From Andalucia godoyi And28 (Eukaryota > Protista > Jakobida): 64,000 nt of DNA. The notes under the pieces were generated by a model that saw nothing but the letters and a program-made list of their open reading frames with translations, ran no database searches and was not told where the DNA came from. A program made the translations under genes and the position numbers. Below, piece after piece: positions 1 to 64,000 of this stretch. The stretch covers positions 16,463-80,462 of the forward strand of contig VRVR01000001.1 of assembly GCA_009859145.1 (NCBI GenBank), in the 5' to 3' direction. Within the stretch, counting starts at the first letter, position 1, and the number at the start of each line of letters is the position of its first letter.

Positions 1-216
1 AGCGGCTTTGTGCTCGTGCTGGCATTGTCGGAGACAAATGCGCCGAAAAGTCGCAGAATTTCTTTTTGTGAAGTGGTGTCTTCGTCGTTTGGCAGGCATT
101 CCTCAGTGCACCAGCCTCGGGCAGCGTTTTGACAAAAGCAGACTCGGAACGCACAATCAGAAAAGAAGAAGAAGAAGAAGAAGACGAAGAAGGGAGGAAA
201 CAACCGCACACAAAGA

Positions 217-1482
217 ATGTCAGACGATCACTCGGACGTGACGCTCAAGGTCGTGTTTGCATTTGTGTTGCTTGTATCTGCTTTGCTAGGATCTGGACTT
301 CCCGTGCTCATGGCACACCGACGGCATCGATCACAGTCGCGGGATGTCCCTGCAGCTGGCTTGGCGCCTGACGGATCATCTCGTTGTGAAGTTTCTGTGA
401 GCCGCGATGCGACAGACAATCCGCAAGGTCACCAGGAATCTGACTGCACTCTTGCAGTGAACACAGTGGACGGAACAGAAGGGGGCCATGAATTACTGCC
501 AACGGATGGGGAAAGTGCAATCTCGCAGGGAAAAGGAGCAACAATTGTGGAAATTGCTGCCGAAGTCACCTCCGTGCCGTGCCAGTGCCCCGGGCAAGAC
601 GAAGTGCTGGGAGCGAGCTGCCCCAAGTCTCAGAAACACGATCACAGTAAGACCCGCGAATACAACTGGTTTGCGATTGGTGAGTCGTTTTCCGGGGGCA
701 TTGTTCTGAGTGCTGGATTAATGCACTTGCTTGCAGACGGAACTGAACTGGTGCAAGAAGCACAGGTCACTCCCGGATGGCCTCTGTCGTACTTCCTGGC
801 AGGCTTGGTGGCTCTTGTGCTGTTTGTCATTGACACCCTGCTCGAACAGGCGGTGTCACAGGATGAGCTGCTTGAAGACTTGCATCTTACCCACGTCCTC
901 ACGCATTCGCATACCCATGTCAAGGGAGAGGAACACCACCACCACTCGATGTCCGTGGATCTGGATGCGAGCGATCGGGAGACAAAGAATCGATGTCTGT
1001 CCCGGATAAAGAAGACAATGTGGATAATGTTCGTTGTCCTATCTATGCATGCATTCCTGGAAGGCCTTGCTCTTGGAGCAGCGGCAAACGAGTCCACGAT
1101 TACTGCAGTCTTTATTGCCATTGCATCGCACAAGGTGTTTGAGGGATTTGCGTTGGGTGTCCGACTGCACGCAGTCATCGCTCTGTCAAGAGAACTGGTG
1201 GTCCTGTCGTGGGCACTGGCTGTGATGTTCTCGGTGGTGTCCCCTCTTGGGATCGGGATCGGGATTGTCATATCCGATTCTCTCGCAGGAGCCGCTGCCG
1301 AGATTGCAAGTGGTGTTTTGTTGTCGCTCGCTGCCGGCTCCTTCTTGTACGTCGGATTGGTTGAGATTATTCCTTCTGCCATCCCTCGAGGGAGCGTCCT
1401 CCTGAACTGCACATCGCTGATAGCTGGGTACGGTGCCATGAGCGCCCTCGCGCTGTGGAGCCACGAAGGCCATTCCCATTAA
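217..1482 (+). CDS. ZIP (Zrt/Irt-like) zinc/iron transporter
   Basis: 421 aa ORF with ATG at 217. About 8 hydrophobic segments, a His-rich loop (HLTHVLTHSHTHVKGEEHHHHS), and TM4/TM5 signatures LSMHAFLEGLALG and IASHKVFEGFALG. Confidence 0.93.
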   Translation: MSDDHSDVTLKVVFAFVLLVSALLGSGLPVLMAHRRHRSQSRDVPAAGLAPDGSSRCEVSVSRDATDNPQGHQESDCTLAVNTVDGTEGGHELLPTDGESAISQGKGATIVEIAAEVTSVPCQCPGQDEVLGASCPKSQKHDHSKTREYNWFAIGESFSGGIVLSAGLMHLLADGTELVQEAQVTPGWPLSYFLAGLVALVLFVIDTLLEQAVSQDELLEDLHLTHVLTHSHTHVKGEEHHHHSMSVDLDASDRETKNRCLSRIKKTMWIMFVVLSMHAFLEGLALGAAANESTITAVFIAIASHKVFEGFALGVRLHAVIALSRELVVLSWALAVMFSVVSPLGIGIGIVISDSLAGAAAEIASGVLLSLAAGSFLYVGLVEIIPSAIPRGSVLLNCTSLIAGYGAMSALALWSHEGHSH

Positions 1483-1646
1483 ATAAACAGCACACACGTG
1501 AAAAGGAAAAGGAATGGGGAAAAGGAATGGGGAAAAAAGAAAACCCAAAGCCGAGATTTATACGCATCAAGATTCGATTTGAAACGCCCAACCCTCCCCA
1601 ACTAACTAACTAACCAACCAAATCCACGAAAACGACCATCAGCGGT

Positions 1647-3236
1647 TCAGCGTACAACAGAGGCCCTGCGTGACGCGTCTTCCTCGTCTGCATCATCGTC
1701 GGGCTGATCCGCAAAGACATCATCTTGCAACGTTTGACCTCCGCCCTGCTGCAGTTCAAGATCGAAGAATTGCCCTTCTAGCTCTTGATTTCTATTGCCG
1801 TCGTTCGCTTCAACAAACATGGGCTGGTGATCCACATTGGTTCGTTCGCTCTTTCCACACTCGTCATTTCCGAGCAAATTGTGCAGATCTTCATTGAGAT
1901 CGTCAGTGTCCAAGTCCTCATTATCAGTGGTTTCTGACAGCGGCATCGGTACATTATCTTGAAGAGCGAGCAGCTTCTTTTTAGCCGAAAACAGTTCACA
2001 GATAATGTCCTCGTTGAGCTCCGGGTCTCCCAGCAATCGACCATGCTCACTGCTCGAATGGAAGACCTTCCACAGGCGACAACTATGCGAAGGCGGAAAA
2101 ATGGCATGATACGGGACTCTGCCGTCAGATGAGACTTGCGGGGCACTGAAAAAGTCGTAGCCTTTGAGCGATTTTGGTCCATTCACCATAATGGACGTTG
2201 GAGACAGGCGGTTCTTGGCTCCCAGAACGACAATCGGAACGGTTCGACAAGGAATCGCATTCGTAGGAGACATGAACGTTTCCCGGAATTTCTTGGCCTG
2301 GTGCAGCGCCGCCTTGAGGTGTGCCATGCATTGAGCCTCACGCTCTGGGGTTATGTTCGGATCCGAAAAGACAGAGAATTTTAGGGATCGCCACGTCTCT
2401 GGGCTGTACGCATCATACTCGTCCTCTAGAGGTATTCCTTTTTCATCCACGAGCCACGTCTGGTTGTCTTGTTTTAGAGGCGAAAACGGCCAAGGACACG
2501 CAAAGGAAAACAGCACATCCGCCGACAGCAGCGTCTTATTGAATCCGACCTTGTTGCCGACGTGTAAATCCGGCATACCATACACTCCCGGCCGGAACGG
2601 AACAGACGCAAAGCAAATGGAATGAAACAAATCCGGTCGCTTTTGTAGCAGCGCATACGTGATCGCGCCCCCATTCGAGTGAGCAATGACCTGGCACCCC
2701 TTTGTCTTCTTCGGTTCCTGGTTTAAGATCCCGTCGAGAAATTCTTCAAACGCCTTGATATGCTCCCAATTATCTCGTCGCCAGTCATATGTAAACACAT
2801 GAAACGTGCGCCCCGTCACCAAACAATGCTGCTTTCCAAAGTCAACCATAGGCCCGTACACCCGTCGCCACATGACTTTGAGGACAAGACCATCGACAAC
2901 GACGTCGTCCTTCGCCTGCGTGTACATGTCAGTCTCTGCGTCGTAGGCCCATTCGAGTGGAGATGCAAGCGTGCGATCCACCACGGGCTTTGGAGCAGAG
3001 TCTTTGAATTTCGAAAAGAAGCGAGACGGCGACGGCGATGGCGACGAAGACAGCGGGGACTGTGCAGAAGGAGAAGCAGGGCCAAACGAAGCGGGAGATC
3101 CAGACCTCGGCGTCCCTGTGGTCGAAGACTTCACCAGCAAGCCTGGATCTACCCATAGAACACCTCTCGAAGGAGAAACTAACCGAGCACCCTTGAGCCC
3201 GTGGATAAACACAAGAGGAACATCATTGTCAACCAT
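1647..3236 (-). CDS. Alpha/beta-hydrolase, LCAT/phospholipase A-like acyltransferase-lipase
   Basis: 529 aa. N-terminal PLVFIHGLKGARL, FTYDWRR motif, nucleophile elbow IAHSNGG, SDGRVP (catalytic Asp region) and EHGRLL (His). Acidic disordered C-terminal tail. Confidence 0.85.
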   Translation of the reverse strand: MVDNDVPLVFIHGLKGARLVSPSRGVLWVDPGLLVKSSTTGTPRSGSPASFGPASPSAQSPLSSSPSPSPSRFFSKFKDSAPKPVVDRTLASPLEWAYDAETDMYTQAKDDVVVDGLVLKVMWRRVYGPMVDFGKQHCLVTGRTFHVFTYDWRRDNWEHIKAFEEFLDGILNQEPKKTKGCQVIAHSNGGAITYALLQKRPDLFHSICFASVPFRPGVYGMPDLHVGNKVGFNKTLLSADVLFSFACPWPFSPLKQDNQTWLVDEKGIPLEDEYDAYSPETWRSLKFSVFSDPNITPEREAQCMAHLKAALHQAKKFRETFMSPTNAIPCRTVPIVVLGAKNRLSPTSIMVNGPKSLKGYDFFSAPQVSSDGRVPYHAIFPPSHSCRLWKVFHSSSEHGRLLGDPELNEDIICELFSAKKKLLALQDNVPMPLSETTDNEDLDTDDLNEDLHNLLGNDECGKSERTNVDHQPMFVEANDGNRNQELEGQFFDLELQQGGGQTLQDDVFADQPDDDADEEDASRRASVVR

Positions 3237-4160
3237 TTCGATGAGCAGGAGAGGGAAGGAAGGACGAGGAGGAGGAGGGAATATGTAAAAAACAGGACTT
3301 ACTGAACCGCCCTTCTTTCCTTACTAGACCGTAACAAATCTTCAAAGATGTAATTAATATATAAATATATATAACCCAAGTATTAAAAAACCAGAACAAC
3401 CAACCACACACAGTGCAGCTGCGTTTAGAGCGACGTCGAAACAAAATATTAAAATATTGAAATATTGAAATATATATTTTTTTATACATATATTTTTATA
3501 AAACGGCAGTTGTCGAGTCTGTTGTCTTCTTTTGGGTGATCCGATTCTGTTTTTATTTGTCCTCATGCATGCAGAAGAAAAACGGATTTCAAAATGGGGC
3601 AACCGTGCTCTACAACAGGCTGAAGCTTGGCACCGCAACGTCGTGTGTTTTTGATTGAAAGACAATCGGTCTTTTGGAAGGAAGAATTAGAGTGGTATCC
3701 AGTGAATCTAAAACATGGACTCGCGGATGCCGTTGAAGGAGGCGTCGGATTCTAGTGTTGTAACCGTTTCTTCTGTGATGCAATACTGGTAATTCGCGGC
3801 TGTTTCCGGCTGCGGTCACAAGGTTGATTACTTGACGACCATACATGTCACCGTAAACATCTAACTAACTAACTAACTAACCAACTAAAAAAGTGCTTTG
3901 CGCGTATCCACGTTCAGTCATAAACCCGGAGCATTCTGAAGGCGGCAGCAACCGCGGGTCCTCGCACGGACTGAAGCAGGATGGAGGGAAGAAAGAAAAA
4001 ACACAGCCAAAATATTGCACCAAATCCTTTTACAAATCAACAAGGAACGCATGCACACATAAGCGAACACAGAGAGACACCTCGGAAGCACGAAACAAAA
4101 CAAAAAAAAAAAAAAAAGACGGGAGGAATACAGAGCAGACGACCCTTCTCATGCATGCGA

Positions 4161-5804
4161 TCAAGCGACCCGCATACCGGAAAGCTTTGCGATTGCACGA
4201 CTGACGGCATCCATGCTGTCGTAGCAGTCAAATTCCGTAATGATCGCCGACGGTCCAGCAGATTCTATCGTGGAACCTGTAGAATCGTGCGGGGTGCTGG
4301 GAGTAAAGATAAATCGACACGCTCCTGTGGGGCATCCGGCACACTGGTGCTTGTATCCGCTCCGAGGTGCATCAAATACCACTGGTTTGGTCTTGAACTT
4401 GGTCAGTTTTGTCGGCGTTCCACACCGAAAGCACGGCTGAAGCACGTTGCTTCGAGAATTCGTGTTGGTCCAACGATGTCGGCAATTTGAGCACTCAAAC
4501 AGGCCGTATCCAAACTGAACATCCACTGGCACCGCGTCATATCGAATGCAACACTTTCGACAGCGCGATACAGGCTTCTTCCCGTCCACCATTTTCCACC
4601 ACGTGAAAGTACAGGCGGGGCATCCAAACTGTCGCACTTCCTGGAATGCAGCATCGAACCGACTAAGGTTGCCGATCGTCAGGGAACTGACGTTGCGGTC
4701 CGAGCTACTGGATACACCGGATGCATTGGATGCACTCAAAGTATTGGAAGCAGTGGGAGCACGAGAAGAACGGGAGGAACGGGATGCACGGGAACTTGCG
4801 GAAGCGGCGGACGGCTGCAAAGCCGGTGTACGTGAAGCAGGACGCAGCGCATTCAAGTCAGCGGCGGGAAGCGGAATCGACATGAGGAAATGATACTGCA
4901 CATCCTGCTGAATGAATTGTCGCAAAACATCGGGAAAACTCTGGCCCATGACGGAGAACGCGCGATACAAAAACCACACATCGAGACCTGCGTATTGCAC
5001 CAATGAAACTGGAATTGGAGAGCGCGCAAAAACGTTGTTGCAGCGACGCATGACCTCATCGAAGAATGGCTTCAGCGGATGCTCCCCGCATTGTAGGTTC
5101 CTGCACATCTCTGCCAAGCCAACGTTTGCCCGTGCGGCTTCAGAGTTTTCGAAACAGTGCCTGTACAGAATTTGTGTATCGACGTAATTCTGAACGGTTG
5201 CCGAGAATGGAGCATGCGAGAGTGCCCGGATATCCGATCGACAGCCGTGAAACACCTTGAGGATGGACGGATCTTCCAAAATGCACTTCACTTCCTGGAA
5301 GATCTCCGGACGCTCCCACACATTGAATACAAACACTTGCACATCACTTGTGCACATCTGGATCAAGCACAAATCACCGCCAGGCTGTCCAAGATTCACA
5401 CCCTCGCAATCAACCGCAACCACACTCCACGGCGATGCCCGAAGTGTGTCCACGGCTGAAATCGCATCTCCCATCTCCGTAATGTGCTCGATCAGCGGCT
5501 GCGATTCAAACATGGACCAGCAGTCGGTCTCCCACGTAAGAAGACCCTCTTCTGTCTCCGGCCGAATCTTGTGCGCCCGCGTCCACCAGCGACGGACATC
5601 GCTCCACGAGACATCCGAGAAGTGTTCATGATGCTTCCAGTAGTCAAAAATCGACGTGAGTTCACGGACCACCACGGTCCGCATATCAGGATGGTCATAC
5701 AGGTGCCGGAAAAACTCATCTGCAACAAGAATCTCGCGATACGCAGCATCTGCATACGGCTGATTGCCGGCGTTCGAGTTTCGCAAACGACGCGTCTGAT
5801 TCAT
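4161..5804 (-). CDS. DEDDy 3'-5' exonuclease (EXD1/Egalitarian-like) fused to a C-terminal Shiftless (SHFL/RyDEN)-like Cys-rich domain
   Basis: 547 aa from ATG at 5804 (the track's 6113 start runs through a GA microsatellite). ExoI VAVDCEG, ExoII [9 protein letters not shown], DTQ and ExoIII YAGLDV are at about 4980-5411. The C-terminus [73 protein letters not shown] parallels the recalled SHFL sequence. Confidence 0.88.
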   Translation of the reverse strand: [547 protein letters not shown]

Positions 5805-5834
5805 GGAAATTCTCTCCTTCTTCTTTGTTCCCCC

Positions 5835-5977
<143 letters not shown>

Positions 5978-6324
5978 TTTCTTTTCTCTTCTCTTTTTTC
6001 TTGTTAAAAAGACCCCCGCACAGATCGTGGTCGTAAACACTGGATGCAAGAACAACATCAAGACAAACACTGGAGACAGAAAACAGAAGACAGAAGCTAG
6101 CTCCAGCGGCCATTTGACCAGACAGGCGCTTGCGGGATCTTTTATTGTTATTATTATTTTATATATATATATATATATTTTGAATAGCAAATCCTCTCCG
6201 CAGTTTGATGGACAAGCCAGCATCCAAAGGTTGCTTTTCAACGAGCATGCACACAAATAAGAAACGGAATCAAAAAACGCAGAGTGTGCAATTATTTTTT
6301 GGATTGAATATTTTTTGTGGCTGT

Positions 6325-7503
6325 TTATACCTTCTTGTACTCGAGAGTTGTCTCGACTTTCTTAGTTTCCATGACCTTTCTGCAAGCCTTGATGAAATCC
6401 TCCTGTGTGACGTAGTCACGGTCGCCCCGAATGGCAAAATACCCGGCTTCCGTGCACACATTTCTCAAATCCGCACCGTTGCAGCCCTCTGTGAGCTTGA
6501 CGATTGCTTCGTAGTCGATCTCCTTTTCCTTTTGCACCTTGGATGCATGGATCTTGATGATTTCGAGGCGCCCCTGCTCGTTGGGCAGCGGAATCTCAAT
6601 CTTTCTGTCCAGTCGGCCTGGTCTGAGCAAGGCAGGATCCAGCACATCAGGGCGGTTGGTGGCCATGATCACCTTGACTTGTCCAAGAACATCGAATCCG
6701 TCCAGCTGGTTCAGCAGCTCCATCAGCGTTCTTTGAATTTCTCGATCTGACGACGTTCCCTCTGAAAACCTGCGGCCGCCAATTGCATCGATTTCGTCCA
6801 TAAAGATGATGCATGGTTGGTGATCCTTGGCATAACCAAACATCTCGCGGATAATGCGGGCAGATTCCCCAATGTACTTGTCGACCACAGCGGACGAGAC
6901 CACTTTCAAAAAGTTTGCGTTCATGGACCGTGCAACAGCTCTTGCAAGGAGAGTCTTTCCCGTGCCCGGTGGCCCATACAACAGCACTCCCTTCGGCGCC
7001 TTGATGCCGACGCGGACAAACAGCTCTGGGTTTGTCAGAGGCAGCTCAATGACCTCCCGCATTTCTCGAATCTGGTCCTGGAGACCTCCCACACCCGCAA
7101 ACGTCACATCGCCGGGGTCTTCCTTCAGCATGTTGTACACCATTGGGTCTACTTCGCGAGGTAGCACACGCATGATCGTGAATGTTGTCATGGCCATCTC
7201 CAGCGTAACGCGGGACCCGACCTTGATTTTCGAGCGATCGAGCTTCGGCCTGACTCCCACGACATACCGAGGGCCGGATGATGCCTTGACAATATACCGG
7301 TCCTCATCAAGCTGCCGCAGAACTTCGCCGATGATCTGCCCCACAGACTGCAGCGCCCGCAAATGGTCCTCGGTCTTGTCAAACATCTGCTTCAGAGTCG
7401 AAAGATTCTGACGCCGCTGCCTCACTTCGCCATCAATTCGACGATGCTCATTCAGCTTGTTTGTAAAGTTCTCTATTGCTCGAGTCCGCCGTTGGTCCGC
7501 CAT
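6325..7503 (-). CDS. PSMC6: 26S proteasome AAA-ATPase RPT4
   Basis: 392 aa. [19 protein letters not shown], Walker A GPPGTGKT, Walker [30 protein letters not shown] (RPT4-diagnostic) and [11 protein letters not shown]. Confidence 0.97.
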
Positions 7504-7529
7504 CGCCCACTCACTCCCTTCAGTACAAG

Positions 7530-7580
7530 GAAGAAGAAGAAGAGGAGGAAGAAGAAGAAGAAGAAGAAGAAGAAGAAGAA
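7530..7580. repeat. (GAA)n trinucleotide tract
   Basis: GAA/GAG run just upstream of the RPT4 start. Confidence 0.95.
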
Positions 7581-7760
7581 ATCACAGGAAATAAGAAAAT
7601 GGAACAAGCAGACAAGAAAAGATCAAGTCAAAATAGGCAAAGGAGAGGAAGTAGGATTTGCGAGGACTTGAACGGCTGGGGTTGAAGCATCCTTTGAGAC
7701 ACCTTCAAGTGACCGTCATATTGGACAATCGGCGTTCTTGCATTTTATGAATCCTTCTCT

Positions 7761-7830
7761 CTCTCTCTTTCTCACTCTTTCTCACTCTTTCTCACTCTTT
7801 CTCACTCTTTCTGACTCTTTCTCACTCCCT
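7761..7830. repeat. 10-bp tandem repeat (CTCACTCTTT) x~7
   Basis: ctctctcttt/ctcactcttt x4/ctgactcttt/ctcactccct in the RPT4-RPN7 divergent spacer. Confidence 0.93.
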
Positions 7831-7922
7831 GTTCTTTGGAATTCCTCAGATTGTTTCAGCTTCATTTTCCCAATCAACTTCTTTTTTTTTCCAGTCGACG
7901 ACGGGTTTGAGGTGCTGCTAGA

Positions 7923-9083
7923 ATGGAAGACGAAGTTGTGCTGCGCGATGCATTGCTTGATTTTGCAGATCTAAAGTTCTTTTTGACAAGATGCCGAGCG
8001 GCATCGCTCGACAGGAAGACGCTCTTCGCTCGGGCCGAGACGCTGTGTCGAGAACGAAACATGTCGAAAGCATATGTCTCGCTTTGCGCGGAGCTGAATA
8101 TCACTCCGAATGCAGAGGTTGTAAACGCTGCAGAATCTGCGAACGCTGCTGCATTGAAGGAAATTGACGAGAAAATTGCAGACGCAGAGGAGAATTTGGG
8201 AGAATCCGAGGTTCGAGAGGCGTACAATGCAAAGGCAGTGCTAATGCACTTGACTGGGACAAAAGAGGAGGCTGTTGCGGCGTACAAGGCACTGTATGAA
8301 AAGACAGTGGCGCTGGGACAGCGATTCGACATTCTATTTTGCTTGATGCGAATCGGATTTGCATTTGGCGATGAAGATCTCATCAAGACGCAAATTGAAC
8401 GCGGGCACAAGCTAGTCGATGAGGGTGGAGATTGGGAACGCAGGAACAAACTGAAGGTGTACGAGGCTCTGTATTCCGCGCAACGAAGACAGTTTGCACC
8501 AGCCTCCAAGCTGTTCTTGGAGTGCGTGGCGACCTTCTCCTCCACGGAACTGATGGACTTCAAGACATTTGTCGCGTTTGTGGTCGTGACGTCGGCCATT
8601 GCTGTCGAGAGACCAGTCCTCAAGAGCAAGGTCATTGATGCCCCCGAGGTGTTACAAGCCATCGGAGAAACTGCTCACTTGCAGACATTCTTGAACTCTT
8701 TTTACGACTGCACCTACCACGAATTCTTCACAAGTTTGGTCGGTGTTTGCGACTGGATGGAACGAAGCTTCCACGTGCACGCACACGTCAATTTCTACAA
8801 TCGCGAAATGAGACTTCGTGCCTATGCGCAGTACCTCGAGTCGTACAAGTCGGTTACCTTGATCAGCATGTCAAAGTCCTTTGGTGTGTCCGAAGACTTT
8901 TTGGATCGCGACTTGTCACGAATGATTGCAGCAGGCCGCTTGCCAGCAAAAATTGACAAAGTGGCCGGATCCATCGAGACGAACCGACCTGACAGCAAGA
9001 ATGCTCTTTACAAGGACAGCATCAAACATGGAGACCAGCTGCTGAATCGCCTGCAGAGACTCTCTCGTGTTATCGACATTTAA
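7923..9083 (+). CDS. PSMD6: 26S proteasome lid subunit RPN7
   Basis: 386 aa. DEKIADAEENLGESEVREA, GGDWERRNKLKVYE, FLECVATFSSTEL, and a PCI domain ending KIDKVAGSIETNRPDSKNALY. Confidence 0.96.
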   Translation: MEDEVVLRDALLDFADLKFFLTRCRAASLDRKTLFARAETLCRERNMSKAYVSLCAELNITPNAEVVNAAESANAAALKEIDEKIADAEENLGESEVREAYNAKAVLMHLTGTKEEAVAAYKALYEKTVALGQRFDILFCLMRIGFAFGDEDLIKTQIERGHKLVDEGGDWERRNKLKVYEALYSAQRRQFAPASKLFLECVATFSSTELMDFKTFVAFVVVTSAIAVERPVLKSKVIDAPEVLQAIGETAHLQTFLNSFYDCTYHEFFTSLVGVCDWMERSFHVHAHVNFYNREMRLRAYAQYLESYKSVTLISMSKSFGVSEDFLDRDLSRMIAAGRLPAKIDKVAGSIETNRPDSKNALYKDSIKHGDQLLNRLQRLSRVIDI

Positions 9084-9221
9084 GTATCCGTAGTTTTAAA
9101 AAACTGAATTAAAAAATTAAATTAAAGAATATTAATAATATATATAAAAAAGAGGGGGAGAGGAATCAAAATCGAATCGCGTTCCTCCATACAATCTGTC
9201 ATGCACGACTTCCAGATGGCC

Positions 9222-12200
9222 TCACGAAGCACTGTCCTGCATGGTTCTTGGATTCTGCTTGCAAGGACGTGTCTTGCTCAAAAAGTGCCGCTGCCACGGC
9301 CACTCGCCGTTTGGAAGCGGCTCCCGACAGAGCGGACAAGCAGCAGCAGCATTTGGGAAAGAACACGACTTTTGGTGCTTCGCGAGCTGATCCACTTGAA
9401 TGGCAAATTCACACTTGCGGCACTGGGCAAAATCATCCTTCAGTTCGCACTCGTGCAGCAAATGCTCGTTCAGCGACGCCAGCTCGACAACCTGTCCGCA
9501 CGACTGGCAAACCGTTAGCATGGGGCAATCCTGCCAATAGTGCAAATCGATCGTTTCATCTGTGAAGTCGGGACTGTGTTGTCCGCAAAACTGACAAGTC
9601 TGGGGATCGTCTTCGGGAACTTTCCACTCCTCGGAATCACGAATTGACGCATCACCCCCAGAATGAACAGCGAAATCTCCATCGGACTGACGGACGTCTG
9701 GTGACAACGCAGGATTGTGCACTTCGTCATCGTCCTGTACATCAACCGGGGGAGGAGCAACCTTCTTCGAAACGGGCTTTCGACGAGGAGAATCGGCAGC
9801 AGCAACAGCCCCATCCGACGACTTTCCGCCACTCTTTCGTGCAGGCGATTGGCCAGCGGGTTTCGCTGCGGCAGCCGTATTTCCAGATGACTTTGAAGAA
9901 TCCTTTTTCAATGGAGGTTTCGGATGCTTGTCGTTGGAAGGTTCCTCTGGCTTGCGCGACTTCCCGGGAGACGGTTGCTTCTTTGCAGGGCCTTTCCCGG
10001 ACCCCGACCATGCCACAGGCGCATTCTTGTCATGTGCAGCATGATGCTGCTCGGCAGGAAACTCGGGAAAATCTCGATCGGCACCATCCACAGAATCAAT
10101 TTCCGCAAACGCCCTTCTGATTTCGTCAACTTGCACCGGCCGAAGGGCTTCAAGGTGTGATTCGATCAAATGCGGCCCGAAAATGCGATAGACCTCGGCC
10201 AGAGTCTGGATGGAAGACTGGCGAACCTGCCCGTTTGCATGATTCAATCCATCCTTCACAATCAGCTGGACCAAATCTTTCCCAAGAGCACCTTCCTTCC
10301 GCACAAGATGGCCAAAATTCTGAAAAACAGAAACCAGCGTCGTCAGCCGCGTTCCAAGAAATCTCCAGTTTGCCTGCAGTGCTTTTGCCTGTTTTGCATT
10401 CGTTGGCAATGTTGGGTGGATCAACGCAGAGAGCACAGGCTTCGCACCAATGTACGGCAAATCGACAAGGTCCACGAGTGCAGTGGAACACGCGTCTCTC
10501 AAGCGTGCGTTAGAATCGCCCAACCGTTCCACACATTGATGCAGAAAGCTGCTCACAAAGATATCCAGGTCCACCTTGTCGCAATCCTTTCCCAGAGTGG
10601 CCAGTCCGATGCTCGTCGCGTGCACAGCGGACAATGTCACTTGCGCCATTTTGTCCGACATGGCCTTTGTACAAACCTTGTCAAGAGCCTTCAGCCTGGA
10701 TGAAGCAGCCCCAGGGATGCCGCCAAGGCAAGCCTCTACGGCACGCAACGCGCACTCTCGAAGCTGCCAAGATCCCGGGGACACAAGACATCTTGAGACG
10801 TAAGAACCGAGCACGTTCTTAATTCCATTGTAAAGTACATCGTTGGCAGCTGCCTCCTCTGCAACGGGCAGATCCGCTTGAAATCCTTTCATCTTTTTGA
10901 CAACGTCTTGTTCCCAATCTGGCAACTCGGCAAGGATCTGACTAAACGGCACCGAAGCTGTCGAGCTGGACAGCTCGTTCTTGTTTGACTTGGATTTCCT
11001 CTCAAAAGGAACACCATTGCTGGACACAACCGGGGTATCATCAATGTTTCCCGCATCGGAAAACGATGGACCCGCAAGAGCTCGAACGGGCTTCTCGTCG
11101 TGCATGTTCAAATAGCCTCCGTTGTTCGCCATGACCTTGTCTGGCGATTCTCCCCGAGCAGACATGACTGTGGACGACCGGAGCTCGTCCTCCTTATCAG
11201 AAGCTCCAAGCGGGGGTTTCGATCTTGTGGACTGCGGTGCGCCGCCAAACAATGAGCTTCGTTCATCCTCGACTTCCTGGTGCGACTTCTGCGTCGAAGT
11301 CATCGCCGTTTCTGGCACTGACGCTGGTGGTGCGGCAGACGAAGAAGATAAAGAACCATTTCGGGTTCGATCCCTACCTTGCTCATTCGCGCCCTGATGA
11401 TGAGTCTGCATAGGCTCTGTGGACTGCTGGTGTTCTCCGTGCATCCGTCCCCCGTCCTCTGGAAATGGATTCTGTCGCTTCAGTCTTCTCCGAACAGGCT
11501 TCGATGTCGGTTCTTCCGCAGTCCTTCGAATATCCTCAATCTCCTCCTTGATTCTCTTTGCGAGCTCGTAGTCCTCGCTCGCCACAGCCCGGAGTTTCCT
11601 CGTCTCCAAATCGGCAATCTTGGATCCGACGACTCGTAGACGGTCAATTGCACTTTTCAACCGGGAGGCCGTGTCATAGTCTTCTTCGGAAACGGCTTTT
11701 TCCTTCAAGTACGTGTATTCCCGAATTCGCTCGAGAGTCTTTGCGTCAAACTGGTCATTTGCAGTGTCGCCCTGTGTCATTCCGACTTTCCGCATCGGCC
11801 GCATCTGGCTGAGATCCAGCGATTCGTTGAGAGTGGATGTGTACGACCTCGTCTTCACTGGAAACGGGGTAACAACCGTCCCAAACACGGATATACCCAT
11901 CAGCGCCACTTGATTGTAAAGATTTAGCGGATTGATATGACAGCGCTGGAGCACGAGCTTCAGAGCGACGGCCCGCTCAGACGACAGCTGCACCGTCTTG
12001 AGTTCTCTGGCTTTATGTCCAGACTGGTCGTTCTTGTCCATGGAAATATACCCGAGCTTATGAACCTCCGGCTTCACAATCGCATCCACGTCGATCAAAT
12101 CGCGACTCTTCTCGTCGAATTGTGGCCGATACAAGTAGATTTCGATCCGTGTCGGGATCTTGAATTCATGTCCAAGAATCTGAATTGCATCCACCGCAAC

Positions 12201-12386
12201 TTCTCCTTCAAACGAAATGACTACTTCTTGTGGGAAATCACAAAACTTGTCGGAATGCCATCCACGAGAATCCACCGTCCGACGATGAAGCTCCGTTGCA
12301 GGACCGTCCTTGTCCTCCGAAGTCACAAAATGGATCGCATAGCTCAGCTTCGGCTTCGCTGCAGATCCTCCGCCGCTGTCAACCAT
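9222..12386 (-). CDS. CEP104: Centrosomal/ciliary-tip protein CEP104 (FAP256)
   Basis: ATG at 12386 (MVDSGG). N-terminal jelly-roll (GWHSDKFCDFPQE..GHEFKIPTRIE..LGYI..ARELK..NLYNQVAL), KEKAVSEEDYD coiled coils, TOG-like repeats, and C-terminal Zn fingers CQFCG..LDxHYWxxCPML..C..C. Confidence 0.93.
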   Translation of the reverse strand: MVDSGGGSAAKPKLSYAIHFVTSEDKDGPATELHRRTVDSRGWHSDKFCDFPQEVVISFEGEVAVDAIQILGHEFKIPTRIEIYLYRPQFDEKSRDLIDVDAIVKPEVHKLGYISMDKNDQSGHKARELKTVQLSSERAVALKLVLQRCHINPLNLYNQVALMGISVFGTVVTPFPVKTRSYTSTLNESLDLSQMRPMRKVGMTQGDTANDQFDAKTLERIREYTYLKEKAVSEEDYDTASRLKSAIDRLRVVGSKIADLETRKLRAVASEDYELAKRIKEEIEDIRRTAEEPTSKPVRRRLKRQNPFPEDGGRMHGEHQQSTEPMQTHHQGANEQGRDRTRNGSLSSSSAAPPASVPETAMTSTQKSHQEVEDERSSLFGGAPQSTRSKPPLGASDKEDELRSSTVMSARGESPDKVMANNGGYLNMHDEKPVRALAGPSFSDAGNIDDTPVVSSNGVPFERKSKSNKNELSSSTASVPFSQILAELPDWEQDVVKKMKGFQADLPVAEEAAANDVLYNGIKNVLGSYVSRCLVSPGSWQLRECALRAVEACLGGIPGAASSRLKALDKVCTKAMSDKMAQVTLSAVHATSIGLATLGKDCDKVDLDIFVSSFLHQCVERLGDSNARLRDACSTALVDLVDLPYIGAKPVLSALIHPTLPTNAKQAKALQANWRFLGTRLTTLVSVFQNFGHLVRKEGALGKDLVQLIVKDGLNHANGQVRQSSIQTLAEVYRIFGPHLIESHLEALRPVQVDEIRRAFAEIDSVDGADRDFPEFPAEQHHAAHDKNAPVAWSGSGKGPAKKQPSPGKSRKPEEPSNDKHPKPPLKKDSSKSSGNTAAAAKPAGQSPARKSGGKSSDGAVAAADSPRRKPVSKKVAPPPVDVQDDDEVHNPALSPDVRQSDGDFAVHSGGDASIRDSEEWKVPEDDPQTCQFCGQHSPDFTDETIDLHYWQDCPMLTVCQSCGQVVELASLNEHLLHECELKDDFAQCRKCEFAIQVDQLAKHQKSCSFPNAAAACPLCREPLPNGEWPWQRHFLSKTRPCKQNPRTMQDSAS

Positions 12387-12898
12387 GATCTCTCTCGCTG
12401 CTTGTATGCTATGCAATGCTATTCGGACACACACACACACAAACACAAACACAAACACGCACAAAGCAAATGAGCATAGAACTGATGATTCTGCCCTTGG
12501 TGTCCTTTAACGATTTGTGCGATACAGTGCAAGTCCAAACCTGCAATCCAACTTGATGCCTCGTCTGAAAAACTTTTGGCGCTGAATTCTTACGCGCAAA
12601 AATATAAGAAGAAAGATTTACAAATTAATACATCGATCTGAATTCGCATCAAAAGAACTAATCGATTTGCATTCTATTCGTTTGTGTTTTTATATTCTTT
12701 TGCTTCCTATTTCTCTTTTTATCTTGGTTTTCTTTTATCATCTTTCCTCCTTCTCTTTTCTTTCCTGCATAACTTGGCTCATTTCCCGCCCAAAGTCCCC
12801 AACCTCTCTCGTTCATACTTTCTTCATTTTTTTTCAAAGTGAATTTCTTTTTTTCTCCTTCCTTCCCTTTCTGATTTCCCCGCCCTTCCGTGTCTGCT

Positions 12899-13558
12899 AT
12901 GAGCATGTATAGCATATCTGGCTCTCCTAGGTGCGATGTTGCAGCGGCATCTCGCAAGCGCACGAGTGACCATTTTGACTGCGACTCGGATGCAAGCTCG
13001 CGGTCCACGTCGGCTTCTCCCGACTGCGCATTCGCGGACGAGGACTTTCCTTGTGCAGATGTCAAGTACAGCGAGTGTTACGGCGGGAAATTGACTAAAC
13101 CGCGACGAGTGTTTCAACTGGACGAGACACTATCGGGATGCTGTGTGACGGATGAGGCGTGGGTACTGGCCCGCATCCAGTGCTCCACGGAAATATTGTG
13201 TCAGCTGGACTTTTCAACAATGTCGTCTCGGCGTCTGCAACATGAAACGCAAGCGTGTGCCGAGCTGGTTTGTGCATTTTGCACGAGATATGGAGCGATG
13301 CAGCTGATGGGCATCTGCAACCGCGTTGTCGAGCTCTGTGTGCAGTATGCTGCGTCGCTTGAACCTCGATGGGATGTGACTGACCGGTCGGCGCGAGTCG
13401 TCCGCATGATCAGATTCATGCAGGCGGTCCTCATGTGTGTTTCGGCAAGCGTGGACATTCGAACTGCATTTTGCAGTCGATATGCTCAGTACGCTCAGCA
13501 CTCTTATCTTCGAGAAACGCTCTTTAAGAACACCCAATGTGTCAACAGCACCTTTTGA
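12899..13558 (+). CDS. Hypothetical protein (Cys-rich, helical)
   Basis: 219 aa ORF from the first ATG at 12899. GC-balanced like the other genes and bounded by AT/pyrimidine-rich spacers. No family recognised. Confidence 0.55.
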   Translation: MSMYSISGSPRCDVAAASRKRTSDHFDCDSDASSRSTSASPDCAFADEDFPCADVKYSECYGGKLTKPRRVFQLDETLSGCCVTDEAWVLARIQCSTEILCQLDFSTMSSRRLQHETQACAELVCAFCTRYGAMQLMGICNRVVELCVQYAASLEPRWDVTDRSARVVRMIRFMQAVLMCVSASVDIRTAFCSRYAQYAQHSYLRETLFKNTQCVNSTF

Positions 13559-13861
13559 TTTCCACCTCGCGTCGCTGCCGAGCATTATTATTATCTTTTA
13601 ATTCTTGTGTATACATTCTCTCGCTGCTGTATCTTCTTCATGTATCGTACCCTCTAGCTCTGATTTGCGTTCTGCCAATCAATCACCAATCTCTTGTACC
13701 TGTACTTCGGCAAGTCTGTGATTGTATACCCTGCGCTTCTCATGCCACATTTCGTCTTGTATTTATAATAATCATCATATTATTGTTAATCTCTTTTTTC
13801 TTCCTTCATTCATTTTATTGCTGACGTTTCGGATCCGGTGAGTGCGCGCGGAGGACTGGGA

Positions 13862-14644
13862 CTAAAGAGAAAACCTGCGCCTCCAAAATGAGTGATTGTC
13901 TTCGATGATCTTCTTTGCAAATGCCGCGCTCTGGATCTTAGCATCGAGGCCAAACACATTCTCCGGCTTGCCATCAGCAGTCTTGTACATTTTGAACCAA
14001 TCGACAACAGTGTCCGCCAAACCAGGAAAAGCCGATTCAAGGTCTTTGGCATCCCGAATGGACTTTGCGAGGGGATGCTCCTTGCGAAGCGAAATGACTT
14101 TCCAGTCTGTCTCGCCTTCGTCAATCAACGCAAGAATGCCAACAGGTCTAACGTCGATGACGGCCCCGCGCGCCAACGGTTGATCTGCGATCTCGAGGCA
14201 GTCCAGCGGATCTGAGTCACCTTTGAACCCGGTATGGGGATCCACGTTGTTTGGATCTTCCCATGTCTGCGGGAGCGCCCCATAGTTGAAGGGCATGCGT
14301 CCGTCCTTGTACTTGAATACTCGTAACTTCCCATTCTTCACATCTTGCTTGATTGGATTATAATCTTCTGCCGTCGAGATTTCCATCTTCTCCGTGGTCC
14401 CACGCGGTATTTCGCACACAAATCGGACTACATCGGACACATGTGCAGGAGAATGTCCCTTTAAGCTTGCCTCGGGTTTCGGAAAGAGTGGAATGTCGTG
14501 CCACGGCGAAACCGTCAGGTTGTTGTGCTCGAAATACATTCGGTATTCCTTCGTGCCAATCGTCCCCACAGTCGATACGTGGAGCAATGGCAGCGATAGA
14601 CTCGACGAAAACCGTCGAATCGCCACAACCAGCCCTCTACACAT
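13862..14644 (-). CDS. PPA: Soluble inorganic pyrophosphatase (family I), probably mitochondrial
   Basis: SPWHDIPL, EIPRGTTEKMEIS, NPIKQDVKNGKLR, NYGALPQTWEDP, GDSDPLD and LIDEGETDWK. First ATG at 14644 gives an Arg/Ser-rich, acid-free presequence (MCRGLVVAIRRFSS). Confidence 0.95.
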   Translation of the reverse strand: MCRGLVVAIRRFSSSLSLPLLHVSTVGTIGTKEYRMYFEHNNLTVSPWHDIPLFPKPEASLKGHSPAHVSDVVRFVCEIPRGTTEKMEISTAEDYNPIKQDVKNGKLRVFKYKDGRMPFNYGALPQTWEDPNNVDPHTGFKGDSDPLDCLEIADQPLARGAVIDVRPVGILALIDEGETDWKVISLRKEHPLAKSIRDAKDLESAFPGLADTVVDWFKMYKTADGKPENVFGLDAKIQSAAFAKKIIEDNHSFWRRRFSL

Positions 14645-14704
14645 TCCCAAGCTCCAGCGCTCCTACTGTTTGTGATTGCGCTCAGTTTTTTTCTTCTTTT
14701 TCTT

Positions 14705-14708
<4 letters not shown>

Positions 14709-14766
<58 letters not shown>

Positions 14767-14768
14767 TG
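14709..14768. repeat. Compound (CT)n(GT)n microsatellite
   Basis: Directly visible upstream of the PPase gene. Confidence 0.95.
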
Positions 14769-15225
14769 ATATCTCCTGCTTCCTTCTTCTTGCATTCGAC
14801 TCGGTCGAAGACTGGTTTTTTTTTTTTTTTTTTCGGCCAGTTGCTTGCATAATTGTCATTTTTTACGGCTGCTGTGCAAAAATTGTGCGAAATCGCGGGG
14901 GCGGCAGGTGTCGATTGTGACTTGTGCCGGAGGAGTGCACGTCCAAAACCTGCGGGCGCTGCGGTGAGATCCATGCACGTCTAGGCGGAAGCAGCAAAGT
15001 GTTTGCATGTTGTTGGGTTGCAACATTGATTCTGGGTGATCAGCGATGATTATCCGTGGCTAGTGTACAATGTAGGCGGTGTTTCATGGTAACATTGTGT
15101 TTTTGTTGTTTCTATTTTTAATTATTAGTATTTTTATTTAAGAAACTGGCATCTAGATTGTTCATCACCAACTCGAATGGGATGGAGCCTCCGCTCTCCC
15201 GGAGTCCGTGCAACCATCTCCATCC

Positions 15226-16089
15226 TTACGAGCTCTTCTTTGTGTTGGTAGCAAGATCGTAGACGTCCTGTTCTTGGATGGGCATTTGCTTTCTCTTGAT
15301 CATGGCCGCGTGTCCGCCGTCCGCGCAGAAGCGTCTGTACTTTGTACTCGTTCCAAACATCCAGTCCCAAATCACAAACGTCGATGCATAGTTTCCATCG
15401 TAGGAGAAATGGTGATAGTCATGGTGCGCAGGTCCGCAGTACAACGGACAGATCTTTGAAAAGTTGAGCGGGAAATCGTATCCGCAGTGCACCTCGATCG
15501 CTTCCCACTGCCGGAAGAACGCCCAGACCCAAACGGACAGAATATGTCCGCCTCCAATAATGACAGGCCCAAGGAACGTTCCGACACCCAGGAAGAGAAA
15601 CTCAACGGGATGTGCATAAGAAGACGCCATTCCAATTGGAGTGTTGAATTGATGGTGCATGGAGTGGATGTGCTTGTATGCCCATGGGAGATGCAGCGCA
15701 CGATGGCCGCAGTAAAACCAGAAATCCTCCAGCAAAAAGTAAATAACCACGCGGATCGCAATGTCGAATAGATCAGGCAAAGGCAAGTCGAAGGATACTC
15801 CGCGCCAGACAAGGATCGGATAAGACAGATAAATAAGCGGAAGCGCAAGAACAATGTGATTGAATGCAAGAACCTTCAAGCATTTCTTCACGTCTGCAGC
15901 ATTGTACGACTTGAGTTGCTGGATCTTATATCGCTTGAATAGTCCAAAAAAGTCAAACAGCCACCACGGAACAGACGCAATGACATACACTCCCAGAATG
16001 TACACAAACGTCAGAGTCGTCGAGATATGAAAATCAGACACATGCTCTTGCAGTTTGAGCCACAGCGATTCTGCTACACTTGTCGACAT
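15226..16089 (-). CDS. ERG25: Sterol C-4 methyl oxidase (fatty acid hydroxylase superfamily)
   Basis: 287 aa. Three His boxes HRALH, HSMHH and HHDYHH, plus YAHPVEF and YASTFVIWDWMFGT. RYKIQ motif near the N-terminus. Confidence 0.88.
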   Translation of the reverse strand: MSTSVAESLWLKLQEHVSDFHISTTLTFVYILGVYVIASVPWWLFDFFGLFKRYKIQQLKSYNAADVKKCLKVLAFNHIVLALPLIYLSYPILVWRGVSFDLPLPDLFDIAIRVVIYFLLEDFWFYCGHRALHLPWAYKHIHSMHHQFNTPIGMASSYAHPVEFLFLGVGTFLGPVIIGGGHILSVWVWAFFRQWEAIEVHCGYDFPLNFSKICPLYCGPAHHDYHHFSYDGNYASTFVIWDWMFGTSTKYRRFCADGGHAAMIKRKQMPIQEQDVYDLATNTKKSS

Positions 16090-16475
16090 TTTCCCCAGGA
16101 CTGCTAAAGAAGACGAAGAAGAAGAAGAAGAAGCCCTCTACCACAAAAGCAATGCAACGCTCAGAAAGAGAAAAAGAGACAAGAAAGGAAGAGAGAAGAA
16201 AGAGAGAAAGGACCGGAAAACAGGGAAAAGAAACGGGAAAAAAGGAAACCAAACGGATTACGCAACTTGAGCGATATTTCCGGCGGGCCGAATTCCGAAT
16301 TCCGAGCCAAGCTCGACATACACACACACACACAGAACATCGACACTTGGCGACCACCGGATTTCCTTCATAGTTGAGCGATGGTGGAAAAAAGGTGCAA
16401 TTTGCAAAGACGGTTTTCGTGGGGTTTGGGAAGAGGTCCATGAGTGTTTTGGAAGAAGCCGAGGGAAGAACGTAG

Positions 16476-18845
16476 ATGATCCGGAGGTGGTTTTCGCAGC
16501 AAGCGTGCCAACTGGAGCATTCTCTGAGCCCAGATTGGTACAAATGGAACTCATACTATGTGCGTCGATTGGAATCCTTTTTGGAATTTCAAAAGGAGCA
16601 TGCGGAACGGACCGCCGAGGTGAAATCCGCGGCGGTCGGTGCAACGGTCCCGATCCGTATCTCGTATGAGGGTTGCAAAGACTCTGTTGTTGTGGACGCT
16701 CCATTGTTCGAGTCTTCGCCTATGACGCTGTTCAAACAGGTGCAAAGTCAGCTGTTCCCGGATACGAAGCCCGCCGAAGAGCATTGTTTGCTGGCGCAGA
16801 TCAATCGGTCATCCTGGATCGACGCTTATCGTCCATTGGAGCCAAAGCTTATGGAATCTGCAAGGGGAGGAGCAGGAAATGCAAATGGCATCACAAGCAT
16901 TACAATGTATCCGCTGTCGGCGTCGAACCCAATGACACGGGATCATTTCTGGCACTCAGCAGCGCATTTGCTTGGGCAGACCATAGAGCGGTTCTATGCG
17001 TCTCCTTCGAGTAAACTGACCGTCTACCTGGACGATGGACCACCAGTCGAACATGGATTCTTCTATGACTATTCGCTGGTGGATGCACGCGGATCGGTCG
17101 TTGCCGAGGCTCTTTCCCCCAAGGACGACCTGCCGCAGATGCAAAAAATCCTCGGCCATTTGTGCACTCCGCCGAAAGGATCTGCTGGTGACCGGTTTGA
17201 GAGAATCGAAGTGACGAAGCGCCAAGCCGAAGTCTGCTTCCGCGGAAATCCGCACAAGGAAAGGATTTTGCAGCGACTCGGCGACGATGCCTCCATCACG
17301 CTGTACCGCTGCGGTGCTTTCGTGGACTTGTGCAGAGGACCACATGTCCCCATGACATCTCAGATCAAGATTGGGAAGGTTGTCAGTGCATCGGCAGTAA
17401 TGAATGCATCGCAGCGCGTGTATGGAATTGCCTTTCGAAGCAAGACAGAATCAGATGTGTACGAAGCTGTTCGACAAGAAGCGGAAAAGCGAGATCATCG
17501 CATTATCGGGAAGCAGCAAAGGTTGTTCATGTTTCATCCCACAAGCCCGGGATCGGCGTTCTTCCTGCCACATGGGATGCGGATATTCATTGCGTTGCAG
17601 GAGATGTTGCGCGCGGAATACAGACGGAGAGGCTATTCAGAGGTGCTCACTCCAATTCTGTTTTCCTCGGCGCTGTGGAAGCAGTCTGGCCATTGGGATT
17701 TCTACAAGGAAGACATGTTCTTTTTGAAGGGCGGTGACGCGGAAGAGCATGATGCGACCCCGACATCGCTGGATCATGCGCGCAAGTCGCAGCACAAACA
17801 CCCGCCTCCTCCGCAGTTGCCAGAGGGCCGCGACGCTTGCTGCGCAGATGTTTCCAACGGAACCGTTGCAGATGCCGAGGTGACAGGTCTCAAGCCAATG
17901 AACTGTCCGTCACATTGCTTGATCTTTGCCTCGCACAGCCGCTCTTACCGCGATTTGCCGATGCGATTGGCGGACTTTTCTCCTCTTCACAGAAACGAAC
18001 CTTCTGGCTCGCTTTCCGGCCTGACGCGTGTTCGGAGATTCCACCAGGACGACGCCCACATCTTTTGCAGACCCGATCAGATCTCATCGGAAATTCAGTC
18101 TTGTCTGGAATTTGTCCTCTCGGTTTATTTGCGACTGGGTTTCAATGTTGATCGAGACATTACGTTTCGGTTGTCTACACGGCCGGAGAAGTTTGTAGGA
18201 GACTCGGCACTATGGGACACTGCGGAATCGACGCTACAAGGCGTGCTTGAAGGCCTTGGCAAGCACTGGGTTGTTGCGGAAAAGGATGGTGCATTCTACG
18301 GTCCAAAGATTGATATCTTGCTTCGAGATGCTCTAGGAAGGATGCATCAGTGTGGAACAGTGCAGCTTGATTTCCAACTCCCTCGTCGCTTCAATCTGTC
18401 CTACACTGATGAGCATGACCAACCCGTGATTCCCGTGATGGTCCACCGGGCGATTCTAGGATCGTTCGAGCGTCTTCTCGGGGTTCTTACAGAGCATCTG
18501 GGTGGGAAATGGCCGTTGTGGATGTCCCCTCGCCAAGTCGTTGTGCTTCCCATCAGCCAACAGTACGAAAGTTATGCTCGCGACGTAGCAAAGACGTTGA
18601 TGAACGATTCTGGAGACAAAATTCGATGGGTCGAAGTCGATGCGAGAGACGAGACTCTGAATAAGCGCGTTCGAGATGCTCAGACAAGCCAGACAAATTA
18701 TATCCTCGTTGTGGGGGCTCAGGAGCTTGAGCATAAATCTGTGCATGTGCGACACCGCGCCCGCGGAGTTTTGGGGTCTCTCCCCCTGCCTACTGCACTC
18801 AGCGTCATTACTTCGGAAATTGACTCGTTCGATACCAATGTTTAG
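16476..18845 (+). CDS. TARS: Threonyl-tRNA synthetase, likely organelle-targeted
   Basis: 789 aa. Editing domain HSAAHLLG and DLCRGPHV, RDHRIIG, LKPMNCP, RNEPSGSLSGLTRVRRFHQDDAH, GAFYGPKID, QLDFQLP and HRAILGSFER, plus the anticodon domain. MIRRWFSQ presequence-like start. Confidence 0.96.
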   Translation: MIRRWFSQQACQLEHSLSPDWYKWNSYYVRRLESFLEFQKEHAERTAEVKSAAVGATVPIRISYEGCKDSVVVDAPLFESSPMTLFKQVQSQLFPDTKPAEEHCLLAQINRSSWIDAYRPLEPKLMESARGGAGNANGITSITMYPLSASNPMTRDHFWHSAAHLLGQTIERFYASPSSKLTVYLDDGPPVEHGFFYDYSLVDARGSVVAEALSPKDDLPQMQKILGHLCTPPKGSAGDRFERIEVTKRQAEVCFRGNPHKERILQRLGDDASITLYRCGAFVDLCRGPHVPMTSQIKIGKVVSASAVMNASQRVYGIAFRSKTESDVYEAVRQEAEKRDHRIIGKQQRLFMFHPTSPGSAFFLPHGMRIFIALQEMLRAEYRRRGYSEVLTPILFSSALWKQSGHWDFYKEDMFFLKGGDAEEHDATPTSLDHARKSQHKHPPPPQLPEGRDACCADVSNGTVADAEVTGLKPMNCPSHCLIFASHSRSYRDLPMRLADFSPLHRNEPSGSLSGLTRVRRFHQDDAHIFCRPDQISSEIQSCLEFVLSVYLRLGFNVDRDITFRLSTRPEKFVGDSALWDTAESTLQGVLEGLGKHWVVAEKDGAFYGPKIDILLRDALGRMHQCGTVQLDFQLPRRFNLSYTDEHDQPVIPVMVHRAILGSFERLLGVLTEHLGGKWPLWMSPRQVVVLPISQQYESYARDVAKTLMNDSGDKIRWVEVDARDETLNKRVRDAQTSQTNYILVVGAQELEHKSVHVRHRARGVLGSLPLPTALSVITSEIDSFDTNV

Positions 18846-19846
18846 ACTCTAGAGATTTACCGCAGCGGCCACTTCTCCACTACAACGAAACAATGGAAAT
18901 ATCTATACACAACGGCGTGTTTCAAAAATTGTAAATCGGAATTATTTATTCATTCCGCCCGTAATCCCTATGCCCACCCCGAGGCCGTTGAATAATAACA
19001 CGTCATTGCCATGCATATGGAAGTATACATAAACAGCCACGGTCAATGCTGGCCGACGCTAGCACGTTTGTTTCACAGGGGAATTCGTGCGTACGCACGC
19101 TCGGCCAGAATTCAGCCGGTGACACAGGCTCTGCATTTTCGACACTATTTAACGCAGCATCCGTAGCCATCTATTCTATCATTCGTTGGTTTCACTTTTT
19201 TTTTGGTTTCACTTTTTTATTCAAATATGGGCGAGAGTGCGCTGGGATGACGCATTCGCCTACGCCGCTCGATACAGGGCCTCCTAGGTCTCGCAGTCCT
19301 CCTAAGAGACCACGTGTCACTACGCCTGCTGCTAGGGCCGTCAGAATCAAAATGCACTCTTCTCAGGAACAACGTGTCACGCTGAGAAAGTGGCTCACCG
19401 ATTGATCGAGATTGGGAACGGAGCGCGGAACATCTATCTGAAGTGTGCCGTGAGGCGTGTTGGAGCCTATCCCCTTCCCGGCAACGAGATGCAAGATTGA
19501 ATATGCATGTCTATTCGTAGATATGCATGCTCAGTGTATAATGTAGGCGCAGCACCGGCAGTACAATGCTGTGCATGCTGAAGAGTAGACGATTTGTTGT
19601 AAAAGACGGACTGACATGCTGACTGACATGCAGTGACAATTTACTCTTTTCCGTAGAAGAGGACTTCGATTTTGTCCACTGCTTTGGGCTTTTTGGATCA
19701 TCGAGCTGCTTTTCGACTTCATTTCTTTGCTGGGTTTCGTTCGTGTTTCTGAGCTCTTGTCGTGTCGTTTTTCTTAATTTCCACATAAATTTCCTTTTTA
19801 TTTTATTTTTCTAGTTGAGTGAGCGTACGTGTCTGTACAAGTGTGC

Positions 19847-19895
19847 GAGTGCGAGTGCGAGTGTGAGTGTGAGTGTGTGAGTGAGTGTGAGTGTG
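19847..19895. repeat. (GAGTGC/GAGTGT)n hexamer tract
   Basis: Visible immediately upstream of the AP2S1 ATG. Confidence 0.9.
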
Positions 19896-19907
19896 TTATA
19901 TCCACAG

Positions 19908-20336
19908 ATGATTCGCTTTATTTTGCTTCAGAACCGCGCCGGAAAGACTCGCTTGTCAAAGTGGTATGTCCACTACGACGAAGAAGAAAAGGAGAAGCTG
20001 CGAACAGAAGTTCACCGCATCATCACTTCTCGAGACACCAAGTTCACCAACTTTGTCGAGTTCCGGAACTACAAGGTCATCTATCGCCGCTATGCCGGTC
20101 TCTATTTCACGGTGTGCTGCGACACCACAGACAATGAACTTGCATATTTCGAAGCCATTCACCTTTTTGTCGAGGTTCTCGATCGTTTCTTTGAAAATGT
20201 GTGCGAGCTCGACCTCGTCTTCAACTTCCACAAGGTGTACATGATTATCGACGAGATTTTCCTCGGTGGAGAACTCTGCGAAACTTCGAAACCTGTTATT
20301 CTCAGTCGACTCACCGATATCCAAAAACTCGACTAA
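19908..20336 (+). CDS. AP2S1: AP-2 clathrin adaptor sigma subunit
   Basis: 142 aa. [42 protein letters not shown] and [15 protein letters not shown]. The true ATG is at 19908. Confidence 0.96.
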
Positions 20337-20601
20337 AATAAGAACAGTACGTGGATTGGTATGGGGGACAGGAAGATGATGATGGTCGTGGGATGCAGTG
20401 ATTTTGTGGTTGAGCACCGTTTTGCAGAGAGTCGTGTAAAATCAAAAGAAGAACAACCCCCGCAATAACGACAGCAAAAAATGAAATTCATATGGTCTTT
20501 AATGTGACCACTATCCATGGCTCGCTGCTCACTAAACAGCGATAATCAAGGTTTACCATCACCCCTTGCAACGGATGACGTGATACAATTCGACGGAATG
20601 A

Positions 20602-22152
20602 TCAGCACTCGCGCCATACCTTGATGGTTTTGTCGGCCTCGGCAGTGAACAAGCGCGATCCAGACATGTCAAAACACGTCGCGAGAATAGCGCGCTCGGA
20701 TTCCAACGAGCCGGGCTGCGGGATAGTCTGCAGCGATTGAAACAGAGCACCGGATCGCCAGTCCACCATGTGCAATCCTCCCGAGTCCGTGCCTATCGCA
20801 AGGACGTTGTCGGGCGATAGGGACATTGTGTGTATCAGCTTTGTCGATCCAGACGGAAGCCGGGATCCAACTGATGCTGACGTTGGCGCTGACGAAGAGG
20901 AAGAATTGCCATCGAACACCGATTGATCGACCACGGCCAGCGGCTGCTGATCTTCAAACGATCGAGTATTCCACGATCCCATGTCATGCATGTACACGGC
21001 CTGCTCACCCGTGTACTTCTTCACTGCATCTGCCGACGCGGCTGCAAACGTGTATTCGGAATGGTGCATGACAATTGATCTTATGCCGCGCTTGTGATGG
21101 GTGAGCACGAACCTGCACTTCCCAGCCACGATGTCCCACAACCGGATCGTCTTGTCAAACGATCCAGAAACGAGCTGTGGCTCGGCAGACTGCGACGCCA
21201 CCGTTGCGATCCCGTCTGCGTGCCCCAGAAGCGTATGAACACACGTCCTGGACCGCACATCCCACACTCGGACGGTCTTGTCTCTCGAACCTGTAAATAC
21301 GAGATCAAGCGACGGATGCACCGCCACCGCATACACACCCTGCGCGTGTCCAAAGAAGTCCCGGACGATTCGATTCGTCGTTAGATCCCAGTTGAGCACT
21401 CTGCGGTCTTCTCCAACTGAAAACAGGTATGGTCGATGAACCATCATTGCGAGTCCGCGAACCGTGGCTGTGTGGCCGTTCGTCAGCGAATGCCGCAGCA
21501 CTCCCGTTGCAACATCCCATACTTTGATCGTTGCATCCGCCGAGCCCGATGCAAACCATTCGTTTGAGACGGGATCAACACATAACGCCCGAACCCAGCC
21601 CTGATGGCCTCCAAGCACCCTATGAAGCTTCCACTGCGGATGCGCGACCGCACTCTCGGGCTCCAGATGAGACTTTCGCTGTGCCACAACCAGCGCATGC
21701 GACGACGCCTTGTACTTTTCCAAAAATGACTCGGGCTCCAAACACGACGGCGCATTCGACCTCGGACCACCGTGAGCATCACCCATGGAAACGAGTTCGC
21801 TGGAGTCTGAATGTTGTGGTCTCGGCTTCTTCGGTGGTGGTGGCGGTTGCGGTTGCGGTTGCGGTTGCGGCGGCGCCATCATCATCGCGTTCAAAGCAGC
21901 AGATTTTGACCCGCTTTCGACTTGTTCGACATCGCGATTCAAAGACGCAAGTCGGGTGCTAATTCCGTACACATTGCATTAAAAATAAAGAGAAAAAAGA
22001 ACAGAATTAGTTAAGGTGTAGTCCGGTTCGATAATTGAAGAAGGTGAATGAGTGCGTACATACAAACTCTTGATCGAATCTGCTGTCAATCGACATCCAA
22101 ACAGCAATTGTGTCTTTTTGCGAGATTGCTCCAGAATAACAGATGCATCCAT
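20602..22152 (-). CDS. PLRG1: Pleiotropic regulator 1 / Prp46 (NTC WD40 splicing factor), two exons: 22152-22064 and 21958-20602
   Basis: HPQWKLHRVLGGHQGWVR, NEWFASGSADATIKVWD, GHAQGVY..HPSLD and EADKTIKVW. The main ORF lacks a 5' ATG. Splicing a GTATGT..AG intron joins it in frame to MDASVILEQSRKKTQLLF, which resembles the PLRG1 SLKRTHDMF motif. 481 aa. Confidence 0.9.
21959..22063 (-). other. Spliceosomal intron (105 nt, phase 2) in PLRG1
   Basis: Donor GTATGT at 22063, TTAACTAAT branch-like motif, pyrimidine tract, and acceptor TAG at 21959. Removal restores the frame (TT+C = Phe). Confidence 0.8.
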
Positions 22153-22631
22153 GGCACACCGAAATGGTGAATCAATCAATCAATCAATCAATAAATAAAT
22201 AAATAAGCAACAGCAAGTCGAATGCAGTGATTTGACGAGTACGGAGCTCAGCGAAAATCAGCGGGGACGGGAAAAAGACGAAGAGAAGGGGGAGGCTTTA
22301 CGAAAGGAGGACCGAGACCAGCGACCTGAGAAGATGGGACAGGGAGTTCCTGCCTGGTGTGGTGCTGCCCAGTCGGTAGAAGTCGCTGGATCGATGAACC
22401 ACATGCTGCCCAGCAATCAGCAATCGCCAAAGTATGTTGAAAGTAGGCGAGTCTCTGGCACTCGGCATGTCACAAACGAGAGCCATATTTCCTGGTAATT
22501 TAATTTAATTTGAAAATTAATTATAGTAATTTTAATTATAATAGTTTTTTAGTTTTTTTTTTTTTGGTGGTGGCAAGTTCGAAAGTCGCAAGGCAAAGAA
22601 GCATGGTGATGATGATAAGATGGTACAATAT

Positions 22632-25600
22632 TTACAAAGGCGTGACGGCAGACAATAATCTTTCGAAACGGACGCGCTCATCAACAACCTGTCGCAGAAC
22701 CGTTGTTACGGCATCAATGGACTTGGTTTTCAGGGCAGCTTCGATCTCTGCACCAATCTTCGAAACAACGTGTTCCGCGGACTCCCCTTCCTCGGTTGGC
22801 AGAACAGGAGGCAGTGACGACACCGTGGGCTCCGGCAGTGCGTCGTCAACTCCCTCTTCCTCATCGGAAAAGGCAAAGAGATCCTCCAGTTCCGCAGGAG
22901 AGATCTGCAGAATAGATAACACTGAATCGTCAATCTTGCGAATCGTCTCTGCAGATCCGGCAACAGACGACGAGCGCTTGGACGACGATCGCTTCCTGGT
23001 GCTTCCTCTAGACTTTCGATCATACAATGTGTGCTCGGCCTGCTGCTGCTGCTGACTGCGCCGCAAATTCTTCGCTTCCTTGGATGCAGCCATGAGACGC
23101 GACGCTTGTTCCGAGACAAACTTGCGAATGACAGCCTTCCATCGCTCATGGGCATGGTCCACCGTGGCCTTGGCTACCTTGAGGGCTTCTTGGGTGGAGA
23201 CGAGCTGCTTCTCAAGGTTCTCTTTCTGCTGCTGCAAAGCCTCGGAATGCTCTGATTTGACCTTTTGTATATTCAAGAAGGATTCCTTGCGAGAAAGATC
23301 TTCCCGCGCACGCCTCGCCTTGTCAGCAGCCTCGTCTCGCTCCGCCTGTGTTTTCGACAGCTCTGCTTCGAGATTCTCCAGCTTGCTCTTGAGCACCTTC
23401 ATTTGAGTGTCGCGACGAGACAGGTCGTCTCGAAGCTTCTTTATCGCTTCGTCGTCTTTGGAAGACGATGCACCGCTGGATCCGGTCGCCACAGCTGTCG
23501 TCACAGACGAGGATTTCTCTAGCTTGTGCTTCAGCACATCCATCGCTTCCAATTTTCGAGCAAGTTCGGCTTTCAGAGTCTTGACCGAGTCCTTCAGTTT
23601 TGCAATTTGCTCTTCATATCCGGACTGCTTCGCGTTAAATTCCTTGGTTTTTGCATCCAGCTCTTGCTGAATCTCCTTGGTGCTGTCAGAGCCACGTGCT
23701 CGCATCGCTCGTTCACGATCCGCTGCTGCCTTCGACTCAGACAATGCAGCATCGAGTTTCTTCATCGTGACATTCAACAACGCAACTTCGCCATCCTTGT
23801 CAGAAAGCGCCTTCTTGGCTGCGTCAAGCTCCTTTTGCAAGGTCCTCATTGTTCCCGATTTCTTATCTCTTGCGGCCTCCCACTTTGCCTTTTCCTCGTC
23901 AAGATCCGCAACTTTCTTGACAACCGCAGAGTGTTCTGCCTCCTTCTCTCGCAACTTCGTGCGATTCGCCTGCAGCTCAGTCTCCAGCATTGCAATTCGC
24001 GAGTGGAGCCTTGCTTTCACAGAATCCTCCTTTTCCCGATACGACTCCCACTCGTTCTTCAATTTCTCAAGAGCAACCTGTCGGTGCGTGTCTACTTCAT
24101 CGCGGAGCTTTGCAATTGCAGAATCCATCTGCGAACGCGTTGAGAATTCCGTTTCGGAAGCACGACGATCACGATCCATCAGTTCCTTTTTCAAATACGA
24201 AATTCTGGATTCGAACTCCAACTTCTCCGTCTCGTGCGTAGCAAGCAACTGTGCGACCTCGGCCTTGAAATTTCGAATAAGGCTGTCTTTCTCGCGTGCA
24301 AACGAATCCACGGCATCCTGCAGGTCCGCTACTTGGTCTAGCCATTCTTTCTTTTCCGTTGCAAACTCCGCCCGAAGCTTGTCCGTCACACTCGTGGCGG
24401 CACTCAGCTTCTGCTCCAACTCCGCATTTCGCAGCTGAGATTTTTGAACAGATTCCTTTAACGACGATTCTTCCGCACCGGCAACCGTACATTGCGCATC
24501 TTTGTCCGCAACTGCGGCTTTCACGGTCTGGCAGCTCGTGGCTGCATGGGAATGCCGCTCGGTTTGGACCCCAGACTCCGCGTAAGACCGCAGCTCTGCC
24601 GCAGCGGCTGCCACAGATCCAATAATAGACGTTCCAGAAACACCCATCATTAGGCGCATGTCAGACAGCTTCTTTCGCAACAAATTGTTCTCACTTTCCA
24701 ACCGAGACACATCCTCCACGGCAGTGATTGACATGAGCGACGCAGAAACAGACGCAGAACTTGCCGACGACGCAGCAGATCGATGTGCCTTGACAGAGCC
24801 GGTCGCGGACGTCGAGGTCGACCGGCTCGACAACGGCACATCTGCCCCATGACCATTTTCCCGTAATTCACGAATGCGTTCATCCCGTTGGCTCAGCACT
24901 TGGCGAAGCTTGCTGACCTCTCTCTCCGCCGACTTCCATTTGGTCAGCGCATTGGCTTCCGCAATACGGGCAGAAGCAAGTTGTTTGGCCCACGATTCCT
25001 TATGGACGGTCACTGGTCCGCCACCAGAAGACACGGTACTTCCACCACCTTGAGACGCAAATGACTCCAGCGATTGGGTAAGCTTCTGCATCGCGAGATC
25101 CATGATGCCAATTTGCTCGCCCTTTTCTTCGGACTCGGACTGGAGCGTGTGGAGTTGTCGGGACAGTTTCCCAATCTCTCGCTGTGCTTCTTCGACAAGA
25201 ACACCACGTTCACGAAGAGTTCGTCGGAGCTCGTCAATTTCTCGCTGGAGATCATGTCGATCTGACTCATGCCGCTCTGATATCCGTGCCATGTCCGCAA
25301 GGTGCGATTCATTGCTTTCCTTCAGAGCCCTCTGAGAACTAGCTTCCAATTCGTCACGCTTTCTTCTGAACTCCTCCTGCGCATCCTTCAGCTTCTTTGA
25401 GACCGTGTCCGAAACCTGCTGTTCCAAATACTGTTCCAACACCTTGGTTTTCTCACGTTCTGCCTCCAGAATGGAACGAAGGACTTGGACTTCACGGAAG
25501 GATACAGAATCGATGCGTGCAGTGATCATCTCCATCATAGCGTCCGATTCTGGAGCAGAGTCCCCGACTGGAATGGATGACGCTGCCGGCGCATTCATGG

Positions 25601-28427
25601 AAACGGACGAATAGTCCGCAACTGAAGATGATGCTGCGGCATCCATGCTCAGGCTCGTGCTCTGACCACTCAGCTTTGCCAACATGGGGTCACATTCCCC
25701 AAACTGGCGCTGCTGCTGCTGTTGCTGCTGCATCGACAAGTTCAAAATGTTTCTCACTTGAGAAAGCTCCGATATCAGCGCATCACGCTCACGTTGCACA
25801 GACTTCATCTTATCCAGCAGGATGCGAGATGCTAGCTTCTCCGATGCAAGCTCCAAGGTGAGCTCCTTCTGGCTCTTGGTGACTCGACACATCTCTTTTA
25901 CGGACTCCTGCAGTTGCTCCTCGAATCGTCGCCAATCTCGTGCAGAATCAAGTGCCGACTCCGCAGCTCTCTTTTCCGCTTCGGACTCGTATCGCACGGC
26001 AAGATTCTTGATGTTGTTCTCCAACTTCTGAAGAGACAGTGTGCGATTGTTGAGCTCGGATTGCAGGAATCGAATTTGCGTGGACATTCTGCCCAAGTCC
26101 GCATTTCGTAAAGCATTGTGCGACATCAATTCTGTATTGCGCTTAACTAAGGATTCGTTCAGAGCAACAAGATCGCTCAGGTGCGACTGCGAATCCTGAA
26201 TCAGTCCAACAACTTGTGCCTCAGCAAGAGCTCGTAGTCGTGTATCTGTAAAGGCGTCCCGCTTCGACTTTGAGGAGGAAGACGACGAAGACGACGAAGA
26301 CCGCTCGTGACCAGAGTCCAAAGAAAAGTGCTGCAATGCGTGGGCAAGCTCGTCCTTCTCCAGCTTGATCGTGGTCTTTTCCCGGCTGAGCCTCTGCAAT
26401 TCCAAACGCGTGTCGTGATTGTGACGCTCCCAGACTTCGAACTTGCTTCTGAGTTCCGAGCGAAGCAAGTCTCGCTCTGTCTTGGTGGAATCGAGCTCGA
26501 CCAGCACCTCGAGATGCTCGTGTCGAACGGCTTCGAGTTCCAGCTTCAGAGATAAGGCATCGTTCATTGCGCGGTCTCGCTCCTCTTTGCGCAGAGACTC
26601 GCTCCTTTGAGACTGCAAGCGCATGGCTTCGGCAGCAAGAAGCTGACCACAAATGCGCACCATGTCCTCGTGAACAAGCATTGACTCTTCGGAGAGTGGA
26701 TCGCGCTGCATGGAGGCAATCGTGTCGACCATCACATTATTCTGAACTTTCAGTTCCTCGATCTGCGACAATGCATTTTCTAGCGGAGTCATGTACTGCA
26801 GCTCCAGCTCATTTCTGATCCGAGCTTTATGATGATCCAGAATGTGGGACCATCGAATCTCAAGATTTTCCACAGTCAACGACGCATTACATAGCTGCAA
26901 CTTTGGGGGGCTGTCGGCTGCATCGCTGTTCTGCGACGGCAGCACCATGGATTCCGTCGGCCGCATTGTCTTTTCCTTCTCCAGCTCGCCAATACGCTCT
27001 CTTGCATTGAGATACTCTTTCTCGAGCTTTGCATACGATTCCACAATCGTCGCATGATCCGAAACCGCGGACGCCAGCTTCTCATGGGCCTCCCTCAGCT
27101 CTTGATTCGTACGCTTGAGGTCCTCAATCCGAGCATCGCGCTCGTCCACCATCAACGACAAGGTTGCAATCATTTCCGAGTCTGCAGCCTTGGACGACGC
27201 AGACTGCGCCTCAGGAGCCGAAGCGGCCCCAGATACTGCGCTTGTCAGCGGTCTGTCTGTGCTGGAAGATAGGGCCCTCTTCTCCAAGCTTTGAATTCTG
27301 TGCTCCATCTTCTTCATACGATCCAGATGAAGTTCATTTTCAGCCCTCAGTCTGGCGGAGCACATTCTTTCCGCTAACAATTCATCTGCCATTTGAGCAA
27401 GATCCGCGTGCATGACTGTTCGCTTGGACAGCTGAGATTTGGCCTCCTCCAGAGTTCTGATCTTCACCGAATTCATTTCTCGTGCTTGCTTAAGCTCCAG
27501 TTCTGAACGATCGTATTCTCTCTGCAGCATCACCAGACGGTCCTGCAAATCATGCTCACGCACCGAGGACTTTTCGCGTATGTCCGACATTTGCATACGC
27601 AGCCGCAGAATCTCGCTCTCGAAGTCGGCGGTGGTGATTCCAAAATCTGACTGACAGGCTTGATTTTTGATTTTTCTCTTCTTGTTCGAGCCAGATTTCT
27701 TCTCTTCTTCTTCTTTCTGAAGGACCACGCTTTGGGCAGAACGTAGCAGCTCCTCCAGTTTGTACACTCTCGATTTCAGTTGTGCAATGTAGGCATCCTT
27801 GGCATCGTTTTCTGCGATCTTCTCAAGCGTCATATCCAAATCAGCCTCGAGTTTAGCATTCTTGCGCACCAGCACATCATAGCCCGCAACATCACTCTTG
27901 AATTTGCTCAATTGCCGATCCAATTCCGCAATGTGGGTTTGCCGAGACGATACTTCGTTCTGCAGCATCGAACACAGCTCCCGTTCCTTCTCCAGCGATA
28001 TCTCAAGCCGGCTATTTTCCGTCTTGAAATGCTCAACCTCACTTTTCAATTTCTTCAGAGAGTCGATTTCCGCATCCTTTTCCACAAGCAGCGCCAGCAC
28101 TCTTTGCGATTTCCTTTCAAAATCTGCGCGTTCTTCTGCCAACATGAGATCAACAAGCTGCTTCACCTGCGTGTGCTTATCCAGCTGAACATGCTTGTAC
28201 TGCTCAAGATGCGAAACCTGCGACTGCAAATTATCGACCAGCTCAGAAAGCCGAGTATTCTCTTTGCGAAGCGACTCTTCAACTGGAGATCTTTCAGACG
28301 AGTAGGATGGTGCGGATACTGGTGCTGGAGGAGCTGGAGGAGGGGGAGGAGGAGGAGGGGGACCAGCAGAAGGAGGAGGCGTCCGAGCCGCGCCAGTCTT
28401 CTTTCCCGGACCCGAACTTTCCAACAT
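22632..28427 (-). CDS. Giant coiled-coil centriolar protein, centlein-like
   Basis: 1931 aa uninterrupted heptad-rich ORF with an N-terminal poly-Pro tract. VDLMLAEERADFERKSQRVLALLVEKDAEI and C-terminal VLSILQISPAELEDLF resemble recalled centlein motifs. The CDS is secure; the identity is tentative. Confidence 0.6.
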   Translation of the reverse strand: MLESSGPGKKTGAARTPPPSAGPPPPPPPPPAPPAPVSAPSYSSERSPVEESLRKENTRLSELVDNLQSQVSHLEQYKHVQLDKHTQVKQLVDLMLAEERADFERKSQRVLALLVEKDAEIDSLKKLKSEVEHFKTENSRLEISLEKERELCSMLQNEVSSRQTHIAELDRQLSKFKSDVAGYDVLVRKNAKLEADLDMTLEKIAENDAKDAYIAQLKSRVYKLEELLRSAQSVVLQKEEEEKKSGSNKKRKIKNQACQSDFGITTADFESEILRLRMQMSDIREKSSVREHDLQDRLVMLQREYDRSELELKQAREMNSVKIRTLEEAKSQLSKRTVMHADLAQMADELLAERMCSARLRAENELHLDRMKKMEHRIQSLEKRALSSSTDRPLTSAVSGAASAPEAQSASSKAADSEMIATLSLMVDERDARIEDLKRTNQELREAHEKLASAVSDHATIVESYAKLEKEYLNARERIGELEKEKTMRPTESMVLPSQNSDAADSPPKLQLCNASLTVENLEIRWSHILDHHKARIRNELELQYMTPLENALSQIEELKVQNNVMVDTIASMQRDPLSEESMLVHEDMVRICGQLLAAEAMRLQSQRSESLRKEERDRAMNDALSLKLELEAVRHEHLEVLVELDSTKTERDLLRSELRSKFEVWERHNHDTRLELQRLSREKTTIKLEKDELAHALQHFSLDSGHERSSSSSSSSSSKSKRDAFTDTRLRALAEAQVVGLIQDSQSHLSDLVALNESLVKRNTELMSHNALRNADLGRMSTQIRFLQSELNNRTLSLQKLENNIKNLAVRYESEAEKRAAESALDSARDWRRFEEQLQESVKEMCRVTKSQKELTLELASEKLASRILLDKMKSVQRERDALISELSQVRNILNLSMQQQQQQQRQFGECDPMLAKLSGQSTSLSMDAAASSSVADYSSVSMNAPAASSIPVGDSAPESDAMMEMITARIDSVSFREVQVLRSILEAEREKTKVLEQYLEQQVSDTVSKKLKDAQEEFRRKRDELEASSQRALKESNESHLADMARISERHESDRHDLQREIDELRRTLRERGVLVEEAQREIGKLSRQLHTLQSESEEKGEQIGIMDLAMQKLTQSLESFASQGGGSTVSSGGGPVTVHKESWAKQLASARIAEANALTKWKSAEREVSKLRQVLSQRDERIRELRENGHGADVPLSSRSTSTSATGSVKAHRSAASSASSASVSASLMSITAVEDVSRLESENNLLRKKLSDMRLMMGVSGTSIIGSVAAAAAELRSYAESGVQTERHSHAATSCQTVKAAVADKDAQCTVAGAEESSLKESVQKSQLRNAELEQKLSAATSVTDKLRAEFATEKKEWLDQVADLQDAVDSFAREKDSLIRNFKAEVAQLLATHETEKLEFESRISYLKKELMDRDRRASETEFSTRSQMDSAIAKLRDEVDTHRQVALEKLKNEWESYREKEDSVKARLHSRIAMLETELQANRTKLREKEAEHSAVVKKVADLDEEKAKWEAARDKKSGTMRTLQKELDAAKKALSDKDGEVALLNVTMKKLDAALSESKAAADRERAMRARGSDSTKEIQQELDAKTKEFNAKQSGYEEQIAKLKDSVKTLKAELARKLEAMDVLKHKLEKSSSVTTAVATGSSGASSSKDDEAIKKLRDDLSRRDTQMKVLKSKLENLEAELSKTQAERDEAADKARRAREDLSRKESFLNIQKVKSEHSEALQQQKENLEKQLVSTQEALKVAKATVDHAHERWKAVIRKFVSEQASRLMAASKEAKNLRRSQQQQQAEHTLYDRKSRGSTRKRSSSKRSSSVAGSAETIRKIDDSVLSILQISPAELEDLFAFSDEEEGVDDALPEPTVSSLPPVLPTEEGESAEHVVSKIGAEIEAALKTKSIDAVTTVLRQVVDERVRFERLLSAVTPL

Positions 28428-29108
28428 CTTACTATTATTATTTTTTCCCCTCTCTTGTCTTTCGGTTTTCTTCTTCTACAATCACCAAGAAATCGCTGAC
28501 TGTTCCAAAAATGTGCTTTTTCTACCTCTTCTTCTTACTGATTTTGCAATGCTCTCTCTGATTATGCCTCGCAAAAGAAAAGAAAGAAAAAAAGAAATCA
28601 AGTAAAAAAGAAGAAAAAACAGAAAGAAGAAGAAGAACTGCAAATCCAAGAATAATTAGAATATCCTGGGAGTTCGGTGCACACAGATCCACACGATATT
28701 GAAATAGAGAGCGTTAAATTAAATATATATCAAGAAGAAGAAAAGGAAAAGGAAAAGGAAAACGTCCATGTTTTTGCTGCAAAATTTGGCGGGCAAAGCT
28801 GGAAGGGGGCCTTTTGGATCCGTCGCTCTTACAGTCGGTTCTCGAAGTGTTTTCTGATCATCCTTCCCAAGTTCCCAACGAGTCAACGACACAGAATGTC
28901 CAGATTTTTCTGCACACCGATTCCGAAGTACATTTTTCGAAAACGATTTCGCTCAGAAACGGGGAAGAAAACGTCGGATCGATAAGATTTATCTAATCAT
29001 TTTTATTGTGTTTTTACAGTTCCGTATATTTTCTAAAAAGATTTCCCACCCTGGATAGAAAAGAGAAAGAAAGAGAGAGAGAGAGAGAGAGAGAAGAGTA
29101 GGTGAGAT

Positions 29109-29948
29109 ATGGCTGATTCTGTAGAAGTAGAGTTGCAAAAGGTTCCGACGGCGTCGCAGCATGGTGTTGCTGGTGCGATTGCAGGAGTGATATCCTCTGT
29201 TCTTACGTTTCCCACGGATACCGTCCGGGCTCGTCTGCAAGTATTTGGCAGCGGCTCGATGAAGTACAAAGGCGGCACGATCTCCATAATTCGCGGAATC
29301 ATGAATGAAGAAGGATCTCGCGCGCTGTTTCGCGGCTTGACTCCCACACTATGTGCTCTTGCACCGTCAATGTGCATATTCTTTTCGACTTATGAGTATT
29401 TTAAAGGAGTCACAAACTCGCATGCCCTGTCTGCTTGCTCGTCCTGGATGATCATGTCAACGGCTACGAATCCGCTGTGGGTTGCCAAGCTTCGATTGCA
29501 GACGAAGCCTGCCGAGTACGCCCGTTTGCGAATGGTAGGCACTCTAAAGCACGTTTACAGAAGCGAGGGAGCAGCAGGGCTGTTTAGCGGCCTTCGTGCT
29601 TCGTGGTTTGGTGCGTCAACAGTAACGATCCAAATGTCATTGTATGAAAAACTAAAGGCTTCGACCACGCTTCCCATCCCGGTGTCGTCAGCACTATCAA
29701 TGGCAGTCGCGTCCATCATGACATATCCGTATGAAGTGGTTCGGTCTCGATTGCAAGTGGGCGTGGATCCGTCCATCATGGGGGCTTGCAGATCCATCAT
29801 GAACAGCGAGGCGGGCTGGAGAGGCTTCTACGCAGGACTTCGAACCAGTATGCTCCGCCTAACACTAGCATCCGGGATCACATTCACTCTGTATGAATCC
29901 ATCCTCAAGACGCTTTCCCAGGCGGACACAGACTCTCAAAGGTTGTGA
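29109..29948 (+). CDS. Mitochondrial carrier (SLC25), NAD+/folate/FAD-carrier-like
   Basis: 279 aa. Three Px[DE/W]xx[RK]xR repeats: FPTDTVRARLQ, NPLWVAKLRLQ and YPYEVVRSRLQ. The Trp in repeat 2 is typical of the NDT1/FLX1/SLC25A32 group. Confidence 0.9.
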   Translation: MADSVEVELQKVPTASQHGVAGAIAGVISSVLTFPTDTVRARLQVFGSGSMKYKGGTISIIRGIMNEEGSRALFRGLTPTLCALAPSMCIFFSTYEYFKGVTNSHALSACSSWMIMSTATNPLWVAKLRLQTKPAEYARLRMVGTLKHVYRSEGAAGLFSGLRASWFGASTVTIQMSLYEKLKASTTLPIPVSSALSMAVASIMTYPYEVVRSRLQVGVDPSIMGACRSIMNSEAGWRGFYAGLRTSMLRLTLASGITFTLYESILKTLSQADTDSQRL

Positions 29949-29995
29949 AACATGAACATGCTCCTCCCCTTCCCCGCCCCTCTTTTTTTTTTTTT

Positions 29996-30035
29996 GGTTT
30001 GGTTTGGTTTGGTTTGGTTTGGTTTGGTTTGTTTG
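29996..30035. repeat. (GGTTT)n pentamer tract
   Basis: Visible in the convergent spacer between the carrier and DRC2. Confidence 0.9.
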
Positions 30036-30171
30036 TTTTTATATATATGTACAGGTTTGAATTATTCATTCCCCTTTCCATTCGACCCCCTTCTTCCAAT
30101 CAAAATATGAAGAGGAAATCAGGCAAGAAAAATGCGCAACAGGGAAGCAAGGGCAGGATCGCTGCTGATTT

Positions 30172-31710
30172 TTAGCGAGCCATCTGATGAACGACAATCG
30201 CTGCCTCCACCAATCCCCTTCCGTTCGTCGCACCCAATTCGGAACGCTTCTTGCGCGGTGCCTGGTTGACCACCATGAGTGGGTTGGCACGGTTCATGAC
30301 ATCTTCGTTGACTGAGACCCCGTCCAAGTACTCCTTCAGCATGGCCTTCAAAGAACCGTTTTCCTCGACAAGCCGAGTGCGCTCTTCTTCCAGCGCCATC
30401 TTATCCAGCGTAACCTTGTTCAGTCGCTTGTAGAATCCTTCAAGCGGTGCAAGAATTCCATCGTAATCAACAGAGGTGACTGCACCGTCAAGCTGCAGGA
30501 CTTGCACACCATCCACGGACGTTTCGACGGATGTTTGAGGCACGAGTCCACCACCATCTGCAATGACTTGCTCACGCGCCAGGGCTTCTTCGTCTCCATT
30601 GAGATTGGTCTTGTAAAACGGAATAACCTTCTCCCGCTCCGTCTCCAGTTTTGCATTCATTTCGACGAGCCGCAAGATTCGATCACCTTGTGCAACGCGA
30701 TCCTCCAACACCTTGATCGTCTTGTGAGCATTCGAGACGAGTTCCGCAATGTGCTTCCTTTCGCTTTCCCGGAACCGATTCATGTGCTCCTTCAGATCCT
30801 TCAGATGCCGCAGAATGTTCTCCTTTTCGGCACGCAGCGTCGTGTTGCGCACTTCGCCATCACGAACAGCATTCGCAAGTTTTGCTTTCCAATGCGCGAG
30901 TTGTTCTTGCAGTCTTTGGATTTTCCGCATCTGCGTGTCAATTGTCTTTGCGGTTTCCTGGTCCTGAGACATCAGATTCTGGTACTCCTTCAGAGTGCCT
31001 TCTGTAGCTGCGGTATACGCATCGTGCTCCTCCTGCATGCGATGTCTGTATTCCTCGATAATCTTTTCAAGCGTGATCTTGAGAACCGTGTACTCCTCTG
31101 TGTTCTTGTTCTTCAAATCGTCACGCTGCGTGCTAAACTCTTGTTTCATCTCATCTTCGGCTGATTCATGCTCCTTCTTCATCGCAGCAATAATGTCTTC
31201 GATTTCCTGCTTCTCGTCCTCGTTTTTCCGGATAATCCCCTTTCGTTCTTCATCAAACTCAATCTGCAAATCATGCAACTGCACTTCAAACTCTCGCTCA
31301 AAGTCCGAAATCCGCTCTCGATGCAGCGCAATCAATGCATCCACGTTCTGTAAATGCGTCCGAAGCGTCATCCTGTACTGTTCCTCCGCCTCATCCAAGT
31401 CCGCAAGTAACATGCTGAGAATTGCATCTTTGCGATCCACCTGTCGATCATGTTGCTGCGCAAGAACTTCAATCTGCTTCTTCAGCTCAATCGTCTTTGC
31501 CTCACGCATCTTATCTCTCCAGAAATTCTCAATAAGCTTCGCATTCACCGCAGACAACTTTGTCTCCTCTTCCAACTTTTGCAAAAGCCGAATCCGATTC
31601 CACTCCTCCTTCTTCTTCGCCTCCTCCTCCGCCTTCAAAGCATCAACCTCCAGAGAAAGGCCATCTTTTACCTTTGCAGATCCTTTAACCTTCTTTCCAG
31701 CTTTCGGCAT
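30172..31710 (-). CDS. CCDC65: Nexin-dynein regulatory complex subunit DRC2
   Basis: 512 aa coiled coil. WRDKMREAKTIELKKQIEVLAQQHDRQVDRKDAIL..DLDEAEEQY..HLQNVDALI, ETEREKV.PF, FYKRLNKV.LD and LKEYLDGVSVNEDV..NPL.VVN. Confidence 0.92.
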   Translation of the reverse strand: MPKAGKKVKGSAKVKDGLSLEVDALKAEEEAKKKEEWNRIRLLQKLEEETKLSAVNAKLIENFWRDKMREAKTIELKKQIEVLAQQHDRQVDRKDAILSMLLADLDEAEEQYRMTLRTHLQNVDALIALHRERISDFEREFEVQLHDLQIEFDEERKGIIRKNEDEKQEIEDIIAAMKKEHESAEDEMKQEFSTQRDDLKNKNTEEYTVLKITLEKIIEEYRHRMQEEHDAYTAATEGTLKEYQNLMSQDQETAKTIDTQMRKIQRLQEQLAHWKAKLANAVRDGEVRNTTLRAEKENILRHLKDLKEHMNRFRESERKHIAELVSNAHKTIKVLEDRVAQGDRILRLVEMNAKLETEREKVIPFYKTNLNGDEEALAREQVIADGGGLVPQTSVETSVDGVQVLQLDGAVTSVDYDGILAPLEGFYKRLNKVTLDKMALEEERTRLVEENGSLKAMLKEYLDGVSVNEDVMNRANPLMVVNQAPRKKRSELGATNGRGLVEAAIVVHQMAR

Positions 31711-32985
31711 GACAGAGCACCAATGTAGAATAGATGTCTACTACTGCTACTACAAAACAGAGTTAAACGGAAAAACAAGAACGAAACACTTTGAAAATGA
31801 AAAAAAAAGAGGAAAGGGAGAAGGAGAAGGAAAAAAATAAAGCCAAAAAAATTAAAAAAAGAAAATTAAAAATTAAAAGAAGTGAATGAATAGCAACGAA
31901 TGAACAGACAATCAAGCACGCGAAGGAACGGAATTGGCAGCAACGGTTGACAGCTTTGTGCTTCAACGTTGAAAAACATCAACAATACGCATTTCCTACC
32001 GTAGTCCAGTCCACAATTTCTTTTCATTCTTTCACATTCTTCCTATTGTTTTTTTATTTCCTGTTCTTGTTGAGCATAGTATTTTTAATCCACGAAGATG
32101 TGAGCGATTTGCGTTTAGAATGCGCTTTCAAGTCATTGATGAGACCGATATGTCAATCCTTCTGGGTCCTGCAGGTCATTTGCCAAATCCTACGGCATCT
32201 CAGCCTTTGCCCTATGACGCTTGGATCGCCAAACACACTCTTCATCGACCTCGACGGGACCACAAACGTCCCGGAGCGGCATCCCGTTTCGGTATTTCCG
32301 TGTGTGTGGAAAGGGTGGGCGAAGACTGGAATGGGGCGAGCAGCAGAACATTTGTGTTGCGAATGCTCCTACGCGGTGGGGATGCACGGTACCTTTCAAT
32401 CTAGTACTTCTTTTCGTGTTGACTATTTTTTAATTGGCATATCTGCAGGCAGTAGAGCTGAGCTGGCAGTCGATTTATCTGTCATCCAACACAATTAAAG
32501 GATTATTTCGGACTACCGATGTGACGCAGCCGCTGGCAACCGCACACCAAACTGTTTGTGCGGAATTCGTCCACGACGATCGGCTTCGCCTACATTATGC
32601 TTTCAGAGAGTCAGAACCCATCTGTCTCAACAGCGAAAGCCCTTGCAGATGTAGGTGTCCGTCCTTCCCATCGCATACTGCCGCCGCCGCACATGCACCT
32701 CCCAGATCGCGCTATATTTCGCATCGTTCTTCGGTTTACGGCATTTTACGGGAAAATACGTACTATTAAATACGTACCCCCGACCACCAACCTCCGTAAA
32801 TAAAAAAAAAAGAAAATAGCCAGCATTACAAGCATCTTGTCTTTCTTCTGACTATGCTGATGTTTTTGTGACGATGCACCTGCAGACTGTGTCGGGAAAA
32901 AAGGAAGCAAAACAAAAAACCAAAAGAGAGAGAAAGAAAGAGGAGTGGGGGTGAGGGAAAAAAGGACTATACGTGCATTGAAAAT

Positions 32986-33909
32986 ATGAGTTCAGAGTCT
33001 GAGAGCGATCCAAGGACGGTGATTCCTGCGACCCAGTTTGCGCCGTCTACGGACCAGTGCAAGATCGCGTACTATCGGTGGGCGGCATCAGAGACGGGTT
33101 CGTCTGCAGTAGGCACACTTTTTCTGATCCATGGATTGGGCGAGCACATTACAAGGTACTCTGCGTTTGCGCGGTACATGAATGAGGCCGGGATTGATGT
33201 TGTCGGAATGGATCATCGGGGACACGGCAATTCGGACGGGCCAAAAGGGAACATTCGGTCCGTGCAACAAGTCATTCGTGACATGGATGCGGTTCTAACG
33301 CATGCAGATGTCCGTGGAAATGTCATCGTCTTTGGGCATTCTATGGGCGGCTGCCTTGCGCTGTGCTACGCTTTTGACGAACAGGAGCGAAACCAAGCAG
33401 ATGATTCACAACAATCGCAATGGACTGTGAAAGGGTATGCGATTTCTGCGCCATGGCTGCGACTTTCTCTGCAACCCCCGAAAATCAAGGTTTGGGCTGG
33501 CAAGCTGATTGGTCGACTCTTCCCCGGAATCACGCTTTCCAATGAAATCGACGTGTCAAAGCTCTCAAGAGATCAGCATGAAAACGAAATCTACAAGAAC
33601 GATCCGCTCAACCACGACAAGATTGCCGGTGGAACGTTTCTGGCAATTTCGGACGTCACAAACGACATGTTTACGATGGAGAAGTACAAGAAGCTGCAGA
33701 AACCCGTCATTATGCTCCACGGAACTGCAGATGCGATCTGCAGTCAGCCAGCCTCAAAGGAGTTTTTCGACAGTCTTGTGTGCGAAGACAAGGAGTATGT
33801 CGTCTTGGACGGCGCATATCATGAATCGTTTGTGGAACTCCCCGAAACCAAGACCGTCTTTTACGAAAAGATACGCACATTCGTCGTGAGTCATTTGCAA
33901 ACGCAATAA
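32986..33909 (+). CDS. Monoacylglycerol lipase / lysophospholipase (Hydrolase_4 alpha/beta-hydrolase)
   Basis: 307 aa. IHGLGEH..RY, DHRGHGNSDG, GHSMGG, HGTADAI and GAYHE catalytic triad motifs. Confidence 0.92.
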   Translation: MSSESESDPRTVIPATQFAPSTDQCKIAYYRWAASETGSSAVGTLFLIHGLGEHITRYSAFARYMNEAGIDVVGMDHRGHGNSDGPKGNIRSVQQVIRDMDAVLTHADVRGNVIVFGHSMGGCLALCYAFDEQERNQADDSQQSQWTVKGYAISAPWLRLSLQPPKIKVWAGKLIGRLFPGITLSNEIDVSKLSRDQHENEIYKNDPLNHDKIAGGTFLAISDVTNDMFTMEKYKKLQKPVIMLHGTADAICSQPASKEFFDSLVCEDKEYVVLDGAYHESFVELPETKTVFYEKIRTFVVSHLQTQ

Positions 33910-33972
33910 ACATTCTCGAACTTGGAAGAAAAGGCTTTGTTGCGGTGGTTGATAGTATGTGTATGTATCATT

Positions 33973-34473
33973 TCAAGACGAAATGCCTGTCTTGACGCAA
34001 GCCAATTTAGCAAGATCATATGTGCTTCCCTGCCAAAAGACTTTTTGACACTCGGAGCACTCAAAAAACAAGTCAAACTTTTCAAACGTGGAAATATGAA
34101 TTCGATCGCGGACGCTTTCCTTGCTATCCACCTTTTGCAACACTCCATTACATTCTGCACAACGAGTGAAAAAGCAAGCTTCGTCCGTGTACACATCCAG
34201 CATCTTGAACACCGCATTCAAATCCGTGTTTTGCACATAGAGCATCCGATGTGCGCCGACCCTCTCGAGGAAATCTCTGTTTCGAAGAATGGTTTTTCGG
34301 TTCGTCATTAATATTCGTTCCGGGTCCGAAACAAGCCGCTCAAGCATTAGTTCTGCATCAAACAGCGAATCGGGAACCCAGTCCGCATCAATTCCATGCA
34401 TCCGCAGCTTCCGAGCAAGCGGACCCAGCAGAGAATCCACAAAAACATGAACGGTCGAAGGATGCCTACTCAT
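33973..34473 (-). CDS. Stand-alone Mut7-C domain protein (PIN-like fold plus zinc ribbon)
   Basis: 166 aa from ATG at 34473. FVDSLLGPLARKLRMHGID, RILMT, FTRCAECNGVL and FECSECQKVFWQGS match the Mut7-C pattern FxxDxxLGxLARxLRxxGxD...RCxxCN...CxxCxKxYWxGS. Confidence 0.85.
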   Translation of the reverse strand: MSRHPSTVHVFVDSLLGPLARKLRMHGIDADWVPDSLFDAELMLERLVSDPERILMTNRKTILRNRDFLERVGAHRMLYVQNTDLNAVFKMLDVYTDEACFFTRCAECNGVLQKVDSKESVRDRIHISTFEKFDLFFECSECQKVFWQGSTYDLAKLACVKTGISS

Positions 34474-34483
34474 TTCCCTGCAG

Positions 34484-34583
<100 letters not shown>

Positions 34584-34875
34584 ACAGACTCCTCTCAGAG
34601 AAATACTAATAAAGGACCACCTGGACAAAAACAACGACGAAACGATATCGTCGGGAACGTTTTTGAGGCTTCAAGCTCTTTCGCATTCGTCAAATCTCCT
34701 TTTTTGGACAGCCTTTTTGTTTTTCAATGCGCACGACAGAATCAAGCTCTTGTCTCAAGGTCGGGCCGCATTATTTTCAGGAAAACACGTCACTTCTGTC
34801 GTGCAGCCGGGGCGCCTTTTATTTATTTAATCAATTTTTTTTTGGGACTGGCAGCTAAGGGTGCGGCACGCTGCC

Positions 34876-34922
34876 AAGGACAAGGACAAGGACAAGGACA
34901 AGGGGCAAGGGCAAGGGGCAAG
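34876..34922. repeat. (CAAGGA/CAAGGG)n hexamer tract
   Basis: Visible just upstream of the DnaQ-like ATG. Confidence 0.88.
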
Positions 34923-34932
34923 GAGGCGGGGA

Positions 34933-35748
34933 ATGAAGTGCTCGACAGCTGCTCATTGGGTGAGACAAGTGCGAACAGTGCCGATTAGCCGATTCTGGTC
35001 ATCATCGCTGGCATCGTATTGGCCGCCTACAGCCGATTTGCCGGACCCTTTTTATAGCTGTGTTCCGGACGATGTTGTGGTTGTCGACGTGGAGGCGTCT
35101 GGGTACTGGAGAGCGGGAAATCCCCGGAAAGATAGAGTGATTGAAGTCGGTGCTGTTCGGCTTAGAGGGCCTGTTGTTGTCGACACGTTTCAATCGCTCG
35201 TGCAGTATTCCGGTCTGTTGTCGACGGACATCATCAACTTGACGAGAATCACACCAGATATGCTGCGCACAGCCCCGGATGTCAAGTCGGTTCTCTCGTC
35301 TTTAGAACGATTCATTGGGACAGACACGCTTGTCGCCCACAACGCCTCCTTTGACGTGTCGTTTCTTCAGTGGGAGTTCCTCCACGAGCGTATTGCGGCT
35401 CCACGAGCGCTGCAGCCATCTGTGCCATCTTCGATGCCTGAGCATCTTCCAAAGGTTTTGTGCTCCCTGAAAATTGCAAGAAGAGTGTTCAAAGAGACAC
35501 AGTCGCATTCCATCGAGAGTCTCATTGGTTATTTGAAGCTCCTTCCTCCGCAACAAGGTTTGCACCGGGCACTGGGAGACGCCATGAGCACCTCGGAAAT
35601 ATGGAATATCATGATGAAGTCCATTCAAACAATGACAAGAAATCATCGGTATCCGTCGCTGCAGCTGCTCGATGCGCTGCAAACAGGCAAAATCGCAGAG
35701 TTTGAGAGTATATGCAGGACTTGGCAGTTCAAAGAACTGGATTGTTGA
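34933..35748 (+). CDS. DEDDh 3'-5' exonuclease, DnaQ/Pol III epsilon-like
   Basis: 271 aa from ATG at 34933. ExoI VVDVEASG, DRVIEVGAV, LTRIT..ML, ExoII VAHNASFDVSFL, CSLKIARR and ExoIII HRALGDA. Confidence 0.92.
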   Translation: MKCSTAAHWVRQVRTVPISRFWSSSLASYWPPTADLPDPFYSCVPDDVVVVDVEASGYWRAGNPRKDRVIEVGAVRLRGPVVVDTFQSLVQYSGLLSTDIINLTRITPDMLRTAPDVKSVLSSLERFIGTDTLVAHNASFDVSFLQWEFLHERIAAPRALQPSVPSSMPEHLPKVLCSLKIARRVFKETQSHSIESLIGYLKLLPPQQGLHRALGDAMSTSEIWNIMMKSIQTMTRNHRYPSLQLLDALQTGKIAEFESICRTWQFKELDC

Positions 35749-35871
35749 CCGATGTACCGGTCCTGGACTCCGGGCATGCTGACAGATTCCGGAAAGAATG
35801 AATCAATGCGACTTGTTCGCCCATTTTACGGGTTTTCGAGCAGAACTGAATTGCAGAACTATCGATGATTG

Positions 35872-38109
35872 CTAGTATTTCAGAGTGAAAATAAGCGTTA
35901 TCACAAGGATCTGCGCGAGACAGAATCCAATATGCACGAATTCGTCTATGCGTCGAAGCTTGCTGTTCCAGTACTCTACATTCTTGTCTGTGAGCTGCAT
36001 GCATCCGAACAACTTACCCAACGGAATGGCCGCGTCTTTCAATTCACTCGAAGCCGTTTTGGATACTTCCTCCTGATGTCCAACTTCTGCTGAACCAGCT
36101 CCAATCTCTTTCATCTCGATTTCGCGAACTTCTTGTCCTGCGGCATCCCCGTTTCTCTTTGCATCTTCTGCGGCTTTCTTTGCAGCTTGCTCTTTTTCCA
36201 TCTTTTTCTGGAGTTCTTGTATCTTGGACTGGGCAGCCGTTACGGCAAGCAACAGGTTGCGAATGGTTATGTGCCAAATAAAAGAAAATAGAATTGTAGC
36301 AAAAGTCCAAAACAAGAAGAGCGACATTCGGTTGATGTTCCGGGTCCGTGGGATCTGGCTGGAAATCGTGTAACTGAAAGCAAGGACACCAGTCAGAGAA
36401 GCACCGGACGACAGGAAGCGACTATCGGACATCTGGTTCACGAAAAACAGAGCTGCAGAACACAGGATAATAACAGACAGTGGAAAGAGAAGCAGAATGA
36501 CGGTGTATGTCGTGATCCGCGTCGCAACGAACTGAGTTCGGATGGTCGCAAATCGGGCTCCCAATAAGGGAACCAATGACTTGCTGCTTTGAGATGCGGA
36601 ACTGAAGTCAAAATCCGAACTTTGGATTTCTTTGAGACTCTCTTCCGTGACCCGCATCCTTGGATTACTGTCTGAAAGGGCTTGGAACACCACTTGTGTG
36701 TCGTCATAGGTTGTCATTATCATATCCACAAACAGACGTTGCGTGTCAAAAGGGTAGTTCTGGCTGTTGAACTGGAACAGAAGAGACTGCTGATACTCCT
36801 CAATCAAGTAAACGACACCATTTTTTAAAATGCCTCCGATTCCCAAAGCTGCATCTGTAGTGGATCCGGAACGCACATTGGAAAACTTCCAAGTGGGAGT
36901 CCAAATCGCCCGGACGAAATCCGACGATTTCCGATCACCAACCCAGACGGCGATGTCCTCCGATAGAACACCGTCGAAACGCGGTTCGTACCAACTAGTA
37001 AGGATTCGCATTTTGGCAATAAAGTTTTCGTTACTAGAATCCACAGACCAGATATCATTGAACGTGATGAGAACGGTGATTTGTGTTTCGTTTTCTTTCT
37101 GACAGTTCGGGTTGTAGTACGGACAGAATAGATGCGGCAAGAGAGCGGGATTGTAACCATAAGGAGGAATACTGTTCGGTTTGCACCACAGAACTTGAAA
37201 ATTGGATCCTCCAAATCCGAGAGTGGCGTTGCGATAAGACAGAGAACCAATCGTTCCCGGCTTCGGTACTGAAGTCACGAGAGGCAGAAGGGTTACCTTG
37301 TCCAGAATGTTGCTTTCCCCCGTACTGAAATACGTCACATCAAGAATCGGAGTCGACTGCTCGGTTTGAATCTTGTACTGGAACAGAAACTCCGTGGTGC
37401 CAGCACTTTCCCGCAGGGTCACAAACGTCGCTACGCCGCCGCTTGTAAGCTGTAACGTCGGAGTGCTGGATCCTGCAGTGTACTTCAGTATCGAATACAC
37501 AGTGACAACGATTTCAATGGTGTCTCCACATGAATACGTCCCTGATGGAGTTGGCGACGAGATCATGGAAATGAACGGCGGATTCGGATTCACAGACGTC
37601 AGTGGCCAGACGGGCGTATTTGGTGGGAAAGTCGAAGCCAACGACGTTCCTGCATACTCGCAGCCGGTGACATTCAGGGGCTGCGAAGAGGCCAGTCCAA
37701 GAGGAGCGGAATAGTCGGTAGACTGGATCGATCGGAGAAATACAAGTTGGTTGTCACATGGAGCAGGAACCCCCGGCAGCAGGTCCAGCAGAGTGCGTCG
37801 CTTCATGTAGACTGCTGCGACAGCCGGCACCTGCGGATCATCCACATTCAAAAACAACGTCGGCTTGCACTGCGTCGGAAGCGCCTCGTCGTCGAACGTT
37901 CCGTTAAACGTTACGTACGTAATGATGCTTTCTCCAGTGAAGAGTGCGTTCCGGATGGTTCCCAGGTTCGACGGCCGCGGAACCAGGCACTGCAGTCCAG
38001 ATTCAAGCGGCAGGGTCACGTCCACCGGATGCAGCTGAGCTGCGAAGCACACCGTCGATACTGCAACCAGAAGCACCAGCAGCAGCCGTCTGATGTCTTG
38101 CATTATCAT
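35872..38109 (-). CDS. Cys-less (Pro-loop) pentameric ligand-gated ion channel with N-terminal Ig-like repeats
   Basis: 745 aa. Signal peptide; ECD motifs DIWSVD..F..K....SWYEPR, IWTP...FSN, NYPFDTQRL; pre-M1 Arg (ATRI); M1 Pro (LFPL); four TM segments with a long M3-M4 loop and RIDE before M4. Confidence 0.85.
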   Translation of the reverse strand: MIMQDIRRLLLVLLVAVSTVCFAAQLHPVDVTLPLESGLQCLVPRPSNLGTIRNALFTGESIITYVTFNGTFDDEALPTQCKPTLFLNVDDPQVPAVAAVYMKRRTLLDLLPGVPAPCDNQLVFLRSIQSTDYSAPLGLASSQPLNVTGCEYAGTSLASTFPPNTPVWPLTSVNPNPPFISMISSPTPSGTYSCGDTIEIVVTVYSILKYTAGSSTPTLQLTSGGVATFVTLRESAGTTEFLFQYKIQTEQSTPILDVTYFSTGESNILDKVTLLPLVTSVPKPGTIGSLSYRNATLGFGGSNFQVLWCKPNSIPPYGYNPALLPHLFCPYYNPNCQKENETQITVLITFNDIWSVDSSNENFIAKMRILTSWYEPRFDGVLSEDIAVWVGDRKSSDFVRAIWTPTWKFSNVRSGSTTDAALGIGGILKNGVVYLIEEYQQSLLFQFNSQNYPFDTQRLFVDMIMTTYDDTQVVFQALSDSNPRMRVTEESLKEIQSSDFDFSSASQSSKSLVPLLGARFATIRTQFVATRITTYTVILLLFPLSVIILCSAALFFVNQMSDSRFLSSGASLTGVLAFSYTISSQIPRTRNINRMSLFLFWTFATILFSFIWHITIRNLLLAVTAAQSKIQELQKKMEKEQAAKKAAEDAKRNGDAAGQEVREIEMKEIGAGSAEVGHQEEVSKTASSELKDAAIPLGKLFGCMQLTDKNVEYWNSKLRRIDEFVHIGFCLAQILVITLIFTLKY

Positions 38110-38538
38110 GCTCTGTTTGCGTTAGAAACTCAAAAAACCACACTGTGAGTAAAGAAGCGAAGAAGAAAAGAAAAGAAAAGTCATTTATATATATATATAT
38201 AGTGGGTGTGTGTATGTGGATTGTCTTCTGGCTGTTGTTTGGATGGTATGATTTTTGAAACAGATGTGGAATCTGCGTTTTCAAACCCTGCTGTAGTGCT
38301 TCGACGGTTGGGGTTTGCTTTCTTTGCACTTACTGTTTTCTGTCGTTTTTTGCCTTTTTCCCTTCATTCCTTTCTTCATTTCCTTCTTTTGTTTTTGGTT
38401 TTTTGTTTGTTCAATCGATCGTTCTTCTATATCTTATTTTTCATATATTTTTTTTAATCATTTAAAATTGCTTGGATTGATATTCATTGGTTTTGATTTT
38501 TATATACTTTCTTCTTCTTCTGTTGGTTGTTTTGCAGA

Positions 38539-40794
38539 ATGGATATCGAAGACGAGCTGCAAGATCTGAAGCGGAAATTCAGTCTCTTAGAAGGCGATCG
38601 CAAGGCCTTTTACGAGTCTTCGCAGCTTTCGATGAAGCAGAATCGCGAGCAGTTGACTCTTTTGAAATCTGAGAGCAAACAGCTTCGAACGGCTCTTCGC
38701 GATGCACAGCGTGAATCGTCCTTCCATCCAAAGGAGTCTTCTCTTGGACCTTCTGCTTCTCGCAAAGGCTCGTCGGATGTTCGAGGTTCGACGCCTGGGG
38801 CTTCGGCAACGACTGCTTTCTCTTCTTCTGGAGTGAATGTCCACGAAATGGAGGTCACAAAGCTTGAAGCCCAGCTGCTGAGGCTGCGGCGTGCATATGA
38901 CCAGACTGTGTTTGAGCGCCAGCAAAAGTCAAAGTCGGTCGAAGGTCTCCGAGATGAAGTTGGGTACCTTGAGCGCGATGCGACTGCGGCAACTATTCTT
39001 GGGACCACATCCGTTGGAGCGAACAGTAACAGCAACAATAACAATAGCGCCAGCACCAACCTTCATCACACCAGCAATAATAATAACAATGCAACGTCTG
39101 GAAATCTGGGAGCGCCCGGGACAGTGTCCAAGGAAGAGTCTGCCGAGTCGACGGGCCGTCAGATTCGGATGTTGGAAAATCGTCTGGACAAGGCAATGAT
39201 CAAATTCAATGAAGCACAGTCGATTCGAAAGACTTACGAGCAGATTGTCAAGCGGTTGAAAGAAGAGCGGATTGGATTTGACCACCAACTTGCTGCGATC
39301 GAGCGTACATTGAAGGCCAAGGAGCGTGATTTGGAAGAGCTCAAGCTAATGTCCCATGACGCAACACACGCCCGGGATGTTGCTCGTGCAGAACTGGCCG
39401 GATTCAAGCATGCGCATGACGAAGCCAAGAGAGTTCGGGAGCGTGAGTTGGCTGAGCGAAGAGCATACGTCGAGGCAAAAGTTGAGCAGACAAAGAAGAT
39501 GCAGCAGCAGTCAAATGCAGCGAACTCTGGGAATGCCAATGGAAAGGACGGAAAGGACAGCAACAGCGAAGAAGAAAAGAAGAAGAAGCAGGTGGCGGAT
39601 GCAATGGCTTCCGAGTCTGCTGCTGGTGCGCGGGCCCGCGAAGAAGAGTCTTTGCTTTCGAATTATGAGGAGATGTTCCGCAAAATTAAGGAGGCTACGG
39701 GAGTGTCCGATGTCAATGAGGTTATTTCCAAGTTTATGACGCAGGAAGACACACAAAAGTCGCTCGAGGAGACGTGCAAGGAGCAGCAGACGAAGGTCGA
39801 CGCACTAGGTGAGGAAAGAAACGCGCTCAAATCCAGGCTTGAGGAGGTCAAGTACTCTGGAACTGCAAATGCTGGCTCGCGCAGAATCGTCGACGAATTT
39901 GAAAGCCAGCTTGCTGATGCCAATGCAGTCTGCGAGAGAAACCGACAGAAGTACGAGCGTCTTGCCAAGATTCTCATCAATGTCAAGGCCGGAATTGAGC
40001 ATTTGCAGGACAAACTCGAGGTTCTTCGTTCTGGGAACAACAACACCGCAGCCGCTGCAGGCAAGAAGAAGTCTAGCAATGGATCGGCCCAGAATGTCGG
40101 CCAGAATCCAGATGACTGGCCCGAGCCAGTGCCTGTTTCAGACGAAACCGTTGTGCAAGCCCTTGCTCTCTGCGAGCAGAAGATCGTCTGGCTGCGCCAA
40201 AAGATCGCCGAGATCCAGCAAGCCATCGCGGACTCGCAACCGCAACCGCAACCGCAGGCGGCGGCAGCACCGGCAGCACCGGCAGATTCATCACCGCAGC
40301 CCGATCACGCACAACCCCAGTCGACTGCTGGCTCCAGCGCAGAAAATGCCCAAGCTTCTTCCGCTACCGGCGCAGAGAGTGCTGGCGGATCATCTGCATC
40401 TGCTGCACCGGCATCCGAAGATGCGGCTGCGCCAACTGCAGCCACGGCACCTGCACCGACAGCGGCTGCCGCTTCGTCGACCCCGACTGCCTCTGGCGCA
40501 GGTTCGGAGCCCGAGAAGCCTTCTTCACCAAGCAAGATGACTCGTGCAGGATCGTCGGCAGCCATTGCATCGGACTCGTCCGCCGCCGTGCCCATGGAAC
40601 TCCCGGCCAACAATGTGCGCATCAAGCTGCCATCGACCATGGGAGACGACGACGAGGAGTCCGGAGACTCGGACGATGACGATGAGGTTCTCAACCGAGA
40701 AACCGTCAAGAGACTCGCGGCGATCGCTGTTGAAAAGGCCACCAAGAAGCCCAAGAAGAAGAAGACTGCAAAGAAGGCCGAGAAGAAGGAATAG
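38539..40794 (+). CDS. ODAD3: Outer dynein arm docking complex coiled-coil subunit (CCDC151/DC1-ODA10 family)
   Basis: ATG at 38539. FSLLEGDRKAFYE and IRMLENRLDKAMIKFNEAQSIRKTYEQIVKRLKEERIGFDHQLAAIERTLKAKE, plus YEEMFRKIKEATGVSDVNEVISKF and ANNVRIKL. Confidence 0.8.
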   Translation: MDIEDELQDLKRKFSLLEGDRKAFYESSQLSMKQNREQLTLLKSESKQLRTALRDAQRESSFHPKESSLGPSASRKGSSDVRGSTPGASATTAFSSSGVNVHEMEVTKLEAQLLRLRRAYDQTVFERQQKSKSVEGLRDEVGYLERDATAATILGTTSVGANSNSNNNNSASTNLHHTSNNNNNATSGNLGAPGTVSKEESAESTGRQIRMLENRLDKAMIKFNEAQSIRKTYEQIVKRLKEERIGFDHQLAAIERTLKAKERDLEELKLMSHDATHARDVARAELAGFKHAHDEAKRVRERELAERRAYVEAKVEQTKKMQQQSNAANSGNANGKDGKDSNSEEEKKKKQVADAMASESAAGARAREEESLLSNYEEMFRKIKEATGVSDVNEVISKFMTQEDTQKSLEETCKEQQTKVDALGEERNALKSRLEEVKYSGTANAGSRRIVDEFESQLADANAVCERNRQKYERLAKILINVKAGIEHLQDKLEVLRSGNNNTAAAAGKKKSSNGSAQNVGQNPDDWPEPVPVSDETVVQALALCEQKIVWLRQKIAEIQQAIADSQPQPQPQAAAAPAAPADSSPQPDHAQPQSTAGSSAENAQASSATGAESAGGSSASAAPASEDAAAPTAATAPAPTAAAASSTPTASGAGSEPEKPSSPSKMTRAGSSAAIASDSSAAVPMELPANNVRIKLPSTMGDDDEESGDSDDDDEVLNRETVKRLAAIAVEKATKKPKKKKTAKKAEKKE

Positions 40795-41421
40795 CCAACA
40801 TCTGCAACAGCAGCATAGGAAACAAGGCTCGGATATTATGTAGAGCCTGTGACTCTTTTGTGTATAAAATAAAAAACAATACTTTGTTTCATTATCATCA
40901 TCATACGGGCGCTGGGGTGCGTTTGTGCGGCGATCGCCATTTTGCGACAGTCGGCCAATTGCTCGTAGTGGGAAAAAAAAACTCTGCCTTCTGAAGCTTG
41001 CAAGTCGAAACTGAAGAACTGTCACTTTTTGCAACTTGGGTGTTCGTCTTTGACACTGTCCTTCTTGCCGGCAGCTCCAACCACCACCACCACCCCCACC
41101 ACCACCACCACCATCACTACCACAACAGCAACAGCAACAGCAAGAATACGAAGAAAGAAACTGGTCTTCATAGTCTATAAATGCCCACTGCTGAAATCGC
41201 GTTGTACTTGTCCACAGACTTTCCTCGACATCTGGTCTCAATCATCGACTCCATTGAAGTTTGTCTTTTTCATTCTTTCTTCTTATGATTCTTATTGTTG
41301 TTGTTGTGTTTTTATTCTTCTTCTTCCTTCCCCCCCCTTCCTTTTTGAATGCGCAGAATGGTTGATTTAACGCTGAATTGTACTCCATGTTTTTTTTTGT
41401 TGTTGTTGTTTTTTTGACACA

Positions 41422-42493
41422 ATGTCGGGTTTCTTTGATGATTTGGTAGAAGTCGCTGCTTGCACTCCGACCGATTGAGGATCCTCCAGATCCATTGAAG
41501 CGTGCTGGGAACGACCAATCCTCGTCGTTTTCGACATTTTTTTCGTTTCTTAACAAGCCAATCGGTGCACCGTCGCCACGGGACTCCGTGTCGGGCCCTC
41601 TTCCATCTCCACTCAACTCGGACAGCCAAGACAAGACGACAGGATCTTCGTACGGACCATCGACTGTTCGCAAGACGTTTCGGAAGAATGCGAAAAAGCT
41701 GTTCTTCAAGGACAAGAATGGGCATTTCCAGGGATGGGTGCTTTTGAACGGCTGGTATCTTGTCGATGCGAGCTTCCACGTGCAGCATTCGTTGATTCAC
41801 AAGGGGTATACATACGAAGGATCCCTTGGGTCGTCAGAGGTTGTGCTTCGTCAGATCCGGTCGTCGTTTCGTTTTTGCGAAACGGCACAGTATCAGACGA
41901 GAAATACGCTTGATCTAGTGCGATTCGAGCTGAAACGAATACACGATGCACAGGTCATGCGGCAAAGTTCAGATTCTGCCGAACGGGAATCAGTCGCAGA
42001 TTTCACAACGGTGCAGCAATCGGATTATGGACTTCCCATGTCGCTCGACCAAGCCATTCAGCGGGTTCGCAACATTTTGCTGTCTCTGCAGGCTGCACGA
42101 GATCAGCTGCTAAGCTCAGAGGCCAAGGACAAGATCGAGCGTTCGGACAGCGAGTTCCTATTTATGGCGCCACCGTGTCCGGATGAAATGCGGTTCGAAG
42201 CATATCTCAATGGGCCGAACTTGGTGACGAATTGCTACGGGTTCACCGACAAGTCTGCAAACCGAAGAACCATGACTTCGACGAGAGGATATGCTCTCCG
42301 CCCGCAGTTGCTTGGCGCACTCCGGCCAATGGCCATCTCTGGAAAGGTAGTCCAGATTGGGCACACGCTCGAGCAGCAGTCATCCATTGATTACGTTGCC
42401 GAATACATTCGGTTTTTGGACGAGGCGTTCAGCACGACCCTTGTCATCAAGAACGCTTTCGATACGCTCAAGAGCATGCAGGATGCGTCGTAA
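41422..42493 (+). CDS. ROGDI: ROGDI/Rav2-like protein (RAVE/Rabconnectin V-ATPase assembly); 5' end unresolved
   Basis: Open frame 41450-42493. QGWVLLNGWYLVDASF..LRQI, VRNILLSLQAARDQL, FMAPPCPDEMRFEAYLNGPNLVTNCY and VVQIGHTLE follow the recalled Rogdi pattern. There is no in-frame ATG before the conserved region; the nearest ATG (41422) is out of frame. Confidence 0.65.
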
Positions 42494-42892
42494 AGTTGCA
42501 CAAAAGAAATGAATGAGTGAAGGAACCAAGGAACCGCATTCCCATCCCCAGCGCGCCTTCTTTTCAAATAGATGGTAAATTTACGTTTTTTCATTTGAGG
42601 AAGAAAAAAAAAGCTTCTACGAAACACGGAACATCTCGGTGCAGCGAACGATGCATAGAGCAGATTCTAATTTTTTTTTCTTCTTCTTCTCCTCCTTGCT
42701 GTTGGTGATTCAGAAAGAAAAAGACGTCGCACACCATTGAAGGACAAGGAAAGAAACAGATCGCTCACCAAAGTGGCAAGACTCGATCGACGGGTTCTAC
42801 AAGACAAGACAAACAGAAACCAAAAACAACCTGGAGAAAACGGACATTCGAAAGAACAATCATGTGTAAATACAAAAAACAAATCACATCGG

Positions 42893-44437
42893 TCATCGGT
42901 CTTCTGGGGTGGGAGGAGAGTGCGGAAGACCTTCTTCAGGGATCCAAATTCCAACTCCAAACTGCGCACAGAACGACTGGAAGCGCGTGGGGTCAACAAA
43001 CAAATTCCACTCCATGAGATTCATAAACTCGCGTTCCATCGAGTTGAACTTTTGAAGCGACAACCACGAACCACCAATGCGGATCCAGTGCTCGTTCGTG
43101 TATCGCATGGATACATCATCCACAAACTTTGCTGCCGCCGCGCACGCAACGAGAATCAGCCTTGAAGAATTGTTGGAGCTGATCTTCAGCTTCGGGTGCG
43201 CCTGGAGCATGTTTCGCAAGTAGTACATACCGACAATGATGCAGAGTGGTGAAGTGCGGGATCGATGCATGAACATCTCGCAAAACTCCCGAGCCTTGAA
43301 GACAGGATCTCGTCCAAACTCGTTGTAGCCCGGATCATGAGGACGCAGCCTCGGCATTTGATCGACCAAGTCCGCCACCAGTCGCTCGACAACTGCAACA
43401 ACCTGATCCACGGAAAAGTCAAATCCGCATGCAGGAAACAGCAAGCTGTCCATATCTACTCCGCCAATCGTGCTGGTAGAACATGTTGACGTGGACGAGG
43501 TTGTTGATGAAACGGACTCGGTTCTTGAAATCGCTGCCTTTCTCGGCGCAGCGGGAACATTCACCGACAACGATGCCAGCTTCTGATCCACACCCGCCTG
43601 CATCGCAATACCATTTCCATTGTTCTTGTTGTTGGTCGTGGTGGAGGAAGAGGGGAGTCCGTGGAGCTTGACAGGCGTTTGCGCACGCTGCGGATGATGG
43701 ACAGGCATGCGCTTTTCGTGGCTCGCAACGGCATTCACGATTGAGTTTCGGCTGTTAAGACGCATTGCAGAGACGGATCGGCGGCCGGTGTTGGCAATGT
43801 TTGAGGCTCCCCGGGATGGAACACAGCAAATAGGAGGCAGCATGACTGGCGGGACGTTTGACACAACGTTCGATTCTTGCACAACAATATACTCGACTTC
43901 ACCGGACTCGGTAAACTGTTGGTTATTTTGCAGTTGCTGCTGTCTCGGCTGTTGATTGTTGCTGCTGTGACGAAAAGCACCAAGATGCGGCTGTTCAAAC
44001 GCTTCTGGAACCGAGTCTACTTCCCTGATGAACTGAGCAGTCTCTTCCTCCTCGTCTCTGACCTGGTCGAAGAACTGCTTTGGCGTCGACGACTCCGACG
44101 ACTCGGAATGCTTGGACTTTCGCGAGCAAGTAGACTCTGCTGAAGACGCCCGCGACGAAAATGACGAGGCTGAAATCTGAGGAAGCCGCGCAATATCTGT
44201 CGAAGGATGCTGCTGCTGTTGAAGAGGATGGTGATGAACAACAAGGTTCTTGGAACTGCGGACAAACACTCGTTTGAGTTTCTGCAGTGCTTTCGATGCA
44301 GTTGTCGTAGACTTGCTGTTGCTGTCCTGCTTGCAATTGTAAACAGGAGTGCAATGTGGCGCAGAGACAATGTTGTTGTGGTTCAAAGATGAACAATGTG
44401 AATTTGAAATCTTCACGGCAGAAGAAGAACGCTTCAT
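42893..44437 (-). CDS. Cyclin, PHO80/P(U)-type, with a long low-complexity N-terminus
   Basis: 514 aa. C-terminal cyclin box TSPLCIIVGMYYL..ISSNNSSRLILVACAAAAKFVDD..TNEHW.RIGG..L..FNSMEREFMNLMEWNLFV. Confidence 0.85.
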   Translation of the reverse strand: MKRSSSAVKISNSHCSSLNHNNIVSAPHCTPVYNCKQDSNSKSTTTASKALQKLKRVFVRSSKNLVVHHHPLQQQQHPSTDIARLPQISASSFSSRASSAESTCSRKSKHSESSESSTPKQFFDQVRDEEEETAQFIREVDSVPEAFEQPHLGAFRHSSNNQQPRQQQLQNNQQFTESGEVEYIVVQESNVVSNVPPVMLPPICCVPSRGASNIANTGRRSVSAMRLNSRNSIVNAVASHEKRMPVHHPQRAQTPVKLHGLPSSSTTTNNKNNGNGIAMQAGVDQKLASLSVNVPAAPRKAAISRTESVSSTTSSTSTCSTSTIGGVDMDSLLFPACGFDFSVDQVVAVVERLVADLVDQMPRLRPHDPGYNEFGRDPVFKAREFCEMFMHRSRTSPLCIIVGMYYLRNMLQAHPKLKISSNNSSRLILVACAAAAKFVDDVSMRYTNEHWIRIGGSWLSLQKFNSMEREFMNLMEWNLFVDPTRFQSFCAQFGVGIWIPEEGLPHSPPTPEDR

Positions 44438-45400
44438 TATCTTATCCTTTTCTCTCTCTTTCTCTCTCTCTCTCTCTCACGCTCTTACTCTCACTTGTTA
44501 TTCCTGTGGTAGTTAATCAATAATTCGTGGCTTTTTCTCTCCTCACCAAAAAGATATGAAGACGTGGAAAGCACGAAACTGTGGGAGTAATTTCTGGATT
44601 TCAAAATGTACGAGCAAAAATGTCAGATCCTGTACGAGCAGACCGAACGGGATTTCAATATTCCGAATAACAACCAAAAAAAAAAAAAAGGACAAACAGG
44701 GCGAGCCAAGTGCAACACGAAGTCTGAATGTCCAGCTTTTCAAATGAACCAAGTGTTCAAAAATAAAATTGGAAAGCCTCTTGTCAAGATAGAAATGGTT
44801 AGAAAGCAAGAAAAAACAGAGAATATTTGTCAGAGGAAAAACCAAGTGTTCTTCACAGTGAACAAAAAAAAATGTTGGGAAAAGGTTAGTGAAGAAAACC
44901 AAAAGACCTCTCTCTGTCTCTCTCTCTCTCTCTTATATGTTTGAACTTAAAAAGAAAAGAAAAGAAAAGAAAAGAAAGAAGAAAGAGAAAATAAAAAAGA
45001 AAACGCAGGGAAATCAAAAAGGTAAAAATGAAAAGAAAGACAAAGGCTTTGGAGAAATGATGATGATGACGCGCGTTGGAATCGAGGACGGATTGGGGAA
45101 CAAACCGGCTCGTCATCATCAAAAATAGTAGTGGAACAAGCGGGTCATTTTTCTCCTTTCCCAGTTGAAATGTGTTGTGTGTGTGTGACTGTGCGCCAGA
45201 ACGAATCGGTTTCCAACGCAGGCATCAAGTGAGAGATCTCGTCACCACGCTTCATCGTTCACGAGGTTGTTGGTCGTTTGTTGCCTTTTTTTAAATATTA
45301 CAACAGGTTGGGGGCTCATTTGATCACAGAGCCGACTACGACGGGAATCGCCCTTCCATCCTTTCTTTTTCTTTCGAGATTGGGAAATCCAAAACAATGG

Positions 45401-45464
45401 AACAACAGAACAACAGAACAACAGAACAACAGAACAACAGAACAACAGAACAACAAAACAACAG
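45401..45464. repeat. 8-bp tandem repeat (AACAACAG) x8
   Basis: Eight units, one variant (AACAACAA), between ATG 45397 and ATG 45499. Confidence 0.95.
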
Positions 45465-45498
45465 AGAAGAAGGCAGCGTGCAGCCAGGAATCTGGGGA

Positions 45499-47421
45499 AT
45501 GGCATCGTTCGCCACTCCGGTGATGTCGTATCTCCGCAGGTTCTATCCGAAAGCACACGTTTTTCAGTACCAGCTGTCAAGCATCAGCGAAACTCCCATC
45601 GAGTTCCACGGAATCACCCTTTCATGGGATGCTTCATCCAGCTGCATTATTGCCGCCGTGAATGCTCCTGCACGCGCTCCCGAACACGAGCACGAACAAG
45701 AGCACGAAAAAGGATCCAAGCTTGCTGCACTGGATTGGTTTGCAAATGTCAGGATAGAATCGTGTGTGACGTCCTTGTGTTTTACCCGGAGTGATACGCT
45801 GGTGGTTTGCAGTCTGGATCGAGTGTGCAGGCTGATTCATCATCTTCGTTGTGGTTCGCCCCGAGAATACGCAAGCTTTGAACTTCCAGACCGCTTGGAA
45901 GCCAACATCGTGATTCCAGGCTCGACGAAATCGCAAGGGATCTGCTTCTTCATTGGGACAAGTACGGGATCCATCCTGTATGTTCAGGATTCCGGTTTCC
46001 AGCGCGCAGAACATCAGGCTTATGTTCAGATTGAGGATCAGAATGAGGAGCGCGATCATGCGCACGCATCTGCGACAAAAATGTTTGAACCGACGATTCA
46101 AGTCTTTGAAAGAGGCGATGCGAAGATCACTGCGCTGGCAAGCGTAGCAAGAGGCGGGCAGCAGAAACAGGAATTGCTGGTTTCGGGCGCCGAGGACGGG
46201 GCTATTTGTTTCTGGAGTGTGGCAAATCGCACGCTACTGAAAACGGTCCATACTGGCGAGCAGATTGACAGAATTTTCCAGGCTGGAAGGGACGGAAGAC
46301 TTGTTGTGGCACAGAGTTCAGATGGGTCGCTGACGATTGTGAATCTGAACGCTGTGACACGTGCGATGGATGGGTACAAGGTGCATAGGAAATTCTTCAG
46401 CACATCGGGAGACAAGCTGTGGGTTCATCCGACATCCCCGGGGCTTCTATTCGTGGTTTCGGGCTCCAAAGTCCAATTGGTTGACGCGGAATCGTTGAGT
46501 CTCGTTTCGTGCTTTTCGTATAATCGCAGCCCAAGTGGCCATCCGCTGGTCGCCATCGATCCCGCAGACTGGCCCAGCGCTTCCATCCTTTGGATTTCTC
46601 CAGAAGAAGAATGCGTCGTGCTTGCGAGTCCCGTGTTCGGCGTCGTTTCGTTCTCTCTTCGCTCGGATGCCTCGGATTTGAAGACTCGCTTGCACATTCC
46701 TGCACAGTTTTCTAACATCATCGATTTTGTGCACACCGACTCGGCCAGTGGCTGGTTTGCGGTGACATGCATTAATGGAGAGGTCGTACTGGGTCGCGAA
46801 ACCCTTGCGCGTGCGGAAAGAGAGTGTGAGGTGGGCGACATGCAGGAATCTCCCATGCAGGAATCTCCCATGCAGAAGCAGGGAGCGCAGTGCAAAGTCG
46901 GCTTGCTGGCACTATTCCAAAGTTGCATTATTGCACGAGACAAGGATTCGATGTACGTGTTCAAAGTCTCTTTGGAAGAGGAAGCCATGGCGTCGCTTGT
47001 TGTGGATCAGTTCAGGTACATGAATCGTCTCGAGTCGGGCATTGCCGCCCTTACACTGGACCGCGATCGCGCCGCCACTGCTGTCGAGGCTCTTCAGAAT
47101 GAAATATCAAGGCTGAAATGCCTCGTTGAACAATCGACCGTCCGCGAAACCCAGACCGCCATGGAACTGGCGACTGTGCAAAGCCAAGTAGTGCAGCTGA
47201 TGGAAACCCAAGAGTTGCTGACGCAGCATCCTTTGTCGTGTTATTTCAACAGTCTTTTGCGAAATCCAGTTTCTTTCCGTGATCCATTGCCCGAGTATGT
47301 CCCCGAGGATCTGCGTCCTGCTTTCAACGGCCTGCTCAGCGACCTCCAGCATCTCCTTTCACTTCTCTCCTCCGCACCATCTGCTCCTCCTGTCGATCCT
47401 TCTCAATATCCATATACGTGA
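45499..47421 (+). CDS. WD40/beta-propeller protein with C-terminal coiled coil, family unassigned
   Basis: Long ORF (alternative in-frame ATG at 45397). WD-like repeats such as LLVSGAEDGAICFWSV and FFIGTSTGSILY. Heptad-rich C-terminus. Confidence 0.75.
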   Translation: MASFATPVMSYLRRFYPKAHVFQYQLSSISETPIEFHGITLSWDASSSCIIAAVNAPARAPEHEHEQEHEKGSKLAALDWFANVRIESCVTSLCFTRSDTLVVCSLDRVCRLIHHLRCGSPREYASFELPDRLEANIVIPGSTKSQGICFFIGTSTGSILYVQDSGFQRAEHQAYVQIEDQNEERDHAHASATKMFEPTIQVFERGDAKITALASVARGGQQKQELLVSGAEDGAICFWSVANRTLLKTVHTGEQIDRIFQAGRDGRLVVAQSSDGSLTIVNLNAVTRAMDGYKVHRKFFSTSGDKLWVHPTSPGLLFVVSGSKVQLVDAESLSLVSCFSYNRSPSGHPLVAIDPADWPSASILWISPEEECVVLASPVFGVVSFSLRSDASDLKTRLHIPAQFSNIIDFVHTDSASGWFAVTCINGEVVLGRETLARAERECEVGDMQESPMQESPMQKQGAQCKVGLLALFQSCIIARDKDSMYVFKVSLEEEAMASLVVDQFRYMNRLESGIAALTLDRDRAATAVEALQNEISRLKCLVEQSTVRETQTAMELATVQSQVVQLMETQELLTQHPLSCYFNSLLRNPVSFRDPLPEYVPEDLRPAFNGLLSDLQHLLSLLSSAPSAPPVDPSQYPYT

Positions 47422-48324
47422 AGGACTCCAAAGACGTGCTTCTCCTCAAAATCTCATTTTATTGAATTTTTTCTTCCCCAACTGCTTCTTACAGCCTTCA
47501 TAGATCCTAGTGCTTCATCATGAATACGATTTTTTCACAACGCAGCAAAAGAAACAACACTGAAGACTGAGAGAGCCAAAAAAATAAGAATATAAAAACA
47601 GAAAAAGGATAAAAAGGACCATAGCAGCTGTCGCGAGAGAAAGCAATGTGGAAACCAGTTGTTATTTTAAAAAAATGATTTTCTCTCTGTGCCGCTCGCC
47701 AAGACATGAATCATGATTGACCCATCATCGGGCTAAGCTGTCACCCGAAGACAGATTCAATTTGGGACGAGCACCAACTCTTCAATGCAGATTGCTCTGC
47801 ATCAACGGGTCATCGCTTCTTCTTCTTGCTCTCGGCCTCCGACGAGAGGAGATCACCGGGTGTCTTGGTTCTCGGTGTCTTCAAGCATGGCTGGCGTGGG
47901 TTTGTTGGGAAGATCCCTCTTTGGAGCCATGAGATGTTTTGTCTTTGTCTTTTTGATGAGATGCTGCTTGAGGGTTCGATGATAAAATACACAAACAAAC
48001 GGAAAGAATAAACAGAGAGAACGAAACAAATAGAAATCCTGGAGTGGACTACGGTAGGAAAATCGTATTGTTTGATGTCCAACGTTGAAGCACAAAAGCT
48101 GTCAGCCGTTTGGACAGTTTCACATATGTGGACTCTCCAAAACAAAAGGGAAGAAAGAGGCATTCCTCTCTCTCTCTCTCTCTTTTTCTCCTCACTCTCT
48201 CTGTGTGTGCTGATTGTCTTTTCCAGTTTTGAAATTTTTCTTCTTCTTTATTTTTTGTGCAATTTCACATCACCACCCACTCACGCGCAGACCGACAAGA
48301 AAAAGAAGGGAAATAAAAAAGGAA

Positions 48325-50298
48325 ATGTCTACGAAGCTAAAGGAGACGTATGTGTTGGAAGAAGTTGATTTCGACCCGGATGATGACGATGACGACGTTG
48401 ATATTGCGGCTGTTGATGTTCCTTCGGATGCAGAGTCGGATGGCGATGACACTGGGTTTGTAGAACATCCGGAGACATCGCAAGGAGATGAAGAGGACTT
48501 TGAGTCGATGGTCCGAAGTCTGCAGAAGTCGAAACTCCAGGATAAATCGTCTACCTCGAATCTGAATGGGACTTCACTGTCGAGCACGAGTGTGCCTCGT
48601 GGACAGGTGTCTAAGCGTCCGGAAGTTGTGGATGACTTTATCCGCAACTTTTTGATAAAGTCTGGGATGATGAAAACGCTCGATGCGTTTCAGTCGGAGT
48701 GGTACGATGCGATTTCGTCGGGAAAGATTGACGCGCAGAGAACGAATTCAGTTCCAGACATTTATTTGATGAACCAGGCACTGGAGGAACGGATCTTGAC
48801 GATGGAGACAGAGCTGAACCATGCAAAGGAAGTGGCACAAAAGGCAAAGGCCACGTGGGACAAGTTCCGCAAAGAACGGGACTTTCACAGAATGCATCAT
48901 CGAAGAGTCGTGCAAGAAAAGAACAAGTTGGTCAAGGACATTCAGCGGCTTCAAAAGCATTATGAAAACTACGAACCGACATTGAACGAAATGAAGCGAA
49001 AGTACGAACTGGCAATGAAGGAAAAGATGCTCACGAAAATCGAGCGAGACAAGATCGCGGCGAGGGCAGATGCCCTCGAAGCGAGCATGGCAGCTACTAC
49101 AGGAAACGGAGGAGTCCCGTCGACTGCTGCATCGGGCTCGGCATCCGTCATGGGCTCGCGCTCAAGGCTTGGGCACAGCACCACAGGGCACAAGGCAACT
49201 TCTGGAGCGTCAAGCGCAGCTGGAACAAAGAAACTGTCTGCCACCGCGACTGGCACAGGGACTGGTGTTGCAACTGGTGGGATGAGGTCGCCTTCGTCTG
49301 CAGGACTGGAGGGGACTGGGAAGAATGGTGCGACCGCCTCGTTTGCACAGCTTCCGGCGGATGCTCGTGTGAATCCGTACTTGGATGTGGAGTTTGAACC
49401 GACTGCTGTGGACCGATTTTCGATGCGAAACACTCGAAATGGAGCGCACTCAATGGCGATCGCAAACGTGGCGATCCATCCCAGAAAGCCCGTGGTTGCG
49501 ACCGTGTCGGATGATACGACTTGGAAGCTGTGGTCGCTGCCAGGTGGCGAGCTGATCATGTCTGGTGAGGGTCACAAGGACTGGGTTTCTGGCTGTGACT
49601 TCCATCCGAGAGGAACCCATTTGGCAACATCGTCAGGCGATGGCACGATCAAGATATGGGATTTTGCGTCTGCGTCGTGCGTGTCGACGTTCGCCGATCA
49701 TTCGCAAGCAGTGTGGTCCTGTGCATTCCATGACGGCGGCGACTTTTTGGTTTCTGGTTCGTTGGACCATACCGCAAAGCTGTGGGATGTGCAAAATGGA
49801 AAGTGTCGAACAACACTTCGCGGGCATCTGGATTCTGTGAACCACGTTACTTTCCAGCCGTTTTCCAATCTCGTGTGCACTGCCTCCGGAGACAAGACTG
49901 TTTCTGTGTGGGACTGCCGATCGGGAATGTGCATTCAGACGTTCTATGGCCACCAAAATGCAGTGAATCATGTTTCGTTTGCGCTTCGCGGAGATGCTAT
50001 TGCTTCTGCGGATGCCGACGGCGTGGTCAAGATCTGGGATGCAAGAATGGTTGCCGAGCGCTGTCACATCTTTGCTGGCCCGCATCCGTCGAATAAGTCT
50101 GTGTTTGATCGATCCGGGGCGATCCTTGTCATTGCTTCGGATGACGGAAAGATTAAGGTTGCCGACACAGAGTCTGGAAACATCATTTCCGAGCTCTCGG
50201 GACATGAGGATGCCGTGCAGGCTGTTGCATTCGACAAGGATTCTTCATTCCTCGTCTCGGCTGGCGCCGACTGTTCTTTCCGATACTGGAGTATGTAA
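48325..50298 (+). CDS. SPAG16: Central-apparatus WD protein PF20
   Basis: 657 aa from ATG at 48325. RPEVVDDFIRNFLIK, WDKFRKERDFHRMHHRRVVQEKNKL and YELAMKEKMLTKIERDK, followed by 7 WD40 repeats. Confidence 0.95.
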   Translation: MSTKLKETYVLEEVDFDPDDDDDDVDIAAVDVPSDAESDGDDTGFVEHPETSQGDEEDFESMVRSLQKSKLQDKSSTSNLNGTSLSSTSVPRGQVSKRPEVVDDFIRNFLIKSGMMKTLDAFQSEWYDAISSGKIDAQRTNSVPDIYLMNQALEERILTMETELNHAKEVAQKAKATWDKFRKERDFHRMHHRRVVQEKNKLVKDIQRLQKHYENYEPTLNEMKRKYELAMKEKMLTKIERDKIAARADALEASMAATTGNGGVPSTAASGSASVMGSRSRLGHSTTGHKATSGASSAAGTKKLSATATGTGTGVATGGMRSPSSAGLEGTGKNGATASFAQLPADARVNPYLDVEFEPTAVDRFSMRNTRNGAHSMAIANVAIHPRKPVVATVSDDTTWKLWSLPGGELIMSGEGHKDWVSGCDFHPRGTHLATSSGDGTIKIWDFASASCVSTFADHSQAVWSCAFHDGGDFLVSGSLDHTAKLWDVQNGKCRTTLRGHLDSVNHVTFQPFSNLVCTASGDKTVSVWDCRSGMCIQTFYGHQNAVNHVSFALRGDAIASADADGVVKIWDARMVAERCHIFAGPHPSNKSVFDRSGAILVIASDDGKIKVADTESGNIISELSGHEDAVQAVAFDKDSSFLVSAGADCSFRYWSM

Positions 50299-50443
50299 CT
50301 CCTACTCACATCCGCACCGCCAATCAGAAAAACGGAAATAAAAACAAAGGAAAACCAGGAAAAACAAAAAAGAAGCGACATGACGGGCTATATTATGTAC
50401 ATCTATACCGAACCCGGGTTGAACATGCTATACAATACATTCT

Positions 50444-51388
50444 TCAGAAACCTCCTGGTTCGGACTCTTCGTCGCTGCTGCTTAGGAGCGTCTGATCATA
50501 CGCATATCCTCTTCTTCGAGAAAAGCTGGTGATTTGATCGTAGCCAAATTTCGCAACCGGAATCATGACAACGGCCCCTGCAATGGCAAAGACAATCCTG
50601 AGCGCCAGCGAACCGGAAAACACGGCAAATACAAAGCACAATGCAGATATGGAGAGCAACGACACAGCGGAAAGCACGTCTCGGCACGACGCGCTGTTTC
50701 GCAGCCTTCGAAACCACGCATGATTGGGAAGTCCCAGCGCGCCTGGTCCAGGTGCAGCAAACACGGGCTCATTTGAAACTGACCGAATCTCACTTGGGGA
50801 GTACACTGGCGAACGCATGTTATGCACGGCATGCTGCCGAGTCTGTGCATCACGGCTTCCATTCTCATACCTGTTCTCGGTCTCCATCCCGTCCCCATCT
50901 TCTTTCGCACTCCGTGCATCCACCACACCCGCACGACGGTTGCCCAAAGCGTCCGTAGGGATCGCCTCGGAGGGATGGTTGGGGAGCAGAGGAAATCGTG
51001 TGCCGAGCGGCGGTGAGTGGCGAGAAAGCGGCTGCAACTCATACCGGACCGATAAGTCCAGCGCCACGGTCGTCGCAGACACCGGACCAGAAAAAGACCC
51101 GCTGCTGTAGTGCGAGGCATGGTCCGCGAGCGGAGACCCAGGCGATGCTGGAACATATTGACTTGATGCTAGCTTCGGAACCCGATAAGCGTCATCGTCC
51201 TCATCCGAATCGTCGACACCTTCAACATTCACTACGACCGTTTCCGCCTCATGAACGCCGACCTGATTCCGGAGATCAGAGAGCGGGACCGGGACCGGGA
51301 CCGGGAGCGGCAACGGTGGAGGTGGATCAAAGGACATTGCGCTCTTGTACATCGAATCAGAAGACTCGGAACCATTGAAATCGGACAT
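50444..51388 (-). CDS. Two-TM membrane protein, weakly TMEM230/TMEM134-like
   Basis: 314 aa. Disordered Ser/Pro-rich N-terminus, two C-terminal hydrophobic helices, then RRRGYAYDQ (compare RGYSYDD in TMEM230). The family call is weak. Confidence 0.6.
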   Translation of the reverse strand: MSDFNGSESSDSMYKSAMSFDPPPPLPLPVPVPVPLSDLRNQVGVHEAETVVVNVEGVDDSDEDDDAYRVPKLASSQYVPASPGSPLADHASHYSSGSFSGPVSATTVALDLSVRYELQPLSRHSPPLGTRFPLLPNHPSEAIPTDALGNRRAGVVDARSAKEDGDGMETENRYENGSRDAQTRQHAVHNMRSPVYSPSEIRSVSNEPVFAAPGPGALGLPNHAWFRRLRNSASCRDVLSAVSLLSISALCFVFAVFSGSLALRIVFAIAGAVVMIPVAKFGYDQITSFSRRRGYAYDQTLLSSSDEESEPGGF

Positions 51389-51766
51389 TTCTGTTCTCTA
51401 AGCGGGCATTTTCTCAATTTGATACTTTAAAAGCTGAAGCGGCAAAAAAAGAAAAAGGAGGATGAAAAAGAAGCAGGAGACAAAAGGTGAGGTTGAGTCC
51501 GTTTGCACTCTCCCGGTCAGCCAGTCATGTCAGCCAGCTGCTGTGGCTTTCCACTGCAGATCAAGTGAATGGTGAATAAAAAATCCTATCGTGCAACTCG
51601 GATCGTGCAATGGGCGTTGTGGTTGTTTTTTACGACTGCGAAAACTCGGTCGCGAGAGAAGCCCCCGAGTCCTTCCAAGTCTTGAGCAACTCTTTCATTC
51701 TGTTTATCGTTTTGCTATTGTATGTGTCATTGTTGAGAGAGAGCTGGTGAGTCAGCGAGTCAGCGG

Positions 51767-51820
<54 letters not shown>
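51767..51820. repeat. Compound (GT)n(GA)n microsatellite
   Basis: Ends about 26 nt upstream of the EMC4 ATG. Confidence 0.95.
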
Positions 51821-51824
<4 letters not shown>

Positions 51825-51845
51825 TCTAAGAGAAATACTTGAAGA

Positions 51846-52373
51846 ATGCCAAAGTTTGGAAGTTCTGTAGTGCTGCTTTCTGAGCTTCCTTCGCCTGCGG
51901 GATTCAAGCCTTCAACGTTTTCCCATTCTTCATCATCGTCATCTTCTTCTTCTTCGCCAGCAACGTCGTATCTGACGAGTGATGGCGTCAAGTCTGAGAA
52001 GTCGAGCAAGGATATGGAGCTTATTCAGAAAAAGGTGGCGCAGTTAGCACGGTCTCCAGTGCAAAAGATCTTCATGGTGGCGCTCATGTCGTACATGACT
52101 GGGTCTGGCATGAACATCATGACGCTGCTGATGATGTTCATGATGACTATGCAAACAGTAACTCCAATCTTCAGCGTCGGGTCTGCATTTCAGCAATTTG
52201 AAGGCTTGGGTGTTGCACTGCTGGTTCCAAAGCTGCAGTACATCGTGATTCATCTGGTCGGTTTCGGAATCATGCTCTTCAAGGGACATTCCATGGGCTT
52301 GCTTCGATTGTCCGGGCGGCAGTTCCCTATTCCCGAGTCTCCCTGGGGTGCTATCACAGGATCCATACACTAG
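51846..52373 (+). CDS. EMC4: ER membrane protein complex subunit 4
   Basis: 175 aa. LPSPAGF, KK..QLARSP..IFMVALMSYMTG, PIFSVGSAFQQFE, KLQYI and FKGHSMGLL. Confidence 0.85.
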   Translation: MPKFGSSVVLLSELPSPAGFKPSTFSHSSSSSSSSSSPATSYLTSDGVKSEKSSKDMELIQKKVAQLARSPVQKIFMVALMSYMTGSGMNIMTLLMMFMMTMQTVTPIFSVGSAFQQFEGLGVALLVPKLQYIVIHLVGFGIMLFKGHSMGLLRLSGRQFPIPESPWGAITGSIH

Positions 52374-52511
52374 GAAGTAAAAGCAACCGCAACAGCAGCA
52401 ACAGTGAACGAGTTAGTATGAATGGAAGACGGACGAATGTGCAGAAAGACGAGGTGATTTTACAAACAACAAATCAGCGCATGAACAGAAGAAGAAGAAC
52501 CCGCAGAGAGA

Positions 52512-55500
52512 TCATTTGACGTTGAGGCACAAAGCAACGCCTTGAAGCACCCAGTGCGAAACGTGGTCCTCGGTCGTGAGATCGGCATCAAAAACATGGC
52601 CGACACCGCCGGGACTGCGGCGAGATTGTGTGACGTAGACTGGGGTGCGGAACGTGTTCTGCAGCTTGAGCTTCGACGCTTCAATGGGAATGACCTGCAT
52701 AATCGGCAGCGCCTGAACAAGGACCTTGGGATCTTGCCGCCGCAGGCAGCTGTGCTCGTAGTCCCACGCAGCACCCTCAATGTAGAGACCGGAAATGAAA
52801 CAGCCATCCACTAACTTCTCAGGAACTTCGTCGTCCGTGCGATACGTGGTGACCTTGGTATACAGAGTTGACTTGTCCAGAGGCCACAGGTACCGGCGGC
52901 ACGTTGTCTGGACGAGAGCAGTGAGGTAAGACTCGGGAATGTGCAATCCGGACAGCCACATGATCTTGGGATCGCCTTCTTGAATCCACAGTCGGTACTG
53001 GTTAAACCGGCGAGTAAAGTGCTCCAGCCAGGCACCTAGCGACTTCTCAGTCGACGGGGCCAGTTTCCGCCACATGTTCGGCAACGCTCCATTGAAAACC
53101 GCAAACGCCAGTTCATCAAGTTCGGCAGACATACCGATTTCTCCAACAAGAGCTCGCTGCAGATCGCGGAGGGACAGGCGCATGCGAGCAATGAGATCGT
53201 TCCAGCGTTCGAGCTCCTGCAGTAAAACGACCTGCGTAGGAGATGGAACACCCATCCCTTTTGCAATAAGGGCGCGATCAAAGTCCTCCGGGATCTTTTC
53301 CTGGATGGACCGAGCGACTTGGGCGATATAATCTTCACGAGAGATACCGCCTGCCGCACCACCAACACGAGGCTGAAGTTCAATCAGATCTGTCCACAGC
53401 TGTTGGGAGGATGCCGTCAGGTATCCAATTTCGGCATTCGGATGAAGACCAAAAACCTCGGGAGAGTTCACAAGCATCATTTCCTCAATGCGACTCGCGT
53501 AGACATCGCGATGCAGCTTCTCGATGCCAGAATTAGGAGGAAGAGCGTAATCCACATTCTTTTCGGGATTGTGGTGGAAGTGGAACGGTTGGAACGTATC
53601 GAACAAGAAGTCCCCCATGTACTCATTCAAGTAAGTAACGAGAATGCGACGATCATACGAATCCGTAACACGACCGCCGTACATGGCTTCACCGACGAGG
53701 TACCGAAGAGACGCAAACGGAACAGGATCATTGTACTCCAAAGCTTTGTTAAGATACGTTGATATAAGCATCATCGACACTCGGAAATCAGACTCGTTGA
53801 AATCATAGGCCACATTCCACCCAATCTTTCCGTACTTGCGTCGTTCCTGCACCACAGCGTGGAAGAATGTCAATACGTATACAAGAGGTCGGAATGCAGG
53901 ATGCAGGCACTCGTTCAAGGCTTCTTCAGAAATCTTGGCAAACGTGGAACGCATGTTCAACTTCAGACCATTGGGGGGTTCTGTGACGACCTTTAGAGAG
54001 CGCTGCAGAATACCGATCGGGAACTGGTCCGAAGGCTCCGTGGTCATCCACAGACGGAAATCAAGATGCGGCTTGTCTATCTTCTCGAGGATCTTTTCAA
54101 GCGATCGCAGCCACTGAATGAGCAAGTGGCAGTTCTGCAGCAACACCCATTGACCACGTGTCACTGCAGTTTCCACCATCTGCTGCGCAATGGGGCCCTG
54201 TCCTTGACCAAGCGCAATGTACTTCATGCGATTGCCACCCATTCCAAGTTTGTCTGCAAGTTTGAAGATGTCCGATGCAGGATCTGCACCAGGAGAAATC
54301 ATGCACACGATCGGCGAAAACGGAGAACTCTGGCGGAACACGTTTTCGTAGTTCAGTACAGGTGGTTGAACGAAGCGGTCGCTCATCCTCGATTCAATGA
54401 ACAGCTGGACGCCAACATAAATACGATCGACACGGAAACATCGCAGCAGGCAAAGCTTCTGGAATGAATTCAACGTCTCCGAGTATCCCATCGGGAATGT
54501 CACGGACTCCGGTGCTTCCAGATCGTACCAGTTCTTCCACTCCGCTTCGTGTCCGGAAACATCATCAAGAATGGAACTGAAAGCATCGCTGAGCGTAACA
54601 ATGCGATTCATATCTTCCCACCCCTGATCAGTCAACCACGAAAACGGCTTCTTACGGCTGGACTTCGTAAGGGACAAATTTCCCTTCAGGAAGAAATCCA
54701 GCTCCGACAAATTCAGGTCGCCCTCCCCCTCCATGATACGCAGTGTCATTTGGAACGAAAACATCAACTTGTGGCGCTCGAAGATTCCCGTACACGTATA
54801 ATTGTACGCACTGATTGTAAGGTAGTCAATGATGTTCTCCAATCGTTGATCAATCATCGAAGACATTTCAGAACGCTGCAGCGATGCCCGGAAAACATCA
54901 TTCAAGTACGAATCCAGAGAATACTCGTACATCGTATTGATGACGGACAATCCAGACATGACGAAGAATAGGATAGAACCTCGCTTTGCAACAGGAGAGT
55001 ACAACATACGCGCCTTCTCGATCTCCTTCGCAGTCTCTTCCGCGGCACCCAGCTTTTCCTGAATTTCAGCAGCCTTGTTCTTCGTGTTCTCCAGCGTCTT
55101 GATGAGATCTTCATTGTCGAGAATATTACCTGTCGCCATTGCCAGCTCGCGCAGCAGAGAGTCCTCAAGTTCTTTCAGCAGTCCCTTATTCTCAGACATT
55201 TCCTGAACCAGACGTTCACGCTGTTCCTCCAAGTCCGCACGTTCGTAGCCAACGACGACGTTCAGCAGCTGGTCCTGCAAACCCTGCTGCGTCACGGAAT
55301 AGTTGATGAGCATCGTTTTGCCGGACACCTCGGGAGTGTAATGGGGATTGCTGATCTTGGTGCACATGTACAATCGGAAATTGGCATCCCACTCAACAAG
55401 CTTGTCACCGAGCATGATTTCTCTACGATTTCCGCCCCCACTCTTCACAAAGTTGCGTTCAAGCACAGCATCAATGATCGGGTCAATATACTCGTCCACA

Positions 55501-58500
55501 TTCTCGAACAAGAACGGATACCCGTAAGTAATGCAAAACTCCAACTTCTTCAAAAAATCGGAATCATTGAACGTGCAAACTGTCAACGAATTCTTGGACT
55601 CTTTCTTCTTAATCCAGTTCACTGCTTGCAGCTGCGGATCAATACAGAGAGGGAAGCGCGACGACCGCGTTGTAAGAATACCGTTTTGGATTGACAATTC
55701 GTCGGCGGGAAGACCCTCCGCAGTCCACTTCGAGACTTCGACTTCGTCAGCAAGCAGACGGTCAATTCGGAAAGGAAGCGTAACCGGCAGCTGCTTCTCT
55801 TTAATATCAGACAGCCATTTCTCTTGGATCAAGTTCATGCGGAAGTCAAACGTGAACGCTCCCAAGTAGCTCAGGAAACCAGCGGAAAGCACGCAATCGC
55901 CGATGAGACGCAGTCTGGCACTTTCCAGTTCCTCCAGCTCGGCAGACCAACGGGTTCGCTCCGAGGACAGCCCCGCAATCAAACGAGTTGCCGCATCAAG
56001 ACGGCGAGCCATAATGTCTGCCTTTTCTCGGAGAGCATTTGCCTTTGCGGTACCCTCATCGTACTTCTGCCGAAGCTGACCCAACTCTTCGGCAAGCTGC
56101 TTCAACTCCCGCTTGATGTTCTCCAAGTCCTTTTGCGCTTTGGCAAGATCGCGCATTGCTTGCTCGACTGCACGACGCTTCGGATCCACCGTCTTCGCCA
56201 CTCGATAGTAGTTGACAATTGCGTAGACCCACTTGAGCAAACCACCAGCAGCGCGCGAAACAACGGTAACCGCTTCCGTCGTAAAATCTGGACTCTTGGT
56301 GTACTTTTCGACCGCTTTGACCTTCTTATCGTTCAGCACATTCCTGTTGTCCTTGTCATACTCCTGAAGCTTTCTCAGGAAATTCGGGTCCGCCATCATT
56401 GCCTTGGCACCCTTCCAGGACGCTTCCTGTCCGCAAAGAATAGCAACGCACTCGCAAACAGCCTGCACAGCTTCAGGCGGTGTAGCAAAAGACCGAATCT
56501 CTGTAATGTCGTCTTTGCGGAGAGCATCAAGAGCTGCTGCTGCCTCTTCAAGGGCTGGAATGGCCTCTGCCAGCGCATCCTCTGCTTCCGCCTTCTCTTT
56601 TGTAATCGTCTTGTTCTGCACGACCAGCTCCGCTTCCTTGGTCGTGGCTGATGTCTGCTTCAACTCGACCTCCGCAGTCGATGCATAGATCTCCTCCATC
56701 AGCTTGTTGTTCGCCTCTGTCTGCTCATTAACAATGACTTGCTGGTCGGCCAGCTTGATCTTCATGTCCTCGACCTCTGTGGCGGCCTGGATCAGCTTGT
56801 TCAGACCGCCTTCAAGACGCTTCTTCATATCATCAACTTTCTTGCGGTTGGAGTTCAGAAGAGTTCGATAATTCGCAATGTAGTCGAGATAGTTCTTGGG
56901 AGTTACGTAGTTGTGGCGACGCAAGCGCGCTTCGAATTCCTCGGAAGCCTCCGACACAGACAAATGAACACGCATCATGTGCTCCACAACAAGCGGCCGA
57001 AGATCACCGGGAAGTTCCGTATCGGCAAGGAAAACAGACGCCACGGCTTCCAGAGCCTGTTTCGGCCACGGCGTGAACCAATCAATGACGGTATTGTTGA
57101 CTAGACCGGGGAAGTTACGGCAACGACGTCGCAATGTCTCTCCCGCAGGAGACATTGCCAACACAATATGCAAGTTATCTCGGCATTTGTTGACAAAGTA
57201 GTCCCAGCAAATGTCCTTTGTATCAGACAATCCGGATCGGATCACTTCATCTCGCACGGAACTGATCAGCCCGTCCTTTTCATCTTCCGCGAACAATGCA
57301 GGAACCATGCCACTAGTCAGCATGTTGTTGATCAACTCCAAGAATCCTTCGTCGACAACATGCGCATCTGTGAACAGGAAGGTCGTCTTCTTATTCTCGG
57401 CACCCAGTTTGTTGTACAGTTTCTTCAAATCCTCGCGGAACTCGGTTTCAGAGTATCCTCGTGACAACGTGATTTCAAACACTTCATAGCCCGCCGCAAA
57501 CGTCGCGAGGCGGGTCAACGACTGTTTGCCTGAACCACCCACCCCGACAAGAAGTGCATTTCCACGGTTCATCCGGAGAACCCGGTAGACGCGCGTCAGG
57601 TGCTCCAATGCATCCTCAAACATCACAAGGTTCATTGGCTTCCTGGTCAAGTTGTATTCCTCCAGGACGGATTCGAAAATCGGCTTGATTGCAGCGTAGT
57701 CAGTAAGATCGTCGTACAGGCGAATGTCCTCCCCTCCAGCACCAACGTTCTGGAAATCTCCAAACACGATGGGATCCTGCGTAACCTTGTCCTTATAATC
57801 TCCGAAACTCTCCGAAACCAACGTATTTAAACGATTCTGGACAAATTCCTTGTCTTCGACGGAGATGAGTCGATCGTGGAAGACGCGCAAGCACTCGTTT
57901 CGCCACAGACGAACCATTCGGTCAACAGAGGAGAATTTGTCCGTGGTGGACTGGCACAGCCCCTCGAAAACTCTGCTCAAATCTCTCAAATTGAAAATGT
58001 AATGGAACTTTGACGGCGTGGGCGGCAGCTGTTGCACAATCGACCAGTAGAGCTGCAATGTGACATCTGTCAACTTTTCCGAAATGTTCTTGATTGCGTT
58101 CGGGAAGGGCTCCAAATGGTGCTGGAAAATGGATGAGAAAATCATTCGGAGGGAATCCTCCGAGGGGAACGTGATATTGAACGAGGAGAACAATGAAATG
58201 AAACGAGGATCAACCGAATTGCGGCCGCCCCCAGGAGGAGCCATTGCGGTCAGGAACTGCATGTCTTTCAAATTCTTCCAGGTCAGTTCCTCTCGATCAT
58301 ACAGCCCACCTCTCTCGATCAGCAGCTTCAGAAGCGCAATGGGCTGCTGGGTGCCGTACGTGTCGATCTTCGGCATACTCAGATCGTCAATGAACACCAT
58401 GAGTTTCTTACCGACGGGAGGTCCATACGTATCCTTCGTTCTTTTTTCAACGTTGTCTTCGATGGTCGCTTGCACGTCGGCACTGCTCGTTCTCGATGAG

Positions 58501-61500
58501 AAATTGATGTTTAGTGTCAAGTAGGATTCTCGAGTCAGTTCCCGGAGATACTTCTGGATCGTGACCGATTTTGCAGTTCCAGACTCGCCTACAAACAGCA
58601 GCGGACGATTGACTGCGATTGTCTTTTCCAACAGCCACGTGCTCCGGTACGTGTCCGTTGTCGGAACGAGGATGCTGGAGAACTTACCGTCAGTAGGCGA
58701 CTGGTACGTCGGAACAAGAGAACGCCATGAAACCCATTGAAAGTTCTGCAAGCTGAAGGAGAAATCGTACAGCGTTCCTCGTTCAGGCAGCGAACCACTG
58801 CTGACAGGTCGCTCAAGACGCTCGCCGCAATCCATCAAAAGCATTCCTGAGGATTTCTTGACATACCCGTCAAACCGTTTGCGGTCCTCTTCAACAAGGC
58901 ATCCTCCAACAGACCAAATGAGCGAGAACAAAAAGACCGCTTCCAATGCCCGTGGCTCCACCAACTCTGAATCATCCGGAACGATTGCAGAAATCAGTTG
59001 GCAGCATTGCGTGGCCATATTCAAGTTCGTCAGGGGCATAGCAAACTTGCAGCGCTTTCCAACTGACCCGTTCTCTTCAATGCCGTCGAGAACGAAGTCC
59101 AAGGAAGTTTGGAAATAGCGATCAAACAGGTTCCGCAGAGTATCAGATTGCTGCTTCAGGGGGCGCGATGCAAGCCACTTCCAAACGTACGGCTTCCAAC
59201 CCAGATTCTTCGGATCCACATACACCATACCACAGCGAGACACGGTGGCCGGAGAGGCATACTGCAGGTCCCCGACTTCGAAAAGCATGCAAGCATGCGG
59301 GTATCGCAGGCGGATACGTTCTCCATTTGGCAGCGTCAGAAGCTTGTTGTCATCCATGACCGAGTTCATATTTTCGACCCACACAGCGTCCACGTCACCG
59401 TCAAAAACGAGGTACTTCCTGTCATTCTTATCGGAGGGTTTGTTCATTTCACGGAAAATGCTGGACAGCAGTCCGTCAGTCCACTCGCGCGATCCTGGAT
59501 CCAGAACTCCGTACAACTCTGAAATCTTGATGGCCTTCGGATTGATGACGAACAATTTCGTGGGTACATCGAGGGCAGTCTGGGCTCTTGCGAGGGCTTG
59601 CAACACCACCGTCTTTCCGCCTCCAGTCGGTCCCACGATCATGGACGTATGCCGCGTCAGCATGGTCTCATACAGCTGAATCACCTTGTCCACTTGCTCG
59701 GGCAGAAGCTGATAGCCTCGTTCTTGCAGAGCCTTCTCAACTGCAGAATTGAGAGACGGATATCGGACCCGATCGACCTTCAGATTGGGGAAGAGATCGT
59801 TGATCAATCCTCTAAACAGCGGAACATCATCAAACACAAACTTCGGAGAATTCGAGTCTCGCAACGCACGCATCAGCACGACGTCTTCGCCAAGTTCCGG
59901 AGATCCGCGCTTCAGCGCACCAGCCATCACCAGAACGGCCTTCAAGGCACGCAGACCCCAGTCATAATGATGTTGTTTCGACAGCTGTTCGCGAGCCAGC
60001 TTGTACAGCACCGTCATCTTTCGGGCAAGCACCCGCGCAAACGTGAAACCTTCCGAAAACAACATGATCTCGCAAATGATTTCCAAGTCTGGAACAACCA
60101 TAACGCAAGGGCGGAAAAGCGCTTTTAGATTGTCCGGAAGCTCAACACGTCCTGCATATCCGGGATTCATCGTGATGAAAATGCCCGTCTTCATGTCCAG
60201 CACAATTTCACGACCTTCAAACATGAATTTCTTCAGCTGTTGCGTCATACCATTCTGAATCGCCTTGATCTGGGCAGACACGACGGACAGCACTGGGAGC
60301 TCAATTCTGTTGAACTCGTCGAAACAGCCCCATGCTCCACACTGAACAAGACCAGAGAAAATGCGGCCCATTGCCTTGTAGTCGAGACCTTCACCGCAGT
60401 TGAACACAACACACATGACTGCCATTGCTTTCGCAAGATCCTTGACGGACTCCGTCTTTCCAGTGCCGGCAGGGCCTGCAGGCGAACCGCCAAGATGGAA
60501 CGTCAGCGCCTGCGTAAGCGTCATGAAGCAACGATCCGTCAGCGGCGTAATCACCAACCGACCGTTCAAGCCCATGTATTCATATCCAAACTCAAACGTA
60601 CCGGTACACTGACGAATGCGGCAATCATCTGCAGCGCGATCCCAGTAGAAACGCAACTGAGATTCCCACTCGAATTCCCGGGCATCCAACACCGAGTCGC
60701 GGACAAACCGGTCAACAATGTCACGCGCATGGACATCAATGATGATCATCGTGTTCACTTTCTTCCGATCGTTAGAGGACAGTTCCTTGCGAACCTCGGC
60801 CACCAGATCATTCAACTGATTTGTCAACTTTGTTGCCAGACTCTTCACAGCAGTCTTGTCACCCTGCTTTACACGCTGGAAAGCATCCTCGACTTCCCAC
60901 GTCCACCAAATTTGAGACGCCGCAAGCGCAGCCATTCCAAGATATTCGTACATCCAAGCAATGCGATCCTTCTTCGCATAGAAGAACGTGGATTCCTTGA
61001 GCACTGCTCGAAGCGTGCGCCTCATCTCGTCCTGAACAGCATTCAGCCACTTCTCAACAGGACCCTCTGCTTTCACCATCGTCCGGAAATCGTACACCTC
61101 ATTCTCGGAAGACTGCATTCCAATAATCGAAGTGGCGTTCTTGCCAAATCGCAATGCAGCACAATTGTCGAACATTTTCAGCATGTGTTCCTGAACAGCC
61201 TTTGGATCCGAAGAACCCAGAATGCTCAGCAGCTCGTCATCGGAAATGAAAAAGAAGCGAGGGAAAGCATTTCGCTTTGTTTCCAAATAATCGGAAAGAC
61301 CCTTCTGACACATGTCCAGTTGAGCAGCCATGTCTTGCAATTGCGTCAACCGACCTTCAAATGAGCAGGCCTCCAGGACATTGGTTGTCTTGTGAGTATC
61401 CGACATGATCTTCGCGAACGCCTTATCAATGCGCGCAAATCGCTGCGCCTCCTCCGGGAGCTGCATGCGGATATCATCTGAGCCCACGAAAATGGATTCA

Positions 61501-64000
61501 AGGTACATCCACTTCCGCTGCACAACAAGCCAAACATCAATGACTTCTCCGATGAGGGACAAATTCTTTTCCCACTTGCGAACTTCATTCACAAACGCTC
61601 CAACAAACCGAGAAGCAGACATGCTTGACAAGTTCATCATATTGTCTTCCAGTGTCTGCAAAATCTCGTCGCACGTCTTGAGCACAAATCCTCTGTCTTC
61701 GCTCCCCCGGAAGTATTTCGAAAGTTCGAACTTTAAGTTCTTCCACGTTTCCCGAATGAGCGTGAGCTGCTTTTCAATGGCCAGCTCCTTATTTGCGAAC
61801 CCAACAATCTCCGAGATCTTCTCCGCGTACAGGTGAAGGTTCATGTCCAACATGTTCTTGAGAGTAAACGTGCTCATCTCCATGGATATCGTCACTCCTG
61901 TGACTTCACCCACTTTGGCCCAGTGCCGATCGCGCAAGGCCTCCGATTTCAGGTCCACAAACAAGGGGATGCAGTCCTTGAACGTTTTGATGCTTTCTAC
62001 CAGCGACGAGTGCGCTGCAAGATTATGCAGTTCCTTCGGGAGTTTCTTGACCTCCACAAAGGTTGCATCAGAGCCGCTCTGCAGCTCATCGATGTTGATG
62101 TTAACCCAGAGTGTCTGCGACCAGTTCTCCACGGTTTCCTTCCATTGGTCGTACTTGTCGTACACCCGCGACAATCGTTTCAACGACGCATCCAAATGGA
62201 ACAATTCCGGATACTCGGTGATGGGAAGGTCGAACAACTTCTCTGCAAGAACCAATGTGTCCTTCTCCTTGAGCATGTCTTGCAATTTTTGATTGTAGTC
62301 CTTCATCATCTGCAACCCATCATCAAGCAATACACCAGGTCTGCCAGGGCCACTCGTGTCAAAGGCATCCTTCGCAGTCACAACGCGATCTCGGAACTCC
62401 TCAACCTGCTTGCGCGTAACCTCTGTGAACTTCCGACGAACGGGTTCGAGCTCTCGCAACTTTGCCTGTGCCTGCTCCACGAGCGACTGGAACTTGGAGC
62501 CTAGGGATTGCACCATTTGCATTTCTTCGGGATTGATCTTCAATTTGAACTCGCTGAACGTGTCGTAGGCGTCTTGAACGCGTCGATACTGCAACTCAAC
62601 TTCCACAGTGGCATTCATGATGTCCGCAATGCAACCAAGAACAAACTTAAGGTCGTCCAGAACCTGCGGCTGTCTCTTGAGATCTGCAATCCAACGATCC
62701 ATTTTTCCATTCAGATCCTCCGCAAGCGTCCGCATGGAATCGCTGTAGTACTTGCCAATGGCCGCGACCCAGTCCAACGCTTCCTTCTCAATTGCTGCCG
62801 TGAGCGGCGCGCAATTCACCTGAACAAAGTCAATATTCTTCTCTGGATGGTATGCTGCAACATCGCGACCAAGCTTGGAGTAGTCGTGCATTCGCTTCTC
62901 GTAATCTTGCGGATTCGCCTGCTTAAAACCCTTTCCGAACATCTTTTCCAAGGCAGGAACCTTCTCGTGTTTCCACAAGTGCTTGTGCTTTCCCCAGACC
63001 GACAAATACTTCATCACGGCATTGAACGTCCGCGTGATGTCCTTGTTCACTGTGAAACCAAGCTTGATGATCTGGCTGGTCTGCGAAATATCCGAGAAGA
63101 AGGAGTAGACAAAAGGCTCTTCATCCTCATGCTGCTGAGGTTGCACGAGACCGGCAGTGGATTCCAAGCATGTGCAGTCCATCCATCGAACAAAGAGCTT
63201 CGTGCATTCGACAATGTTCTTCATGATCTTGCTTAAATTCTTCGAAATTTCTCCTAATGCAGGAGAAACAACGATGTCCGGGACGCTCAACGTAGCGGTC
63301 ACTCGGAACAACGGTTTTCGGAGAGCGAGGTCTCGGGGTAGCAACATGTGTTGGAAAGTGGACAAAGAGACAAGAATCATTCTCCGAAGGGCCTTGTAGA
63401 TTTTTCTCTCCCAGTATTCGTAATACGGACGCATTTCCTTGCATTTGCCGGTGTCCGAGTTGAAGACAATTTCCTCAATCTTCCGCAGCAAGGGACCAAT
63501 CGTCTGATACTTTCGTACCAACAGATCCACGGTTTCGGTTCTGTACTTGTCCATCAATTCCGCAAACTCTTGCATGTCCAACAACTCCGCACCGGTGTCG
63601 TACTTTGGAACCAGCACGGTGTTGGAGATCTGCATCACAACGGAGTTGATCGTGTTCGCATTTTTCTGGACCTGCTTAATCAGAGCCTGGAATTCGCCAA
63701 TCTTTTTGCTGGTAGACGTGATGAAATCCGGAATACCCAGAGAGTTCCAATTCAGCGTTGTCAAAGAGGGTTTCAAAATATCGGTCAACCTGGTAACCTT
63801 GTCCTTGAGAAGCACTTTCTCAGCCGGCCGCAAGCTGGCCAATGCAACTTTGTGAGCCAGCACGACACTCTTCAAGTTCTCGATGTACCCAAGGTACTTT
63901 TCCTCCTGAAGAGCAACATTCAAAGCGATATCAGGGATGGAAAGTCCCCCAAGACGATCCAGGTACTTTGTCTCCTCAATCAAGGCGCGGAGCATTGGAT
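52512..64000 (-). CDS. DNAH10: Axonemal inner-arm I1/f alpha dynein heavy chain, 5'-truncated by the window edge
   Basis: More than 3800 aa with no intron. P-loops [24 protein letters not shown] and GVGGSGKQS. The C-terminus [14 protein letters not shown]...[10 protein letters not shown] is characteristic of DNAH10. The frame is open to the edge. Confidence 0.92.

Follow-up and report, generated by a model that had tools for sequence, protein, structure and literature searches.

We analysed a stretch of 64,000 nucleotides from Andalucia godoyi, a free-living jakobid flagellate of the Discoba, and refer to this whole stretch as the window. Positions 4161–5804 hold, on the minus strand, one uninterrupted open reading frame (ORF), as seen in the ORF list and the checked translation. 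It is a complete single-exon coding sequence of 547 codons and a stop, with the ATG at 5804, the stop codon at 4161–4163 and a product of 547 amino acids (aa). The start site coincided with that of a relative, P0002. A 650-aa ORF reaching position 6113 was rejected as spurious, because the 103 additional codons just run through a (TC/GA)n microsatellite and because P0002 starts at the position of the 547-aa model. The microsatellite itself (5839–5994, no strand assigned; TRF and sequence) comprises 78.5 copies of (TC)n/(GA)n, is non-coding and lies 35 bp upstream of the start codon.

The ORF encodes a DEDDy exonuclease module followed by a Shiftless (SHFL/UPF0515) module, as the original prediction had proposed for this protist gene, and two further, independent sequences with a collinear architecture were found. 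Of the 864 A. godoyi nuclear genes, for candidate mitochondrial proteins, that were characterised in one paper, 88% are intronless. We are highly confident that the fusion gene is a genuine single-exon nuclear gene encoding a two-module protein. The genes around it alternate between strands, and with the contig traced to A. godoyi a kinetoplastid origin was rejected; its neighbours are housekeeping and ciliary genes, which gave no hint of its function. An Rfam search of the window returned no match, and no second copy of the nuclease or the SHFL module was present in the window.

The N-terminal region (residues 1–110; 5475–5804, minus strand) was modelled by AlphaFold2 (AF2) as low-confidence helices (pLDDT 37–64), had no Pfam match and was conserved with P0002 only. 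The linker between the modules (residues 321–369; 4698–4844, minus strand) was indeed the Ser/Arg/Ala-rich stretch described beforehand: 21 of its 49 residues are Ser or Thr, its pI is 12.0 and it is predicted to be disordered (pLDDT 34–44). The corresponding linker of P0002 is Arg/Ser/Gly-rich, also with a pI of 12.0, and that of the Balamuthia mandrillaris homologue described below is of low complexity and rich in Asn, Gly and Arg, yet acidic (pI 5.2). The packing of the nuclease against the SHFL module was not confident in the AF2 model (pTM 0.45).

Sequence and structure of the two modules

Both modules are homologous to known families, and their catalytic and zinc-binding residues are intact. 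Their likeness to these families far exceeds chance.

The DEDDy 3'-5' exonuclease domain, of Egalitarian/RNase D type, spans residues 111–310 (4875–5474, minus strand) and was identified independently by Pfam, by PDB sequence search and by AF2 modelling with Foldseek. Residues 118–285 matched PF01612 with 69.7 bits (gathering cut-off 23.6, E = 3.5e-19), and the domain was modelled with a pLDDT of about 85–90. That the domain would be intact was borne out by the presence of all five catalytic residues, D132, E134, D191, Y271 and D275, which align with Egalitarian D561, E563, D621, Y704 and D708. On the minus strand, the Exo I motif D132-C-E134 lies at 5403–5411, the Exo II aspartate D191, inside HGCRSD, at 5232–5234 and the Exo III motif Y271-AGL-D275 at 4980–4994; these positions, and that of the Cys-rich domain at 4164–4697, agree with the original reading of the sequence. 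The complete pentad is kept in the fusion proteins P0002, P0069 and P0003 (from Balamuthia), despite just 31–45% overall identity.

The best PDB sequence match of the nuclease domain was Egalitarian (60.7 bits, E about 1e-15), with the runner-up at 28.8 bits. For the Balamuthia nuclease domain, Egalitarian was also the closest solved relative (76 bits, other solved families at most 35 bits), with an alignment that stops at Egalitarian residue 742, short of the basic linker helix. Foldseek searches with the AF2 model matched the nuclease to Egalitarian, the RNases D of T. brucei and E. coli, NrnC, Rrp6 and WRN (E 3e-9 to 1e-5). The closest solved relatives, namely Egalitarian, RNase D, Rrp6, NrnC and Nibbler, act on or bind RNA. 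The domain had been described as EXD1/Egalitarian-type; the Egalitarian half of this label held, whereas EXD1 was a distant match (E = 0.066), and 'Egalitarian/RNase D-type' is therefore the more accurate name.

The five conserved residues do not prove catalysis, because Egalitarian has them too and can do without them in its known role: when all five putative catalytic positions were mutated, both the binding of RNA and function in vivo were spared. The authors of the Egalitarian structure nevertheless deemed residual exonuclease activity likely. The proposal of an active nuclease thus went unsupported.

The SHFL/UPF0515-type module (residues 370–547; 4164–4697, minus strand; pI 9.2) consists of one helix, three zinc fingers, a Ser/Thr loop and a C-terminal helix, as delineated with PF15135, the human Shiftless structure 9kbo_A, AF2 and Foldseek. 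Residues 369–514 matched positions 82–251 of the 271-position PF15135 profile (88.3 bits, cut-off 29.8, E = 7.5e-25). In a PDB sequence search of the C-terminal part, the best match was human Shiftless (9kbo_A, E = 1.9e-16), and in Foldseek searches with the AF2 model 9KBO ranked first (E 6e-10 to 2e-9, 32–34% identity), with Egalitarian next. The structural comparison with SHFL that had been suggested hence gave the same answer as the sequence searches: the Cys-rich domain is a true SHFL/UPF0515 homologue and no unrelated zinc ribbon. The AF2 model of this module had a pLDDT of 84–97 across residues 380–510.

The three Shiftless zinc fingers have their full set of 12 zinc ligands, from which metal binding is predicted. 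Ligands were assigned by alignment to 9kbo_A, with human numbering after PMC12716391, and all three fingers lie on the minus strand. Zinc finger 1 (CCCC; 4551–4622) uses C395, C398, C415 and C418, equivalent to human C112, C115, C132 and C135, and zinc finger 2 (CCCC; 4422–4493) uses C438, C441, C458 and C461, equivalent to human C155, C158, C174 and C177. The ligands of both fingers are kept in 84–85 of 85 family members and their cysteines were modelled with a pLDDT of 94–97; the region of zinc finger 2 also gave a sub-threshold match to the 3CxxC zinc ribbon PF17180. Zinc finger 3 (HCCC; 4317–4349) uses H486, C488, C491 and C496, equivalent to human H203, C205, C210 and C223, in the spacing H-x-C-x2-C-x4-C versus H-x-C-x4-C-x12-C in the human protein. 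Its ligands were counted in 62–63 of 85 members and are kept in relatives with the Andalucia spacing; the remaining members are gapped here because the ligand spacing differs.

The Ser/Thr loop (S503 to S515; 4260–4298, minus strand) is the equivalent of the human hyperphosphorylation loop, as found in a second HMMER stretch against 9kbo_A, with residue roles taken from PMC12716391. Its residues H506, S511, T512 and S515 are the counterparts of human H244, S249, T250 and T253, so that S511, T512 and S515 stand at the positions of human pS249, pT250 and pT253. H506, S511 and T512 are each kept in 80 of 85 family members. The clasp around human pT250 is represented by K410, R421 and H506, at the positions of human K127, R138 and H244. 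Taken together, loop and clasp positions are kept in 74–82 of 85 members, and S511, T512 and S515 are putative phosphorylation sites.

The resemblance to SHFL covers the zinc-finger core and the Ser/Thr loop and does not extend to the animal N-terminal helical bundle or to W191. The bundle (human residues 1–101) is absent: the PF15135 match starts at profile position 82, and residues 1–368 gave no second profile match at E ≤ 1. A single helix (377–386 in the AF2 model) precedes zinc finger 1. Equivalents of human R97, R136 and W191, the last belonging to the P-body 'bridge', are not conserved. In human SFL, RNA is bound by the zinc-finger region and this binding requires the phospho-loop, while the N-terminal bundle contributes R13, R16 and H20 to basic pocket 1 and K10 and R14 to phospho-loop contacts (PMC12716391). 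Since the bundle is missing and R97, R136 and W191 are not conserved, the binding properties of the A. godoyi module may differ from those of human SFL.

Occurrence of the fusion in three lineages and comparison with known proteins

A collinear fusion was also found in P0002 (44% identity; Logan contig L002), with a JGI contig encoding P0069, and in the amoebozoan Balamuthia mandrillaris (P0003; JAVKOQ020000168.1), where the gene is likewise intronless. The survey comprised a word-indexed search, a profile search, a phmmer comparison of the nuclease with 202 SHFL family members, Pfam annotation of ten longer members, a metagenome scan with tblastn and a scan of viral contigs. When 1.84 billion representatives were searched exhaustively with the profile, 358 SHFL family members came up, of which the best 150 were examined. 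Beyond A. godoyi, P0002/P0069 and Balamuthia, neither these scans nor the 202 family members examined showed a fusion. The join of SHFL and nuclease is real and rare, and the case for it consists of three sequences, all from organisms that have received little study. The literature searched described neither the fusion nor Shiftless outside animals, in agreement with the expectation that the architecture was undescribed; the Balamuthia protein is nevertheless openly available at NCBI as 'RNA helicase', and database Pfam annotations list both domains.

In a distance tree built from 162 columns of the SHFL domain, A. godoyi and P0002 grouped with a bootstrap value of 97/100. Values were 35/100 for a core clade of protist-type proteins and 5/100 for a clade of fusion proteins only. 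As the fusion occurs in both Discoba and Amoebozoa, the pre-metazoan ancestry that had been claimed for it is plausible, with horizontal transfer as an alternative that may explain the same distribution.

Vertebrate Shiftless (also known as SHFL, C19orf66, RyDEN and IRAV; PF15135; 9KBO in human) has the same CCCC, CCCC and HCCC fingers and the same helix ahead of zinc finger 1. A counterpart of human residues 164–199, which are missing from the inactive short human isoform, is present in the A. godoyi protein. By comparison with human Shiftless, the A. godoyi protein lacks not only the N-terminal bundle but also the Glu-rich tail, besides having the tighter zinc finger 3 and not conserving R97, R136 and W191. 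Human Shiftless is a stand-alone protein, whereas the A. godoyi module is fused to a nuclease, in a protist that has no interferon system.

Drosophila Egalitarian (9UJU, 9RVY and related structures) shares the DEDDy pentad and the fold and is the closest solved relative of the nuclease. Unlike the A. godoyi protein, it is about 1000 residues long and lacks an SHFL module; its further elements are N-terminal LOTUS-like domains, a region that binds BicD, a basic helical domain that follows the nuclease, and a dynein-light-chain motif. None of these additional elements was detected in the fusion proteins, whose N-terminal regions had no Pfam or PDB sequence match, and we did not assign the A. godoyi protein as an Egalitarian orthologue. 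RNase D, Rrp6 (EXOSC10) and NrnC have the same fold and the same Exo I–III motifs, with weak sequence similarity (E 4e-6 to 0.05). These enzymes are active trimmers or degraders of RNA 3' ends in which accessory HRDC and PMC2NT domains bind the substrate; the A. godoyi protein has neither domain and carries the SHFL zinc-finger core as its accessory module instead, and we propose a functional analogy with these enzymes.

The SHFL module is 41–47% identical to short, stand-alone SHFL-like proteins (P0004, P0006–P0010 and P0080, one of them from MMETSP). In these protist and metagenome proteins the animal N-terminal bundle is likewise missing, and in the distance tree they fall together with the fusion proteins, but unlike the A. 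godoyi protein they have no nuclease domain. No nuclease domain was encoded within about 2 kb upstream of the stand-alone SHFL genes on contigs L004, L006 and L007; contig L005 was uninformative because the match lies about 200 bp from the contig start. The N-terminus of the Balamuthia protein, considered as a possible counterpart of the LOTUS-like domains of Egalitarian, is built from a pair of roughly 75-aa modules that have a W-P-x-(W/Y) motif in common, usually with R next. The same twin module is what the SHFL-like proteins P0077 and P0078 carry instead. Searches of PDB and Pfam gave no match for it, and a single-sequence AF2 model of the Balamuthia N-terminus reached a pLDDT of just 44.

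Possible function and origin

The reading that we prefer, with a probability of roughly 55%, is that the protein is an RNA-directed 3'-5' exonuclease with the SHFL module as its targeting arm, and thus an enzyme of RNA decay or surveillance. The basic zinc-finger module would bind RNA, possibly RNA associated with ribosomes. It would keep the acidic nuclease on the bound RNA, with the basic, Ser/Arg-rich and disordered linker of about 50 residues tethering the two, and the nuclease would then trim or degrade this RNA from a free 3' end. We infer here the RNA substrate, catalysis and the division of labour between the modules, as we would any link to viruses or translation. The basic character of the SHFL module (pI 9.2) and of the Arg/Ser-rich linker (pI 12) counts in favour of an RNA-directed mechanism.

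Alternatively, the protein could be a non-catalytic, bipartite RNA-binding adaptor, in which the nuclease domain serves as an RNA-binding surface and, alongside the SHFL fingers, recognises particular RNAs for localisation, storage or translational control but does not degrade them. Such a role, which we consider rather unlikely, would fit the position of Egalitarian as the closest solved nuclease relative, for Andalucia (60.7 bits) as for Balamuthia (76 bits), given that Egalitarian with all five catalytic residues mutated still binds RNA and works in vivo. The strict conservation of the pentad across three proteins of 31–45% identity speaks against it, as do the judgement that Egalitarian probably retains exonuclease activity and the failure to detect the BicD-binding region, the LOTUS-like domains or the basic helical domain that follows the nuclease in Egalitarian. 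Action on DNA 3' ends, in the manner of WRN and EXD2, with the fingers binding DNA and a role in repair or replication, appears very improbable. PF01612 does include DNA exonucleases, WRN and EXD2 were among the weaker sequence and structure matches, and the top viral structural matches were giant-virus DEDDy exonucleases and polymerase proofreading domains, but the RNA-associated matches were far better (60.7 bits for Egalitarian against about 17–18 bits for WRN) and the sole characterised member of the SHFL zinc-finger family binds RNA.

The original prediction went further and envisaged an antiviral sensor-effector, with the SHFL module finding frameshifting or stalled ribosomes or viral RNA, the nuclease destroying the RNA and the human antiviral role being ancestral. 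True SHFL homology, including the zinc fingers and the phospho-loop that human SFL needs to bind a frameshift RNA signal, is compatible with this idea; human SHFL has also been linked to the loss of viral RNA stability, for which a nuclease in the same polypeptide would offer a straightforward means. Neither the sequence nor the neighbourhood supported it, however, as nothing in them points to viruses or ribosomes and the protein lacks the helical bundle that contributes to the basic pocket in human. Moreover, no jakobid virus is documented in the literature searched, there is no interferon-type induction, and neither the viral contigs nor the 50 best matches listed for predicted viral structures included an SHFL-like protein. 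We regard this scenario as unlikely. It is hardly credible that the gene is an artefact, that is, adjacent genes joined through a fortuitous open frame, misassembly or contamination in a non-axenic culture. A stop-free, low-complexity stretch of 49 codons could arise by chance, but module order, continuity of frame and type of linker recur in Logan contig L002, the JGI contig (P0069) and the Balamuthia genome, and the 551,635-bp A. godoyi contig (VRVR01000001.1) bears eukaryotic dynein, proteasome and CEP104 genes.

Shiftless restricts many RNA and DNA viruses as well as retroviruses, and its mode of action is disputed. Proposed routes include inhibition of frameshifting, premature termination, destabilisation of RNA and effects on P-bodies. 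The architecture offers a new lead in this debate: in three organisms, the SHFL core and an intact-looking 3'-5' exonuclease share one polypeptide. Following 'Rosetta stone' logic, the fusion suggests that SHFL is partnered by an activity of 3'-5' RNA decay.

The literature searched, including the 2025 structure paper, which reported 'few hits' from a fold search, treats Shiftless as a vertebrate or animal protein without informative relatives. The zinc-finger and phospho-loop core of SHFL reaches beyond animals, to a jakobid, an amoebozoan and many other protists. Comparison of these proteins sets the minimal conserved core of the family, in which the residues of the phospho-threonine clasp are conserved like the zinc ligands. 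The Egalitarian-type nuclease domain, earlier discussed in animals only, is now tied to protists as well.

These findings hint that the SHFL module may have begun as the RNA-binding arm of an RNA-degrading enzyme. A bolder version, which we put forward as a long shot, is that the SHFL zinc-finger and phospho-loop core is an old eukaryotic module for RNA surveillance, shared by Discoba, Amoebozoa and animals, that at first served an Egalitarian/RNase D-type 3'-5' exoribonuclease as its targeting arm, with animal Shiftless and Egalitarian as the separated descendants of that arrangement. If this were true, the protist fusion would show the original effector mechanism behind an 'interferon-stimulated' antiviral factor, namely direct 3'-5' decay of the bound RNA, and in animals SHFL would be predicted to work together with a DEDDy exonuclease.

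The fusion gene and its nuclease module

The gene lies on the minus strand at 4161–5804 as an ORF of 547 codons, with its ATG at 5804 and its stop codon at 4161–4163 (window position x equals VRVR01000001.1 position x + 16,462). An alternative 650-codon reading of the same frame, starting at 6113, was rejected: it is open only through a (TC)n/(GA)n microsatellite (5839–5994, 78.5 copies, 91% matches, 35 bp upstream of the start codon), which yields a spurious 'RERERE' N-terminal extension. The 547-aa model was preferred because the start of the closest relative corresponds to the ATG at 5804. The motifs quoted in the original prediction were located on the minus strand where it had placed them: D-C-E (5403–5411), the aspartate of HGCRSD (5232–5234), YAGLD (4980–4994), and the Cys-rich domain (4164–4697).

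Residues 118–285 matched Pfam PF01612 (DNA_pol_A_exo1, the DEDDy 3'-5' exonuclease family; E = 3.5e-19, 69.7 bits, cut-off 23.6). When all PDB chains were searched by sequence, Drosophila Egalitarian was one of the two top matches (E about 1e-15, residues 127–281), with the next nuclease family reaching just 28.8 bits. The module had been labelled EXD1/Egalitarian-type; the Egalitarian part of this label held, whereas the EXD1 match was weak (E = 0.066). The five catalytic residues (pentad) reported in the Egalitarian structure paper (D561, E563, D621, Y704, and D708) aligned by HMMER to D132, E134, D191, Y271, and D275, bearing out the claim that the DEDDy residues are intact. The module is acidic (pI 5.0) and, by sequence comparison, is a DEDDy family member nearest to Egalitarian. 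Egalitarian has the nuclease domain likewise, but no counterpart of its other parts was detected in the window protein, which we therefore do not call an Egalitarian orthologue.

A shortened Shiftless module

The other top PDB match was human Shiftless (SHFL; 9kbo_A, E = 1.9e-16, residues 376–493 against 88–210), and residues 369–514 matched Pfam PF15135 (UPF0515, the Shiftless family; E = 7.5e-25, 88.3 bits, cut-off 29.8). AlphaFold2, run on an alignment of 36 sequences, returned a model with pLDDT values of about 85–90 at residues 111–310 and 84–97 at residues 380–510, and low values for residues 1–110 and the linker (320–369). A Foldseek search of the PDB with this model ranked three chains of the human Shiftless structure 9KBO first (E 6e-10 to 2e-9, 32–34% identity, ~170 columns), followed by Egalitarian and then by RNase D of T. 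brucei and E. coli, NrnC, Nibbler, Rrp6, EXD2, and WRN. Pfam, PDB and Foldseek all gave Shiftless rather than an unrelated zinc ribbon, in agreement with the SHFL-like character originally ascribed to the Cys-rich domain.

The zinc fingers of human Shiftless are formed by C112/C115/C132/C135 (ZF1), C155/C158/C174/C177 (ZF2), and H203/C205/C210/C223 (ZF3), and pT250 of its buried 'hyperphosphorylation loop' is clasped by K127, R138, and H244 (PMC12716391). In the alignment to 9kbo_A, the counterparts of the fingers are C395/C398/C415/C418, C438/C441/C458/C461, and H486/C488/C491/C496, the last with tighter spacing than in the human protein. The clasp positions are occupied by K410, R421, and H506, and in the loop S503–S515, S511, T512, and S515 stand at the sites of human S249, T250, and T253. 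Among 85 family members spanning the whole SHFL domain, the eight ZF1 and ZF2 cysteines were kept in 84–85, K410 in 82, R or K at position 421 in 74, and H506, S511, and T512 in 80 each. Judged by these alignments, the phospho-threonine clasp is a family signature as much as the zinc sites are, which suggests that phosphorylation-dependent folding may be ancient. ZF2 of the window protein (4410–4508, residues 433–464) and of three other family members (P0003, P0009, and P0094) also matched the PF17180 3CxxC zinc ribbon below threshold (19–24 bits versus a cut-off of 27); Shiftless fingers may be distantly related to ribbons of this type.

By the Pfam criterion and every core feature tested, this basic C-terminal module (pI 9.2) is assigned to the SHFL/UPF0515 family, in a shortened form. 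The PF15135 match takes in the 271-position profile only from position 82 onward, and we therefore consider the helical bundle of human Shiftless (residues 1–101) missing except for its last helix. In the human protein, this bundle bears R13, R16, and H20 of basic pocket 1 as well as the pS256-binding K10 and R14. Further differences are the replacement of human R97 by A385, R136 by C419, and W191, part of a 'bridge' required for P-body restriction (PMC12987661), by V475. Simple transfer of human Shiftless function is uncertain because of the missing bundle. The N-terminal ~90 aa of echinoderm and amphioxus Shiftless homologues (P0011–P0017, P0022, P0025, P0028, P0082, and P0086) were mutually alike.

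Distribution, origin, and genomic setting

A word-indexed search yielded four relatives of the window protein: P0002, P0003, and two SHFL-only proteins. P0002 (550 aa, 44% identity, PF01612 and PF15135 both present) came from the Logan assembly of SRR22388075 and is nearly identical to P0069, a copy carried by a JGI contig. P0003, from the amoebozoan Balamuthia mandrillaris (655 aa; locus L001, JAVKOQ020000168.1, 6001–7968), is encoded by an uninterrupted gene and shares both domains and their order. Its NCBI product name, 'RNA helicase', looks wrong, as Pfam detected just PF01612 and PF15135, without any helicase domain. The pentad was kept in every fusion protein, and the best match of the Balamuthia nuclease domain was Egalitarian (76 bits). 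Residues 1–170 of P0003 (L001 6001–6510) consist of two copies of a ~75-aa module with a conserved W-P-x-(W/Y) motif, which an R usually follows. Two further proteins, P0077 and P0078, begin with this twin module (phmmer 4e-10 and 1.5e-17) and contain the SHFL module with no nuclease. The twin module had no match in Pfam or the PDB; we suspect a LOTUS-like fold, as in Egalitarian.

An exhaustive search of 1.84 billion representative proteins with an SHFL-module profile gave 358 members at E ≤ 1e-3, the best 150 of which were examined; the named ones were animal Shiftless proteins of echinoderms, amphioxus, and molluscs. Among 202 members examined, the nuclease was present only in the window protein, P0002/P0069, and P0003. 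Ten longer members had no further Pfam domain, and two proteins, P0079 (463 aa) and P0125 (474 aa), carried three or four tandem SHFL-like stretches (three by Pfam in P0079, E = 1e-64). Four metagenome loci contained the SHFL module by itself, with no nuclease domain within about 1.8–2.2 kb upstream in three of them. No relatives were found in viral contigs, and the best 50 matches among predicted viral structures covered the nuclease module only, Pandoravirus and Medusavirus exonucleases being the top ones. A distance tree separated the fusion proteins from the animal ones and joined them to short protist forms that stand alone. Bootstrap support was good only for the window protein with P0002 (97/100), falling to 35/100 for the core group of protists and to 5/100 for a group made up of fusions only. 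A single origin of the fusion, with repeated later loss, is weakly favoured over several origins, since an Egalitarian-type nuclease domain occurs in both Andalucia and Balamuthia.

A. godoyi is a jakobid (Discoba); its genome measures about 20 Mb, and introns are absent from the vast majority of its genes (PMC7050145). The window genes are long ORFs without interruption, and they alternate between the strands. The best non-self matches of the threonyl-tRNA synthetase (16476–18845, plus strand) were merely 44–49% identical, which fits an isolated lineage and explains the scarcity of fusion relatives. This synthetase has a long N-terminal extension and lacks the TGS domain (PF02824) present in many eukaryotic ones. 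A 26S proteasome Rpt-type AAA ATPase (6325–7503, minus) and the regulatory particle subunit RPN7 (7923–9083, plus) lie head to head with starts ~420 bp apart and may share a bidirectional promoter. The 64 kb include four ciliary genes: CEP104 (9222–12464, minus), an NYD-SP28-domain protein (PF14772 'Sperm tail', 30172–31710, minus), ODAD1 (38527–40794, plus), and a dynein heavy chain (52512–63995, minus) whose DHC_N1 match begins at profile position 474 of 562, its N-terminal end probably lying outside the window. The 745-aa ORF at 35872–38109 (minus) matched PF02931, the ligand-binding domain of neurotransmitter-gated ion channels (E = 1.9e-8), and would give the jakobid a protein resembling Cys-loop receptors. 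An RNase T-type (DEDDh, PF00929) exonuclease gene (34861–35748, plus) is separate from and unrelated to the fusion nuclease. No Pfam match at E ≤ 1e-5 was obtained for a 1931-aa ORF (22632–28427, minus) or a 674-aa ORF (45397–47421, plus).

Putative activity and significance

On sequence evidence, a single polypeptide combines two modules recognized by homology, with all residues for zinc binding and two-metal catalysis, through a flexible basic linker (49 residues, pI 12, 43% Ser or Thr). This arrangement is common to three lineages at 31–45% identity, and we regard an artefactual fusion as very improbable. RNase D/Rrp6-type DEDDy domains shorten RNAs from their free 3' ends and depend on accessory domains to bind substrates; the zinc-finger region of human Shiftless has nanomolar RNA affinity and associates with ribosomes. 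By binding RNA, the SHFL module would raise the local concentration of the nuclease, which could then trim or degrade the bound RNA from its 3' end. We infer, with a probability of about 0.55, that the window protein is a targeted 3'-5' exoribonuclease.

The main rival is that the nuclease domain serves as a non-catalytic RNA-binding surface, as in its closest relative, Egalitarian, none of whose known functions requires the pentad; we hold this to be possible but considerably less likely. The original prediction went further, proposing that the protein may detect viral RNA or ribosomes that frameshift or stall. This special case of a targeted exoribonuclease is doubtful: no finding here speaks for it, and the absent helical bundle makes a simple transfer of the human function uncertain. 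A role directed at DNA appears more improbable still.

In the literature searched, we found no paper that mentions Shiftless in non-animal organisms or in fusion with a nuclease, consistent with the initial impression that the architecture was undescribed; according to the human structure paper, the protein is conserved 'from zebrafish to humans' and has few structural relatives (PMC12716391), and the A. godoyi genome paper makes no mention of the gene (PMC7050145). The architecture can be seen in the precomputed Pfam annotation of public proteins and so is not hidden, only undescribed. Drawn from three sequences, the fusion would offer a clear, checkable lead on the ancestry of a much-studied antiviral factor and on its partner activity.
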